From Patescibacteria group bacterium UBA4787 (GTDB lineage: Bacteria > Patescibacteriota > Patescibacteriia > UBA2591 > UBA4787), in contig DHGX01000003.1 of NCBI GenBank assembly GCA_002402995.1, positions 3,765 to 67,764 on the forward strand: 64,000 bases of DNA. Direction: 5' to 3'. This document shows, one piece after another, positions 1-64,000 of this stretch. Both the position numbers and the translations under genes were made by a program. The notes under the pieces are model-generated. The model worked only from the letters and a program-made list of their open reading frames with translations. It was not told the origin of the DNA and did no database searches. Within the stretch, counting starts at the first letter, position 1. Each line of letters begins with the position of its first letter.

Positions 1-2
1 AA

Positions 3-1013
3 TTGCTTCAAACGAGTTGGCTGGTCATAGCGGAGATCGTTAACAGGATTATATTGGTGGCCGGCTTATTTTTCATTATTAAAAATAATCTTGGATTTTA
101 TATTTTGATATGGCTATTGGCAATAGTTGCCCTGGTTAATTTATTTATTTTATTTTTAATCGCTTTTTTTGAAAAAGAACAAAAAATAAAATTGGCTTTT
201 GACGTCGCTATTTGGAAAGATGTTTTGGGGCAGGCTTGGCCTATTGGCTTGGCCATCGCTTTAAATTTAATTTATTTTAAGGTCGACACATTGATTTTAT
301 CTCTTTACCATTCGGCGTCAGACGTGGGTTTTTACGGCGCCAGTTATCGCGTTTTGGAAACGTTAATGACCTTTCCTCTGATGTTTATAGGATTGGTTGT
401 TCCTTTTTTATCCAAATCTTGGTTGGAAGGCAGCCGAGAAAATTTTGAACGTTATTTGCAGAAAGCTTTTGATTTTTTGATTTTAGCGTCCATTCCTATG
501 GCGCTCGGAACTTATGTTCTGGCTGACAGATTAATGATTTTTGTGGCTGGTCCGGAATTTTCGGCAGCCGGACGCATCTTGAAAATTATTATTTTCGCTA
601 CCAGTATTATTTTTGTCAGCCAGCTTTTTACGCACACGCTTTTTGCCATTCGCAAACAGCGCTTAATGCTTTGGTTTTATTTATTAACGGCTGTTGTTGC
701 TCTGATCGCTTATTTTATATTTATCCCCATTTATTCTTATTGGGCCGCGGCCATCATTACTTTAACATCGGAATTGATTATTTTTGTCTCTGCTTATTTA
801 ATTGTAATGCGTACCGCAAAAATTAAATTAAAATGGCGGATTTTTTATCTAAGTTTTTTGGCCAGTTGCTCTATGTCTTTGATAATTTATCTGTTTCACG
901 GATTAAATTTATTCTTGTTAATTATTTTGGGTATTTTAGTTTATTCTATTATTATTTATTTAATAGGCGGAGTAGACAAAAAATTAATTCATAGTTTGTT
1001 GAAATTAAAATGA
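3..1013 (+). CDS. Wzx-like polysaccharide biosynthesis / flippase-family polytopic membrane protein (5' end truncated by window edge)
   Basis: Long ORF of multiple hydrophobic helices; motifs resemble the MOP/Wzx family (…GFYGASYRVLETLMTFPLMF…PFLSKSW…). Runs off the window start. Confidence 0.5.
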   Translation: MLQTSWLVIAEIVNRIILVAGLFFIIKNNLGFYILIWLLAIVALVNLFILFLIAFFEKEQKIKLAFDVAIWKDVLGQAWPIGLAIALNLIYFKVDTLILSLYHSASDVGFYGASYRVLETLMTFPLMFIGLVVPFLSKSWLEGSRENFERYLQKAFDFLILASIPMALGTYVLADRLMIFVAGPEFSAAGRILKIIIFATSIIFVSQLFTHTLFAIRKQRLMLWFYLLTAVVALIAYFIFIPIYSYWAAAIITLTSELIIFVSAYLIVMRTAKIKLKWRIFYLSFLASCSMSLIIYLFHGLNLFLLIILGILVYSIIIYLIGGVDKKLIHSLLKLK

Positions 1014-2272
1014 TCTGGATTATTGTTTCACTATTAATAATTTATTTTATTTTGGCCCTAAAGAAGCCGCATCTCGCTTTAGCTTTAATTCTATTTTTAT
1101 TGCCGAGCTATCAAATAAGATTTAATGTTTTCGCGCTCCCGACCACTTTTTTAGAGGGAATGATTTTGTTGTTTTCCTTGGCCACATTAATCCGCGAAAA
1201 GTTTAATTTTAAGAATATCTATTTCAGCGCGTCGCGCCGTTGGCGATATCTGGTTTTGGCCTGGCTTTTGTGTTCCAGTTTGGCGATTTTTGTTTCTCCG
1301 AATAGAATCGCGGCGCTGGGAATTTGGAAAGCTTATTTTGTCGAACCGATTATTCTCTTTTTTTTGTTTCTGTTTTATTTTCGAGATCGCAGCCAGAGAA
1401 AATTATTTATTTATAGTTTATTAGGATCGGCTTTTTATCTTTCCGTATACGCGATTTACCAAAAAATCACGGGCCAAGGCGTTTATAGCTTGGAAATCTG
1501 GCCAAGCGGCCGAGTTTTAAGATCAACGGGCTTGTTTTCTTATCCCAACGCTCTGGGTTTATATTTAGCGCCGCTTATAATGGTCGCTGTTGGTTATTGG
1601 CGATCAGCCATTTCAAAATTTGAAAAAACATTTTTAATATCGGTGATTATTTCTTCGATTTTGGCGATTATCTTTTCCCGATCCGAAGGCGCCATATTGG
1701 GAATAATTATTGGTTGTTTTTCTTTTGGTTTTTTGTATTCGTCTTGGCGTAAAAAGACCATTTTATCGTTTTTAATTTTTGTTTTGATTATAGTCGGTTT
1801 ATATTTTTTTGTTCCCAGCGCTAAAAATTATTTGTATCCCAAGGTTGCCTTCAAAGATTTTTCTTCGCAGGTGCGCCTGGGAATATGGCGTGAATCTTTT
1901 AATATGCTTAAAGATCATTCTATTCTCGGCGCGGGCTTGGCCGGTTATCAGAAAACAATGCCGTCTTATCATAAAATAAATTATGTGGAAATTTATCTTT
2001 ATCCGCACAATATTATTTTAAATTTTTGGTCGGAATTGGGGCTATTGGGTTTAATAATTTTTATTTTAATTATTTATAGTTTCTTCGCGCGCGCCAGAGA
2101 TAAGATTAAAGAGGCGAAGCAGAAGCAAGATATTTCGGCGCTTTGGTTGATCGCTGCTGTGTCTAGCGCCATGATTGTAGTTTTAGCGCATGGGCTGGTG
2201 GACGCACCTTATTTTAAAAATGATCTGTCTATCATTTTTTGGCTGATAAGCGCCGTTGTTTTAGCTATTTAA
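1010..2272 (+). CDS. O-antigen ligase / polymerase (Wzy_C, WaaL-like) family membrane protein
   Basis: 420-aa polytopic protein with the Wzy_C-type loop (…LGAGLAGYQKTMPSYH…YPHNIILNFWSELGLLGL…). Start overlaps the stop of the upstream flippase-like gene (ATGA). Confidence 0.55.
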   Translation: MIWIIVSLLIIYFILALKKPHLALALILFLLPSYQIRFNVFALPTTFLEGMILLFSLATLIREKFNFKNIYFSASRRWRYLVLAWLLCSSLAIFVSPNRIAALGIWKAYFVEPIILFFLFLFYFRDRSQRKLFIYSLLGSAFYLSVYAIYQKITGQGVYSLEIWPSGRVLRSTGLFSYPNALGLYLAPLIMVAVGYWRSAISKFEKTFLISVIISSILAIIFSRSEGAILGIIIGCFSFGFLYSSWRKKTILSFLIFVLIIVGLYFFVPSAKNYLYPKVAFKDFSSQVRLGIWRESFNMLKDHSILGAGLAGYQKTMPSYHKINYVEIYLYPHNIILNFWSELGLLGLIIFILIIYSFFARARDKIKEAKQKQDISALWLIAAVSSAMIVVLAHGLVDAPYFKNDLSIIFWLISAVVLAI

Positions 2273-2299
2273 TTTTTCGGCGGAGTTGTGGATAACCCC

Positions 2300-2331
2300 C
2301 CCCTCTCAATATGTTGTGTTTATGCTATAAT
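2300..2331 (+). promoter_or_regulatory. Putative promoter of giant gene 1 (extended -10 TGcTATAAT at ~2323-2331, weak -35)
   Basis: tgcTATAAT motif lies 65 nt upstream of the GTG start at 2396. Confidence 0.3.
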
Positions 2332-2395
2332 TAGGGTCAGACATACGAATTCAGACGGTTATGAAGTTAAAAAGTAACGCCCAAATTGTTATATT

Positions 2396-5300
2396 GTGAC
2401 CACATATAAACAAAAAATTATTTATGTCTTTTGCCTGCTTTTATGCTTGCCAAATTTTGTTTTGGCTGGCGTTAGCCAAAATGATACCACGGGCGTTTAT
2501 GCGAATACTTTAAGCGACTACACGGGTATAAGCCGGACCAGCAATTTGCGTTTGGATAATGGTAAAATTGCCTTGAGTCAAAATACCAATCATCAATATC
2601 AAGAAGATTTTACCACCGCGGTATATGGCGCTAGTTCCACCGCGCTCTGGGACATTGCGAACCATCGATTATCTTTGAAGTCAAAAAATATTTTTGTGGC
2701 GAAAAATGGACTGGACGCCAATTCAGGCACGGAAGACGCGCCTTTTTTGACCGTGGCCAAGGCGTTGGCAGTGGTTCAGCCGGGCGACACGATCTATGTG
2801 AAAAAAGGGATTTATTATGTAAGCTCATATTTCACGAGCATCGTGGGCACAGCCGACGCGCCTATTACGATTATGCCGTACCCAGGAGATCGTTACCAAG
2901 TTATTTTTGACGGCGAAGGTGTTTCTCTCTACAGTTTTGGCTACTCCTCTTTGCGATACCTGACCATTGACGGTTTCATTTTCCGCAATTATCCCGATGG
3001 CCCGATTTTAGGCGGTCCCTACACATGCGACCACAATATTTATAAAAATAGTATAGTTTACGGCATTCTCCATACCGGCGAGGATATAAATTGCTCTTAC
3101 AATAAAATTATTAATAATTTATATATTGGCGGGCAACAACAGCTTTATTTGCCTAACGCTACAAATAACGCCGCTATTTTGAATAATAGTTTTTTGAAAT
3201 ATTCCAGAGACACAGCTATTTACGCTCCAACTGCTGGTACTGCTGATCACGCGATAAAAAACAACATTTTCTATACCATGGGCAATTACGGGGTTGACGA
3301 TCCCGGTCATTATTTTATTAGTTATCAAAATGGCGGCATTTCCAGTATTGATAATAATCTATATTATAACCCTTTTTCCAATTCTTATTTGTTTCATTAC
3401 AACCACGGCGCTGGCGCAGTATACTATTCCAACAATAGCGCTGATTTTTCCACTTGGCAGGGTTATGGTTTTGACGCGCATTCTTTGATCAATCAAGATC
3501 CAATGTTCACCCCGGGAGACCTCGGTTTGTATTATCTGGCCGCAAACAGCCCGGCCATTGACGCTGGCGCTAATGATTCAGATGTTTCCTATTTAACTGA
3601 CGGCAATTGGTGCACTTCATCTACTAACACGCCTGACACAGGCACCGTGGACATGGGTTTCCATTATTTCTGCGGCACAGCTGAAGCTGTGGCCAATCGT
3701 TATCCCTCTTCTGGGGAAGCGCTTTCTAATGAGATAAACAGCAATGATTTTTCAACAAAAAATGTCAGTAAAGCTACTCTAACCGCTACTTATGATCTCA
3801 ACGGTTTAGCCGCGAGCAATCTGGTATTTTATCTTTCGGCAGATAGCGGCGCCAATTGGGAAGAAGTTACTTCTGGCGTTGAACATACTTTTACTAATAC
3901 TGGCACAAGCTTATATTGGAAAGCTGTTTTAACTACCAACGACGAAACTAAAACGCCCGTGGTCACGCAAATAGTCGTAGATTATACCTACGCGACAACT
4001 CCTGTAACTTCAGCCCAAGAATCTTTTACCGATGATTTTGTGACTCCCTCTTTCCAAAGCGGGACTGAGGGATGGGGAGGTAATGAGACTTTTGGCGATG
4101 GTTCAGGCTTGAGGTTAACATCTACTACCGACTATTGGACTTGGCCTTTACGCAGCAGTGGATCATATACGGTGGGTGGCGTAAATTTAGGCACCGTGCT
4201 TTCACTGCCAGATTCAAACACCTACACCCCTGCCGTGGTTTTAGACAAACAAAACCATCCAGCGGTTTTATTCAAGGTCTACGAAGGCGATCTCGACACC
4301 TATAATCTGTTCTTCGCGCGTTGGAACGGCGCGAACTGGGTTAAAGCCGATGGCGTTGCTGGTTATGATCAAATATTAGCCACTAGCACCTATCAAATCA
4401 CAGAATATAAATTATTGTTTGACACCCAGAATCGCCCATATGTGGCTTTCGCGAGAAAAGAGGCAGACGCAATTCATACTAATGCCTATTTTTCATATTT
4501 TAACGGCACAGCTTGGACCACGGCTCAAAAAATCAGCGGCTCGCCGTCTGATTGGGGTTGGTATCTCGATTTCGCCATAGATGCTAACAACCGGCCTTGC
4601 GTGGTTTTTTCCGGCTACATTGACGCTACTGACTATGAAGATATTTATTTGACTTGTTTAAATAACGGGACCTGGACTTACGCTGATAACACCACTCCTG
4701 GTTTGGAAAATGTCAGCCAAGTTAACCACGCCAGTTATCCAGAATCTGCCACTATTATTTTTGACAATAACAATCGACCGATGGTTGCCTGGACAGACCA
4801 CACTTCAAACCAAGTAGCTTTCACGCGTTGGAACGGCGCAACCTGGACTTACGCTGATAACACCACCCCCGGCATTGAATATTTTGCTAACGCGACTGCT
4901 GACGGAAACGCGCGATTGGCGATTGACGGCTCGGACCACCCGATTTTGGTATGGAGGAACTACACCGTTACAACGGGAGGGAGTTGTGGTTTTAAAAAAT
5001 ATTATAAAACTACGACGACGAATATTTATTTGAATTATTGGAACGGCACAGCCTGGAAAGCTATGAACGGAGTTGATGATGGCCCGGAAACAATACATTC
5101 AAGAACAGCGACCGCCTGCAACTCTACATTACCCGTTAATTTTAAAATGCTTTTAGACTCTAATTTTAGGCCGAATTTTGCGTTTAGCGATTGTGCTTAT
5201 GATCCTGATACTGGCTGGAAGAACGCATTTTTATTTAGCAAATGGAATGGTTCAATGTGGACAGAAGCTGATGGGGCAACGCCTTTTGATTATAATAATT

Positions 5301-8300
5301 ATAATGTCCTTTTTAATGCACATCCTTCATATTTTGTTCTTGATCAAAACAATTATCCCAATTTAATTTTAAGCAACACGTCTTTCACCGCTTGGAACGG
5401 CACAGCGTGGGCTAACCTTATTAACGAAGCCAATACCAGCACAAATCTCGGCGATAATACGGTCACGGGTTTTTTAGTGGACAATGATGATAATCTTTTT
5501 GTTTTTAATTCTTCAAATGTAATCGCCACCTCATATCAAGGTGCTCCAGCCATAGTCGAGTATAACACCCCTGGGCACTATAACGCCAATTACACACCTA
5601 CCGGGCTTTCAACTGATTATACTTATGTGGTGGAAAGTGTTACCATGACCAGCTTAACAACCGATCTTCACGGCTTGGCTGCTTCAAGTTTAAGTTATCA
5701 GGTGCGTTGTTCCAATACAGGCGACTGGGAAACGGTTGCCTTGAACGAACAAAAGACTTTAATTTGCACAAACAATTTGTTTAACTACAAGGCCAATTTA
5801 AGCACCGCTGACCCAAACCAAACTCCAGAAATCAAAAACATCACCTGGCAAATCACCTATAGAGCTATTGACAACGAGGCTGCGGCTAACACGCTTTATG
5901 ACCATAACGACGTTTTGAGCAGTTCCACCACCTTTACTATTGATTCGGCCGCGGCGGTTTATGACGCCACGAACCAGAGGATTAAATTTAATCCTACGCC
6001 TTGGCGGGATTTAGTTAATGAAGCTTATGATCCTACTTATTTAAGCGCCACAGAAACTGGCTTTATGGATAACCCCCAGATCATCACTGACAGCAATAAC
6101 CGTTTGTGCGCAGTTTGGCGCGAAGGCGTTTTCAACAAAGGCGACATTTATTACTCCTGCTGGAGCGGCGCGGCTTGGGTGAAAGCAGACGGCACGACTG
6201 GTTATGATAACGTGAGCAACAATACCGGCGACTCTGATTTTCCTAGGCTGCTTTTGGACAACAATAATTATCCTTACGTGGTTTGGCAGGACAGCACCGA
6301 TAGTCATGCTTCGAGTACGGCCAATTACGACATTTTTTTTAAGTACTATGACGGTTCAACTTGGCGTGGTTTGAAAAACGCCGCGACCCATGACAATTTA
6401 TCGCAAAATCTCGGGCCTTCGTATTATCCGGAATTTGTTTTAGATAGCGTTAACCATTATCCGCAAGTTATCTGGCAGGACAGAAGCGAAGGCTTATGGA
6501 AAATTTATTACACCAAATGGAACGGCGTTGATTGGGTGAAAACCAACGGTGATTCTGGTTACGAGTCGCCCACAGGCCCAGTGATTTCATATCATGACAG
6601 TTTTGAGCGCAAACCGCCGATTCATCAATACGGCAAGATAAAGCTCAATAGCAATAACCAGCCGAATATTTTGTGGCAAGGATATTTTAACGAAGCCGGC
6701 GCCAGTCACACCAAGTCCCAAATATATTTTACCTATTACAATGGTTCAGCTTGGGCAGGCTTGGAAAACGCTTCTTCCACGCGCGATAATGTTAGTAATA
6801 CCACGAGCAGTGACTGGAACATGCAACCCAATCCTGATTTTGCCATTGACAGCAGCAACCGTGTTTACGCGGCTTGGATTGATAATTATCCTGATGTGTA
6901 TGGTGATGGATTTTATTTCAAATATTTTGATGGCAGCAATTGGGTGGGTTTGGCCAGCGCCACTTCCCAGCCGGATTGGATTTTTGATTTTATGCCTGAT
7001 CTTGCGAGCGGCAGTGACGACTACATTTATCATTACACCCAAGTAGAATTAGACAGTCAAAGCCGTCCTCACATCTTGGCTATGAAAACCACGGGTTGGT
7101 CTGTCAACAGAAATAATTGTTATACTTATTGGAACGGTTCGCAGTGGTCAAAAATTGACGGGGTAACAGGCGGTTATGATTCATTTGGCACCGGCGAACA
7201 AGCAGAATTTGTTTTAAAAGATGATTTTCCTTGGGTGATATATAAAACCGATCGAGCAGTTAAATTTGTGAAGGGTACGGCTTCTGGTTTTGAATCAGCG
7301 CAAGGGGTTTCACACCAAACGGTTAACCAAGCCTCAAGCGTTTACCCCGTGATTGCCAAAGCCGGTAACGGCGATATGTACGGAGCTTGGGTGGAGGGTA
7401 GGACCACCGGCCAAGGCAGCCGCTTGGCAATAAAAAAACATAGCGCTTCGTCCACAACCGAACAAACCGCCACGATTATTTCCACCGCAGCTAATTTAAC
7501 GTCATCGGGATACCGATATATCACCTCAGCCACTTTAACCGCCTCAGCCACGCTTAACAACGGAACCATCGTTTATTATTTATCCGCAGACAATGGCGCG
7601 CATTGGGAAGGCCCGATTACTTCCGAGGTGGAGCATATTTTTACCAATACTGGTCGAGTCTTAAAATGGAAAGCTGTTTTAACTGGCGATGGAGTTAATA
7701 AGCTGCCGGAAATTGACGCGATTACTGTGGCTTATAACATCAGCGATTATGCTTCCAGCGGTTATCTTATCTCTAAATTAGTTCAGCCCGCGGAGATCGG
7801 TTCATGGGACAGGGTTGTGGTTAGTCAAACTTTGAACGGCGGTACAGTCAGTTATCAGATTTTAGATAAAAATGGTAACTTAGTGCCTGACAGCGAACTC
7901 ACTGGCAACAGCGCGGGCTTAACTCCAATTGACAGTGAATTAAATATTGCTTCTATAAACGCTTCTAACACCAATTATTCTTCCTTATATATCAAGGCAA
8001 CCGTAAATTCGGCCAACTCAGTTTCTACTCCCACGATTACCAGCTTGAACGCTAAATGGATCAAAGCTAAGGCCGGTAACGATGTAGTTAGTAATGGCGC
8101 TGCTTCTTTTGACGCCACATCGTCAATTGGCGAAGTCTATACTTGCGCTTGGGATTTTGATTCATCGGACGGCGTTGATTGGAATAATCCTGATTCTAAC
8201 TCCTGTCAGGTCGACTATGACTATACCCCCAAAGGCGGCGGTTCTTACACGGCCACTTTAAGAATCAAGCAAGGAACTGCCACGGCTTATGATTATGACA

Positions 8301-10321
8301 CCAGAGTGGTGGCGGTTACCGTGGGCAGCGGTGGCAGCACGCCCACTCCTCCGCCTGCTGAAACTCCTGTTCCAACTACTATTTCTTTATCGCTTAATCC
8401 GTCTTCGCTTTTCGCTGATGCCATTAGCCAAAGCGCGTTGACCGCTGAAGTCTTTGACCAGTTCAATAATCATGTGGCTAACAACACGCCTATCGCCTGG
8501 GATATTGTTTCTGGCAGCGGCTCTTTGGCTTCTGCTTCTACTCCAACCACGAATGGTTTGGCTTCTAACACCTACACAGCCGGCGCTCAAGCAGGCGACA
8601 TTGTCATTAAGGCCTGTACCGCTAATCTCAAATGCAATGAAAAGACATTAACCTTGAAAGCGATTGAAGGACCCTCGGTTTTAACCAGTTTAACCATTTC
8701 CCCTAAAACTCTTTCTTTAAAAAAAGGGCAAACCGCGCAATTCTCCGCGATTGCCAAGGATCAATATAATAATACTTTAACCGGTTTGGTTTTAGAATGG
8801 CTAACCAGTAATTCGTCTCTCGGCCTGATCAATTCCAGTGGCCTTTTTCAGGCTTTGGCTAAAGGCATAGTAACGATTACCGCGAAAAGCGCTGGTCTTT
8901 CTGATCAAGCCGCGGTTACTGTCACTGATACTGACGAGCCAGAGATAATTCTGCCTGTTTCACCTACGCCCGAACCGCCAACAGTTCCAATTACGCCAAC
9001 TCCGACACCCGGAACAACGCCTACGCCTATCCCAACGACACCAGGTGTGGGTACTATTACTACTCCATCGACTGGCGGGTCTGCCTCGCCAAGTCAAGGC
9101 GGGCCAGAAACAGGAATTGGCGTTGGCGCGGAAGCGCCAAGTGAAAATATTCCTATTGTTCAGTTGCCGTCGGTCTTTGAAGAGAAAATAGCTCAACTTG
9201 ACATAGTTTTTGAAAAAGCCAAAGAAATTTATCAAACTAAAATTTTAGAGAATAAAACCGTTCAAAAAGTTAATCAGCAAGCGGCTTTGCCGGTTATCGC
9301 GGTTGTTTCAGCGCTTAACGTGGCAGCCAGTGTTCCAGCCGCGGCTTCGACCCTGCCATTACTCCAATATCTTTTTCAGCTTCTCAAATTCTTTTTCACT
9401 CAACCGGCTTATCTTTTCGTCAGACGACGCAAGTCTTGGGGCACGGTCTATGATGCCATTACCAAACAGCCTGTTGGTTTAGCGATGGTTAGGCTTTACG
9501 AGTTGGTGCCGTCTTTAACCGAACAAGGATCAATCAAGAAATTGGTTCAAACCAAAGTAACCGGGCCGGATGGCCGTTATTTCTTTGCGGTTAAACCAAA
9601 GACCGATTATCAGCTCGAAGTTAATAGTGTCGATTATAATTTTCCTTCAAAATATCTTAACCAACAGCCCAGTGACCGTCTTTATCAAAATTTATATTAT
9701 GGCTCGGTTTTTCGTTCAGGGGCCGAGGGATTGATAAATTTCAATTTGCCTCTTGATTTGCAAGAGGGTAAAACGAGCATCGCCGGCTCAACCAAAAAAG
9801 TTAAGTCGTCATTTGCCAATTTAGAGGAATTTTTCAAGGCTCCGGCAGATGAAAAAGAAAAAGCTTATCACCAAGTTAAGCGTCAAGCCAATTTGAGAAA
9901 ATTGGCTCAAGGAATTTCTTATCTTTCGCCGAGCTTGGCTCTGGTTAATTTAATTATTTCACCCAACGCGCTAACTCTGGTTTTCCTTTTTGTTCATTTA
10001 ATTTTACTTTTTATCTTCAGGTTTTTTAACCCAAATGTTCTAATTAAGTCATTGGGCAGAACCTTCAATCTCAATACCCAAGAGCCGGTAGGCCAGACCT
10101 TAGTTTACTTATTTGAACCCCAATTTAACAAACTCGTTCAAACTCAGATTGCCGACACCAGGGGGAAATACGGTTTCTTGATCGGAGATGAAAAATATTA
10201 TTTGGTCGCTCAAAAACCCGGCTATGTTTTTCCTCAAGACAAAATGGAAATTGTCGGTCAAGCCGAGAGCATGGTGAAGAAAGATTTAGGGATGAAGCGG
10301 AGTCAGCAGAAAACTTCATAA
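2396..10321 (+). CDS. Giant secreted multidomain surface protein (2641 aa). Signal peptide; right-handed beta-helix (pectate-lyase-like) region; 13x ~65-aa WNGxxW repeats; FN3/PKD-like modules; 3 Big_2 Ig-like domains; Pro/Thr-rich linker; C-terminal membrane anchor with 2 CarboxypepD_reg-like domains
   Basis: Single 7.9-kb ORF with GTG start. N-terminal hydrophobic signal (…CLLLCLPNFVLAG). NNxF/NNIFY beta-helix rungs. Repeated D..NRP.V.W…WNG..W blocks. PKD-like WIKAKAGNDV…CAWDFD…GVDWNNPDSNSCQ. Big_2-like LTSLTISPKTLSLKKGQTAQF. PTPEPPTVPITPTPTPG linker. C-terminal TM, RRRKSWGTVYD…GPDGRYFF, TM, QTQIADTRGKYGFLIG…KPGYVFP. Confidence 0.8.
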   Translation: MTTYKQKIIYVFCLLLCLPNFVLAGVSQNDTTGVYANTLSDYTGISRTSNLRLDNGKIALSQNTNHQYQEDFTTAVYGASSTALWDIANHRLSLKSKNIFVAKNGLDANSGTEDAPFLTVAKALAVVQPGDTIYVKKGIYYVSSYFTSIVGTADAPITIMPYPGDRYQVIFDGEGVSLYSFGYSSLRYLTIDGFIFRNYPDGPILGGPYTCDHNIYKNSIVYGILHTGEDINCSYNKIINNLYIGGQQQLYLPNATNNAAILNNSFLKYSRDTAIYAPTAGTADHAIKNNIFYTMGNYGVDDPGHYFISYQNGGISSIDNNLYYNPFSNSYLFHYNHGAGAVYYSNNSADFSTWQGYGFDAHSLINQDPMFTPGDLGLYYLAANSPAIDAGANDSDVSYLTDGNWCTSSTNTPDTGTVDMGFHYFCGTAEAVANRYPSSGEALSNEINSNDFSTKNVSKATLTATYDLNGLAASNLVFYLSADSGANWEEVTSGVEHTFTNTGTSLYWKAVLTTNDETKTPVVTQIVVDYTYATTPVTSAQESFTDDFVTPSFQSGTEGWGGNETFGDGSGLRLTSTTDYWTWPLRSSGSYTVGGVNLGTVLSLPDSNTYTPAVVLDKQNHPAVLFKVYEGDLDTYNLFFARWNGANWVKADGVAGYDQILATSTYQITEYKLLFDTQNRPYVAFARKEADAIHTNAYFSYFNGTAWTTAQKISGSPSDWGWYLDFAIDANNRPCVVFSGYIDATDYEDIYLTCLNNGTWTYADNTTPGLENVSQVNHASYPESATIIFDNNNRPMVAWTDHTSNQVAFTRWNGATWTYADNTTPGIEYFANATADGNARLAIDGSDHPILVWRNYTVTTGGSCGFKKYYKTTTTNIYLNYWNGTAWKAMNGVDDGPETIHSRTATACNSTLPVNFKMLLDSNFRPNFAFSDCAYDPDTGWKNAFLFSKWNGSMWTEADGATPFDYNNYNVLFNAHPSYFVLDQNNYPNLILSNTSFTAWNGTAWANLINEANTSTNLGDNTVTGFLVDNDDNLFVFNSSNVIATSYQGAPAIVEYNTPGHYNANYTPTGLSTDYTYVVESVTMTSLTTDLHGLAASSLSYQVRCSNTGDWETVALNEQKTLICTNNLFNYKANLSTADPNQTPEIKNITWQITYRAIDNEAAANTLYDHNDVLSSSTTFTIDSAAAVYDATNQRIKFNPTPWRDLVNEAYDPTYLSATETGFMDNPQIITDSNNRLCAVWREGVFNKGDIYYSCWSGAAWVKADGTTGYDNVSNNTGDSDFPRLLLDNNNYPYVVWQDSTDSHASSTANYDIFFKYYDGSTWRGLKNAATHDNLSQNLGPSYYPEFVLDSVNHYPQVIWQDRSEGLWKIYYTKWNGVDWVKTNGDSGYESPTGPVISYHDSFERKPPIHQYGKIKLNSNNQPNILWQGYFNEAGASHTKSQIYFTYYNGSAWAGLENASSTRDNVSNTTSSDWNMQPNPDFAIDSSNRVYAAWIDNYPDVYGDGFYFKYFDGSNWVGLASATSQPDWIFDFMPDLASGSDDYIYHYTQVELDSQSRPHILAMKTTGWSVNRNNCYTYWNGSQWSKIDGVTGGYDSFGTGEQAEFVLKDDFPWVIYKTDRAVKFVKGTASGFESAQGVSHQTVNQASSVYPVIAKAGNGDMYGAWVEGRTTGQGSRLAIKKHSASSTTEQTATIISTAANLTSSGYRYITSATLTASATLNNGTIVYYLSADNGAHWEGPITSEVEHIFTNTGRVLKWKAVLTGDGVNKLPEIDAITVAYNISDYASSGYLISKLVQPAEIGSWDRVVVSQTLNGGTVSYQILDKNGNLVPDSELTGNSAGLTPIDSELNIASINASNTNYSSLYIKATVNSANSVSTPTITSLNAKWIKAKAGNDVVSNGAASFDATSSIGEVYTCAWDFDSSDGVDWNNPDSNSCQVDYDYTPKGGGSYTATLRIKQGTATAYDYDTRVVAVTVGSGGSTPTPPPAETPVPTTISLSLNPSSLFADAISQSALTAEVFDQFNNHVANNTPIAWDIVSGSGSLASASTPTTNGLASNTYTAGAQAGDIVIKACTANLKCNEKTLTLKAIEGPSVLTSLTISPKTLSLKKGQTAQFSAIAKDQYNNTLTGLVLEWLTSNSSLGLINSSGLFQALAKGIVTITAKSAGLSDQAAVTVTDTDEPEIILPVSPTPEPPTVPITPTPTPGTTPTPIPTTPGVGTITTPSTGGSASPSQGGPETGIGVGAEAPSENIPIVQLPSVFEEKIAQLDIVFEKAKEIYQTKILENKTVQKVNQQAALPVIAVVSALNVAASVPAAASTLPLLQYLFQLLKFFFTQPAYLFVRRRKSWGTVYDAITKQPVGLAMVRLYELVPSLTEQGSIKKLVQTKVTGPDGRYFFAVKPKTDYQLEVNSVDYNFPSKYLNQQPSDRLYQNLYYGSVFRSGAEGLINFNLPLDLQEGKTSIAGSTKKVKSSFANLEEFFKAPADEKEKAYHQVKRQANLRKLAQGISYLSPSLALVNLIISPNALTLVFLFVHLILLFIFRFFNPNVLIKSLGRTFNLNTQEPVGQTLVYLFEPQFNKLVQTQIADTRGKYGFLIGDEKYYLVAQKPGYVFPQDKMEIVGQAESMVKKDLGMKRSQQKTS
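4310..7150 (+). repeat. Array of 13 tandem ~65-aa WNG-x-x-W protein repeats (coding repeat) inside giant gene 1
   Basis: Recurring (F/Y)x(R/K/Y)WNG(A/T/S)xW…ADG(T/V)xGYD blocks, each preceded by (L/I)DxxN(R/H/Y)Px(V/I)xW. Near-identical 27-nt DNA stretch acctggacttacgctgataacaccac at ~4664 and ~4845 shows a recent unit duplication. Confidence 0.7.
7500..8340 (+). repeat. Module shared with giant gene 2 (FN3-like + beta-sandwich + PKD-like), paralogous to ~11800-12620
   Basis: Protein-level collinear similarity: YYLSADNGAHWEG…WKAVLTG vs YQMSADGGSHWEN…WKTVLTT; WIKAKAGNDVVSNGAASFDATSS…GVDWNNPDSNSCQ…RIKQGTATAYDYDT in both. Confidence 0.7.
9290..10318 (+). repeat. C-terminal anchor module (TM - CarboxypepD_reg-like - 2 TM - CarboxypepD_reg-like) paralogous to 13900-14914 in giant gene 2
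   Basis: RRRKSWGTVYD…TGPDGRYFF and …QTQIAD..G.YGFLIG..KYYLVA.KPGYVFPQDKMEIVGQ…KKDLGMK are conserved between the two giants (~65-90% aa identity over the module). Confidence 0.75.
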
Positions 10322-10534
10322 TTCAAAGAATTTGGACAAAACTGTCTGAAACATTTTTATAAATCGCCGGAATTTTTATCGAAGGGAGATGTTTTGGTTT
10401 TGTCCAACGACTTCGTTTACAAGATAGGAGAAACGATTAAATAAATTGACAGGCGTTGCTCACAGTGATATTCTTAGGATAGATACGCGGAAATTTGACT
10501 ATTGAGTTTTCTATATTTTATAACAATTTCTGAT

Positions 10535-13500
10535 ATGAAAAATTTTGGCCAAAAAATTTCAAAGAATTCGAAATTTTTGTGGTTATTGTTTATAGCAATT
10601 ATATTATCGCCTAATTTTGTTTTGGCGGCTCCCGCGCAAGACAATTCGCGCGGAACTTTTTACGACGACTTTACGAATATCGGCGGCGTTGCCTTGAGCG
10701 CGAATACCGAAGTAGACGTCGCGCATAATTGGATCGGCTTAAAGCCAGACGAACAAGGTGATTATCCGCTTTCCAGCACTTTTGATTTCACTGAAGATTT
10801 TTCCACTAATAATTTTAAGGATACAACTGATTCAATAGACATTGATTGGAATATTAATAATCGGAAATTAAAACTTTTTAAAGAGAATGATTGGACAAAC
10901 CCCGTTTCTATACCAGAAACTTATTTAGGCGGATTGGGCGTTGATACTAATACCAACAAGTTGTACGCTGGCACGGCCGCTAATCGGGAAATTTACGAAT
11001 TACAAGACGCGAGTTTTCAAAAAATGACTGGTCCATGGAACGATGGATGGTTTTATTCTTTTTCATCGTATCAAAATAAATTATACGCCAGCGGAAATAA
11101 TGGAGATTGGAGTACGAGCGACGGGATTTATGTTTACGATGGTTCTTCTTGGTCAATTTCTTCCGGCTCGCCCACAGAAGGATCTGGCAATTCAGCTATG
11201 GCCATGGCTGTTTATGACAATAAACTTTATCTTGGAACGCGCAATGATTTTAATTACGCCAAAGTTTTTTCTTTTGATGGCGCTTCTTGGCAAGACACGA
11301 ATGTCACCAGCACTCAAATAGCGTTTATTTCTTTAGTGGTTTACAATAACAAACTTTACGCCGGTTCGTCTAACGACTCAGGTTGGACAAATCCCGAGGT
11401 CTTTGTTTATGATGGCAATGCATGGAATTTATCAACTCAATGTCCAGACGCTTCTAGTGGAGCGGCACACTTGGTCGTCCACGACAACAAGCTTTATGCG
11501 TCCTGTGAGAATCCGTCTTATGGCAGTCGAATGTTTGTTTACGACGGCGATACTTGGTCAGCAATGGCAAACATAGATTATCGCGTTTATCAATTAATTT
11601 CCTACGATAACAAACTTTACGCCGCTACTTCCAACGGACTTTACGTTTTTGACAATAATTCGTGGGACTTAGAATATCCCGGTTCTGTCGGGGCATTAGC
11701 GGTTTATAATAATCGGCTTTATCTCGGTCTCGGCAATACTGCTAATATTGTTTCTATTGGCACAAATTTTAGTTATTCATCTTCCGGCGTCGCGGTTTCT
11801 CTAAAAATTAATGGCAACGCGTCTGGCGTTCAGTCAGCCAAAATTAGCCCGACCCAGATTCTAAATGGTCAAACCATTAATTATCAAATGTCAGCTGATG
11901 GCGGCAGTCATTGGGAAAATGTTACCCCAGGTTTAGAGCATATTTTTATCCACCCGGGCGATGATTTAAGATGGAAAACGGTTTTAACCACTTCAAACAT
12001 TAGTGCTTCGCCAGAAATTACCAATTTAGAAATTCAATATCAGGCAACTGCTTCCTCGGTCACTTCAATTTCTATCACTCCTTCAGAAGTCGGCTCTTGG
12101 GATAAAATCATTTTTAATCATACTTTAAATGACCAGGCCATTACTTATCAGATTTTGGACTCTTCGGACGCTTTAATACCTGATTCAGTTTTGCCGGGTA
12201 ACGCCGCGGGTTTTTCCGCTAGCGGTACTTCTATGACGATTGATTTGTATGCGCTTCCAAGCGCGACTTATCCGTCCATTAAAATTAAAGCGAATTTGCT
12301 CGCCAGTTGCAATCTTTATACCCCAACCATCAATTCCTGGAAAACTTACTGGATTAAAGCCAAAGCTGGCGATGATATCGCGTCCGGAGGCTCCGCTTCT
12401 TTTGACGCCACTTCTTCTGTTGGTGATAGCTACACCTGTGCCTGGGATTTTGACGTTTCTGATGGCGTTGATTGGAACAATCCTGATTCCAATTCTTGCC
12501 AACCCATTTATGATTATCGTTCCAATAAAGGAGGCGGCATTTACACCGCCTCTCTTAGGATTAAACAAGGAACTGCCACGGCTTATGATTATGACACTAA
12601 GGTCGTCACGGTTAATTTAGGTAGTAGTAGTGACGAAGAAAGCCCTAAATATTTAAATTTCTCCGCTAACCGCCGTATTTTATTGGCTGATTCCCCGAAT
12701 CAGAGCATAATTAGCGCTCAAGTTTTAAACAAAAATAAAAAAGCTGTACTCGACGGGACTACGATTGTATGGAGTCTTCTTTGCCCGAATCTAACCACGG
12801 ACTTCAAAGATCTTGCCTGTGGAACATTATCTAACAATCAAAGTTTGACGGCAAATGGCGCGGTTTCTACAATTTTTACGCCGGGACAATTAGCTGGTTC
12901 AATAATAGTAAGGGGTTGCGCGATCAACGGTGTCTGCGCCGAACAAGCCATCAAGGTGGCTCTTAAGCAGCGCGGAAAAATAATTTTGAAATCTAATTAT
13001 TCTATTTTGCCGGCTGACGGAAAGTCCAGAATAAAAATTTACGTTAAGGTATATGACCGTTATTTGAATCCTTGGTCAAATGTTGTTATTTCTTTAAAAT
13101 TGATTAGTTTAGGCGCGGATCAAAAAGAAATCAAATTCACAGGTGAACTGTCGTCAACAGAGATAAAAACAGACAATAACGGCGAAGCGCTTGTCTATTA
13201 TTCGCCGGGCGAACAAATCGGAAAAATAAAAATTAAAGCTAATATAGAAAGCAATCAATCGTTGAGCGGGTTCAGGGTTTTGAATAAACTGGCTTATTTT
13301 TTAAAATACCTCACGCCTTCTTTTTTAAAATCAACCGCCAGCCATTTTTTTAATTTTGTAATGGCGGCCACGGCCCCAAAAATTTACGCCCCATATCCAA
13401 TTCAACCCGTGCCCATAATTGAGCCCCTTCCGCTTCCGGAAGAAGAAATTCCAGAAGAAGAAATTGTTTTGCCGCCAAATGACGAAGAAGTGGTCGGAGA

Positions 13501-14917
13501 ACTTGACCTTGATTTAGTTGATTCAGAATTAATGACCACGATTGTTGAAGATGAACCTCAGCCATTAGTTCAACCTCCAGATCCATCTGCTCCTACGCCA
13601 CTTTCCGAACAGTCAGGATCCCAAATAGGTGTTCCTAGTGAGAGTTATTCATCAGCGCCGCCGCCGTTACCGGTATATCTTCGCGCTCCAGTTTCGATTC
13701 CTTCAGCAGAAGCCGCGCCGACTATTATTGAAATTCATTATCCCGAGACAAAAGCGGCAGAGACGGCCAGTGATCCGTCTGGCTTTACGGAAATAATTGA
13801 GAAAACAACCGATTTGACACAAAACACAATAAGCGCGGCAACCGTGATCGTTAAAAAAATTCACACAAATCCGACGGTTCAAACTGTTAATCAAGTCGTA
13901 GCGCCAACAGTCTCGGCTGTAACCGTTGCGGCTGTGGCCGCTTCCGGCGCGGCTTCAAGCGCCACCGCCGTTCCTTTATTCAATATGGCTGTTCTTTTAT
14001 TCACCCAGCCTTCGTATCTTTTGACTCGGAGAAGGAAATCATGGGGCACGGTTTATGACTCCCTGTCCAAAGAACCAGTCTCTTTGGCTATAATTCGTCT
14101 TTATGAAATAATTTCGCAAGCTAATGAACAAAATAAAACTAAGAAACTTATCCAAACCCGAGTAACAAGCGCGGACGGACGTTATTTCTTTTTAGTCAAA
14201 CCATATACTAATTATCAAATTGAAGTTGTTTGTAATGGTTATAAATTCCCCAGCCATATTCTGAAAGCAGGCGTTCAAGAAACCATTTATACGGATGTCT
14301 ATTACGGCGAAGTTTTTAATTCTAACGATAATACTATAATTAATCCGAATTTGCCGCTTGATTCGCAGGAGGGGAAAGTTTCTTTGGTCGGTTTTAACAA
14401 AAAAATTAAAACTATTTTTGCCGATTTAGAGCAGTTTCTAAAAGCGCCAATTAATGCAAAAGAAAAAGAATACCGAAGAATCAAAAAAGAGGCCTTGACC
14501 AAAAAGGCGCTTAGGTTTCTTGCTTATCTCGCGCCTATTTTAGGCTTTATTAATTTATTAATTTCACCCAATAAATGGACATCATTATTATTCATTTTGC
14601 AGTTATTAATGCTTTTGGTTTTCCGGTATTTTATTGAGAAGATTTTGCCATATAAACAACATCTAGGGCGCGTTTTTGATATTGACACCAATAAGAATAT
14701 CGGACAATCTTTGATTTATCTTTTTGAGCCGCAATTCGGGAAATTAATTCAAACGCAAATTGCCGACAATGACGGACTCTACGGATTTTTAATCGGCAAT
14801 CAGAAGTATTATTTAGTCGCCGAAAAACCCGGCTATGTTTTTCCCCAAGACAAGATGGAAATTGTCGGTCAGGTCGAAGGCATAGCTAAAAAAGATTTAG
14901 GTATGAAAAAAATCTAG
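10535..14917 (+). CDS. Giant secreted surface protein 2 (paralog of giant 1). Signal peptide; Kelch-like beta-propeller repeats; FN3/PKD-like shared module; Big_1-like Ig domains; acidic/Pro-rich linker; same C-terminal TM + 2x CarboxypepD_reg-like anchor
   Basis: ATG at 10535 (MKNFGQ…; track ORF begins at an upstream TTG, 10502). Signal …LLFIAIILSPNFVLAAPA echoes giant 1. Repeats YDNKLYAGT…VYDG..W (x7). Shared PKD module. EPLPLPEEEIPEEEIVLPP linker. C-terminal module as in giant 1. Confidence 0.8.
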   Translation: MKNFGQKISKNSKFLWLLFIAIILSPNFVLAAPAQDNSRGTFYDDFTNIGGVALSANTEVDVAHNWIGLKPDEQGDYPLSSTFDFTEDFSTNNFKDTTDSIDIDWNINNRKLKLFKENDWTNPVSIPETYLGGLGVDTNTNKLYAGTAANREIYELQDASFQKMTGPWNDGWFYSFSSYQNKLYASGNNGDWSTSDGIYVYDGSSWSISSGSPTEGSGNSAMAMAVYDNKLYLGTRNDFNYAKVFSFDGASWQDTNVTSTQIAFISLVVYNNKLYAGSSNDSGWTNPEVFVYDGNAWNLSTQCPDASSGAAHLVVHDNKLYASCENPSYGSRMFVYDGDTWSAMANIDYRVYQLISYDNKLYAATSNGLYVFDNNSWDLEYPGSVGALAVYNNRLYLGLGNTANIVSIGTNFSYSSSGVAVSLKINGNASGVQSAKISPTQILNGQTINYQMSADGGSHWENVTPGLEHIFIHPGDDLRWKTVLTTSNISASPEITNLEIQYQATASSVTSISITPSEVGSWDKIIFNHTLNDQAITYQILDSSDALIPDSVLPGNAAGFSASGTSMTIDLYALPSATYPSIKIKANLLASCNLYTPTINSWKTYWIKAKAGDDIASGGSASFDATSSVGDSYTCAWDFDVSDGVDWNNPDSNSCQPIYDYRSNKGGGIYTASLRIKQGTATAYDYDTKVVTVNLGSSSDEESPKYLNFSANRRILLADSPNQSIISAQVLNKNKKAVLDGTTIVWSLLCPNLTTDFKDLACGTLSNNQSLTANGAVSTIFTPGQLAGSIIVRGCAINGVCAEQAIKVALKQRGKIILKSNYSILPADGKSRIKIYVKVYDRYLNPWSNVVISLKLISLGADQKEIKFTGELSSTEIKTDNNGEALVYYSPGEQIGKIKIKANIESNQSLSGFRVLNKLAYFLKYLTPSFLKSTASHFFNFVMAATAPKIYAPYPIQPVPIIEPLPLPEEEIPEEEIVLPPNDEEVVGELDLDLVDSELMTTIVEDEPQPLVQPPDPSAPTPLSEQSGSQIGVPSESYSSAPPPLPVYLRAPVSIPSAEAAPTIIEIHYPETKAAETASDPSGFTEIIEKTTDLTQNTISAATVIVKKIHTNPTVQTVNQVVAPTVSAVTVAAVAASGAASSATAVPLFNMAVLLFTQPSYLLTRRRKSWGTVYDSLSKEPVSLAIIRLYEIISQANEQNKTKKLIQTRVTSADGRYFFLVKPYTNYQIEVVCNGYKFPSHILKAGVQETIYTDVYYGEVFNSNDNTIINPNLPLDSQEGKVSLVGFNKKIKTIFADLEQFLKAPINAKEKEYRRIKKEALTKKALRFLAYLAPILGFINLLISPNKWTSLLFILQLLMLLVFRYFIEKILPYKQHLGRVFDIDTNKNIGQSLIYLFEPQFGKLIQTQIADNDGLYGFLIGNQKYYLVAEKPGYVFPQDKMEIVGQVEGIAKKDLGMKKI

Positions 14918-14951
14918 GCTTTATCATAAAAATTTAGTTTCTTTAATCGAA

Positions 14952-14975
14952 AGAGCGGTTAAAGCCGCTCTTGAT
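14952..14975 (+). terminator. Hairpin terminator downstream of giant gene 2
   Basis: AGAGCGGttaaaGCCGCTCTT stem-loop followed by a T-rich tract. Confidence 0.5.
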
Positions 14976-15051
14976 TATTAAGTAAGAATAGGACGTTAGA
15001 CAAAATTGCGAACTCGGTTTATAATATAAAAATTAATAAATATTATTTTTT

Positions 15052-15693
15052 ATGGTTAACAAAAAATCAATTTGGGCAAAATTAGCCGCTATTCCAGAAG
15101 ATATTTTATCTCAGAAAGGAGAGAATATAGAAATCACAAAACGAGTGATCACTTTTAATAAGACGGTTAATTTGAAAAAAGAGACCGCCGTTGCTAAACC
15201 AGCCGAAACCGTTGAACTAAAGAGGGTTGAGAAAAAAGCAGAATCACCCAAAAATAAGAAATTCTTGTCCTTTTTTGAAAAATTATTAAAAAGGAGTCAG
15301 AAGCCGTTGAGAAAGAAAGAGGAGGATAAAAAAGAAAAATCCGAAGACGGCTGGCTTGAGCAAGATTTCCCTGGGCAGTTATCGGTTGACGTATGTCAGG
15401 AGGGAGATAGTCTGATTATCCAATCAACCATTGCCGGTGTTGAGGCGGATAATTTAGATGTTTCGGTTGAGCCGGATCTTATTACGATCAGGGGCGCGAG
15501 ACAAAGAGAGGTAGAGACCAAGGATAAAAATTATTTTTATCAAGAATGTTTTTGGGGTAAGTTTTCTCGAACTCTGGTTTTGCCTTATCCGGTTCAGCCA
15601 GACAAAGTTCGGGCTAAATTAAAAAATGGAATTTTAACCATTATCCTGCCCATCGTCCAAGAAAAGAATTCGTCCAGCGTAAAGATTAATTAA
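15052..15693 (+). CDS. Hsp20/alpha-crystallin family small heat-shock protein with long Lys/Glu-rich N-terminal extension
   Basis: C-terminal alpha-crystallin domain: …DVCQEGDSLIIQSTIAGVEADNLDVSVEPDLITIRGAR…FSRTLVLPYPVQPDKVRAKLKNGILTIILP. Confidence 0.7.
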   Translation: MVNKKSIWAKLAAIPEDILSQKGENIEITKRVITFNKTVNLKKETAVAKPAETVELKRVEKKAESPKNKKFLSFFEKLLKRSQKPLRKKEEDKKEKSEDGWLEQDFPGQLSVDVCQEGDSLIIQSTIAGVEADNLDVSVEPDLITIRGARQREVETKDKNYFYQECFWGKFSRTLVLPYPVQPDKVRAKLKNGILTIILPIVQEKNSSSVKIN

Positions 15694-15700
15694 TTCGACA

Positions 15701-17566
15701 ATGATTTTTTTTTCTATATTTAAAAAGACTGACAGCCGAATTTGGCAACGAATAATTTTTATTGCCATTTTCTTGCTGATCCTGGTTTTTTTTAGTTTAA
15801 TTGTTACCGGTTTTTGGTATGAACAAACGAACACCAATAAGATTTATCCCGGTATAACAATCGGCAAGTTTGAGTTGGGCGGACTAACCAGAGAAGGAGC
15901 GCTTGATTTATTAAAGCCGTTGATAACGGAGTTCGAAAAGAGAGGGATGCCATTTTATATTTTGACAGAAAAAGAGAGAAAGGATTTTTATGTGCGGCCG
16001 TTGTTTGTTGCGATCAGCGATCCCGATCTTTCCCGTCGTGTTTTGATTTTTGATTTGGACGAGACTGTTAAACAAGCTATGGCTATCGGTCGAGAGGGTA
16101 ATTTTTTAAAAAGATTTTATGAAATAAATATATCCGCCCTACGCCATCATAATTTAACAGCTTCTTATTATCTATCAAAAGACGATCTAAAAAATACTTT
16201 AATTGAATCCATTGGAAATTTTGAGCAGAAGCCACGGGATGCTTCTTTTTACTTATTGAAAAATGGGCAGATAGAATTGGTTACGGAAAAAAGCGGCGTG
16301 GTTTTTGATTATGACGCGGCTATTAATCACGAAATAGCTAATTTAGAGAATTTGAAATACGAACCAGTTTATGTCCCGTCAATCGAACAACAACCAGCCG
16401 TCAAAATAGAAGACGTTCGTACGCTTTTACCCAAGATTCAAGATTTTTTAAATCAGGCGCCAATGATTTTAACATACCAGAACAAAGAATGGTCGATCAG
16501 CCAGCAGGAATTATCTTCTTGGTTGCAAATAGAAAAAAATAAATTTAGCGGCGCTAGAATTATTTTAGCCGGAGAAATTGCTAATAATTATTTAAATATT
16601 TTAGCAAAACAAATTAACATAGAACCCAAAAATGGCAAACTTACAGTGGAAGAGAATAGGGTAACTGAATTCCAGCTTAGCCAGCCAGGCTTAATTCTAG
16701 ACATAGAAGCCAGCCGAAAAACTATCGTTGATAATCTAGAAAAGAAATTGAATCGCATCGAGTTGGTGGTCAATAAATCACAACCAGAAATTTTAACAGA
16801 AGATATTAATGATTTGGGCATTAAAGAATTGGTGGGCGAAGGAGTGTCTAATTTCGCCGGCAGCCCTAAAAATAGGCGCCATAATATCGACGTGGGCGCT
16901 CAAAAACTGAACGGCGTTTTAATTAGACCGGGCGAAGAATTTTCGTTGGTAAAAGCTCTGGGCAAGATTGATGAGGTCGCGGGATTTTTGCCAGAATTAG
17001 TTATTAAAGGCGCGCGAACTATACCGGAATTAGGCGGCGGACTTTGTCAAATAGGCACCACGATGTTTCGGGTAGCTTTAAACGGCGGATTTCCTATAAC
17101 CGCCCGCACCCCTCATTCGTATCGAGTTGTTTATTATGAGCCAGCCGGCATGGACGCCACAATTTACAATCCACAGCCTGATTTAAAATTTATTAACGAC
17201 ACCAGCCATTATTTGCTTTTGCAAACAAAAATTTCTGACAATATGTTAATATTTGATTTATATGGCACAAGCGATGGCCGTAAAGTAGAATTAAGTCAGC
17301 CCAAATTAAGTAATATTGTTAAGCCTGGACCACCGCTTTACATTGAGAGCGAAGGATTAAAGCCGGGAGAGAAAAAGAAATTAGAAAGCGCTCATGCCGG
17401 AGCCAATGCGGAATTTATCAGAACAATTACTTCTGCTGACGGCACAATAAAAACTGAGCAATGGAAAAGTTATTATAAACCCTGGCAAGAAGTTTGGCTG
17501 GTTGGTAAAGAAAAAGTTATTCCGTCAGATAGCGTTGTTGATTCAACGGCCGAAAAGAAAAATTAA
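15701..17566 (+). CDS. VanW-family protein (N-terminal TM anchor, PG-binding-like region, VanW domain)
   Basis: VanW signature …ELGGGLCQIGTTMFRVALNGGFPITARTPHSY… preceded by an N-terminal TM helix. Confidence 0.7.
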   Translation: MIFFSIFKKTDSRIWQRIIFIAIFLLILVFFSLIVTGFWYEQTNTNKIYPGITIGKFELGGLTREGALDLLKPLITEFEKRGMPFYILTEKERKDFYVRPLFVAISDPDLSRRVLIFDLDETVKQAMAIGREGNFLKRFYEINISALRHHNLTASYYLSKDDLKNTLIESIGNFEQKPRDASFYLLKNGQIELVTEKSGVVFDYDAAINHEIANLENLKYEPVYVPSIEQQPAVKIEDVRTLLPKIQDFLNQAPMILTYQNKEWSISQQELSSWLQIEKNKFSGARIILAGEIANNYLNILAKQINIEPKNGKLTVEENRVTEFQLSQPGLILDIEASRKTIVDNLEKKLNRIELVVNKSQPEILTEDINDLGIKELVGEGVSNFAGSPKNRRHNIDVGAQKLNGVLIRPGEEFSLVKALGKIDEVAGFLPELVIKGARTIPELGGGLCQIGTTMFRVALNGGFPITARTPHSYRVVYYEPAGMDATIYNPQPDLKFINDTSHYLLLQTKISDNMLIFDLYGTSDGRKVELSQPKLSNIVKPGPPLYIESEGLKPGEKKKLESAHAGANAEFIRTITSADGTIKTEQWKSYYKPWQEVWLVGKEKVIPSDSVVDSTAEKKN

Positions 17567-17577
17567 AATATTTAATC

Positions 17578-18702
17578 GTGGAAATTAGACAAATAAAAAA
17601 TCAGAAAGAGTGGAATAGTTTGATTGCTTCTCAATATTTATCCCAGTTTTTACAGTCCTGGGAGTGGGGCGTCTTTCAGGAATCTTTGGGGCGAAAACTT
17701 TTTCGTTTAGCGCTTATTAACGAAAAAAAAGAAAATATTTTAGCGCAGGTTGTTAAGATGAAGCTTCCTCTTGGTTTTAACTATTTATATGTTCCCCGCG
17801 GCCCGATTTTTAACAAGACGAAAAACATCAATGGTCAAGAAATAATCAACGAGATCTGTCGATTGACCAGTGACGACAAAACTATTTTTTTGAAAATTGA
17901 ACCAACGTTTGCCGATCTTCCTCCCGCCTTAGCAGGATTAGAAGATCGAACATCCGCCGACTTGTCCGCCGTAACCCGTAGGGCGGAGGCGGGAGTCCAT
18001 TGGCTGAAGGACGAAGACGAATTATCACTCTTTTTGCTCGGGGATAAGATAGAAATATCCGGGCAATTAGTAAAAACCTCCCTTGTGCAACCCGAGCAAA
18101 CTATTATTTTGGACTTATCTAAAAGAGAAGATGATTTGTTGAAAGAAATGCATTATAAAACCCGTTATAATATCCGTTTAGCCCAAAAGCACGGTGTTAG
18201 AATAAAGACTTCTTCGGTCAGCGATCAAGACATTTCCATCTTTTTAAATTTATTAAAAATCACTTCCGTCCGCGATAGTTTTCGCGCCCATCCAGCCGAT
18301 TATTATCGCCAAATGTTCAAAATTTTGGGCAACGATAATCAAAATACATCGCCGGATAATTTTTTTATCAGACTTTATCAAGCCGAACGCCAAGGAGAAA
18401 TTTTAGCGGCTAATTTAGTGGGTTTTTTCGGCGATACAGTTACTTATCTTCACGGCGCTTCAAGCGATGAATCCAGGCAGGTCATGGCTCCTTATTTATT
18501 GCAATGGCAGATAATTTTAGACGCCAAGAAACAAGGATATCGTTATTATGATTTTTGGGGTATTGATGAAAAATTATGGCCGGGGGTTACGCGTTTCAAG
18601 ATAGGTTTTGGCGGCAAACGGATAAAATTTTTCGGCGTGTATGATTATATTATCAATTCGGCGGTTTATTGGTTGTATCGTTTCGCAAAAAAGATAATTT
18701 AA
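17578..18702 (+). CDS. FemAB-family peptidoglycan interpeptide-bridge aminoacyltransferase-like protein (GTG start)
   Basis: FemAB/GNAT-fold pattern (…NIRLAQKHGVRIKT…GASSDESRQVMAPYLLQWQIILDAKKQGYRYYDFWGI). Confidence 0.65.
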   Translation: MEIRQIKNQKEWNSLIASQYLSQFLQSWEWGVFQESLGRKLFRLALINEKKENILAQVVKMKLPLGFNYLYVPRGPIFNKTKNINGQEIINEICRLTSDDKTIFLKIEPTFADLPPALAGLEDRTSADLSAVTRRAEAGVHWLKDEDELSLFLLGDKIEISGQLVKTSLVQPEQTIILDLSKREDDLLKEMHYKTRYNIRLAQKHGVRIKTSSVSDQDISIFLNLLKITSVRDSFRAHPADYYRQMFKILGNDNQNTSPDNFFIRLYQAERQGEILAANLVGFFGDTVTYLHGASSDESRQVMAPYLLQWQIILDAKKQGYRYYDFWGIDEKLWPGVTRFKIGFGGKRIKFFGVYDYIINSAVYWLYRFAKKII

Positions 18703-18706
18703 TTTT

Positions 18707-18781
18707 GCCTCCATAGTTCAACGGATAGAATGTGGGCTTCCGGAGCCCAAGATAGGGGTTCGATTCCTCTTGGAGGCACCA
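18707..18781 (+). tRNA. tRNA-Arg (anticodon CCG), CCA encoded
   Basis: Cloverleaf GCCTCCA / GTTC…GAAT / TGGGC-TTCCGGA-GCCCA / GGGGT-TCGATTC-CTCTT / GGAGGC-ACCA; anticodon loop positions 34-36 = CCG. Confidence 0.85.
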
Positions 18782-18966
18782 ATAAAGGCGGACATGCTTG
18801 CCCAATCAGCGGACCTGTCCATCCGTAGTTTCGCAGAGCGGAACGTTCGCTCGGCAATAAAAAGATTTTACTAATAATTCGGAATGAGGGCTGGCGATAT
18901 CGCTGGTCCTCATTGTTCTAAAATTTTTAATTAGCGCGGGTTTTTAATTTATGATAAACTTAAACA

Positions 18967-20349
18967 ATGGACATAGATAAATTAAGAAAAGTTTATATTG
19001 TCGGCATCGGCGGCATCGGCGTTTCCGCGATTGGCCGCTGGCTTAATAAATTAGGAGTCGAAGTCAGCGGTTCTGATTTAACTAATTCAATAATTACCCA
19101 AGAACTGGAGAATTTGGGCATAAAAATATTTTTTGGACACAAGAAAGAAAATATTTCAGATGATTTAGATTTAGTTATTTATTCTTCGGCCGTGCCTTTT
19201 GATAATCCCGAAAGGATTGCGTCTCGCGCTTTAGGAATTAAAGAATTATCTTACAATGAATTTTTAGGCGAAATTTCTAAAGATTATTTTACTATCGCCA
19301 TATCCGGCACTAACGGGAAAAGCACAACCACGGCCTTAGCCGGCTTGATATTCGAAGCGGCAAATTTAGACCCCACGGTAATCGTGGGTAGCCGGGTTAA
19401 GGAGTGGCAAGGAAATTTTCGTTTAAGCGACTCAAATATCAAAAGGCTTAATACCCCCCTTATCGTTGAAGCTTGCGAGTGGCGAGCGCACATGCTTGAT
19501 CTTTTTCCGAAGGTAATTGTTTTAACTAATATCGAAGAGGACCATTTAGATTATTATCATGACTTAAATCATATTATTAACACCTTTCAAGAATATGTAG
19601 ACAAGTTGTCGCCCGACGATTTTTTAATTTTGAACGCTGACGATTCCAATATAGCCAAATTAAAACCGAAATGCCGCGTCATTACTTATGGCATTAAAAA
19701 TCGAGCCGATGCAATGGCCCAAAATATAGAATTTTTAACCGGATTAACGCGCTTTGATTTATTTTTCAAAAATGAAAATTTAGGGAAAGTAGAATTAGCG
19801 GTGCCGGGCGAATTTAATGTTTATAACACGCTGGCCGCCGTTGCTTTGTCTTTAAAATTCGATATTAATTTTAAGGTTATTCAAAAAACACTAAAAAGTT
19901 TTGAGGGGATTTGGCGCAGATTTGAGATTATTAAAAACGATCACGCGCTCACCGTTGTCTCTGATTACGCGCATCACCCCACGGCCATTAGAGAAACCAT
20001 CAAGGCCGCCAAAGGTTTTTTCCCTAATCGTCGATTGGTAGTAATTTTCCAGCCCCACCAACACAATCGGACTAAAAGTTTATTTAAAGATTTTGTTCGA
20101 AGTTTTACCCTGGCGGACCTAATTATTTTGGCGGAAATTTATGATGTGGCGGGGAGAGAAAGCTTAGAAGACCAGGATATAAGCTCAAGAGATTTATTGG
20201 AGGCGGTTAAAGAAAACAAGCAGAATCAGGTCTTTTATGCTGTTTCGCCGAGAGAAACAGTTGACCTTTACAAAAATAACCAACAAGCCAGAGATGTAGT
20301 TATAATAATGGGCGCTGGCGATATTTATGAAATTGCGGATAAAATTTAA
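18967..20349 (+). CDS. murC: UDP-N-acetylmuramate--L-alanine ligase
   Basis: N-terminal …VGIGGIGVSAIGRWL…; Mur ligase P-loop AISGTNGKSTTTAL; length 460 aa. Confidence 0.85.
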   Translation: MDIDKLRKVYIVGIGGIGVSAIGRWLNKLGVEVSGSDLTNSIITQELENLGIKIFFGHKKENISDDLDLVIYSSAVPFDNPERIASRALGIKELSYNEFLGEISKDYFTIAISGTNGKSTTTALAGLIFEAANLDPTVIVGSRVKEWQGNFRLSDSNIKRLNTPLIVEACEWRAHMLDLFPKVIVLTNIEEDHLDYYHDLNHIINTFQEYVDKLSPDDFLILNADDSNIAKLKPKCRVITYGIKNRADAMAQNIEFLTGLTRFDLFFKNENLGKVELAVPGEFNVYNTLAAVALSLKFDINFKVIQKTLKSFEGIWRRFEIIKNDHALTVVSDYAHHPTAIRETIKAAKGFFPNRRLVVIFQPHQHNRTKSLFKDFVRSFTLADLIILAEIYDVAGRESLEDQDISSRDLLEAVKENKQNQVFYAVSPRETVDLYKNNQQARDVVIIMGAGDIYEIADKI

Positions 20350-20400
20350 GCAAAGCTCGAAATTTCTTCACTCGTAGTCAAATCAAAAGAAGACTTTTGT

Positions 20401-20429
20401 TTGACAACCCCTTTTAGATGATTTATAAT
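20401..20429 (+). promoter_or_regulatory. Consensus sigma70-type promoter (TTGACA-17-TATAAT) upstream of clpP
   Basis: TTGACAaccccttttagatgattTATAAT exactly matches the -35/-10 consensus with 17-nt spacing, ~55 nt upstream of clpP. Confidence 0.6.
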
Positions 20430-20482
20430 ATTTTAATCTAATTAATTTAATAAATTTATTTAAACGATAAAAAGTAGTTTTT

Positions 20483-21061
20483 ATGTATCTCGTTCCAACA
20501 GTAATTGAAAAATCTACTCACGGAGAACGAGCTTATGATATTTATTCTCGTCTTTTGAAAGAAAGAATTATTTTTTTAGGAGATATGGTTGACGATGCGG
20601 TTGCTAATACGATTATTGCGCAACTTTTATTTCTGGAGAGTGAAGACAAGAATCGGGACATTAAGCTTTATGTAAACACGCCTGGCGGTTCAGTAACGGC
20701 CGGACTAGCGATTTATGATACGATGCAATACATTAAGCCGGATGTTATGACGATTTGTGTTGGTACTGCCGCTTCGATGGGCGCTGTTTTATTAAGCGCC
20801 GGCGCTAAAGGCAAGCGCTTGGCTCTGCCGAATGCCGAAGTAATGATTCACCAGGTGATGGGCGGATTTGAAGGCCAGGCGACGGACATTAAAATTAGAG
20901 CCGAGCATATTCTTAAGGTGCGCGATCAAATTAATAAAATTTTGGCTAAACACACGGATCAACCCTTAACAAAAATAGAAAAAGACACGGATCGTGATTT
21001 CTTTATGTCCGCCGAAGAAGCCAAGCGCTACGGTATCGTTGATAAAATTATCCACAAATAA
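20483..21061 (+). CDS. clpP: ATP-dependent Clp protease proteolytic subunit
   Basis: …ERIIFLG…[24 protein letters not shown]…[10 protein letters not shown]…MIHQ, typical ClpP catalytic Ser/His context. Confidence 0.9.
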
Positions 21062-21158
21062 AAGGTATTAAACTTTTTATTTGTAAAATATTCTTTTTTC
21101 AAAAGCCGAGAAACACGGTCAGTTTTTGTTGAAAAATTAAATAAATAAAATCAAAAGT

Positions 21159-22676
21159 ATGCAGGATATTATTTTAACAATAGCAGGTTTAATTGTTGGT
21201 CTCGGATTAGGCTATTGGATGAGGCGTTTAATCGCCTTAAGAAAAGCAGCAACCGCCGAAGCGCAAGCCGAAGAAATTATTAAAAACGCGAAAAACAAAC
21301 AACAAGAACTTCTGTTCAGCGCGCGCGAAGAAGCAATGAAAGTTATTGATGAGGCGAAACGAGAAGAGATAAACCGAAGAAGAGAGCTTAAGGCTTTGAC
21401 TGATCGCTTAGAAAGAAGAGAAAGCTTATTTGATAAAAAGTTATTGGAATTAGAAGAAAAACAACAGCAGTTAAACGACAAAGCCTCCAAATTGGAAGAA
21501 ATAAAATCAAGGATTAAGCAATTGCACGAAGAAGCGCTCGCTAAATTGGAAGAAGTTTCGTCAATGACCAGAGAAGAAGCTTTAAAATTTCTTTTAGAAA
21601 AAACAGAGAAAGACAATCAAGACGTTATTTTGGAGCGTTTAAAAAAAATAGAGCGAGCAGGAAGTGATTTATACGAGAAGAGGGCGCGCGAAGTAATGAG
21701 TTTGGCTATGGAAAGAATCGCCACTTCTCATGCGACCGAAAGAACGACGAGCACGGTCAATATTCCTTCAGATGATTTAAAAGGTCGAATTATCGGCCGT
21801 GAAGGAAGAAATATCAAAGCCGTAGAACAATTAACTGGTGTGGAAATAATTGTTGATGATACGCCGGGCGCTATTTTTATATCTGGATTTAATCCAATTC
21901 GTCGTCAATTGGCAAAAATGGTCTTAGAAAAATTAATTTTAGATGGACGCATTCAGCCGGCACGCATAGAGAAAGTAGTAGAAGATGCCAAGAAAGAATT
22001 AGTGCAAGATATTCGTTCTGCTGGCGAGGATGCCGCTTATCAGGTAGGCATCACGGGTCTTGACCCGAAACTTATCACTTTGGTCGGCCGGTTAAAATAT
22101 CGAACAAGTTATGGCCAAAATGTTTTGCAACATTCAATAGAAGTGGCCAATCTTTCCGAAATTTTAGCCACCGAATTAGGCGCCGATGAATCCGTGGCCA
22201 AGAAGGCAGGTTTTTTTCATGATATTGGCAAGGCGGTTGACCATGAAGTAGAGGGAACGCATCCGGCTATTGGCCAAGATTTGATGCAAAAATTTGGCTT
22301 TCCTGAAAAAATGATTATTCCCATCGCCACGCATCACGAAGATCATCCGCCAACACTTGAAGCGGTGATCGTCAAGGTTGCTGATGCCTTGTCAGCTTCG
22401 CGTCTGGGCGCCAGGAAAGATAACTACGAAGACTTCATTAAAAGATTAGAAGATTTAGAGGGTGTGGCGAAAAGTTTTGCTGGCGTAGAAAAAGTTTATG
22501 CGATTCAGGCAGGTCGTGAATTAAGAGTTTTTGTAGTGCCACAAGAAATAAATGACTTAGAAGCGGCTAAATTAGCCCGTCAAATAGCCGATCGTATTGA
22601 AGCAGAGCTCAAATATCCAGGGGAAATTAAAGTTACGGTTATCAGAGAAAATAGAATTATTGAGTTCGCCAGGTAA
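21159..22676 (+). CDS. rny: Ribonuclease Y
   Basis: N-terminal TM, coiled-coil, KH domain (GRIIGREGRNIKAVEQLTGVEIIVDD) and HD domain (HSIEVANL…FFHDIGKA). Confidence 0.9.
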   Translation: MQDIILTIAGLIVGLGLGYWMRRLIALRKAATAEAQAEEIIKNAKNKQQELLFSAREEAMKVIDEAKREEINRRRELKALTDRLERRESLFDKKLLELEEKQQQLNDKASKLEEIKSRIKQLHEEALAKLEEVSSMTREEALKFLLEKTEKDNQDVILERLKKIERAGSDLYEKRAREVMSLAMERIATSHATERTTSTVNIPSDDLKGRIIGREGRNIKAVEQLTGVEIIVDDTPGAIFISGFNPIRRQLAKMVLEKLILDGRIQPARIEKVVEDAKKELVQDIRSAGEDAAYQVGITGLDPKLITLVGRLKYRTSYGQNVLQHSIEVANLSEILATELGADESVAKKAGFFHDIGKAVDHEVEGTHPAIGQDLMQKFGFPEKMIIPIATHHEDHPPTLEAVIVKVADALSASRLGARKDNYEDFIKRLEDLEGVAKSFAGVEKVYAIQAGRELRVFVVPQEINDLEAAKLARQIADRIEAELKYPGEIKVTVIRENRIIEFAR

Positions 22677-22705
22677 TTATTTTGTGCTATAATTAATTTA
22701 TTATG

Positions 22706-23019
22706 CCCCGTAATACAACTTCCAGAATGTTCTTCTTTATTTATGTTCTCCAAAGCCTTTCAAAGACAAGAAATTATATATCGGCTATACTAACAATCTC
22801 AAGCAACGAATCAAAGAACATCAAAGGGGCAGATTTTTTTCAACCAAATTCAGATTGCCTTTTCAGCTTATTTATTTCGAGGGCGGTCTTGACGAAAATG
22901 ACGCCAAGCGCCGCGAAGGTTATCTAAAAACCACCCAAGGACGTCGATTCCTTGGTCTAAGATTAATCCAGTACCAACGTCTTAAAAAGGCGCTTGCGGC
23001 TGGAAGATGATATACGGGG
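22706..23019 (+). mobile_element. GIY-YIG mini-element, family 1, full-length copy. Bounded by imperfect TIRs CCCCGTAATACAACTTC / GAAGATGATATACGGGG and flanked by TATG on both sides
   Basis: The same 17-20-nt terminal motifs recur at 44858-44998 (+) and 49359-49621 (-). The right end abuts the ATG of the downstream ymdB-like gene (…ACGGGGT-ATG). Confidence 0.6.
22727..23010 (+). pseudogene. GIY-YIG nuclease superfamily protein (YhbQ/UPF0213-like, ~95 aa) interrupted by a -1 frameshift in an A3 run (~22771-22773)
   Basis: Frame 1 gives MFFFIYVLQSLSKTRN. Frame 3 continues LYIGYTNNLKQRIKEHQRGRFFSTKFRLPFQLIYFEGGLDENDAKRREGYLK… One extra A restores a contiguous GIY-YIG domain. Confidence 0.65.
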
Positions 23020-23020
23020 T

Positions 23021-23815
23021 ATGCGAATATTGTTTTTCGGCGACATTATGGGCGGTTTGGGCCGCGCGGCTGTAAAAAAAATTATACCACAATATAAAAA
23101 ACGGTATAAACCTGATTTGATTTTGGCAAATGGAGAAAACTTGGCCCACTTAAAAGGTATGACACCTAAAACTGTTAAAGAAGTTTTGGATTCGGGTATT
23201 GATTATCTGACTAACGGAAATCATTTTTTTGGCAGAAAAGAAATTATAGAAGTAGTTAACAAAAAAATGCCAATTATCAGGCCAGCGAATTATCCAGAAG
23301 ATACTCCGGGCCAAGGATATGTGATCATAAAAAAAGACAAGCAAAATATTTTGTTAATCAATCTGCTGGGCCGGGTTTTTTTAAGACCCGTCCTTGATTG
23401 CCCTTTTCGCAAAGCAGAAGAGATTTTAAAAAAAACTAAAGCGAATCTAAAGAAAAATATCATTATCGTTGATTTTCACGCAGAGGCGACTTCGGAGAAG
23501 GCGGCTTTCGGTTATTGGCTAGACGGCAAGGTTTCCGCGGTGGTTGGCACTCATACACACGTACCAACAGCCGATAATAAGATTCTATCCAAAGGCACGG
23601 CTTATGTCACTGATATCGGAATGGTTGGCGCTAGCGATTCGATTATCGGAGCCGCTAAAGAAGGTATTATTCGATCATATCTAACACAAATACCAGAACC
23701 TTTGATTTCACCTCAAGAAGGGCAAGCGACTATCAACGCGGTTTTAATTGAGATAGACGACAAAAGTCATTTATCTAAAAAGATTATTCGTTGCGACGAA
23801 GAAGTATTAATCTAA
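23021..23815 (+). CDS. ymdB: YmdB-like 2',3'-cyclic-nucleotide phosphodiesterase (TIGR00282 metallophosphoesterase)
   Basis: [15 protein letters not shown]…[15 protein letters not shown]…NGNHFF…; ATG at 23021 (track ORF starts at an upstream in-frame TTG). Confidence 0.8.
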
Positions 23816-23828
23816 TAGTAAAAATATT

Positions 23829-23966
23829 ATGCCACAGAGAACTTATCAGCCTAAAAAAAGAAAGAGAGCGCGTACGCACGGATTTTTAAAAAGAATGCGC
23901 ACGAGGGCCGGTCGACAGGTTTTGTCTAGACGTCGAGCCAAAAAAAGAAAAAAATTAACCGTTTAA
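23829..23966 (+). CDS. rpmH: 50S ribosomal protein L34
   Basis: 45-aa [48 protein letters not shown], missed by the >=60-aa ORF track. Confidence 0.85.
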
Positions 23967-23969
23967 TTC

Positions 23970-24314
23970 ATGCTTCGGAAGATTAATCGACTGACCAAGG
24001 AGCGCGATTTTGACAGAATGGCCAAATTCGGCCGGTCTTTAGTTCTGCCATTTTTAATCATCCGGAGTTTTAAAAAAGAAGAAGGGTCTTTCTCGCGCTT
24101 CGGATTTATTGTTTCCAAAAGGATCTCAAAATTAGCGACCCGCAGAAATTATATCAAAAGAATTATGCGCGAAATTGTACGTGATTTGTTAAGCGATATA
24201 CTCATTGGTTATGATTTCGTTTTTATCGCCCGTTCGCCGATAAAATTCATCAATTTTTCCGAATTAAAAAATTCGATCTATGCAGCTTTTAAAAAAATGA
24301 ATTTATTAAAATAA
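23970..24314 (+). CDS. rnpA: Ribonuclease P protein component
   Basis: 114-aa basic protein directly after rpmH (conserved rpmH-rnpA-yidC order); RnpA-like LTKERDFDRMAKFGRS… motif. Confidence 0.75.
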   Translation: MLRKINRLTKERDFDRMAKFGRSLVLPFLIIRSFKKEEGSFSRFGFIVSKRISKLATRRNYIKRIMREIVRDLLSDILIGYDFVFIARSPIKFINFSELKNSIYAAFKKMNLLK

Positions 24315-24320
24315 ACATTT

Positions 24321-25070
24321 ATGCTACATCTTTTTCACGAAGTGCTTTATCGTCCGCTGCTTAATTTGTTGGTATTTTTTTATGATATTTTTCCTTTTCA
24401 TGATTTGGGTTTGGCGATATTATTATTGACCCTGGTTATCAGACTTATTCTTTGGCCTTTGTCGCAAAAAGCCCTAAAATCGCAAAAAGCCCTACAGGTT
24501 ATCCAGCCCAAAATTACTGCTTTGCGTGAAAAATATAAAAAAGATCCGTCTATGTTGGCACGGGCCACTATGGCTATTTATAAAGAAAACAAGGTTAATC
24601 CATTTTCTTCCATATTTTTATTGCTTATTCAATTGCCGATTCTGTGGGCGGTCTATCAGGTTTTTATGAGTGGACTCGTCTCCAAAAATTTAACCACGGA
24701 TCTTTATAGTTTTATTTCTAATCCAGGTGTTTTGAATGTTTTTTCTTTCGGTGTTTTAGATTTATCTAAACCCAATTTAATTTTGACCTTGATTACGGGT
24801 TTGCTTCAATATTGGCAAGGGAAGATGTTAAGCACAATCCAGCCGCCTCCGAATTTGGCCAAGAAAGAAGGCGCTAAAGACGAAGGCGTAATGGCGATTA
24901 TGAATAAGCAAATGATCTTTATGATGCCGATTTTGACGGTTTTTATCGGCTTGGGTTTGCCTAGTGGTTTGATGCTATATTGGTTAATCGGCTTGGTTTT
25001 AACAATAATTCAACAAAAACTAAGCTTTAAGAAAGCGACAAGCCTGGATGTCATTGCGAATAAAAAATAA
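24321..25070 (+). CDS. yidC: Membrane protein insertase YidC (short Oxa1-type)
   Basis: …ILLLTLVIRLILWPLSQKALKSQKALQVIQPKITALREKYKKDPSML…NPFSS…QLPILWAVYQ…. Confidence 0.85.
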   Translation: MLHLFHEVLYRPLLNLLVFFYDIFPFHDLGLAILLLTLVIRLILWPLSQKALKSQKALQVIQPKITALREKYKKDPSMLARATMAIYKENKVNPFSSIFLLLIQLPILWAVYQVFMSGLVSKNLTTDLYSFISNPGVLNVFSFGVLDLSKPNLILTLITGLLQYWQGKMLSTIQPPPNLAKKEGAKDEGVMAIMNKQMIFMMPILTVFIGLGLPSGLMLYWLIGLVLTIIQQKLSFKKATSLDVIANKK

Positions 25071-25087
25071 GCAACATTCTAAATATA

Positions 25088-25507
25088 TTGTGGAAATTAA
25101 ACAAAATTGGTAAAATAAAGATAGTCAACTATCATTATTTTTTTATGTATTCATTTATATCTTTTATAAAATTTATCATTATTGATCCGATTTTAGAGAT
25201 TCTCTATTTTCCCTTTTGGTGGTATACAAAAGGTTTAAAAAATGCGGCTCTTTCTTTGCGTAACAATATCCATAAACTGGCGCATACTTTGGCCATCCGT
25301 TTGTTGTTGGCAAATATGTTTAAGCCGATGTTTGGCCAATATTCATTGAACGGCAGAATTATTAGTTTTTTTATGCGTGTTTTACAATTATTGTTTTATT
25401 CAATATTATTTATGATTGGCGTAATAATATTATTAGTTTTATTTTTTATTTGGATCGGAATTTTGCCCTATGCGGTTTATCAATTAATAAATTCGGCCGG
25501 TTTTTAA
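25088..25507 (+). CDS. Hypothetical small polytopic membrane protein
   Basis: 139-aa ORF with 3-4 hydrophobic helices; no recognisable family. Confidence 0.4.
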   Translation: MWKLNKIGKIKIVNYHYFFMYSFISFIKFIIIDPILEILYFPFWWYTKGLKNAALSLRNNIHKLAHTLAIRLLLANMFKPMFGQYSLNGRIISFFMRVLQLLFYSILFMIGVIILLVLFFIWIGILPYAVYQLINSAGF

Positions 25508-25511
25508 TTCT

Positions 25512-28256
25512 ATGGATTTCATTTATTGTCCAAAATGCGGAGGACTTGGTTATTTGGCGGATAAAAAATCGTGTCCGGTTTGTCGTCGGGCCGGTCTTTA
25601 TACTTGGGCCGGTGGTTTTCTGATATATTTTCGTCGAGCCTACATGGGCTGGCAAATTTGGCTGTTCCGCATTAAGAGAATTGTTATCTTTATCGTAGAA
25701 GCAATTTTATTTTTGTATGGCATTGTTGGTTTGTTGGCCATTCTTAAATTTTTTATCCGGATTAATCTTCCCTGGTTGGCTAACGTCAATTTTTTTGGTT
25801 TAGTTGACCTTAATCATAATCAACAGGGTCTGTTGATTATTTTTTGGCTGTCAATAATCACTAATTGTTTTTTTTATTATCGCCTTACTCGAAAAAGTGA
25901 AGAAAAAAGAAAGATCTGGCCAAAGACTGTTCGTCAAGCTGTTAATTTGCCGTCAACATGGGACGAGATTCAACATCTTGGTCGCAAGATTAAAATCAAT
26001 GCTGCTGACGCTCTCTCACAAGAAGCAGAACAAATGTTCTTAAAGGCAATGGCTTTGGCAAGAAAGATGGGGCATGAACACTTGATGCCGATTCATCTTT
26101 TTGCTGTTGGCTTCTCTGCTTCCAAGGTTAATTTGGCTTTGATGCGATTGGGGTTTGATTTACCCAAGATGCAAACAAAAATTTCTGTAGCTTTGAGTAA
26201 ACTGCCGGTTAAAAGTAAAATTTCAACCGTGCCGATAATTTCCAAAGAAGCGAAAGAAGTGTTTGTCGGGGCTTATGGCATAGCTAGTGATAAAAAATTG
26301 AGAGAGATCGAGTCTTTGCATATTTTAGAAAGCTTGAGTATTCAAAACGGTCATGTTAAAGATATTTTGTATGATTTTAATATTACAGTTGATGATATAC
26401 GCAATGTTGTAGTTTGGATAGAAATTTATAATCAATTATATCAAGAGTGGAAAAGATTTTCTGGTTTGGCGCGCTTCAAACCTAAGGGTGGTATGAATCG
26501 AGCTATGACTGCCATTGCCACTCCAAATCTTGATTTGTATAGTCAAGACTTGACCCTTTTAGCGAGATCTGGTTATTTAGGACCGTGTATTGACAGAGAA
26601 AAAGAACAAGATTCAATTTTACGAACGATTGAAGGCGGGAAAAGAGGCGTGGTTCTGGTTGGACAACCGGGTGTTGGACGAACTACAATAATTAATGGTT
26701 TGGCTAGACGCATGGTGACCGAAGATATGCCCAAAATTTTCCAAGATAAACGCCTAGTGAGTTTAAACGTTTCTGATTTAATAGCAGGCGCTTCTCAGCC
26801 AGGTGAAATCGAACAGCGTCTCCAGTTTATTTTGAGCGAAATTAGTCGCTCGGGAAACATTATTTTGTTTATTCCTAATATTCAAAATATTGTAGGCATG
26901 AAAACCACACAAGGCGAATTAGACATTTCAGAAATTTTAGCCGACGCAATTAAAAAACAAGTTTTGATGGTTTTGGCCACCACTACACCCAATGATTATA
27001 CTCGTGTTATTGATGGGCGGTCTTTGGGGGAAGCCATGGGCAGGATTAACATTGAAGAACCAGACAAAAATACAACCATACAGATCTTAGAGGCCAATGT
27101 GGCCAATATTGAGTCTAAAGAACAAGTTTATTTTTCCTATGGCGCCATTAGTCAGGCTTATACCCTTTCGGTCCGTTATATGCACGAGCGTTTCTTGCCA
27201 GATAAAGCCATCGGCCTTCTAAATGAAGCTTCCGTTTTTGTGCGCAATAAGCGCGGCAAACAAAATGTGGTAACCGCCGAAGATTTGTCAGTGTTGGTGG
27301 CGGAGAAAACAAATATCCCGATAACCAAGTTAACCGAGAACGAAAGCGCTAAATTACTTAATTTAGAAGAGCAAATACACCAGAGAATTATTGGCCAAGA
27401 CGAGGCAGTGAAAATGGTGGCTGCGGCTTTGCGTCGAGCGCGCACAGAGTTGAGAAATCCTAAAAAACCAATTACCAATTTATTATTTTTGGGACCGACC
27501 GGCGTTGGTAAAACCGAACTGGCTAAAACCGTAGCCAGTGTTTATTTTGGAGACGAGAATAAGATGATCCGATTAGATATGAGCGAATATCAGGATAAGG
27601 CGAGTATTCATCGTTTAATCGGTATGCCGGGCTCTGGCGAGCCGGGTTATTTAACCGAAGCTGTCCGTCAAAATCCATTCTCGTTGGTTTTATTAGACGA
27701 AATCGAAAAAGCTCACCCGGATATCTTAAATGTTTTTTTGCAAGTTATGGACGATGGTCGTTTGACAGACATTTTGGGTAGAACTATTGATTTTACAAAT
27801 ACGGTTATAATTGCCACTTCAAACGCCGGTTCTGTTTTCATTCAAGGAGCCATGCGTAGCAATATGCCCTTTGAAGAATTGCATAAGGAATTAATCGAAG
27901 AAAAATTAAACGAATATTTCCGACCAGAGTTTATTAATCGTTTTGATGGCGTTATAGTTTTTAAACCATTGACTCAATCGGAAATCAGACAAATTGCTTC
28001 TTTGCTGGTTAAAAGCACGGCCAAACAATTGGCGGACAAAGGTATTCTTTTAAAAGTGACCGACGCTGCTCTAGAGGAATTATCTCAACTTGGGTTTGAT
28101 CCGATTTTCGGCGCCCGGCCGCTTAAAAGAGTTATCCAAGAGAAAATAAACGATTCTTTGGCGAAATTTCTTTTGGCCGGACAAGTTGGTCGGAGAGATA
28201 CGGCAGTTTTGGACAAGGGAGGCATTATTACTATTGAAAAAGGAGAAACGTTTTAA
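25512..28256 (+). CDS. ClpC/ClpB-like double-AAA+ chaperone ATPase with N-terminal zinc-ribbon and transmembrane segments
   Basis: CPKCGG…CPVCRR zinc ribbon followed by 2-3 TM helices. D1 P-loop GQPGVGRTTII with degenerate Walker B (LFIPN). D2 GPTGVGKTELAK with LVLLDEIEKAH. Clp_N-like repeats and short UVR-like linker. Confidence 0.75.
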   Translation: MDFIYCPKCGGLGYLADKKSCPVCRRAGLYTWAGGFLIYFRRAYMGWQIWLFRIKRIVIFIVEAILFLYGIVGLLAILKFFIRINLPWLANVNFFGLVDLNHNQQGLLIIFWLSIITNCFFYYRLTRKSEEKRKIWPKTVRQAVNLPSTWDEIQHLGRKIKINAADALSQEAEQMFLKAMALARKMGHEHLMPIHLFAVGFSASKVNLALMRLGFDLPKMQTKISVALSKLPVKSKISTVPIISKEAKEVFVGAYGIASDKKLREIESLHILESLSIQNGHVKDILYDFNITVDDIRNVVVWIEIYNQLYQEWKRFSGLARFKPKGGMNRAMTAIATPNLDLYSQDLTLLARSGYLGPCIDREKEQDSILRTIEGGKRGVVLVGQPGVGRTTIINGLARRMVTEDMPKIFQDKRLVSLNVSDLIAGASQPGEIEQRLQFILSEISRSGNIILFIPNIQNIVGMKTTQGELDISEILADAIKKQVLMVLATTTPNDYTRVIDGRSLGEAMGRINIEEPDKNTTIQILEANVANIESKEQVYFSYGAISQAYTLSVRYMHERFLPDKAIGLLNEASVFVRNKRGKQNVVTAEDLSVLVAEKTNIPITKLTENESAKLLNLEEQIHQRIIGQDEAVKMVAAALRRARTELRNPKKPITNLLFLGPTGVGKTELAKTVASVYFGDENKMIRLDMSEYQDKASIHRLIGMPGSGEPGYLTEAVRQNPFSLVLLDEIEKAHPDILNVFLQVMDDGRLTDILGRTIDFTNTVIIATSNAGSVFIQGAMRSNMPFEELHKELIEEKLNEYFRPEFINRFDGVIVFKPLTQSEIRQIASLLVKSTAKQLADKGILLKVTDAALEELSQLGFDPIFGARPLKRVIQEKINDSLAKFLLAGQVGRRDTAVLDKGGIITIEKGETF

Positions 28257-28264
28257 TTTAAAAC

Positions 28265-29275
28265 ATGTTTAGAAAATATTTTTTTATTTTATATATTTTT
28301 CTTGTTTTTTTGCTCGTCATTGTGTATTATAGATGGCAGGCGTATGTTCTTTTACACGAAGATTTTGAATTGAAACAAATTAATATTACGCGAGGAGAAT
28401 CAGCGAGTAATGTTATTCAGCAACTCAAAAACCAGAAAATAATTGAAAGCGAACTCGGCTTTAAAATTTATGTTTATCTAAGGAATCGCACGAATCTTTT
28501 TCAGTCGGGTCAATATTATCTTAGTCCGACCATGAGCTGGAAAGAAATTCTTAATCTTCTAACATCAAAACAAGCCAACGAGCAAACTATAGTTGTTCGC
28601 GAAGGATGGACGCAGAGGGAAATAGCCGATTATTTAGAAAAATCAGGACTATTTTCTCAACAGAATTTTATAGCCACTTCTTATCAGCTCGGGTCTTCGG
28701 GTGTTTTGGACTATAGTTTTTTATCAGACAAACCGAGCAATCACTCTTTAGAGGGCTATCTTTTCCCTGATACTTATCGAGTTTATCGCGACGCTAAACC
28801 AGAAACGATCATTAAGAAGATGTTGGACAATTTCAATGATAGGCTTGATTCAGATATAAGAGAAGAAATTGTTCGTCAACATAAAAGTATTTTTGAGGTT
28901 TTAATTATAGCCTCTATTGTTGAGAAAGAGGCTGCCAGTGAAACCGACAGACAACTTGTGGCTGACATATTTTTAAGGCGTTTAGAAAATCGCATGCCGC
29001 TACAATCTTGCGCAACTATAAATTATATTTTAACTCAAAAGACAAAACATCTTAGTCTAGAACAAACGAAAATAGACTCGCCATACAATACTTACAAATA
29101 CTATGGCTTGCCGCCCGGACCGATTGGAAATCCAGGCATAAGTTCAATTAAAGCTGTTCTGTGGCCCGCAAAAAATAATTATTGGTATTTCCTTTCAACT
29201 GACAATAGCCAAATTATTTATAGCAAAACGAATAAAGAGCACGACCTTAATAAAGAAAAATATTTACCCCGTTAG
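28265..29275 (+). CDS. mltG: Endolytic murein transglycosylase MltG/YceG family
   Basis: N-terminal TM; …EGYLFPDTYRV…; …YNTYKYYGLPPGPIGNPG…. The last 3 codons and the TAG stop lie inside a MITE copy. Confidence 0.8.
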   Translation: MFRKYFFILYIFLVFLLVIVYYRWQAYVLLHEDFELKQINITRGESASNVIQQLKNQKIIESELGFKIYVYLRNRTNLFQSGQYYLSPTMSWKEILNLLTSKQANEQTIVVREGWTQREIADYLEKSGLFSQQNFIATSYQLGSSGVLDYSFLSDKPSNHSLEGYLFPDTYRVYRDAKPETIIKKMLDNFNDRLDSDIREEIVRQHKSIFEVLIIASIVEKEAASETDRQLVADIFLRRLENRMPLQSCATINYILTQKTKHLSLEQTKIDSPYNTYKYYGLPPGPIGNPGISSIKAVLWPAKNNYWYFLSTDNSQIIYSKTNKEHDLNKEKYLPR

Positions 29276-29376
29276 AGATTCAGCCGACATTATTTTTATA
29301 GAGAATATTTCGAGCGATAGCGCCTTACGGCTCGCGTCCAACTATCACGCCGTTCGGTCTTAAATCTCTAACGGGG
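29267..29376 (+). mobile_element. 110-bp MITE-like element, copy 1 (14-bp TIR CCCCGTTAGAGATT / AATCTCTAACGGGG; flanked by TTTA)
   Basis: Near-identical ends and central GCC-TTACGGCTC core shared with the copies at 41013-41122 and 49431-49540. Supplies the stop codon of mltG (…TTACCCCGTTAG). Confidence 0.7.
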
Positions 29377-29415
29377 TTTACGTTAAATTAAATAACACAC
29401 ACCCAAAATAATTAA

Positions 29416-31665
29416 ATGAAATCGGGGATTAAAAAATTTCTTATTTTTTTCTTTAGTTTGATGCTGGCGTCTTCCGGCTTCCATGGTTTTTTATTGGCGC
29501 AATTTAATAATAGCGCCAGTTCGACGACCAACAATAATTTCGTTCCAGGCGAACTCTTGATTCAACTCAAAAATAGCGACAAAATTTATAAAATTAAATA
29601 TCCGGACAATCTCGACCCAGAAAAACTAAAAGAAATTATTTTAGATAATCCTATTATCGAAAAAGCAGAACCCAATTATCGGTTTAAAATAAGCTATATT
29701 CCTTCAGATCCGTTGCTCGGAGAGCAGTGGAATTTAAGTAAAATTAAAGCGTCTCAGGCTTGGGATATTACTAAGGGCGGGGCGAACGATGTAGTCGTCG
29801 CTGTTTTAGATACGGGCGTTGATATCAATCATCCTGATTTGAGGTCTAATATCTGGACCAACGATAAAGAAATTCCAGGCAATGGCATAGACGACGATCG
29901 CAATGGATACATAGATGATTATTATGGGTGGGATTTTGTGCGTAACGAGCCTAATCCACAACCCAAATTTGATGAACCTTATAACGCCGCAGCCATTCAT
30001 CACGGCACGATTGTTTCGGGACTAATTGCGGCCGTAGGCGACAATAATCAGGGCGTTGCGGGTGTGGCTTGGAAATCAAAAATTATGGCTTTAAGGGTTT
30101 TGGATAGCGAAGGCAATGGCTCTGTTGATTCGGTTATCCGCGCGGTTAATTACGCGATTAGCCATCGCGCGAATATTATCAATTTAAGTTTTATTGGTTC
30201 TAATAAGAGCGACTTTTTAGCTCAAGCTCTAAAAAGAGCGTGGCAGGCTGGTCTGGTTATTGTGGCCGCGGCAGGTAATGAAGCAACGGGTCAAATAGAA
30301 GATTTGGATCAAGCCCCGGCTTATCCTATTTGTTTAGATAGCGGCGATACAGATAATTACATTATCGGCGTAGCCGCGACCGACCAAAATGATCAAAAGG
30401 GTGGTTATTCCAACTATGGCTCTCGCTGTATTGATATTTCCGCGCCAGGCAGTCGAGTGTATGGGTTAATGGTTTATAGTCCGAGTATGGGCGATGATTT
30501 TAAGGAATATTATGGCGGATATTGGTCTGGCACTTCGGTGGCTGCGCCCTTGGTTTCCGGGGCAGCGGCTCTTTTAAAGGCGGTTAATCCTTTAATCAGC
30601 AATATTCAAATTAGAAATATTTTAATGGCTCAGGCCGACAATATTGATTTATTAAATGTTAATTACGCTGGAAAACTGGGCTCAGGCCGTCTTAATGTTT
30701 ATCGCGCGGTTGATTATGTCTATAGCCAGCTTCTTAATTTGCCCCAGCCTCGTTATATAGTAACGGCTGCAGGTCCCGGCGGTGGCCCGCATATTAAAAT
30801 TCTTAAATCTAACGGAATTGAAATCTCGGGTTTTATGGCCTATGATGAAAAATTTAGAGGTGGAGTGAAAATTGCCACCGGTGATGTTGATGGCGACGGT
30901 GAAGATGAAATTATCACCTTGCCGGCTTCGGGCAATCAATCTCTATTAAAAATTTTTAATTCCAGGGGACAATTAAAAAATCAATTTTCCATAATTAATA
31001 AAGAAGACAAATTTAAGGGCGGAAATCTGACGGTCGCCGATATTGACGAAGACAACAAGGCGGAAATTTTAGTGGCGGCCGGCGCAGGAAGCGCTCCGTA
31101 TGTTTATGTTTATAATTTTGACGGTGAGCTAAAATTAAAATTTTTAGCTTATGCCAAGAACTTTTTGGGCGGATTTAATGTGGCAGTTGGCGATGTTGAC
31201 AAAGACGGCATTAAGGAAATTGTTACCGCGCCTCAGGCTGGCGGTGGACCACACGTGAGGGTTTTCACTCCGGAAGGTTGGGCTAAATATAGTTTTTTCG
31301 CGTTTCTTAAAACTTTCCGCGGCGGAATCAATCTTGCGGTCGGTGATCTTAATAACGACGGCCAAGATGAAATTATTACGACGATTGCATCTAAAGCCAG
31401 TCCTTTTGTCAGGGTTTTCAACCAATTCGGCGACTTAAAAGTTCAGTATCTGGCTTACGATCGTAATTTTAATAAAGGCGTAAATATTGCCACCAGCGAT
31501 TTAAATGATGACGGAATGGCCGAAGTCATTACTGGTCCTGGTTTTGGCGGCGGTCCGCATATCCGTATTTTTGATTATTATGGCGATGTTAAATCGCAGT
31601 TTTTTGCTTACACCAAGAATTTTCTAGGCGGTGTTTCGGTGGCTACGATTAAAATCAAAGAGTAG
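29416..31665 (+). CDS. Secreted subtilisin-like S8 serine protease with C-terminal FG-GAP/VCBS-type 7-repeat beta-propeller
   Basis: Signal peptide. Catalytic triad contexts VAVLDTGVD (Asp), HGTIVSGLIAA (His), GTSVAAPLVSGAAALL (Ser). Seven …GGGPH(I/V)(K/R)(I/V)F…GDVD(G/K)DG…E(I/V)(I/V)T repeats. Confidence 0.8.
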   Translation: MKSGIKKFLIFFFSLMLASSGFHGFLLAQFNNSASSTTNNNFVPGELLIQLKNSDKIYKIKYPDNLDPEKLKEIILDNPIIEKAEPNYRFKISYIPSDPLLGEQWNLSKIKASQAWDITKGGANDVVVAVLDTGVDINHPDLRSNIWTNDKEIPGNGIDDDRNGYIDDYYGWDFVRNEPNPQPKFDEPYNAAAIHHGTIVSGLIAAVGDNNQGVAGVAWKSKIMALRVLDSEGNGSVDSVIRAVNYAISHRANIINLSFIGSNKSDFLAQALKRAWQAGLVIVAAAGNEATGQIEDLDQAPAYPICLDSGDTDNYIIGVAATDQNDQKGGYSNYGSRCIDISAPGSRVYGLMVYSPSMGDDFKEYYGGYWSGTSVAAPLVSGAAALLKAVNPLISNIQIRNILMAQADNIDLLNVNYAGKLGSGRLNVYRAVDYVYSQLLNLPQPRYIVTAAGPGGGPHIKILKSNGIEISGFMAYDEKFRGGVKIATGDVDGDGEDEIITLPASGNQSLLKIFNSRGQLKNQFSIINKEDKFKGGNLTVADIDEDNKAEILVAAGAGSAPYVYVYNFDGELKLKFLAYAKNFLGGFNVAVGDVDKDGIKEIVTAPQAGGGPHVRVFTPEGWAKYSFFAFLKTFRGGINLAVGDLNNDGQDEIITTIASKASPFVRVFNQFGDLKVQYLAYDRNFNKGVNIATSDLNDDGMAEVITGPGFGGGPHIRIFDYYGDVKSQFFAYTKNFLGGVSVATIKIKE

Positions 31666-31673
31666 CTTATATA

Positions 31674-32114
31674 ATGACAAAAAATATTTTCATTAAGATA
31701 AAAAATTTTTATCATACGGAGTTAGGTTGGCAAATGTTTCATTATTTTATCGCGGGCAGTGTTTGCACGCTTTTTGATTTCGCGGTTTATTTTTTTCTGA
31801 CCCGCTTTTTTAATTTTTGGCAAACACATTATGAGTGGGCCAATATTATTGCCTTGGTATTGAGCGCCACCATATTTTTTATTTGGAGTAAAAAAATAGT
31901 TTTTAAAAATCAAGACAAAAAAATATTTTGGCAATATATTAAATTTTGGTTGATGGTTGTCGTTACCACCCTGATCTATCAATGGCTTTTTATTCTGTTT
32001 ACTCGCGTTAATATTCACGATTTATTGGCCAAAGTTTTTTGCGCTATTATTGTCTTGTTGGTCAGATTTATTACCAACAAGTTTTGGGTATTTAAAAACC
32101 CTGCTCTTTTTTGA
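31674..32114 (+). CDS. GtrA-family membrane protein (polysaccharide synthesis associated)
   Basis: 146 aa, 4 TM, GtrA-like pattern …FHYFIAGSVCTLFDFAVYFFLTR…. Confidence 0.6.
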   Translation: MTKNIFIKIKNFYHTELGWQMFHYFIAGSVCTLFDFAVYFFLTRFFNFWQTHYEWANIIALVLSATIFFIWSKKIVFKNQDKKIFWQYIKFWLMVVVTTLIYQWLFILFTRVNIHDLLAKVFCAIIVLLVRFITNKFWVFKNPALF

Positions 32115-32124
32115 GCAGGGTTGA
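32095..32124. terminator. Bidirectional hairpin terminator overlapping the gtrA-like stop
   Basis: CCCTGCTCttttttGAGCAGGG perfect 8-bp stem. Confidence 0.55.
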
Positions 32125-32136
32125 TTGGATTGCGGT

Positions 32137-32762
32137 TTAGACGAGCGCAATGAGCAATATTCCTCCGACGCCTATTGCCAGCAGTATGAAGCTGATGATG
32201 TATCCTTCTCCGTTTGTAAAGAAAGCGTGCAGAAAGATATAAAACCCGGCTATAGCCACGATTACTGCTATGAAGAATAAGAGGAATATGCCGAAACTCA
32301 TATTGGTACAAACCCTTGTGATATCCTGACCGGTCATCTTAGCTAACAAAGCCTTGATTTCGCCTTTGGGATCTCGTCCATTGATAATGGGCTTGTGATA
32401 AAGTTCGGTCAGCGCGACCAGATCAGGATCGAGTTTCACGGTGATCAGATTGTCGCCATAAACCTTGATGGCTTCTTTTTGATCGCTTTGAACTTGTTGA
32501 TCAGAGGGATGAAATCGGCCCAGTCTTGGGGGCTGATCACTCCATCCGCGACTATCTCCTTCAGCGCCTTCTCGATAGCAGGCACCTGCGCGGCTAGATA
32601 TGTGTTGCGTACAGCCGCGGCTTTCGCGAAGTTCTCGTTGGGCGCTGATTCGAGTAAAGTCAGGCCGTCATAACCGAGCTGCGCTCTGTCAGCCAAAACC
32701 GGGTTGGTCAGCGTGACGAAAACCGCGATTGCGGCGAGCAGGGAAACCAGAATCCGTTTCAT
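32137..32762 (-). CDS. Secreted/membrane-anchored hypothetical protein with elevated GC, split into two frames (32445-32762 and 32137-32439) by an apparent frameshift in a 5-A run (32476-32480)
   Basis: Signal peptide MKRILVSLLAAIAVFVTLTNPVLA…; adding one A joins …FKAIKK to EAIKVYGDNLITVKLDPD… and a C-terminal double TM. GC ~50% (rough estimate) vs ~37% backbone. Confidence 0.5.
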
Positions 32763-33057
32763 AGGACCTCCTTAAATTGATTGTTATTTTTCAAAGATCT
32801 TGTTGTTCGATACAACAATATTAGCACAAAAATCGTTTTTTGTCAACCCCGTAGAATAAAATGAATAAGCCAATCAGCGGATCGGCTTATTAAAAAAATA
32901 TTCATTTTCCCCGCCTGCCAGAGCCTTAAAATATCTTTTGAGGGAAAAAATACCTTTTATTTTAATTAAGAGCCAAAATTTATCATAAACACTTTAGGCA
33001 ATTGGCTGGCAGGTCTATGGGGCTTCGGTCTGTAATTATAAATTCTGTATTCTATCG

Positions 33058-33110
33058 TCTTCCGCCAGCTGGCGGATTCTATTTTCTACTTTCTATTTTC
33101 TATTTTCTTT
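33058..33110. repeat. GC-palindrome TCCGCCAGCTGGCGGA followed by tandem CTATTTTCTA(C/T)TTT repeats (member of a recurring intergenic motif family)
   Basis: Same composite motif at 35466-35556, 39497-39578 and in reverse at ~63843-63900. Confidence 0.5.
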
Positions 33111-33737
33111 TTTACCACGAACAACTTCAATAATTGCCGGCAAAATAGAGAGAAAAATAATAACTAAAATAGTAATACTAAAGTTGTTTTTAATCATTGG
33201 TATGTTGCCGAAAAAATATCCGCCCAAAGTAAAAATCGTCACCCAGATCCAGCCCCCCAAAAGATTATAAGAAAGAAATTTAAAATAATTCATTTTACCG
33301 ATACCGGCCACGAACGGCGCAAAAGTTCGCATTATAGGAATAAATCTGGCGAGAATAATGGTTTTGCCGCCGTATTTTTCGTAAAATTTGCGCGATTTTT
33401 CTAAATATTCTTTTTTAAAAAGACGCGATTTTTCTTGAGAAAAGATTTTAGGCCCGACAAAGTAGCCAATCCAATAATTAACAGTATCGCCTAAAAAGGC
33501 GGCCACGATTAAAAGCAAATAAATCCACTCAATTTTTAAAAAACCTTTGGCGCTAAGGGCGCCGACCGCGAACAAAAGAGAATCGCCGGGCAAAAACGGC
33601 GCTACCACCAGCCCGGTTTCGCAAAAGATAATTAAAAATAAAATTAAATAGGTCCATAAGCCGCAGACCTGGATAATTAAACCAAGGTATTGGTCTAGAT
33701 GAATCAAGAACGAAAATAATCTTTTAATTATTTCCAT
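33093..33737 (-). CDS. DedA/TVP38-family membrane protein
   Basis: …LVVAPFLPGDSLLFAVGAL…GYFVGPKIFS…, DedA core. Confidence 0.8.
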   Translation of the reverse strand: MEIIKRLFSFLIHLDQYLGLIIQVCGLWTYLILFLIIFCETGLVVAPFLPGDSLLFAVGALSAKGFLKIEWIYLLLIVAAFLGDTVNYWIGYFVGPKIFSQEKSRLFKKEYLEKSRKFYEKYGGKTIILARFIPIMRTFAPFVAGIGKMNYFKFLSYNLLGGWIWVTIFTLGGYFFGNIPMIKNNFSITILVIIFLSILPAIIEVVRGKKENRK

Positions 33738-33984
33738 AGTTTCTGTATTTCATCCTTAGAATTAAAAGAAAAATGGTTGATGAGCCGAAGAGTATCTGGG
33801 TTAGAATAATCGGCGAGCTTGCTTTTAATAAGCCATACCAAAACCAAAAAATACCCGCCGTTAGATACGTAAGAATCATGCCCAAAGAAAGCCCTTTGAC
33901 GTTTTTAGTAATTAAGGTTTTTCTAATTTGCGGCAACAAACTAATGGCGCTGAAAAAACTGGCGATATAACCGATAAGTTCCAT
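33724..33984 (-). CDS. SemiSWEET / PQ-loop sugar transporter (3-TM, 86 aa)
   Basis: Three TM helices with the PQ motif in TM1 (LLPQIRKTL), typical size for a bacterial SemiSWEET; 14-nt overlap with the dedA start. Confidence 0.6.
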   Translation of the reverse strand: MELIGYIASFFSAISLLPQIRKTLITKNVKGLSLGMILTYLTAGIFWFWYGLLKASSPIILTQILFGSSTIFLLILRMKYRNYGNN

Positions 33985-33993
33985 AAAATTATC

Positions 33994-35475
33994 TTATTGT
34001 ATTTTAATTTTAACTAAGTAATTTTTGTTATTTTGGCGTTCAATAAAGTATAAATTTTTACTTTGATCTACCCCCAATATTTTTTCAATGAAAACGTTTT
34101 TTATAATTTCGGATCGATAATAATAGTCGCGATTATCAAGCTCTAAGGCGATGAGTCGCTCGGAATTAGCGTAAACGATATAATTATTATCATACCAGGC
34201 TACGTCTTTAATTAAATTGCTTTCGCGTAAAACTATTTCATTCTTTATAATTTTTTGATCGTTCTCTCTCTTAACGGTCAAGGCAATAATTTCCCAGTCA
34301 TTAAAACAAATAGTCGTTTCGTCTAATTTGATTACCTTGCGACAGAAGTATTTATTTGATAATTCCTGCCCTTGATTATCGTTTAGGTTAATAAAGTAAT
34401 AATTTTTCAAGCCGTCTTTAATAGAGATAAAACCATCCGTTAAAAAAATATCCTCTAATTGATATTTGCCATCAGGCAAATATATTTTTTTGACAATATC
34501 ATCCGGCTTGTAGTTCGTCCATCCGCTTTTTTTCCTGATTTGGTAGAAATTAATACCTTTTTGATTTTTGGCGACCAAATAAACAAAATTATTATCAATT
34601 AACCAGTCGTTTATTTCTGAATTTTTTAATCCTACCCACTGCGGGTTAAAGATAATCTTCAGAGACTCTTGCGCGGGGTCATAATCATAAACGATTTTTT
34701 TATTATCAAAAGATAAACTCGCGCTATTAGCCCAACGGACATGATTGACGAAAGATATGCCTGGGATTTTAGCCAAATTTTCCGCTGTTTTGTTTAAATC
34801 GACCACAACAATGCCACCGGATTGATCAACCATCGCGAATTTAGTGCCGTCGTTATTTAAAATATTTTTGACTTCGCCCCGCAGGTTATTTTTTATTAGA
34901 GGACGATCAGAAATTTTTAGATCGGTGGTGTCAATTAGATAAATTCTATTATATGTTTTTTTCTGGGCGATAATTTTATTTTGACGATGATCAGATTCAA
35001 AAAACGTATCCACGGGCATTTCTTTTTTCTCTACGACTGGTTGTGCCAAAAAAAGATTTATTTTTTTACTGAAGGTCGTTTGGCCGGCAACGATTTCTAA
35101 TTTCTTTTGCCAATTTTGATAACCGTTCTTGCTTATAGAGACATTATAAATATTAGGAAGAAGGTGACTGATCAGAGTCGGCGTACTGCTTTCTATCTTT
35201 GTTAAGCCTAGTAGTTCTTTATAAAATAATAGCCGTTGGTACCAGCGGTCATTAATGGTTCGCCCATTAATAATTACTTTGGCTCCCGGCGGAGCGGAAT
35301 CTAAATAAAGGTTGCCTGTTTGGGTGAATTTTCGACTAATCGGGCTATAGCGATAGCCATAGCTATACAAAATAATTAAAGGGGCTAAAATAATGAAGGC
35401 TAATACTCCTAGTCCGATGATTAATTTTCTTAATTTATCCGGCATGATAGAAATAATTACTACTTGTCCGCCCAA
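33994..35475 (-). CDS. N-terminally membrane-anchored hypothetical protein with PEGA-like domain (probable true start ATG at 35447)
   Basis: MPDKLRKLIIGLGVLAFIILAPLIILY TM anchor; PEGA-like …PGAKVIINGRT…NVSISKNGYQNWQKKLEIVAGQTTFSKKINL. The track start at 35475 uses TTG. Confidence 0.55.
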   Translation of the reverse strand: MGGQVVIISIMPDKLRKLIIGLGVLAFIILAPLIILYSYGYRYSPISRKFTQTGNLYLDSAPPGAKVIINGRTINDRWYQRLLFYKELLGLTKIESSTPTLISHLLPNIYNVSISKNGYQNWQKKLEIVAGQTTFSKKINLFLAQPVVEKKEMPVDTFFESDHRQNKIIAQKKTYNRIYLIDTTDLKISDRPLIKNNLRGEVKNILNNDGTKFAMVDQSGGIVVVDLNKTAENLAKIPGISFVNHVRWANSASLSFDNKKIVYDYDPAQESLKIIFNPQWVGLKNSEINDWLIDNNFVYLVAKNQKGINFYQIRKKSGWTNYKPDDIVKKIYLPDGKYQLEDIFLTDGFISIKDGLKNYYFINLNDNQGQELSNKYFCRKVIKLDETTICFNDWEIIALTVKRENDQKIIKNEIVLRESNLIKDVAWYDNNYIVYANSERLIALELDNRDYYYRSEIIKNVFIEKILGVDQSKNLYFIERQNNKNYLVKIKIQ

Positions 35476-35556
35476 GGCGGATCGGTCTTGGTCTGGCGAA
35501 TTAAAATTAAATTTTAACTTCTATTTTCTACTTTCTATTTTCTAAATTCTAATCCT
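35466..35556. repeat. Divergent intergenic region carrying GC-palindrome TCCGCCCAAGGCGGA and TTCTATTTTCTACTTTCTATTTTCTAAATTCTAA repeats
   Basis: Motif family shared with 33058-33110 and 39497-39578; lies between the divergently transcribed PEGA gene and murA. Confidence 0.5.
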
Positions 35557-36816
35557 ATGTCTAAATTTATTATTCGAGGCGGTAAAAAACTAAACGGCGA
35601 AGTTACGATCAAGGGGATGAAAAATGCAGCGACTCCTATTCTGGCGGCTACTTTGCTTACCGAAGGATCCTGCTTGATTGATAATTTGCCGCAGATATCG
35701 GACGTTTCCGCGATGCTTGATATTCTTAAAAGTCTGGGCAGTAAAATAGAAAAAATTTCCGAAGGTTGTTTGAGGATATGCAATAAGGGAATTGATTTAA
35801 AAAATTTAGACCAGAAATTAGTAAAGAAGATGCGTTCGTCCGTGTTGTTTATGGGGCCGCTTTTGGCGCGATTCGGTTCTGTGGAAATTTCCGAGCCAGG
35901 CGGATGCATTATCGGCAACCGTCCTTTGGGTACGCATTTTTACGCTTTGGAAAAATTGGGAGCTAAAATTATCAAAGAAGAGGCCTTTTATAAAATAAAC
36001 GCTGATAAATTAATCGGCAGTCTTATTACTTTACCAGAATTTTCAGTTACGGCAACCGAAAACGCTATAATGGCTGCGGTTTTAGCTCATGGTAAAACCA
36101 CTATTAAACTAGCGGCTGCCGAGCCCCATGTTCAAGATTTGTGTCTATTTTTAAATAAGATGGGAGCCAGCGTCTCTGGTATCGGAACGCATATATTAAT
36201 TATTGAAGGAGTTAAGAAATTGAAAGGAGCCGAACATCATATTATCCCGGACCAAATTGAGGCCGGCACTTTTGCGGTTGCCGCGTCTTTAACGCGTGGA
36301 CACGTTTTGCTCAAAAATATCGAACCCGAACATTTAGATATAATTTTGTTGAAATTAAATCAGGTTGGTATTAATTTTGAAATTCGTCACAAAGAAATTC
36401 AATTTTTGCCATCTTCTAATTTAAAGTCATTCAGACTCCAGTCCTTGCCTTATCCGGGATTCCCGACTGATCTGCAAGCGCCTTTTGGGGTTTTGGCCAC
36501 ACAATGCCAAGGAACAACTTTAATCCACGATCCGCTTTTTGAGGGGCGCATGGGCTATATTCAGGAATTAGTTAAAATGGGAGCGAACGCGATCGTCGCC
36601 GATCCACATCGAGTTATTGTTAATGGGCCAACGCCGCTTTATGGTCAAGAAATCAGGAGTTTTGATTTGCGCGCCGGCGCTACATTAATTATTGCTGGTT
36701 TGATCGCCCAAGGCGAAACAATAATTAATCAGGCAGAGATCGTTGATCGCGGTTACGAAAAAATAGAGGAACGCTTAAATAGTTTAGGGGCAGAAATAAA
36801 AAGGATTGAAGATTAA
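35557..36816 (+). CDS. murA: UDP-N-acetylglucosamine 1-carboxyvinyltransferase
   Basis: MSKFIIRGGKKLNGEVTIKGMKNAATPILAATLL…, 419 aa EPT-fold enzyme. Confidence 0.9.
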   Translation: MSKFIIRGGKKLNGEVTIKGMKNAATPILAATLLTEGSCLIDNLPQISDVSAMLDILKSLGSKIEKISEGCLRICNKGIDLKNLDQKLVKKMRSSVLFMGPLLARFGSVEISEPGGCIIGNRPLGTHFYALEKLGAKIIKEEAFYKINADKLIGSLITLPEFSVTATENAIMAAVLAHGKTTIKLAAAEPHVQDLCLFLNKMGASVSGIGTHILIIEGVKKLKGAEHHIIPDQIEAGTFAVAASLTRGHVLLKNIEPEHLDIILLKLNQVGINFEIRHKEIQFLPSSNLKSFRLQSLPYPGFPTDLQAPFGVLATQCQGTTLIHDPLFEGRMGYIQELVKMGANAIVADPHRVIVNGPTPLYGQEIRSFDLRAGATLIIAGLIAQGETIINQAEIVDRGYEKIEERLNSLGAEIKRIED

Positions 36817-36950
36817 TTCTTGCCGTTTTAATTATTCGGTGCTATAATTTATGAGCGAGGACGTAAAATAAAAGTCTTCTTTTAATTTGACTCCGAGCGA
36901 ATAAATTTCAGGAGCGAAGCGAATCTTATTAATAAATATAATTTTAAACT

Positions 36951-38585
36951 TTGTTTTATATGTCAAAAAGCAACAAAAATTGGACATTACTTATCGTTAT
37001 TCTCTTAATAACGATTTTTTGTTTATTGGTTGATGTCCCGAGAGTGCCTGAGTGGGTGCCTTTTAGTTCGTGGTTTACCAAACAAAAAATTCATTTAGGT
37101 CTTGATTTACAAGGTGGCACGCAATTGATTTATCAAACCGACACCAGTAATATCCCAGACGATCAGCGCGCGGCAGCGGTTGAGGGCGCGCGCGATGTTA
37201 TTGAGCGCCGTGTTAATTTTTTTGGCGTGGGCGAGCCGCTTATTCATACGGCCAAAGCCGCAAATGAATGGAAAATCGTAATCGAATTGCCCGGAGTTAA
37301 AAATGTTAAAGATGCCATTAAAATGATAGGCGAAACGCCTATACTTGAATTTCGCGAACAAGGTGCGCCCGAGCAATTAACCAGTCAAGAAAAAAAAGAT
37401 AGAGAAAATTATAATAAAAAAGCCGAGCAAAGGGCCAATGATATTTTAAAGAAAGTCTTAAAGACGGGCGTTGACTTTGCTGTTTTAGCAAAAGAATATT
37501 CTGAGGATAGTGGCAGCAAAGCTCAGGGCGGCGATCTTGGATGGTTTAGTGAGGGTACGATGGTTCCGGAATTTGAAAAAGCGGCTTTTGCTTTAAAAAA
37601 AGGAGAGACCACCAAACAATTAGCAGAAAGCTCTTTCGGTTATCATATTATTAAAAAATTTGACGAGAGAAAAACGGCCGACGAAAAGGAAGAAATTAAG
37701 GCCAGCCATATTCTTATTAAAACTCAATCGCTCGAAATTGATTTAAACCGGCCGGAATATCAGTGGCAGTATACGGGTTTAACTGGCAAACAGTTGAAAA
37801 GCGCTCAAATGACTTTTGGCGGAGACACCAACGAACCAGAAGTTTCATTAGAATTTAACGAAGAAGGAACAAAATTATTCAGTGAAATTACTCAGCGCAA
37901 TGTTGGCAAGCCAGTGGCTATTTTTTTGGACGGGGTGCCGATTAGCATTCCGACCGTGCGCGAAACCATCACCGGCGGTAAGGCTGTGATTACCGGTAAT
38001 TTCAATATTAAAGAAACGAAAGAATTAGCTCAGAGATTAAGCGCCGGCGCTTTGCCTGTGGCTATTAATTTGGTCAGTCAGCAAAATATTGGTCCCAGTT
38101 TAGGCCGTCTTTCAGTTAATAAAAGTTTTGTGGCTGGCATCATCGGTCTTTTAGCGGTTATGATTTTTATGATCGCTCTTTATGGTTTTTATGGGTTAAT
38201 CGCCTCAATTGCTTTATTGATTTACGCTCTAATTAATATGGCTGTTTATAAATTATTACCAGTTACTTTAACTTTATCCGCGATCGCGGGTTTTATCATC
38301 TCGCTTGGCATGGCCGTTGACGCGAATGTGCTTATTTTTGAGCGCATTAAAGACGAAAAGCGTTTAGGTAAATTTGGCGAAACAGCAATTAACGATGGCT
38401 TCCGCCACGCCTGGATCGCCATCCGCGACGGTAACATCACCACCCTAATCACTTGTTTTATCCTTTATTATTTTGGCACCGGTTTGATCCGCGGTTTCGG
38501 GCTAACACTAGGGTTGGGCGTTATTCTTAGTATATTTGCCGCAATTACCGTAACCCGTAATTTATTAAAATTATTTAACAAATAA
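36951..38585 (+). CDS. secD: Protein translocase subunit SecD with an inserted PpiC/parvulin-type PPIase domain (~nt 37370-37740)
   Basis: SecD hallmarks (KIHLGLDLQGGTQLIYQTD; C-terminal RND-like TM bundle) plus a parvulin signature FAVLAKEYSEDSGSKAQGGDLGWFSEGTMVPEFEKAAFALKKGE…FGYHIIKK…ASHILIK inside the periplasmic domain. Confidence 0.8.
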   Translation: MFYMSKSNKNWTLLIVILLITIFCLLVDVPRVPEWVPFSSWFTKQKIHLGLDLQGGTQLIYQTDTSNIPDDQRAAAVEGARDVIERRVNFFGVGEPLIHTAKAANEWKIVIELPGVKNVKDAIKMIGETPILEFREQGAPEQLTSQEKKDRENYNKKAEQRANDILKKVLKTGVDFAVLAKEYSEDSGSKAQGGDLGWFSEGTMVPEFEKAAFALKKGETTKQLAESSFGYHIIKKFDERKTADEKEEIKASHILIKTQSLEIDLNRPEYQWQYTGLTGKQLKSAQMTFGGDTNEPEVSLEFNEEGTKLFSEITQRNVGKPVAIFLDGVPISIPTVRETITGGKAVITGNFNIKETKELAQRLSAGALPVAINLVSQQNIGPSLGRLSVNKSFVAGIIGLLAVMIFMIALYGFYGLIASIALLIYALINMAVYKLLPVTLTLSAIAGFIISLGMAVDANVLIFERIKDEKRLGKFGETAINDGFRHAWIAIRDGNITTLITCFILYYFGTGLIRGFGLTLGLGVILSIFAAITVTRNLLKLFNK

Positions 38586-38590
38586 AATAT

Positions 38591-39496
38591 ATGTTTTATA
38601 AAATTATTCAAAAACGAAAAATATTTTTAATTATTTCCACGGTTGTTATTTTATTTTCTTTAATAGCCTTGATTGTTTGGGGTTTGAAATTCGGCATAGA
38701 TTTTACCGGCGGCACAATTATGGAAGTGCGCTATCTTTCCGTTAAAATTGACAATAATCAACAAATTATTGATAAACTCAAGGACTTAAAGCTGGAAAAT
38801 TTGAGCGTTCAATTAATAGGAGAGAATGGCGCAGTTATGCGTTTTAAAGACATTAACGAAGAAACTCATCAAAAAATATTAACCTCTCTAAACAGACTCG
38901 GAGATTTGGAAGAAATTTCTTTTCAGTCTATGGGTCCGATGATTGGTCGTGAATTAACGAACAAGGCTCGCTGGAGTGTTATTCTGGCTACGTTTTGTAT
39001 TTTGCTTTATGTCGCCTGGTCGTTCAGAAAATTATCTAAAGTTATCAAACAGGGTGAATCGTGGCGCTATGCTTTCGGCGCTATATTTTCTTTATTTCAT
39101 GATGTTATTGTTATGATCGGTTTTTACGCTGTTATGGGCCATTTCCGCCAAATGGAATTCAATGGTTTGGCTATTACGGCTATTCTAACCGTGTTGGGTT
39201 ATTCGGTTAATGATACGATTGTTATTTACGATCGTATTCGCGAAAATATTTTAGCACAAGGCGGCCGCAATTTAGAGGAGGTAATCAATAAAAGCCTTAA
39301 TGAAACTATCGCGCGGTCTTTTAACACTACGTTGACTACTATATTTGCGATTTTAGCCGTAGCGCTTTTTGGAGGCGCTAGCACGCGCGATTTTGCTTTT
39401 GCTCTGGCAGTTGGCGTTACAACGGGAGCTTGGTCTTCAATTTCAATTGCTTCTTCGTTCTTGTTGTTTAATCGCAAGGGTTTAAACAGAAAATAG
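38591..39496 (+). CDS. secF: Protein translocase subunit SecF
   Basis: …GIDFTGGTIMEVRY… and 6-TM C-terminal domain. Confidence 0.85.
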   Translation: MFYKIIQKRKIFLIISTVVILFSLIALIVWGLKFGIDFTGGTIMEVRYLSVKIDNNQQIIDKLKDLKLENLSVQLIGENGAVMRFKDINEETHQKILTSLNRLGDLEEISFQSMGPMIGRELTNKARWSVILATFCILLYVAWSFRKLSKVIKQGESWRYAFGAIFSLFHDVIVMIGFYAVMGHFRQMEFNGLAITAILTVLGYSVNDTIVIYDRIRENILAQGGRNLEEVINKSLNETIARSFNTTLTTIFAILAVALFGGASTRDFAFALAVGVTTGAWSSISIASSFLLFNRKGLNRK

Positions 39497-47340: not shown

Positions 47341-47817
47341 ATGGGAATTGATAAAAAATTGTCTACAAAAGAAATGTCAGAAAGCGAGGAATCGTCGAAG
47401 GGTATAAAAATTGACTGGGATGAAAATGAGGCATTGCCTCGTGTCCAGCTGACGCTTGGCGGCAGTAGATATGATGCTGTTTTGGCAAATAACGCTTTCT
47501 ATGCAGGTATGATTGAAGTTCCGGAAGACGAAAGAAGAAAAGGTGTAGGATCTCAATTGCTTATGGAGCTTATTGAAATCGCCAAGAAACAAGGCATTAA
47601 TCAAATAGTGCACACACTCCAAAGCGCAGAAGGATTAATACTTATCAGCCAAAAATTAAAACAGCCGGATAGAAAATATTATTATCAGGCGAAACAGGAA
47701 ATTCCTTTAGCCGAAGCAGTTGAAATATTAAAAAGAAAAAAAGAGGAAGGGAAAGAAGCGGATAAAACTATCATGGTGCAATCTACAACCTACATAGATC
47801 AATTGGAAGGAAAATAA
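47341..47817 (+). CDS. Putative GNAT-family acetyltransferase
   Basis: GNAT motif-A-like RRKGVGSQLLMELIEIAKKQG. Confidence 0.4.
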   Translation: MGIDKKLSTKEMSESEESSKGIKIDWDENEALPRVQLTLGGSRYDAVLANNAFYAGMIEVPEDERRKGVGSQLLMELIEIAKKQGINQIVHTLQSAEGLILISQKLKQPDRKYYYQAKQEIPLAEAVEILKRKKEEGKEADKTIMVQSTTYIDQLEGK

Positions 47818-47850
47818 TCTCGGTTGGTTTTATTATTAACTTGTTAATTT

Positions 47851-48207
47851 ATGAATTTATTTGAAATTAAAAAAATTGTAGAAAATAACCCCATGGCTTT
47901 TGCTACGGTCTCAGAAAATTATAGACCCAATGTTATTGCCACTGCTTTTGTCAAAATTGTTTCTAAAAATCAGCTTTTAATTACAGACGTTTGGATGAAA
48001 CAAACAAAAAAGAATATTTTAGACAATAAAAATGTTTGTTTGGCGGTATGGAATAAAAATTGGCAAGGTTATAAATTAATCGGTCGAGCTGAATATTTTG
48101 TGCGCGGAAAATGGAAAAATCTCGTTGACAAAACGAAGGAAAATAAAAATGAGAAAGTTAAGGGCGCCATTTTAGTTAAAATTTCAAGAATTAGCCCCCT
48201 TCATTAA
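47851..48207 (+). CDS. Pyridoxamine 5'-phosphate oxidase-like FMN-binding split-barrel protein
   Basis: …MAFATVSENYRPNVIATAFVKI…VCLAVWNKNWQGYKLIGRAEYF…. Confidence 0.55.
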   Translation: MNLFEIKKIVENNPMAFATVSENYRPNVIATAFVKIVSKNQLLITDVWMKQTKKNILDNKNVCLAVWNKNWQGYKLIGRAEYFVRGKWKNLVDKTKENKNEKVKGAILVKISRISPLH

Positions 48208-48229
48208 GATTATATAATCTCTTTGATCT

Positions 48230-49354
48230 ATGAAAATTGGTATTGATGCTCGGTTATATGGTTCAAGCGCCAAGGGCATTGGTCGCTACGTCAAAGAATT
48301 GATAGAAAATTTAGAAAAAACAGACTCAAAAAATGAGTATTTTATTTTTTTAAACCGACGAGGTTTTGAAGAATATCAGCCTCAAAATAAAAACTTCCGC
48401 AAAATTTCAGTGAATATCAGAGAATATTCAATCTTTGAACAGATTCTTTGGCCGAGAATTTTAATGAGTTATAAATTGGATTATGTCCATTTTCCTCATT
48501 TTAATGTGCCGTTGTTTTATTTCCGGCCATTCGTCGTAACGATTCATGACCTGATTCATTGGCAACACAGCAAAGAAGCTTCTACTAAAAGCTGTATTTT
48601 GGCTAACTTGAAAAAAGTGATATTTAGAATGGTAGTCAGAAGCGCCGTTAATCGCGCTAAAAAGATTTTTGTTGTTTCAGAAACAATCAAAAAAGAGCTC
48701 TTAAGTGAATTTAAAATTTCTTCGGAGAAAATTATCGTGACTTATGAGGGGGCTTACGACACAAAAGATATTTTTGAAGATTCAAAAAATATTAATATTT
48801 TAAATCGCGTTAAAAGCCCATATCTTTTTTATGTGGGCAACGCCTATCCTCACAAGAATTTATATTTTTTAGCTAAATCATTTTTATCGGCCACTAGTCA
48901 ATTACCAGAAGATCTTTATTTGGTTTTAGCTGGTCGCAAGGATTATTTTTACGAACAGCTTGAGCAGAAAATTAAAGATTTGCCCGATAACGAAAAAATC
49001 TATTTGCTCGGAGAGGTGACAGACCAAGGGCTATCTTTGCTTTATCAGAACGCTTTGGCTTATGTTTTCCCGTCTTTGGCCGAAGGCTTTGGTTTGCCCG
49101 GCCTGGAGGCTATGGCCAATAATCTGCCGGTTTTAGCCAGCGAGATTGGTCCTTTGCCGGAAGTTTATGGCGGAGCCGCTTTATATTTTGATCCTAAAAA
49201 TGAAAATGATTTGGCAGAAAAAATAATTAAAATTTACCAAGATCAAAAACTAAGGGAATCGCTGATTGCAAAAGGCCGAGAGCAAGTTAAAAAATATTCT
49301 TGGGAAAAATGCGCCAGAGAAACATTGGCAGTTTATAATTCTTTAAAAAAATGA
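48230..49354 (+). CDS. Glycosyltransferase family 4
   Basis: …FPSLAEGFGLPGLEAMANNLPVLASEIGPLPEV… C-terminal GT-B signature. Confidence 0.8.
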   Translation: MKIGIDARLYGSSAKGIGRYVKELIENLEKTDSKNEYFIFLNRRGFEEYQPQNKNFRKISVNIREYSIFEQILWPRILMSYKLDYVHFPHFNVPLFYFRPFVVTIHDLIHWQHSKEASTKSCILANLKKVIFRMVVRSAVNRAKKIFVVSETIKKELLSEFKISSEKIIVTYEGAYDTKDIFEDSKNINILNRVKSPYLFYVGNAYPHKNLYFLAKSFLSATSQLPEDLYLVLAGRKDYFYEQLEQKIKDLPDNEKIYLLGEVTDQGLSLLYQNALAYVFPSLAEGFGLPGLEAMANNLPVLASEIGPLPEVYGGAALYFDPKNENDLAEKIIKIYQDQKLRESLIAKGREQVKKYSWEKCARETLAVYNSLKK

Positions 49355-49358
49355 GATG

Positions 49359-49621
49359 CTTTGGCAAACCCCGTATATCATCTTCGATATTTTTAATAAT
49401 TTTTTAGGTCTTAGTAAGTATTTATGTTTACCCCGTTAGAGATTCAGCCGAGACTATCTTTTGTCGCCCAACTAAGGCAAAGCCGCCTCACGGCTCTTGT
49501 CAATCTCCTAAATATATTTAATTTTAAATCTCTAACGGGGTTTATCAATCTAACTAACAAAATTCTCCCGGGTCTTTTTTGGGCCGATGATAGTCGGCCC
49601 AGTCGAAGTTGTATTACGGGG
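49359..49621 (-). mobile_element. GIY-YIG family-1 element, ORF-less derivative on the minus strand, carrying a nested MITE insertion
   Basis: Reverse-complement termini cgCCCCGTAATACAACTTC … GAAGATGATATACGGGGtttg. Interior matches the 44858-44998 copy except for the 110-bp MITE + TAAA duplication at the TTTATAAA site. Confidence 0.6.
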
Positions 49622-51202
49622 CGTAAAATAAAAACGTTGTTAAACGGAACGGTGGGCGGAGGTTTTGTTATCATCTCAGCCTTCTCGATTATCAGCAGAA
49701 TTTTGGGCCTGTTACGGGATAGATTGCTTTCTTCTCATTTTGGCGTGGGTTCAGTTTTAGATGCTTATTACGCAGCCTTTCGTTTGCCTGACTTGATCTT
49801 TAACACTTTTGTTTTAGGGGCGCTGGCTTCTGCTTTTATTCCGGTTTTCTTAGAGATTTGGCATAAAGATCAAAAAGAAGCCTGGCGCGTGACTAATTCA
49901 ATTCTTAATATTTTGCTGTCAGTTGTTTTTCTTTTGGTTATAGTGATGGAGATTTTCGCCAAACCGATTGTTCAGATTTTGGTTAGTGGTTTTACTCCGG
50001 AGAATATTCATTTAACCGTCAGCTTAACTAGAATTATGCTGATCGGCATTCTATTTTTTACGGTTAGCAATATTGCCGGCGCCGTGCTTAATTCTTTCCG
50101 CCGATTTTTCTTTTATGCTTTAAGCCCGATTGCTTATAATTTAGGAATTATTTTGGGTATCGTATTTTTGGTGCCCATGTTTGGCCTCAAAGGTTTGGCT
50201 TTTGGCGTAGTCCTCGGTTCTTTGATGCATCTATTGGTTCAATTTCCGGCTTTTTTGAAAACCGGTTGGCGTTGGCAGTTGATTTTTGATTTAAAAAATC
50301 AATTCGTGAAAACAATCGGACGTTTGATGTTGCCACGATTTTTCGGCCTGGCCATAGGGCAATTAAATCTTATGGTAGCGACTTTTATCGGTTCTTTATG
50401 GGGTATAGGCGCTATCACTGTTTATAGTTTAGCTTTTAATTTAATCAGTTTTCCTTTGAATATTTTCGGCGTTTCATTGGCCTTGGCGGTTTTTCCTGTT
50501 TTTACCAGCGCTGTTGTTAATAATTCTCGCGAAGATTTTGTTTATTATTTTTCTAAGACCGTCCGCAGAATTTTATTCCTGACTATTCCCAGTATTTTTG
50601 TTATTTTTCTTTTACGCCAAGAAATTGTAGGCTTAATTTTGGGCGCGGGAAAATTTTCTTATGATAATATCAATTCAACCGCGATGGTTCTCGGCGCTTT
50701 CGCCTTGTGTCTTGTCTCTGAGAGCTTGTCTGCAGTTATGGTGCGCGCCTTCTATTCCCACAAAGACACTATAACGCCAGTTAAGGCCGCGATGGTTGAT
50801 TTTTGCGTAAATATAGTCGGATGTTTAATTTTAGGAAGAAAATTCGGGGCATTGGGCTTGGCTTTGGCGTTTTCTCTTTCTTCGATTTGCGAATCTGTGG
50901 TTTTAATTATTTTCTTGAGGTTAAAGACCGGGCCGCTTGATTTTCGACGGATTGTTTCAGCCTTCTTTAGAATCCTAGGGGTGTCTTTGGCGATGTTTTT
51001 GGTTATGTGGGGGACGAAAATGTTTTTATCTTCTTATTTCGCTCAAGATGGTTCATTGTTTTTGTTGAAAAAATTTATTATAATTTCTTTGGCGGGCTTG
51101 GTTAGTTTCTTGGGTTTAACCTACCTCTTCAAATTTGATGAATTTGATGCCGCTTGGAGTGTTTTTCGTTTAAATAAACCAGAAAGAATCAATGGAAAAT
51201 AA
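49424..51202 (+). CDS. murJ: Lipid II flippase MurJ (true start probably TTG ~49637 or GTG ~49652; first ATG 49424 lies in the MITE)
   Basis: …FSIISRILGLLRDRLLSSHFGVGSVLDAYYAAFRLPD… MurJ N-terminal signature, 14 TM. Confidence 0.8.
   Translation: MFTPLEIQPRLSFVAQLRQSRLTALVNLLNIFNFKSLTGFINLTNKILPGLFWADDSRPSRSCITGRKIKTLLNGTVGGGFVIISAFSIISRILGLLRDRLLSSHFGVGSVLDAYYAAFRLPDLIFNTFVLGALASAFIPVFLEIWHKDQKEAWRVTNSILNILLSVVFLLVIVMEIFAKPIVQILVSGFTPENIHLTVSLTRIMLIGILFFTVSNIAGAVLNSFRRFFFYALSPIAYNLGIILGIVFLVPMFGLKGLAFGVVLGSLMHLLVQFPAFLKTGWRWQLIFDLKNQFVKTIGRLMLPRFFGLAIGQLNLMVATFIGSLWGIGAITVYSLAFNLISFPLNIFGVSLALAVFPVFTSAVVNNSREDFVYYFSKTVRRILFLTIPSIFVIFLLRQEIVGLILGAGKFSYDNINSTAMVLGAFALCLVSESLSAVMVRAFYSHKDTITPVKAAMVDFCVNIVGCLILGRKFGALGLALAFSLSSICESVVLIIFLRLKTGPLDFRRIVSAFFRILGVSLAMFLVMWGTKMFLSSYFAQDGSLFLLKKFIIISLAGLVSFLGLTYLFKFDEFDAAWSVFRLNKPERINGK
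49431..49540 (+). mobile_element. 110-bp MITE-like element, copy 3 (nested in GIY-YIG remnant, overlapping the 5' end of the murJ ORF)
   Basis: Same TIRs/core; TTTA on both sides. The empty-site homolog at 44858-44998 has a single TTTATAAA. Confidence 0.7.
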
Positions 51203-53006
51203 TATAAGAAATTTTTGCATTATTGCCCACATTGACCACGGTAAGTCTACGATGGCCGACCGTTTTTTAGAATTAACCAATACCGTCTCGCCCGACAAAT
51301 TAAAACCCCAAATGCTTGATCGCATGCCCTTAGAGCGCGAGCGAGGCATTACCATTAAGTTGACGCCGGTAACCATGAATTATAAATTAAACAACCGAGA
51401 TTATATTTTGAATTTAATTGATACGCCCGGTCACGTTGATTTTAGTTACGAGGTGTCCCGTTCTTTGGCTGCGGTGGAAGGAGCTATTTTATTGATTGAT
51501 GCTACGCAGGGCATCCAAGCCCAAACTTTGGCCAATTTATATTTGGCCAACGAGCTGAATTTAAAAATTATTCCTGTTATTAACAAGATTGATTTGCCGA
51601 GTGTTGATATAGAAAGGGTCAAAGACGAGGTTAGCAACCTTTTGAAAATAGAAGACGATAAAATTATTTTGGCTTCGGCTAAAAGAGGCGATGGAGTTAA
51701 AGAGATTTTGGCGCGCGTTATCTCTGATATACCGGCGCCAGAAGCAGATAAGTCTAATATTCTGCGTGGTTTGATTTTTGATTCGATTTTTGACGAATAT
51801 CGCGGCGTCGTTGTTTTCGTTCGTTTAATTGATGGTCAAATAAAAAAAGGAGACAAAATAAAAATGTTAAGCAACGGAAAGATCGCTAATGTGTTGGAGG
51901 TGGGAATATTTAAGCCAGACTTATTGCCAATTCAGGAATTAAGCGCAGGTTTAATTGGTTATATCGCTACAGACCTTAAAGAAATTAATGAATGCCGTGT
52001 GGGCGATACTATAACCACCGTAGTGGGTAACATTAAACCGCTACCCGGCTATCGAGATGTCAAACCCATGGTTTACGCCAGTCTTTATCCTAAAGAAGGC
52101 AGCGAGGCGGGTCGTTTGCGATTGGCCTTGGAGCGTTTAAAACTCAATGACGCCAGTCTTATTTTTGAGCCAGAGCATTCTCCTGTTTTGGGATTTGGAT
52201 TTCGCGCGGGATTTCTGGGCTTGCTTCATTTGGATATCGTTAAAGAACGCATTAGAAGGGAATTCAATTTAGATTTAGTAATTACCGCTCCGTCGGTTGT
52301 TTATAAAATTAAAACTAAAAACAGAGAAGATGAAATTTTTATTTATTCGTCTTTAGAATTGCCCGATCCATCGTCCATTGAACACACAGAAGAGCCTTGG
52401 GTTAAGTTAGACATTATAGTGCCGGTTGGCTATCTCGGAGCGATTATGGAGTTGGCTAATAATTTCCGCGGGCATTTTATTTCTTTAGACTATTTATTCG
52501 GTCACAACGCCATTAAAGAAGAATCCCAACGCGCAATTTTGCATTATGAAGCGCCCCTCGCTATGCTTTTAGTCGATTTCTACGACAAACTTAAAAGCGC
52601 GAGCGCTGGCTACGCTTCTTTGAGTTATGAATTTTTAGAATTCAGGCCTGCCCAGGTGGTGAAATTAGACATTCTTGTTGCCGAAGAAAAAGTAGAATCT
52701 CTGTCAACCATTGTTTATGAGGATACCGTTCAACAGGTGGGTCGCAGAATAGTGGAAACATTAAAAGAGGTTTTGCCGCGTCAAATGTTCGAAGTTAAAA
52801 TTCAGGCCGTTATCGGCGGAAAAATTATCGCATCCGAAAGAATATCGGCTATACGCAAAGATGTGACGGCCAAACTTTACGGCGGCGATATCACCAGAAA
52901 AATGAAGCTTTTGACTAAACAAAAAAAGAGAAAAAAAGAGATGTTAAAGTCCGCCAAAGTTGATATTCCTCCAGAAGCTTATCTCGCGGTTTTAAGAAAA
53001 AGGTAA
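51192..53006 (+). CDS. lepA: Elongation factor 4 (LepA)
   Basis: IRNFCIIAHIDHGKSTMADRFL…, DTPGHVDF, NKID; 604 aa. Confidence 0.9.
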   Translation: MENNIRNFCIIAHIDHGKSTMADRFLELTNTVSPDKLKPQMLDRMPLERERGITIKLTPVTMNYKLNNRDYILNLIDTPGHVDFSYEVSRSLAAVEGAILLIDATQGIQAQTLANLYLANELNLKIIPVINKIDLPSVDIERVKDEVSNLLKIEDDKIILASAKRGDGVKEILARVISDIPAPEADKSNILRGLIFDSIFDEYRGVVVFVRLIDGQIKKGDKIKMLSNGKIANVLEVGIFKPDLLPIQELSAGLIGYIATDLKEINECRVGDTITTVVGNIKPLPGYRDVKPMVYASLYPKEGSEAGRLRLALERLKLNDASLIFEPEHSPVLGFGFRAGFLGLLHLDIVKERIRREFNLDLVITAPSVVYKIKTKNREDEIFIYSSLELPDPSSIEHTEEPWVKLDIIVPVGYLGAIMELANNFRGHFISLDYLFGHNAIKEESQRAILHYEAPLAMLLVDFYDKLKSASAGYASLSYEFLEFRPAQVVKLDILVAEEKVESLSTIVYEDTVQQVGRRIVETLKEVLPRQMFEVKIQAVIGGKIIASERISAIRKDVTAKLYGGDITRKMKLLTKQKKRKKEMLKSAKVDIPPEAYLAVLRKR

Positions 53007-53083
53007 TATTGTGTAGATAATTAGAAAAATGTATGATTATTCACGAGTTCTATTTTAATTTGAAATTTTTATATTAAAATTTT

Positions 53084-53695
53084 ATGCCAAAGGAATCTTT
53101 TTCAGAGAATAGTCAAATTATAAGGATTATTCATCACAATTTTTTCGTTTATTTTTTAAGTTTTTTGGCTTCTATTGTTTTAATTTTAGGAGCATTCTTT
53201 TTTATGTTGCCCCTTTTTGGTTGGTCGCTATTTGGTTGGGATTGGGCAGGCGAAGCAGTCTTCGGCTTCTTGATCGGCTTGGGGATTATCTACGGATTAA
53301 TGACTTTCTTGGTTTGGTGGGACAATCGATTGATTATATCAAATGAAGGATTAATAGTTTATCGCCGCAAAGGATTTTTTGACCAAAATATTTTCAAAGT
53401 TGATTATAGAAAAATCAGAAACATAGATTTATCGATTAAAGGATTTTTTCAGACTATTTTTCGTTTCGGCAGCCTGAATATTAATTTTAATGACACGAGC
53501 GAGTCGATATTCTTTTCACATGTTTCTCGTCCGTTGGAAATCCAAGCATTAATTTTAAAAATTCAAGGAGCCGTGCAAAAAGAAAAAGAAGAAATCGCCA
53601 TTGACGATTTAAGCGAAATAGAACTTATTGAATTAGCCAGAAAAATTCGTGACAAGCTCGGCCACGACATTTTTAATGACATCGCCAACGAATAA
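53084..53695 (+). CDS. Membrane protein with bacterial PH-like (bPH_2/YdbT-type) domain
   Basis: Two N-terminal TM helices then …LIISNEGLIVYRRKGFFDQNIFKVDYRKIRNIDLS…. Confidence 0.5.
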   Translation: MPKESFSENSQIIRIIHHNFFVYFLSFLASIVLILGAFFFMLPLFGWSLFGWDWAGEAVFGFLIGLGIIYGLMTFLVWWDNRLIISNEGLIVYRRKGFFDQNIFKVDYRKIRNIDLSIKGFFQTIFRFGSLNINFNDTSESIFFSHVSRPLEIQALILKIQGAVQKEKEEIAIDDLSEIELIELARKIRDKLGHDIFNDIANE

Positions 53696-53712
53696 GATTT
53701 AAATTAAACAAT

Positions 53713-55215
53713 GTGCGTTTAGATGTGTTTTTATCGCAAAAATATTCTTTTTCCCGCCATCAAGCCCAAAAATTAATTGATAACGGCTTAGTCTTGGTTA
53801 ACGGCAAGATTATTACCAAGTCCAATTTTAATGCGGTGGAAAATGACAGGATTCAGATAGAAGAAAAAAAATCAATTGACATCGTTCCGAATTTTGCTAT
53901 AAATTTAGATGTTATTTTTGAGCACGAAGGTTTTTTGATAATTAATAAACAAGCTGGGATTTTAGTTCACCCTGTTAAATCCCGCGAAGCGGAAATTTTG
54001 CCAAAAGCGAAATTATCTAACAGGGTGAATCAGGTTTTCGCGAAAGACGCCGCCGACACCTTAGTAAGTGCTTTAATCGCGCGGTATCCAGAAATTAAAT
54101 CTATCGGAGGTGGTGACCGTCCTGGCATTGTTCATCGTTTAGATCAAGGAGTCTCCGGTTTAATGGTAATAGCCAGAAATCAAGAGTATTGTCAATATCT
54201 TTTGAAGATTTTCGCAGAGCACAAGGTTATTAAAAAATATTATGCCCTTATCTACGGACAACCTAAAGAAAAATCTGGTATTATTGATTTGGGCATTGGC
54301 CGAACCAAGCGAGGCAAAATCATAGCCACTCAATATGCGGAAAAAGTAAAAGATTATAAGACGGCAATTACTAAGTACAAGGTGATAAGAATCTTCAAAA
54401 AATACAGTTTTGTAGAAATCGAAACATTAACCGGTAGAACGAATCAGATTAGAGCGCACTTTAAAGCCATCGGTCATTCCCTGGTGGGCGACGAATTGTA
54501 CGGGAGCAGAAAGGACGGCCTAGGAAGAATTTTTTTGCACGCTTTTTATTTGAATTTTGTCGATTTGGATGGTATGACGCGCGAGTTTGTCTCTCCTTTA
54601 CCCGGAGAATTAGATATTTTTTTAAATAAATTAACAGGAGGTTCTTTTATGACGAAACTCTTTATACTCTCCGGTCTTTCGGGCGCGGGCAAGGACACCG
54701 TACTCGAGGGGCTGAAAAAAGATAATTTTGATTTTGATTGGGTTGTCACTACCACTACTCGATCGATGCGAGACGGTGAATCAGAAGGAAGGCCTTACCG
54801 TTTTGTTTCGCGCGGAGATTTTGAGAAAATGATTAAGAATAACGAACTTCTCGAGTGGGCGGATGTTTACGGTAATTATTATGGTTCGCAGACGAAAGAC
54901 GTCGAGGGCTTATTGAAAACTTCGGAAAAACCGATCATTTTTAAAACTGATTATCAAGGCGCGCGGACAATCAAGCAGAAATTTCCGGAAGCGCAAGTAA
55001 TTTTTTTGGTTCCGTCGTCTCTCGAGGACTTGGAGCGGAGGATAAGAAATAGAGGACAGAATTCAGAAGAGGATATCCAAAAGAGATTAGCAAAGACGAA
55101 AAAAGAGATGGGAACCCTGGATGAATGGGATCATGTCGTTATCAATCAAGATGGAATGATATCTGAAGCAGTGAATCGCGTAAAAGAAATAATTTTGAAA
55201 GAGTCTCGTTCGTAA
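53713..55215 (+). CDS. Fusion protein: RluD-type 23S rRNA pseudouridine synthase (S4 + RluA catalytic domain) fused to guanylate kinase
   Basis: S4 …GLVLVNGKIITKSN…; catalytic HRLDQGVSGLMVIA; then …LFILSGLSGAGKDTV…TTTRSMRDGESEGRPYRFVS… (Gmk P-loop and GMP-binding). Probable GTG start. Confidence 0.7.
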   Translation: MRLDVFLSQKYSFSRHQAQKLIDNGLVLVNGKIITKSNFNAVENDRIQIEEKKSIDIVPNFAINLDVIFEHEGFLIINKQAGILVHPVKSREAEILPKAKLSNRVNQVFAKDAADTLVSALIARYPEIKSIGGGDRPGIVHRLDQGVSGLMVIARNQEYCQYLLKIFAEHKVIKKYYALIYGQPKEKSGIIDLGIGRTKRGKIIATQYAEKVKDYKTAITKYKVIRIFKKYSFVEIETLTGRTNQIRAHFKAIGHSLVGDELYGSRKDGLGRIFLHAFYLNFVDLDGMTREFVSPLPGELDIFLNKLTGGSFMTKLFILSGLSGAGKDTVLEGLKKDNFDFDWVVTTTTRSMRDGESEGRPYRFVSRGDFEKMIKNNELLEWADVYGNYYGSQTKDVEGLLKTSEKPIIFKTDYQGARTIKQKFPEAQVIFLVPSSLEDLERRIRNRGQNSEEDIQKRLAKTKKEMGTLDEWDHVVINQDGMISEAVNRVKEIILKESRS

Positions 55216-55228
55216 GTATTGGGTCTCT

Positions 55229-55377
55229 CCCCTCACTTGGAAACAATAAACTCGTTTGGCGTTCTCAGTCTTTTGCAAGCCAGAGTAGTAATTTATGAAA
55301 ATTGGAATTTAAAATAAAAAATAAAATATATTTAACAATAACCCGCTTTTTGAAATACATCGTTTACAAGCGAGGGG
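55229..55377 (+). mobile_element. GIY-YIG family-2 element remnant (ORF deleted), TIRs CCCCTCACTTGG / CAAGCGAGGGG
   Basis: Terminal motifs and subterminal …tttttgaaatacatcgtttacaagcgagggg match the ends of the 42394-42681 copy. Confidence 0.5.
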
Positions 55378-55406
55378 TTGACTTAAGTGTCAAAATATTG
55401 TAAAAT
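55378..55406 (+). promoter_or_regulatory. Sigma70-type promoter TTGACT-17-TAAAAT for rplS, directly abutting the family-2 element end
   Basis: gaggggTTGACTtaagtgtcaaaatattgTAAAATc. Confidence 0.55.
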
Positions 55407-55479
55407 CTAATATTATATAATTAATAATACGGAAGCATCAATGAATTTTTAATATCAGAATAATAAAAATAATATTATT

Positions 55480-55818
55480 ATGGAAGACAAAAAAGAGAAT
55501 AAAATTTATCCAGAAATCAGGCCAGGGGCATTGGTTAAGGTCCACCAAAAAATTAAAGAATTAGACACCAAGGGTCAACCTAAAGAGCGCGTTCAGATTT
55601 TCGAAGGCATGGTAATCGCTCGTCGTGGAGGAGGCCAAACCGGCGCGACCATTACTGTTCGTAAGATGGCTGCCGATAATGTCGGGGTTGAAAAAATATT
55701 TCCGCTTCATTCCCCCAACATTGTTAACATAGAACTGATTAAAAATTTCAAAGTAAATCGCGCTAAACTTTATTATTTGAGGGGTTATAAAAAGAAATTG
55801 AAAGAAGTTGTTGCTTAA
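55480..55818 (+). CDS. rplS: 50S ribosomal protein L19
   Basis: …RPGALVKVHQKIKE…RVQIFEGMVIARRGGGQTGATITVRK…. Confidence 0.9.
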   Translation: MEDKKENKIYPEIRPGALVKVHQKIKELDTKGQPKERVQIFEGMVIARRGGGQTGATITVRKMAADNVGVEKIFPLHSPNIVNIELIKNFKVNRAKLYYLRGYKKKLKEVVA

Positions 55819-55830
55819 AATTGATTTCAA

Positions 55831-55912
55831 GCGGACGTGGCGGAACTGGTATACGCGCATGCTTGAGGTGCATGTGCCGCAAGGCTTGAGAGTTCGAGTC
55901 TCTCCGTCCGCA
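55831..55912 (+). tRNA. tRNA-Leu (anticodon GAG), type II
   Basis: GCGGACG/…/CATGC-TTGAGGT-GCATG/variable arm TGCCGCAAGGC/GAGAG-TTCGAGT-CTCTC/CGTCCGC-A. Confidence 0.8.
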
Positions 55913-55938
55913 TTATTTCCGTTTGAACGGGCACGTAG

Positions 55939-55972
55939 CCCCTCACTTGAAGAAAATACCCCCAAGTGAGTG
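55939..55972 (+). repeat. Solo family-2 TIR hairpin (CCCCTCACTTGAAGAAAATACCCCCAAGTGAGTG) between tRNA-Leu and tRNA-Ile
   Basis: Left TIR intact, right TIR degenerate; no interior. Confidence 0.45.
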
Positions 55973-56034
55973 AAATATTTTTTATCGTACATTTAATTGT
56001 ATTAAAAAGTTTTTTTTGATCTTTTTTAGGTGAG

Positions 56035-56109
56035 GGGCACGTAGTTCAGTGGCAGAACGCATTCCTGATAAGAATGAGGTTGAAGGTTCGATTCCTTCCG
56101 TGCCCACCA
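56035..56109 (+). tRNA. tRNA-Ile (anticodon GAT), CCA encoded
   Basis: GGGCACG/GTTC…GAAC/CATTC-CTGATAA-GAATG/GAAGG-TTCGATT-CCTTC/CGTGCCC-ACCA. Confidence 0.85.
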
Positions 56110-56234
56110 GATTATAACTAATAACATAAAACGAATAACCCATAACCCAATTTTATTAAGTATTTGTTGGGTTGTTGTTATTAGTTATTAATTGTTGGTT
56201 ATTTGTTAGTTGTAAATTGTTTACGCAATTTTCG

Positions 56235-56311
56235 GGGCGCATAGCTCAGTTGGTTAGAGCGTTACATTGACATTGTAAAGGTCCGAGGTTCGAGTCCTCG
56301 TGCGCCCACCA
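56235..56311 (+). tRNA. tRNA-Val (anticodon GAC), CCA encoded
   Basis: GGGCGCA/AGCTC…GAGC/TTACA-TTGACAT-TGTAA/CGAGG-TTCGAGT-CCTCG/TGCGCCC-ACCA. Confidence 0.85.
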
Positions 56312-56326
56312 TTTCAAAATATATTA

Positions 56327-56358
56327 AATAAGAATCAGTCATATGACTGATTCTTATT
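56327..56358 (+). terminator. Perfect hairpin terminator after the tRNA cluster
   Basis: AATAAGAATCAGTCAtatGACTGATTCTTATT followed by TAT. Confidence 0.6.
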
Positions 56359-56575
56359 TATAATCGGCAGTAAGGACGATTGAAAATTTATTTTCGATTC
56401 GCCCGAGCGAATCAATCTCAGGCGCCTCACGCGCCGTGACAGCGCTTATACTTTTATACACTTGACAGAACCGAAAAAAAGCAGAAAATTATTATAGGTC
56501 AATATGTTTCTTTAACAATTCAATGAAAAAATAAACAACCAAATCCGCCGATAGGCGGAGAAAGGCAGGTGTCTC

Positions 56576-59500
56576 ATGACACGGAGGATCTTTCTGCTTG
56601 CTTTGCTGACCATCATGGTTATGTTAACTAGCGGCGCGTTTGCCAGAAACGCGATTACTTATCGGCCATTTGATTGGCAGAAAGTCAATCGTGGCAACTA
56701 TGAGGTCTGGTATCCTAAGGTTATGGAATACCAGATCCCGGCGACCCTGGCCATCATCGATAGCATTAATGAGTCTTACTCAACCCTGGTTTTCGGCAAA
56801 TATCGTGACCACATGGAATGGTATCAGAGAAAATACCATTCCAAACAGAAGAAGGCCGTGCCGGCTCCCAAACTTTTTACCGCTTCCAGCGATAAAGCCG
56901 AAGAGGTCAAAAAGACAGAGTCCGACAGCACCGATCTATTTTATCTATTCACGGATGGCAAGGGAAATCCGGACAGCCTGAAATTCGTCTACAACTGGAA
57001 GCCCAAAAAACTGGTTATTGTCCTGTATCCTTCAATGCAGGATTATACCCAAATCAAGGCTTTTCCTGGCGCTATCATACCGCCACAAGTTCTCGGCTTA
57101 ACCGAAACTAATCACTTTCGCGTCTTTGTCCCGTATACCGGAGAATGGCACGAATATGAGGCGGTTTTGGCGCACGAAATCGCGCACGCATGGATGTTGA
57201 ATTTCGTGCAAGAGAACCAGAAAAGGCGCGATCTCAAGACCCGTAACATAGTGCCGGTCTTCCACAATTATCCATTATGGTTTGTGGAGGGATGGGCCGA
57301 GCTTCTGAGCCGCGATTATTATTGCGGTAATAAACTCAGTCTTATCCACGCGAGCCTAGAGGATTATACCCGACAGGCCGTAGTGGATGGCCGGATTCCG
57401 CCACTTGAACAAATGGGCGGAGAGGTTTATCCGCTGGGCTATTCTTTCATGCGTTGGATGGTGGATCGTTTCGGGATTCACAAAATAAACGAGCTGATGT
57501 TGGTAACGCTTTTTTATAATCATTTTGAACCTTCCTGGGAGTACATCTTTAAGGAATCTCTTAGGGAGTCGGAAGTGAAATGGCGCGAATACTTGAAAGA
57601 GCGTTATTACAAGGATTTGTATGAACGGAGCGTCGCGGGAAAAATTTCCGTGGCCACTGATTTCAAGCAATCTCCTTTCGTCGGGTCGTTCAGTTACGAC
57701 CAGACCTCGAAGTTATTCGTCGGCTATGTGCCTGATTCTCGTCAAGGGGTGAGTATCGCCGTAGTCAATGGCAACGTGCCTGACACTAGCAAGAAGAAAT
57801 TTCTGATTCTGCATACCCAGTTCGACGATAAAACTCTTTGGTACAAATGGGCTAAACCTATCGTGAGGGGATTGCAGGTGGCATGGGTCGTCAATGTTAA
57901 TGGGGCTGATGAAATTCATCTGGCTCAGATCGACACAACCGACAAAAAGCTGAAGATCAGCCAAGAGCAGGTTCTGCGCTCAGAGCAAATTGTGGCAATC
58001 CAAAATATTTGTTTTGAGAACGACAATCTCGTGGTTTTCAGTGGAGTGGCGGTTGATGGAAAAACCGATCTGTATCGCGTCACGACCAAGGACGCTAAAT
58101 TCGAGCGTTTAACCGACGATCTTTACAATGATCGTTCGCCGGTTCCGTTCGACAAGGGCTACTTGTTCGTTTCCGATCGCCAGAGTCCCTATGGAGAGGG
58201 ATTGTATTACCTCGACATGGAGACATCGCAGATCATCAAGATATTCTTTGTTGATGGTGGATTCGTCGGTAATATTTGCGTTGACGCCGACCAGAAGTCA
58301 GTCGCTTTCCGGTTGATCTCTCAGTTCCATTCAGCACAAATTTTGGTCTGGAATAAGTCTTCAGGCGAATTTCGGGAGGTCTATCGGACATTCCGTGGCG
58401 CGGATTTCCTCGTCGGATTCAACGGCAAGAATCTACTGTTTACCGCTGAGGGCGTATTTAAAAACGATCAGCACAATAATTTAATTTTGCTGAATAGGAA
58501 ACTTCTTTCTTTGGATCTGGCAAAATTGGATTCTTGCGCAATCGTTCAGTACGAACCCAGTGAGATAGTGGAGGAAGGCTGGTCGCCGAAAGAAGTCGCA
58601 GACTTCAAGCCGGAAAAACCCGAGACTAAGCTTCAGTACAGCGGCGATGTGGTCGGTGCCAAGGGCGCGACTAACGCCACAGGTGAAAAAAGGATGGGGC
58701 TTGACGTCGGTTTCTTCGCTGCGGCTGGCACGCCAGTTTTCTACAACATTACGACCGTGTATCAGGATTTGTCTCAGCGTACGGAAAAAACGTATATTCT
58801 CCAAAGCTTCCAAGATTATTCTTGGAAATACAGTCCCGATCGTTCGAAGAATAATTTCATGCTTTGTCGTGACTGGAATCTTTGGCGTTTCGCCTACAAT
58901 GCCTACTATCCGCTCAACTTTGAAGATGGCCTGGGCTACGGTTATACCATAGGCCATGTTCGTCGGATTTACGAAAACAATGTCTATGTGGGGAGCGACA
59001 AACCAGACAAGGTCTGGACGCCGTTAACTGGTTTTCACGGGTACTTTCTGCACGATGGTGTTTTCGGACAATTTGGCGGGCCGCAGTGGGGTTCGGCAGT
59101 CGTAGGTTATGCTGACATCAACCTTACTAGCAGTGTTTTGGACGGCAAAATCGTAGTCGATGCCAGAAATTATTTGCCTTTAGGTCGGAGAACCAGAGTG
59201 TATCTGGCTAACCGCCTCTTCATGGCAAAATCCTTTGGCATGGATCGGAGCTTTTTCGAAGACTCCAATCCATTTGCTCAGAGGAAAGGCTACGAAGGTA
59301 GTCAATTTTCTACGCCGGGTGGTATCGGTACGGCAATAATCATTCATCAAACCGAATTGCGATTTCCGCTCGTCAACTGGGTTTTCTTCCAGCCGGCTTT
59401 TACGCCTCTAAAGGACAATCGGCGCGGAATATTCTGGTTCACGGTTGATGGGTCGCTTTTCGCTGAAGGCGGAGATGTATGGTTCAATGAGATTCGCAAA

Positions 59501-59665
59501 TTTGATTGGTCTGGCCGTGAAGGTTGGGCCATTAAGTTGCGAATTTTCGGAGCTTTTACAGTAAAATACGAACGATTCAAGTTTGTATATCGGCCACAGG
59601 ATCTGCGCAAGATCCGTTTGCGTGGCTACGACCAGCATCGTTGGTCGTTGGACATGGACTTCTAA
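56576..59665 (+). CDS. Compositionally foreign (~50% GC, rough estimate) 1029-aa secreted protein: HExxH zinc-peptidase-like region, beta-propeller-like middle, C-terminal beta-barrel-like domain ending in aromatic residue
   Basis: Signal peptide MTRRIFLLALLTIMVMLTSGAFA; HEIAHAW; C-terminal alternating-hydrophobic segments ending …RGYDQHRWSLDMDF. Own promoter (TTGACAgaaccg…TATTATA) and RBS. Confidence 0.7.
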   Translation: MTRRIFLLALLTIMVMLTSGAFARNAITYRPFDWQKVNRGNYEVWYPKVMEYQIPATLAIIDSINESYSTLVFGKYRDHMEWYQRKYHSKQKKAVPAPKLFTASSDKAEEVKKTESDSTDLFYLFTDGKGNPDSLKFVYNWKPKKLVIVLYPSMQDYTQIKAFPGAIIPPQVLGLTETNHFRVFVPYTGEWHEYEAVLAHEIAHAWMLNFVQENQKRRDLKTRNIVPVFHNYPLWFVEGWAELLSRDYYCGNKLSLIHASLEDYTRQAVVDGRIPPLEQMGGEVYPLGYSFMRWMVDRFGIHKINELMLVTLFYNHFEPSWEYIFKESLRESEVKWREYLKERYYKDLYERSVAGKISVATDFKQSPFVGSFSYDQTSKLFVGYVPDSRQGVSIAVVNGNVPDTSKKKFLILHTQFDDKTLWYKWAKPIVRGLQVAWVVNVNGADEIHLAQIDTTDKKLKISQEQVLRSEQIVAIQNICFENDNLVVFSGVAVDGKTDLYRVTTKDAKFERLTDDLYNDRSPVPFDKGYLFVSDRQSPYGEGLYYLDMETSQIIKIFFVDGGFVGNICVDADQKSVAFRLISQFHSAQILVWNKSSGEFREVYRTFRGADFLVGFNGKNLLFTAEGVFKNDQHNNLILLNRKLLSLDLAKLDSCAIVQYEPSEIVEEGWSPKEVADFKPEKPETKLQYSGDVVGAKGATNATGEKRMGLDVGFFAAAGTPVFYNITTVYQDLSQRTEKTYILQSFQDYSWKYSPDRSKNNFMLCRDWNLWRFAYNAYYPLNFEDGLGYGYTIGHVRRIYENNVYVGSDKPDKVWTPLTGFHGYFLHDGVFGQFGGPQWGSAVVGYADINLTSSVLDGKIVVDARNYLPLGRRTRVYLANRLFMAKSFGMDRSFFEDSNPFAQRKGYEGSQFSTPGGIGTAIIIHQTELRFPLVNWVFFQPAFTPLKDNRRGIFWFTVDGSLFAEGGDVWFNEIRKFDWSGREGWAIKLRIFGAFTVKYERFKFVYRPQDLRKIRLRGYDQHRWSLDMDF

Positions 59666-59685
59666 ATTGGAGGGTAATTATCAAT

Positions 59686-59724
59686 AAATCGCGGAAAATA
59701 AAAACATTTTCCGCGATTTTTTAA
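59686..59724 (+). terminator. Rho-independent terminator
   Basis: AATCGCGGAAAAtaaaaacaTTTTCCGCGATTTTTT. Confidence 0.65.
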
Positions 59725-59858
59725 TGATAAAAGATTTTTCAAAATACCTTCAATTTATGAATCTTAAGCACAGGTTAGAATTTCTACTATGGGGTTTGAC
59801 AAGCTTATTTTATAAGTTATCATTAAATTAGATGTATTTAATCGATTAATTTAAATTT

Positions 59859-60455
59859 ATGGTTTACGAAAATATTCCACAGCAACCGCCGGTTAATAAA
59901 GAAAATGTCGAATCACAAAAAAAATTTGACCTTAATTATTTTCAAGAAATTGTTAACCAGGGTAAATTAAATCGAGATGAATATCTAAAAGCACTTAACC
60001 AGGCATTAGAACTGGGTATTTTAGTAGAAGATAAATTAGGCGAAGAACATGACCAGGAATTAAGACAAAATCGCGCTTCTTTCATTTTTTTTGTTGACCC
60101 TCAAGAAGGGGAAAAACGATATATGCTCTATAACAAGAATCAGCATACGAGTTTTAATTATAAAATTTATAAAACTTTGGCTGGTCCATTTATGAAAGCC
60201 ATGCTTGAACACGAAAAAATAAAAAAAGAGAAAGCGATTAAACAACAAAAAGAATTCGAAGAAAAAGCGATTAAAGACAGAGAAAGAAAACAAGAAGAAT
60301 TTGAAGCAAAATTGGTAAAAAAACCCTTAGGAGAAGAGGCCAAAGACTGGCAAGATCAATTGAAAGAGGCGCAGAAAAAGATGGCACAAAACCAAGATCA
60401 GGCCCCCACAGAGAATCTTAATTTGGCGAATAAAGACGCGGGAGAAAATATTTAA
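59859..60455 (+). CDS. Hypothetical Lys/Glu-rich coiled-coil protein
   Basis: 198-aa ORF, C-terminal half low-complexity KEKAIKQQKEFEEKAIKDRERKQEEFE. Confidence 0.4.
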   Translation: MVYENIPQQPPVNKENVESQKKFDLNYFQEIVNQGKLNRDEYLKALNQALELGILVEDKLGEEHDQELRQNRASFIFFVDPQEGEKRYMLYNKNQHTSFNYKIYKTLAGPFMKAMLEHEKIKKEKAIKQQKEFEEKAIKDRERKQEEFEAKLVKKPLGEEAKDWQDQLKEAQKKMAQNQDQAPTENLNLANKDAGENI

Positions 60456-60574
60456 AATCAGACGGCGATAAATAAAAAAAGAGCCGTTAAGATAAAGGGT
60501 ATTAATTCTGTATTATCTGCGCTCGCTCGGAAATAAAAATTTTATTTTCATTTCGCTCGCTCACTTAATAATAA

Positions 60575-60892
60575 ATGGTTTATTTTGACGATAATAATTT
60601 TGAGAAAGAAGTTTTGAAATCTGACCTGCCGGTCTTGATTGATTTTTATGCGGAATGGTGTCCGCCTTGTAAAATATTAAGTCCAATCATTGAAGAACTG
60701 GCCGATGAATATAGCGGTAAAATTAAAGTGGGTAAGTTAAATATTGACGAATCTGTTGGTTGGGCGCAAAAATATGACGTGATGAGGGTGCCAACGTTGA
60801 TTCTTTTTAAGAATGGCCAAGAAGTTTTACGTCTGCCCGCTCTAAGAAACAAGGAAGATATTAAGTCAGAGATTGAATCCAAATTGAAGTAA
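60575..60892 (+). CDS. trxA: Thioredoxin
   Basis: WCPPCK active site (…DFYAEWCPPCKILSP…), 105 aa. Confidence 0.9.
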   Translation: MVYFDDNNFEKEVLKSDLPVLIDFYAEWCPPCKILSPIIEELADEYSGKIKVGKLNIDESVGWAQKYDVMRVPTLILFKNGQEVLRLPALRNKEDIKSEIESKLK

Positions 60893-60893
60893 A

Positions 60894-61835
60894 ATGCTGG
60901 AAAATAAACAAAAAATATACGAGCTTGTTATTATTGGCGCTGGTCCGGCCGGACTTAGCGCTTCTATTTATGCTTCGCGCTATAAAATTGAACACTTGGT
61001 TATCGGTAAAATATTGGGCGGTATGGCCACCGAAGCTTACGAAATTAAAAATTATCCAGGCATAGAAAATATCACCGGCTTGGAATTGGCCGATAAAATG
61101 ATTGAACACGCCAAAAGATCTGGAGCCCTTTTTTTGGAAGATGAGGTGCTGACTATCGACAGAGAAGATGGCAGGATATTTATTGTCAAAACCAAGAAAA
61201 ATAATCAAATTTTATCCCGCAGAATTATTCTAGCTATGGGTGCTTCGCGCGCTCAACTTAATGTCCCGGGAGAAAAAGAGTTTTGGGGCAAGGGGGTTAC
61301 TTATTGCGCTACTTGCGACGCTCCTTTATACCGCGATAAGATTGTCGCCGTGGTGGGTGGCGGTGATTCAGCTTTTTCTTCAGCGGTTTTATTGGCAAAT
61401 TATACGCAAAAAATTTATTTAATTCACCGAAGTGAAAATTTTCGCGCTCAGAAAGCTTGGCAAAATCAGCTTGATAGTCTTGGTAATAAAATTACTAAAA
61501 TTTTAAACAACGAAGTCAAAGAAATAAAAGGCGACAAAGTTCTAAGAAAAATCTTTTTAAAAAATCCTTATCAAGGAAATCAAGAACTTGAGTTAGACGG
61601 ATTGTTCATTGAAATAGGATCTCTGCCCAACAGTGAATTGGCCAGAAGCATGGGCGTAGAAATTGATAACAAACACCAGATTAAAATTACGAATAAAGGC
61701 AGAACCAATCTTAAGGGCGTTTACGGAGCGGGCGATATAACCAATTTAACCAGACTAAAACAGGTTGTGGTGGCTGCGGCTCAGGGTGCTATTGCCAGCT
61801 ACTCTGTTTTTGAAGACATAAAAACTGGTTTATAG
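60894..61835 (+). CDS. trxB: Thioredoxin-disulfide reductase
   Basis: FAD motif IIGAGPAGLSASIYASR, redox CATCD, NADPH motif VVGGGDSA. Confidence 0.9.
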   Translation: MLENKQKIYELVIIGAGPAGLSASIYASRYKIEHLVIGKILGGMATEAYEIKNYPGIENITGLELADKMIEHAKRSGALFLEDEVLTIDREDGRIFIVKTKKNNQILSRRIILAMGASRAQLNVPGEKEFWGKGVTYCATCDAPLYRDKIVAVVGGGDSAFSSAVLLANYTQKIYLIHRSENFRAQKAWQNQLDSLGNKITKILNNEVKEIKGDKVLRKIFLKNPYQGNQELELDGLFIEIGSLPNSELARSMGVEIDNKHQIKITNKGRTNLKGVYGAGDITNLTRLKQVVVAAAQGAIASYSVFEDIKTGL

Positions 61836-61844
61836 ATAATTGTT

Positions 61845-61879
61845 ATAAAAAAATCTCCCGGTTCGGGAGATTTTTTATT
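61845..61879. terminator. Bidirectional terminator between convergent trxB and ychF
   Basis: AAAAAAATCTCCCGgttcGGGAGATTTTTTATT. Confidence 0.65.
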
Positions 61880-61894
61880 GAAACTTGTTTGAGA

Positions 61895-62959
61895 TTATAA
61901 ATTAAATCTGAAGTGCGCCACGTCTCCGTCTCGTACGACGTATTCTTTTCCTTCAATGCGGATTAATCCTTTATCTTTAGCTGCGCTGTAAGATCCGCTT
62001 TCAAGTAAATCTTGCCAATTAATAATTTCGGCGCAGATAAATCCTTTTTCAAAATCGGTATGAATTTTCCCGGCAGCCTGCGGCGCGCGCGCGCCTTTCT
62101 CGCAAGTCCAAGCTTTACTCTCCATTGGCCCGGCCGTGATAAAAGTTATTAAATTAAGTTTTTGATAACAAGCCTTAATAATTTTATCTAAGCCACTTTC
62201 TTCTAGTCCGAGCTCTTGAAGATAGATTTTCGCTTCCTCGGCCGGAAGCTCGGCTAGTTCAGCTTCTATTTTAGCTGAGATTTTTAAAAAATTTTCTCCC
62301 AAGTCTTTTTTTTCTTTAATCTTATTTTCGTCAACATTTAAGACGTAAAGTATAGGCTTGATAGTTAAAAGATTAAGAGGTTTAACTAGATTTTTTTCTT
62401 CGTCGCTTAAAGACATTTCGTTGGCCAATCGTCCCTCTTCCAAATTTTTTTGGATTCGTTTGAAAAGATCTAAGGCCTGCGCGATTTTTTTATCGTGAGA
62501 TGATTTGGTTTGTCCATCAAGATCTTCAACGCGTTTATTGAGCGTAGAGAGGTCGGCAAAGATTAATTCTAGGTTAACGACTTCCGTGTCGTTTTTAGGA
62601 TTAATCTCGCTGTGAACATGGATAATATTTTTGTCGCTGAATTCGCGCACTATCTCTAAAATAGCGTCTACTTTCCGTATGTGCGACAAAAATTTATTGC
62701 CTAAGCCCTCGCCCTCGTGCGCTCCCTTAACTAAACCGGCAATATCATAAAATTCAATTGTGGTCGGCACAATTTTTTCTGAGTTTTCAATCTTAGCTAA
62801 TTTTTCTAGGCGTTTGTCGGGTACAGCCACTATGCCGACATTCGGATCAATGGTACAAAAGGGATAATTGGCGATATCTACTTGTTTTTTAGTCAACGCT
62901 TTAAAAAGGGTTGATTTTCCGACATTAGGCAGGCCAACAATGCCAACAGAAAATGACAT
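61895..62959 (-). CDS. ychF: Ribosome-binding ATPase YchF (Obg-family GTPase fold with TGS domain)
   Basis: MSFSVGIVGLPNVGKSTLFKALT…; C-terminal TGS (…YVVRDGDVAHFRFN). Confidence 0.9.
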   Translation of the reverse strand: MSFSVGIVGLPNVGKSTLFKALTKKQVDIANYPFCTIDPNVGIVAVPDKRLEKLAKIENSEKIVPTTIEFYDIAGLVKGAHEGEGLGNKFLSHIRKVDAILEIVREFSDKNIIHVHSEINPKNDTEVVNLELIFADLSTLNKRVEDLDGQTKSSHDKKIAQALDLFKRIQKNLEEGRLANEMSLSDEEKNLVKPLNLLTIKPILYVLNVDENKIKEKKDLGENFLKISAKIEAELAELPAEEAKIYLQELGLEESGLDKIIKACYQKLNLITFITAGPMESKAWTCEKGARAPQAAGKIHTDFEKGFICAEIINWQDLLESGSYSAAKDKGLIRIEGKEYVVRDGDVAHFRFNL

Positions 62960-62963
62960 ATAT

Positions 62964-63842
62964 TTAAGCGCTTAATAGCCGTTGAATGTTTTGCGCGGCT
63001 TCATTATTGGTTATATGTTTAATATCTCCTAATTTTGTTTCATTAAATCCGTGAAAGTCTGATCCAAAAGTTTCAACAAGACCATAACGCTTGGTTAGGC
63101 GATTATATTTGAGGAGGTCATCCTTGGTAGTGGCTTTATTATATACTTCTAGACCGCGCAGACCGTTCTTAATTAAAGGAGAGATAATTTTATAAAGAGT
63201 TTTTTCCGATACATCTAATTGAGGATGAGCTAAAACAGCAACGCCGCCAGCCCGAACGATGACTTGGATTGCTTCAAGCGTGTCAGTTTTTTCTTTGCGC
63301 ACGAATCCCGGCTGCTCTCCGCGATCTAAAAAATTATCAAGAAACCATGCTATAGGATGTCGGCTATTCATTCCGAATTTTTCTTTTAACAATAATATAT
63401 TTATTTTGTTGTTAATAACCGCCTGGGCGATATGCGGTTTGCCGATATTAGTGTTTTTATTTTTTACGCATTTCAATATATCAGCTTCGGTTATTGTCAG
63501 GCCGGCCTTCTTGAGTAGGGTGATTATTTTTTTAACGCGCTCGATCCTCGCTTTTTTTTGTTTTGTTAATATTTTAATGAGCTCCGAATGCTGTGGATTA
63601 ATTCGATAACCGAGAATATGTAAATCAATCTCGCGGAAGCGTGTACTGATTTCGACGCCAAAAATGCCGGGAATGTCGTATTTTTCAAGAGCGTTAGAGA
63701 ATTCAAAACAACCGTCGACCGTGTCGTGGTCGGTGAGACCGATAAAAAACAAACCAGTTCTTTTGGCTTCAGATACAAGATGATCGGGCGTATATAGCCC
63801 ATCAGAAAAAGTCGAATGTGTGTGTAGGTCGTATTGGAGCAT
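62964..63842 (-). CDS. PHP-domain metal-dependent phosphoesterase (TrpH/YciV-like)
   Basis: YDLHTHSTFSDGLYTP…GLTDHDTVDG… PHP motifs. Confidence 0.75.
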   Translation of the reverse strand: MLQYDLHTHSTFSDGLYTPDHLVSEAKRTGLFFIGLTDHDTVDGCFEFSNALEKYDIPGIFGVEISTRFREIDLHILGYRINPQHSELIKILTKQKKARIERVKKIITLLKKAGLTITEADILKCVKNKNTNIGKPHIAQAVINNKINILLLKEKFGMNSRHPIAWFLDNFLDRGEQPGFVRKEKTDTLEAIQVIVRAGGVAVLAHPQLDVSEKTLYKIISPLIKNGLRGLEVYNKATTKDDLLKYNRLTKRYGLVETFGSDFHGFNETKLGDIKHITNNEAAQNIQRLLSA

Positions 63843-64000
63843 ATCAGGTAGTAGAAATTAAAAATTAGGATTATGAATTTAGAATTACGAATTGAGAAAT
63901 TTTAAAACTTGCTAATCCGACGCCTTGGATCGCCTCGATTCGTCGGCGAAGCGGGTCGGGGTCCCGACTCTTTGACGTCAAGAATGAATTTAATTACTAA

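What the first reader, a model, noticed from the sequence alone, without database searches (positions are those of the whole stretch)
56576..59665. Second compositionally foreign gene (~50% GC, rough estimate) next to the tRNA-Leu/Ile/Val cluster: HExxH peptidase + propeller + C-terminal beta-barrel-like domain ending in Phe
The C-terminal ~300 aa show alternating hydrophobic beta-strand patterning and a terminal aromatic (…SLDMDF) typical of outer-membrane beta-barrels (Omp85/autotransporter-like). This would be unexpected in a CPR-type, presumably monoderm, cell and argues for acquisition from a diderm donor. Insertion next to a tRNA cluster that also carries GIY-YIG element debris suggests an integration hotspot.
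Basis: partly seen in the sequence, partly recalled or inferred. Interest (0 to 1): 0.55.

Follow-up and report, generated by a model that had tools for sequence, protein, structure and literature searches.

The report
Omp85-type barrel protease in a CPR bacterium
A bacterium from a group thought to have no outer membrane carries an intact, conserved gene for a secreted protease fused to the kind of beta-barrel that normally sits only in outer membranes. The gene is an old resident of this bacterial group, not a recent import.

Summary
ORF 56576..59665 (+, 1029 aa) encodes a signal peptide, an HExxH zinc peptidase, a six-bladed TolB-like propeller and a C-terminal ~16-strand barrel ending in Phe. 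It lies just after tRNA-Leu/Ile/Val. Its GC is 47.5% against 39.8% for the window, and its GC3 is 0.55 against 0.37 (z = 7).

The barrel is Omp85/BamA-like:
- Profile-profile match to diderm barrels: 99.6%, E 2e-23.
- AlphaFold pLDDT 82.
- Foldseek top hits are all BamA.

The host is a Patescibacteria (CPR) genome.

The closest relatives (21-36% identity) form a rare, deep clade carried mostly by Patescibacteria-labelled genomes. That clade separates from the diderm "WD40-Omp85" family with 100/100 bootstrap. The tRNA-Ile/Val adjacency recurs in a relative only 35% identical, and YchF or thioredoxin neighbours recur in others. No integrase, att repeats or empty site was found. dN/dS is about 0.14 in every domain.

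Best reading: a long-resident, selected, barrel-anchored and propeller-gated envelope peptidase. Which lipid layer holds the barrel in a supposedly monoderm cell is unknown. So is the cause of the GC3 anomaly.

The parts
55831..56311 (+). tRNA-Leu(gag), tRNA-Ile(gat) and tRNA-Val(gac) cluster immediately upstream. This is context and is conserved with L001. tRNA-Ile and tRNA-Val are also directly upstream of the homologue in L003.
   Evidence: ARAGORN, Rfam, related loci, alignment with L001.
56325..56360 (.). Perfect 18+18 nt palindrome directly after tRNA-Val, conserved in L001. It probably ends the tRNA transcript.
   Evidence: Inverted repeat I3, terminator-like hit, alignment.
56453..56526 (+). 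Upstream block 100% identical to L001 while the flanking intergenic DNA has diverged. It contains a TTGACA promoter-like site at 56462..56489. Putative promoter or leader of the gene.
   Evidence: Alignment A6, promoter scan. The function is inferred.
56544..56559 (+). 5'-UTR hairpin TCCGCC-GATA-GGCGGA just before the GGAG/AAAGG ribosome-binding region. L001 keeps the stem through one compensatory pair (TCCGCT...AGCGGA).
   Evidence: The regulatory role is inferred.
56576..59665 (+). The gene: a 1029-aa exported peptidase-propeller-Omp85-barrel protein, coordinates including the stop codon.
   Evidence: dN/dS is 0.14 against the L001 orthologue. The DNA is 100% identical in three independent assemblies.
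56576..56644 (+). Sec-type signal peptide MTRRIFLLALLTIMVMLTSGAFA. The predicted cleavage lies before the conserved R-N. There is no lipobox Cys.
   Evidence: Sequence. The N-terminal pattern is conserved across the clade. No predictor was run, so the cleavage site is inferred.
56645..57625 (+). Gluzincin-like zinc-metallopeptidase domain (residues ~24-350). It carries a lineage-variable, low-confidence insert at about residues 75-140.
   Evidence: Sub-threshold hits to Peptidase_M9, SprT and flagellinolysin. Diderm relatives hit Peptidase_MA_2, M9 and BSP. Invariant columns are listed.
57173..57187 (+). HEIAH zinc-binding and catalytic motif (H200, E201, H204).
   Evidence: Invariant in alignments A2-A4. 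Present in 24 of 25 clade members and 118 of 118 diderm-type members.
57287..57301 (+). EGWAE (E238..E242), within the invariant PLWFxEGxAE block. Candidate third zinc ligand.
   Evidence: Invariant columns P233, W235, E238, G239, A241. E242 is invariant only in A2. The ligand role is inferred from the gluzincin pattern.
57638..58525 (+). Six-bladed TolB/PD40-like beta-propeller (residues ~355-650).
   Evidence: The NCBIfam TolB model scores only E 0.004, far below its cutoff. Clade profile against PDB: TolB 1e-4. Family profile: TolB 1e-29. Model pLDDT is 70-89 over residues 430-600 with 24-25 strands. Foldseek top hits are TolB.
58637..59662 (+). Omp85/BamA-fold beta-barrel of about 16 strands (residues ~688-1029). 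Motifs: ATGE 58676..58687; RKGY in the L6-equivalent loop 59282..59293; ELRFP 59354..59368; FAEGGD 59459..59476.
   Evidence: hhalign 99.6%, E 1.9e-23 with controls. AlphaFold pLDDT 81.8. Foldseek hits BamA. Hydrophobic register is shared with diderm barrels, r = 0.71. dN/dS is 0.15.
59633..59662 (+). C-terminal beta-signal-like strand QHRWSLDMDF, with alternating hydrophobic residues and a terminal Phe.
   Evidence: Of the 17 clade members longer than 900 aa, 16 end in F, Y or W and one (P0019) in I. 113 of 118 diderm-type members end in an aromatic residue.
59677..59728 (+). Hairpin (AAATCGCGGAAAAT / ATTTTCCGCGATTT) followed by a T-run. Probable intrinsic terminator of the gene. Homology with L001 ends at the stop codon and resumes at 59838.
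   Evidence: Inverted repeat I2, sequence, blastn against L001. The simple terminator scan did not list it.

Best explanation
The ORF is a real, intact, chromosomal gene of a Patescibacteria (CPR) bacterium. It encodes a Sec-exported three-domain envelope protein: an N-terminal gluzincin-type zinc peptidase (HEIAH plus a downstream Glu), a six-bladed TolB-like beta-propeller, and a C-terminal ~16-strand barrel of the Omp85/BamA fold that ends in a beta-signal-like strand.

It belongs to a rare, deeply diverged clade of the 'WD40-Omp85' family, which is otherwise found in diderm Bacteroidota, Ignavibacteria, Eisenbacteria and Aminicenantes. Members of this clade, where labelled, are mostly Patescibacteria.

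The family probably entered CPR once, long ago, from a diderm. It has since diversified inside CPR while staying in the same chromosomal neighbourhood (tRNA-Ile/Val, YchF, thioredoxin). The copy in this window is therefore not a recent island insertion from a diderm.

Proposed mechanism (inferred):
1. After Sec export the barrel folds into a lipid bilayer on its own, as BamA-family barrels can do in liposomes.
2. The barrel anchors the peptidase-propeller module outside the cytoplasmic membrane.
3. The propeller gates access to the zinc site, as in tricorn and S9-type peptidases, so that peptides or unfolded envelope or host proteins are trimmed. A plausible purpose is peptide scavenging by an auxotrophic cell.

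The loss of the L6 VRGY motif suggests the barrel serves as an anchor rather than as an insertase.
For: Architecture and family:
- Collinear full-length alignment with ~1020-1060-aa proteins that carry Peptidase_MA_2/M9, PD40 and Omp85 domains. PF01103 scores 36.6 bits against a cutoff of 24 in P0009.
- 1154 relatives in the exhaustive search, 31 of them at E <= 1e-30.
- The family profile hits TolB at 1e-29 and BamA at 1.5e-15 in PDB.

Barrel:
- A barrel profile built only from the Patescibacteria-type clade matches a diderm-only barrel profile at 99.6%, E 1.9e-23, over 307 columns.
- Controls: reversed columns give E 0.21. Block-shuffled columns give only a 45-column local match. The window protein plus its orthologue alone give E 2.5e-14.
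- AlphaFold pLDDT is 81.8. All top Foldseek hits are BamA, and Sam50 is also hit.
- Membrane character: the hydrophobic/polar register is shared with diderm barrels (13 of 15 strands, r = 0.71). A terminal aromatic residue is conserved.

Selection:
- dN/dS is 0.13 (peptidase), 0.12 (propeller) and 0.15 (barrel) against the 80%-identical orthologue. Neighbouring genes range from 0.05 to 0.17.

Host:
- Thioredoxin 90%-identity cluster with a Patescibacteria MAG. RNase Y, VanW, MurC and giant Ig-domain proteins occur in the window.

Clade:
- Members come from Patescibacteria and Jorgensenbacteria MAGs and from genomes AH-259-L05 and AH-259-L07.
- The split from the diderm set has 100/100 bootstrap. 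Mean distances are 1.79 within the clade, 1.66 among diderm sequences, and 3.04 between the two groups.

Residence:
- tRNA-Ile and tRNA-Val lie directly upstream in L003, at 35% protein identity.
- YchF is adjacent in L004, L006 and L010 and lies 2.2 kb away here. Thioredoxin is nearby in L005.
- The gene is identical in three assemblies and is at the same site in all 5 places shown (7 contigs read) that carry the identical thioredoxin.

Self-insertion precedent: PMC13018214.
Against: - Plain HMM methods do not see the barrel. Pfam Omp85 is absent from all 20 clade members. The clade profile finds no BamA in PDB. A diderm barrel HMM does not hit this protein at all.
- The L6 VRGY hallmark is present in only 2 of 17 clade members.
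- The barrel model was built on an alignment dominated by diderm sequences, and its coordinates could not be inspected.
- GC3 of 0.55 against 0.37 (z = 7) is not explained by long vertical residence.
- The target's dS (0.77) is the highest of 12 syntenic genes. A replacement of this copy by a foreign allele before the window/L001 split is therefore possible.
- The membrane that would hold the barrel is unknown, and the rest of the genome could not be searched for BAM or other outer-membrane genes.
- Some clade members carry non-CPR labels: two Gammaproteobacteria MAGs and one Aenigmarchaeota MAG.
- No biochemical data exist for any member of the family.
Confidence: 0.7

Rival explanations
1. 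First reader's reading. The gene was acquired recently from a diderm (Gram-negative) donor and inserted at a tRNA-associated integration hotspot.
For: GC3 outlier, z = 7. The gene lies 265 nt after a tRNA cluster. The 3' flank is variable: L001 has 2.95 kb with a HEAT-repeat gene exactly after the stop codon. An 18-nt, 83%-identical AT-rich direct repeat flanks the segment (D6).
Against: - The best diderm relatives are 20-23% identical, and the diderm barrel HMM does not even detect the protein.
- The Patescibacteria-type clade is separated from the diderm set at 100/100 bootstrap.
- The same tRNA-Ile/Val-to-gene arrangement occurs in L003 at 35% identity.
- No integrase, no tRNA 3'-end duplication and no empty site were found.
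- The D6 repeat is of a size expected by chance in AT-rich DNA.
Confidence: 0.05
2. The family is old in CPR, but this particular copy replaced the resident allele. It recombined in from another Patescibacteria lineage with higher GC, using the conserved tRNA genes and flanks, before the window and L001 lineages split. This would explain the codon anomaly at a conserved locus.
For: - GC3 is 0.55 in this gene against 0.37 in the genome, while GC1 and GC2 are ordinary.
- The L001 orthologue has the same overall GC excess: 47.5% against 37.1% for the rest of that locus.
- dS of the target is the highest of 12 syntenic genes.
- Homology with L001 breaks exactly at the stop codon.
- Clade members in higher-GC genomes exist: L008 is 49% GC.
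Against: - No candidate donor exists. The nearest non-orthologous relative among 15 billion proteins is 36% identical.
- dS is only modestly above that of the neighbours (0.77 against 0.18-0.64).
- Homologues are mildly GC3-enriched relative to their flanks in most other loci, which hints at a gene-intrinsic bias.
Confidence: 0.25
3. The gene is a vertical relic of a diderm ancestor of CPR. It would be a surviving piece of an ancestral outer-membrane proteome, not a transfer.
For: The clade is as internally diverse as the diderm set. Several models place a diderm ancestor at the base of Terrabacteria and CPR (bioRxiv 10.1101/2021.05.31.446380).
Against: Distribution in CPR is very sparse: about 25 clusters at 50% identity and 8 loci among the GTDB species representatives scanned. 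The diderm relatives recovered here are Bacteroidota, Ignavibacteria, Eisenbacteria and Aminicenantes, not diderm Terrabacteria. The taxon sampling of that scan was limited by the search patterns used.
Confidence: 0.08
4. The C-terminal domain no longer functions as a membrane barrel. It is a soluble or cell-wall-associated beta-domain, or a decaying remnant, and the protein is simply a secreted protease.
For: Loss of the L6 VRGY motif. No detection by Omp85 HMMs. No known outer membrane in CPR (PMC12102498).
Against: - dN/dS of the barrel is 0.15, the same as the catalytic domains.
- Hydrophobic positions coincide with those of diderm barrels.
- A terminal aromatic residue is kept in 16 of the 17 clade members longer than 900 aa; the other ends in Ile.
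- The model is confident and BamA-like.
Confidence: 0.1

Closest known systems
WD40-Omp85 subfamily of the Omp85/TpsB superfamily (Heinz & Lithgow 2014, PMC4104836). Here represented by ~1020-1060-aa proteins of Aminicenantes, Eisenbacteria, Ignavibacteriaceae and Bacteroidota (P0004-P0013, L009-L022).
   Same: Same length and collinear order: signal peptide, HExxH peptidase, TolB-like propeller, Omp85 barrel, terminal aromatic residue. No POTRA domain. Shared invariant motifs: HExxH, PLWFxEGxAE, E-x-R-F-P.
   Different: Only 20-23% identity. It forms a separate clade (100/100 bootstrap). The L6 VRGY motif is lost, and PD40 and Omp85 Pfam signatures fall below detection. The host is a Patescibacteria genome with no known outer membrane. 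Our searches of the held paper library found no experimental study of the diderm family.
BamA / TamA / Sam50 (Omp85 insertases)
   Same: 16-strand barrel fold (top Foldseek hits, TM 0.4-0.54), a C-terminal beta-signal-like strand, and an FxxGGD block at the position of the (F/G)xDxG motif.
   Different: No POTRA domains. The L6 VRGF/Y motif is not conserved. There is no evidence of insertase function. Sequence similarity is visible only through the diderm intermediates.
PlpD-type (type Vd) patatin-Omp85 fusions, as discussed in PMC4104836
   Same: An enzyme domain fused N-terminally to an Omp85 barrel, which raises the possibility that the barrel exports or anchors its own passenger.
   Different: PlpD has a POTRA domain and a lipase passenger. 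Here the N-terminal module is a zinc peptidase plus a propeller. The topology (surface-exposed or periplasm-like side) is untested.
TolB and propeller-gated peptidases (tricorn, S9 acylaminoacyl/DPP-IV peptidases)
   Same: Six-bladed PD40-type propeller next to a peptidase domain. TolB, tricorn and S9 structures are the top sequence or fold matches for residues ~355-650.
   Different: The catalytic domain is an HExxH metallopeptidase, not a serine peptidase. There is no Tol-Pal context.
Peptidase MA clan families Peptidase_MA_2 (PF13485), M9 collagenase, BSP, flagellinolysin
   Same: HExxH plus a downstream Glu. Weak HMM matches centred on the motif.
   Different: All matches are below the curated cutoffs for the window protein. 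It is not assignable to any curated peptidase family.

Membership tests
Omp85/TpsB superfamily | C-terminal 16-stranded beta-barrel of the BamA fold | tested here: met
   AlphaFold domain model has pLDDT 81.8 and about 16 strands. Foldseek top 50 hits are BamA or Sam50, E 3e-7 to 8e-6, TM 0.4-0.54. This rests on a model, and barrel closure could not be checked from coordinates.
Omp85/TpsB superfamily | Match to Pfam PF01103 (Omp85) at or above the gathering score | tested here: not met
   No hit in the window protein or in any of the 20 clade members. Met in the diderm relative P0009, 36.6 bits against 24. Homology to those barrels is shown only by profile-profile comparison.
Omp85/TpsB superfamily | Conserved L6 loop (V/I)RG(F/Y) motif | tested here: not met
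   [VILM]RG[YF] occurs in 2 of 17 full-length clade members against 89 of 118 diderm-type members. The window protein has RKGY at residues 903-906 in a low-confidence loop.
Omp85/TpsB superfamily | C-terminal beta-signal with a terminal aromatic residue | tested here: met
   The protein ends ...WSLDMDF. Of the 17 clade members longer than 900 aa, 16 end in F, Y or W and one (P0019) in I.
Omp85/TpsB superfamily | N-terminal POTRA domain(s) | tested here: not met
   No POTRA hit in Pfam or NCBIfam. The N-terminal region is a peptidase plus a propeller, as in the WD40-Omp85 subfamily.
Omp85/TpsB superfamily | Residence in an outer membrane of a diderm cell | not testable with these tools
   The host is Patescibacteria, which is regarded as lacking an outer membrane (PMC12102498). 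The hydrophobic register is retained. Localisation needs experiments.
WD40-Omp85 subfamily | TolB-like beta-propeller N-terminal to the barrel | tested here: met
WD40-Omp85 subfamily | Full-length collinear homology to recognised members | tested here: met
   The profile search recovers P0004-P0013. Alignment A2 has invariant columns in all three domains. Barrel hhalign gives 99.6%. The window protein nevertheless sits in a separate clade.
Gluzincin zinc-metallopeptidases (clan MA) | HExxH plus a downstream Glu ligand, conserved in the family | tested here: met
   HEIAH at 200-204. E238 is invariant in A2-A4 and E242 in A2. The ligand assignment is inferred, not shown.
Gluzincin zinc-metallopeptidases (clan MA) | Match to a curated peptidase family model above its cutoff | tested here: not met
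   Peptidase_M9 scores 14.1 bits against 26. Flagellinolysin scores 25.7 against 205.
tRNA-associated genomic island | Integrase or recombinase, flanking att repeats derived from the tRNA 3' end, and an empty site in relatives | tested here: not met
   No such ORF. Only a short AT-rich 15/18 repeat. The gene is present at the same site in L001 and in every assembly of this strain, and lies next to tRNA-Ile/Val in L003.
tRNA-associated genomic island | Deviant base composition | tested here: met
   GC 47.5% against 39.8%. GC3 z = 7.

The most novel reading that the evidence does not exclude
Some Patescibacteria make and maintain a functional Omp85-type membrane barrel. No other Omp85-like ORF was found in this 64-kb window, and the rest of the genome could not be searched for BAM or other outer-membrane genes. 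That implies one of two things. Either these cells have an unrecognised outer lipid layer or lipid patches, as in a toga-like envelope. Or, as episymbionts, they insert the barrel into the outer membrane of their host to tether a propeller-gated protease at the cell-cell interface. In both cases an Omp85 barrel would work outside the classical diderm setting and would be self-inserting.
Probability: 0.25. Interest if true: 0.85.

Novelty: new variant of a known kind. Interest (0 to 1): 0.6.

Why it matters
BamA-family barrels are used as a genomic proxy for a second membrane (PMC10160955). CPR/Patescibacteria are treated as monoderm in current models of envelope evolution (bioRxiv 10.1101/2021.05.31.446380; PMC12102498).

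This finding is a Patescibacteria-type clade of Omp85-fold barrels, kept under purifying selection and fused to a protease. It gives a concrete, clonable protein with which to ask three questions:
- Do some CPR have an outer lipid layer?
- Can Omp85 barrels assemble without BAM?
- Do episymbionts plant beta-barrels in host membranes?

It also shows that standard HMM annotation misses such barrels entirely. Every member for which a source name was retrieved is called a 'hypothetical protein'. Surveys of outer-membrane markers in CPR may therefore undercount them.

The full-text searches found no paper reporting Omp85-type proteins in Patescibacteria. That library is incomplete.

Tried and rejected
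- Direct Pfam, NCBIfam and PDB sequence searches of the protein gave only sub-threshold peptidase and TolB hints and nothing for the barrel.
- A diderm barrel HMM against all window ORFs gave no hit, not even to the target. No second Omp85-like ORF was found in the window.
- The full-length AlphaFold run with 13 sequences was poor: pLDDT 51, barrel below 50. It was replaced by a domain model with 110 sequences.
- The GTDB scan with the 20-sequence alignment failed for lack of a conserved stretch and was repeated with 11 sequences.
- The third word-indexed homologue search returned no new clade members.
- Simple Kyte-Doolittle face analysis of the strands did not separate the barrel from the propeller. 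It was replaced by a column-wise comparison with diderm barrels.
- The search for att-like repeats and tRNA 3'-end duplications found only chance-sized AT-rich repeats.
- The search for GIY-YIG remnants between the tRNAs found none.
- High expression as the cause of high GC3 was rejected, because L19 and thioredoxin have ordinary GC3.
- The other GC-rich ORF (42767..44785) as a functional partner was rejected. It looks like a cytoplasmic HTH/phosphoesterase-like protein.
- Neighbouring genes as a functional operon were rejected. The neighbours (YchF, SecA, Trx, ClpP) are housekeeping genes and differ between subclades.

Full report
**1. Observation**

- It contains one HExxH motif, HEIAH, at residues 200-204.
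- It lies 265 nt downstream of tRNA-Leu(gag), tRNA-Ile(gat) and tRNA-Val(gac) at 55831..56311.
- The deviation sits at third codon positions. GC3 is 0.548 against a mean of 0.372 (sd 0.025) in 30 other ORFs of at least 200 aa, so z = 7. It is uniform along the gene. GC1 and GC2 are ordinary.
- The only other outlier is ORF 42767..44785.
- I found no GIY-YIG-like ORF or fragment in or beside the tRNA cluster.

**2. Anatomy**

- **Signal peptide, residues 1-23.** MTRRIFLLALLTIMVMLTSGAFA is a classic Sec signal peptide with no lipobox. The following R-N-x-I-x-Y-R-P-F-D-W block is conserved in relatives.
- **Peptidase, residues ~24-350.** This is a helical HExxH domain. H200, E201, H204 and the P233-L-W-F-x-E238-G-x-A block are invariant across the alignments, and E242 is invariant in A2. 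The pattern is that of a gluzincin. Curated models match only below their cutoffs: M9, SprT, and flagellinolysin at 7e-6.
- **Propeller, residues ~355-650.** The model shows 24-25 strands, i.e. six blades, with pLDDT 70-89 over residues 430-600. The best fold matches are TolB structures. The clade profile hits TolB in PDB at 1e-4.
- **Barrel, residues ~688-1029.** Details follow in section 4.
- **Flanking signals.** A hairpin followed by a T-run lies after the stop codon at 59677..59728. Upstream, a 74-nt block (56453..56526) containing a TTGACA promoter-like site is 100% identical to the relative L001. A 5'-UTR hairpin at 56544..56559 keeps its stem in L001 through one compensatory pair.

**3. 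Relatives**

The word-indexed search found only an identical protein, an 80% orthologue (P0002), and a 23%-identical full-length protein from a Candidatus Jorgensenbacteria MAG.

A profile search then found ~1020-1060-aa proteins from Aminicenantes and unnamed metagenomes. They carry Peptidase_MA_2/M9, PD40 repeats and, in P0009, Pfam Omp85 above threshold at 36.6 bits against 24.

The exhaustive search of 1.84 billion representatives gave 1154 hits: 599 at E <= 1e-10 and 31 at E <= 1e-30.

- About 22 clusters (P0014-P0035) match the profile strongly (E 1e-41 to 1e-210). Of these, 17 are longer than 900 aa and match over most of the profile.
- The rest are ~900-1100-aa proteins that match mainly over the peptidase and propeller.

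Named members of the close group are 'Patescibacteria group bacterium' MAGs.

A scan of GTDB species representatives returned two sets of loci:

- Eight close loci. These come from Patescibacteria (including AH-259-L05 and AH-259-L07), an unclassified 'bacterium', a MAG labelled Saccharibacteria, and two MAGs labelled Gammaproteobacteria.
- Twelve distant loci. Most come from Eisenbacteria, Ignavibacteriaceae, Bacteroidota and Aminicenantes; one (L017) is labelled Saccharimonadales.

One partial member is labelled Aenigmarchaeota, and one lies on an 876-kb contig.

A neighbour-joining tree of 72 sequences and 868 columns separates the 23 close-group sequences from the 49 diderm-type sequences in 100 of 100 bootstraps. 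Mean distances are 1.79 within the close group, 1.66 within the diderm group and 3.04 between them.

The diderm group corresponds to the 'WD40-Omp85' subfamily described by Heinz and Lithgow (PMC4104836).

**4. Is the C-terminal domain an Omp85 barrel?**

Ordinary HMM methods say nothing.

- Pfam Omp85 hits none of 20 clade members.
- The clade profile finds no BamA in PDB.
- A diderm barrel HMM does not score the window protein.

More sensitive methods agree with each other.

- **Profile-profile comparison.** A barrel profile built only from the Patescibacteria-type clade aligns with a diderm-only barrel profile at 99.6% probability, E 1.9e-23, over 307 columns.
  - With reversed columns the result falls to E 0.21.
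  - With block-shuffled columns only a 45-column local match remains.
  - The window protein plus its orthologue alone give E 2.5e-14.
- **Family profile.** The combined profile hits BamA barrels in PDB at 1.5e-15.
- **Structure model.** An AlphaFold model of residues 651-1029 with 110 aligned sequences has pLDDT 81.8, pTM 0.76 and about 16 strands, with a long loop at the L6 position.
- **Fold search.** The top 50 Foldseek matches in PDB are BamA barrels, with one Sam50. E-values run from 3e-7 to 8e-6 and TM-scores from 0.4 to 0.54.
- **Hydrophobic register.** At the strand columns, the clade keeps the same alternating register as the diderm barrels. Mean hydrophobicity is 0.13 (out) and -0.74, against 0.29 and -0.70 in the diderm group. 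Parity agrees in 13 of 15 strands, and per-column r = 0.71 over 167 columns.
- **C-terminus.** Of the 17 clade members longer than 900 aa, 16 end in F, Y or W and one in I.

What is lost is the L6 VRGY motif, present in 2 of 17 clade members against 89 of 118 diderm-type members. ELRFP and FxxGGD are kept.

**5. Host**

- The window's thioredoxin falls in a 90%-identity cluster with a thioredoxin from a 'Patescibacteria group bacterium' MAG.
- Its YchF is 54-56% identical to those of Patescibacteria loci.
- The window also carries RNase Y, VanW, MurC and giant Ig-domain proteins.
- CPR are regarded as lacking an outer membrane (PMC12102498; bioRxiv 10.1101/2021.05.31.446380).
- BamA-family barrels are used as a proxy for a second membrane (PMC10160955).

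**6. History of the locus**

- The 80% orthologue in L001 sits in the same place: RluD, Gmk, L19, the three tRNAs, the gene, then Trx, TrxR, YchF and PHP.
- All 5 places shown (7 contigs read) that encode the identical thioredoxin carry the gene at the same site. In three of those assemblies its DNA is 100% identical to the window.
- L003, whose protein is only 35% identical, has tRNA-Ile(gat) and tRNA-Val(gac) directly upstream of its copy.
- L004, L006 and L010 (25-29% identity) have YchF immediately upstream, and L005 has thioredoxin about 2 kb away. In the window, Trx, TrxR and YchF lie 0.9-2.2 kb downstream.
- Divergence of the protein rises with divergence of YchF across these genomes, apart from one pair, L006/L010.
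- Against L001, dN/dS is 0.14 overall: 0.13 for the peptidase, 0.12 for the propeller and 0.15 for the barrel. Eleven neighbouring genes range from 0.05 to 0.17.
- There is no integrase and no duplicated tRNA end. Only a 15/18 AT-rich repeat flanks the segment.

Together this argues for long residence in one chromosomal neighbourhood of a Patescibacteria clade, not a recent insertion.

The GC3 anomaly remains unexplained.

- The L001 copy shares the overall GC excess: 47.5% against 37.1% for the rest of that locus.
- It is not an expression effect, because L19 and Trx have ordinary GC3.
- Homologues are only mildly GC3-enriched in most other loci.
- The target's dS (0.77) is the highest of the 12 syntenic genes, which range from 0.18 to 0.64.
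- Homology with L001 stops exactly at the stop codon. L001 then has 2.95 kb with a HEAT-repeat gene.

An allelic replacement from an unsampled Patescibacteria lineage of higher GC, before the window/L001 split, is a reasonable but untested explanation.

**7. Mechanism**

Shown:
- The reading frame is intact.
- A signal-peptide-like N-terminus is present.
- The zinc-binding motif is conserved.
- The fold models are TolB-like and BamA-like.
- Purifying selection acts on all domains.
- Hydrophobic barrel positions are retained.

Inferred:
- The protein is exported by Sec.
- The barrel folds into a bilayer without BAM. BamA and SonA fold spontaneously into liposomes (PMC13018214).
- The barrel anchors a propeller-gated zinc peptidase outside the cytoplasmic membrane. 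By analogy with tricorn and S9 peptidases, the propeller restricts access to peptides or unfolded chains.
- Loss of VRGY suggests an anchor role rather than an insertase role.
- Which lipid layer receives the barrel cannot be decided here. The candidates are a cryptic outer layer, lipid patches, vesicles, or a host outer membrane.

**8. Verdict**

The architecture and its oddity in CPR are right. The claims of recent acquisition from a diderm and of an integration hotspot are not.

The protein is a new variant of a known kind: a Patescibacteria-type clade of the uncharacterised WD40-Omp85 family that current annotation does not detect. Full-text searches found no report of Omp85-type proteins in Patescibacteria.

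**9. Caveats**

- The barrel model relies on an alignment dominated by diderm sequences, and its coordinates could not be inspected.
- The tree is neighbour-joining only.
- A few clade members carry non-CPR labels.
- The rest of the genome could not be screened for other outer-membrane genes.

Noticed in passing
window 42767-44785 (+): The other compositional outlier in the window: a 672-aa ORF with GC 53.9% and GC3 0.69. It has no Pfam family at 1e-4. Weak NCBIfam hints point to a BirA-like HTH at the N-terminus and to the DNA polymerase II small subunit (phosphoesterase-like). It looks cytoplasmic and unrelated to the barrel protein.
   Followed up: partly
window 55913-56034 and 56110-56234: Two ~110-nt insertions between tRNA-Leu/Ile and tRNA-Ile/Val are absent from the relative L001, where the tRNAs are 13 nt apart. 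Each carries inverted repeats. The first begins with a copy of the first 10 nt of tRNA-Ile (GGGCACGTAG), which is reminiscent of a miniature mobile element.
   Followed up: partly
window 56453-56559: A 74-nt upstream block is 100% identical to L001 amid diverged intergenic DNA. A 6-bp 5'-UTR hairpin keeps its stem in L001 through one compensatory change (TCCGCC/GGCGGA against TCCGCT/AGCGGA). This may be a leader or regulatory element. There is no Rfam match.
   Followed up: partly
window 59666-59837 vs L001 13094-16045: Homology with L001 stops exactly at the stop codon of the gene and resumes 172 nt later. L001 has 2.95 kb there, carrying an 860-aa HEAT-repeat gene on the opposite strand. This is an indel hotspot at the 3' flank.
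   Followed up: partly
window 53713-55215 (+): RluD-type pseudouridine synthase and guanylate kinase are read as one 500-aa ORF here and in the same-strain assembly L023. They are two separate genes (296 and 188 aa) in L001.
   Followed up: no
window 2396-10321 and 10502-14917 (+): Two giant ORFs of 2641 and 1471 aa with Big_2, Big_1 and CarboxypepD_reg-like domains. They are likely surface proteins, and the first is somewhat GC-enriched (44%).
   Followed up: no
L007 5153-8017 (-): The phenylalanyl-tRNA synthetase beta chain next to a clade member carries an inserted NlpC/P60 peptidase domain (residues ~470-576).
   Followed up: no
P0033; L005 and L007; P0026: Clade members carry odd taxonomic labels. 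P0033 is annotated as Candidatus Aenigmarchaeota. L005 and L007 are annotated as uncultured Gammaproteobacteria. These may reflect mis-binning or mislabelling. P0026 lies on an 876,493-nt NCBI contig, which may be a near-complete small genome suitable for a whole-genome outer-membrane gene survey.
   Followed up: no
L002 2070-4571 and L008 5220-7715 (-): In the second subclade (Jorgensenbacteria and a related MAG) the homologue is divergently adjacent to secA. In the first subclade it follows ychF. Whether the secA adjacency is functional or only lineage synteny is unknown.
   Followed up: partly
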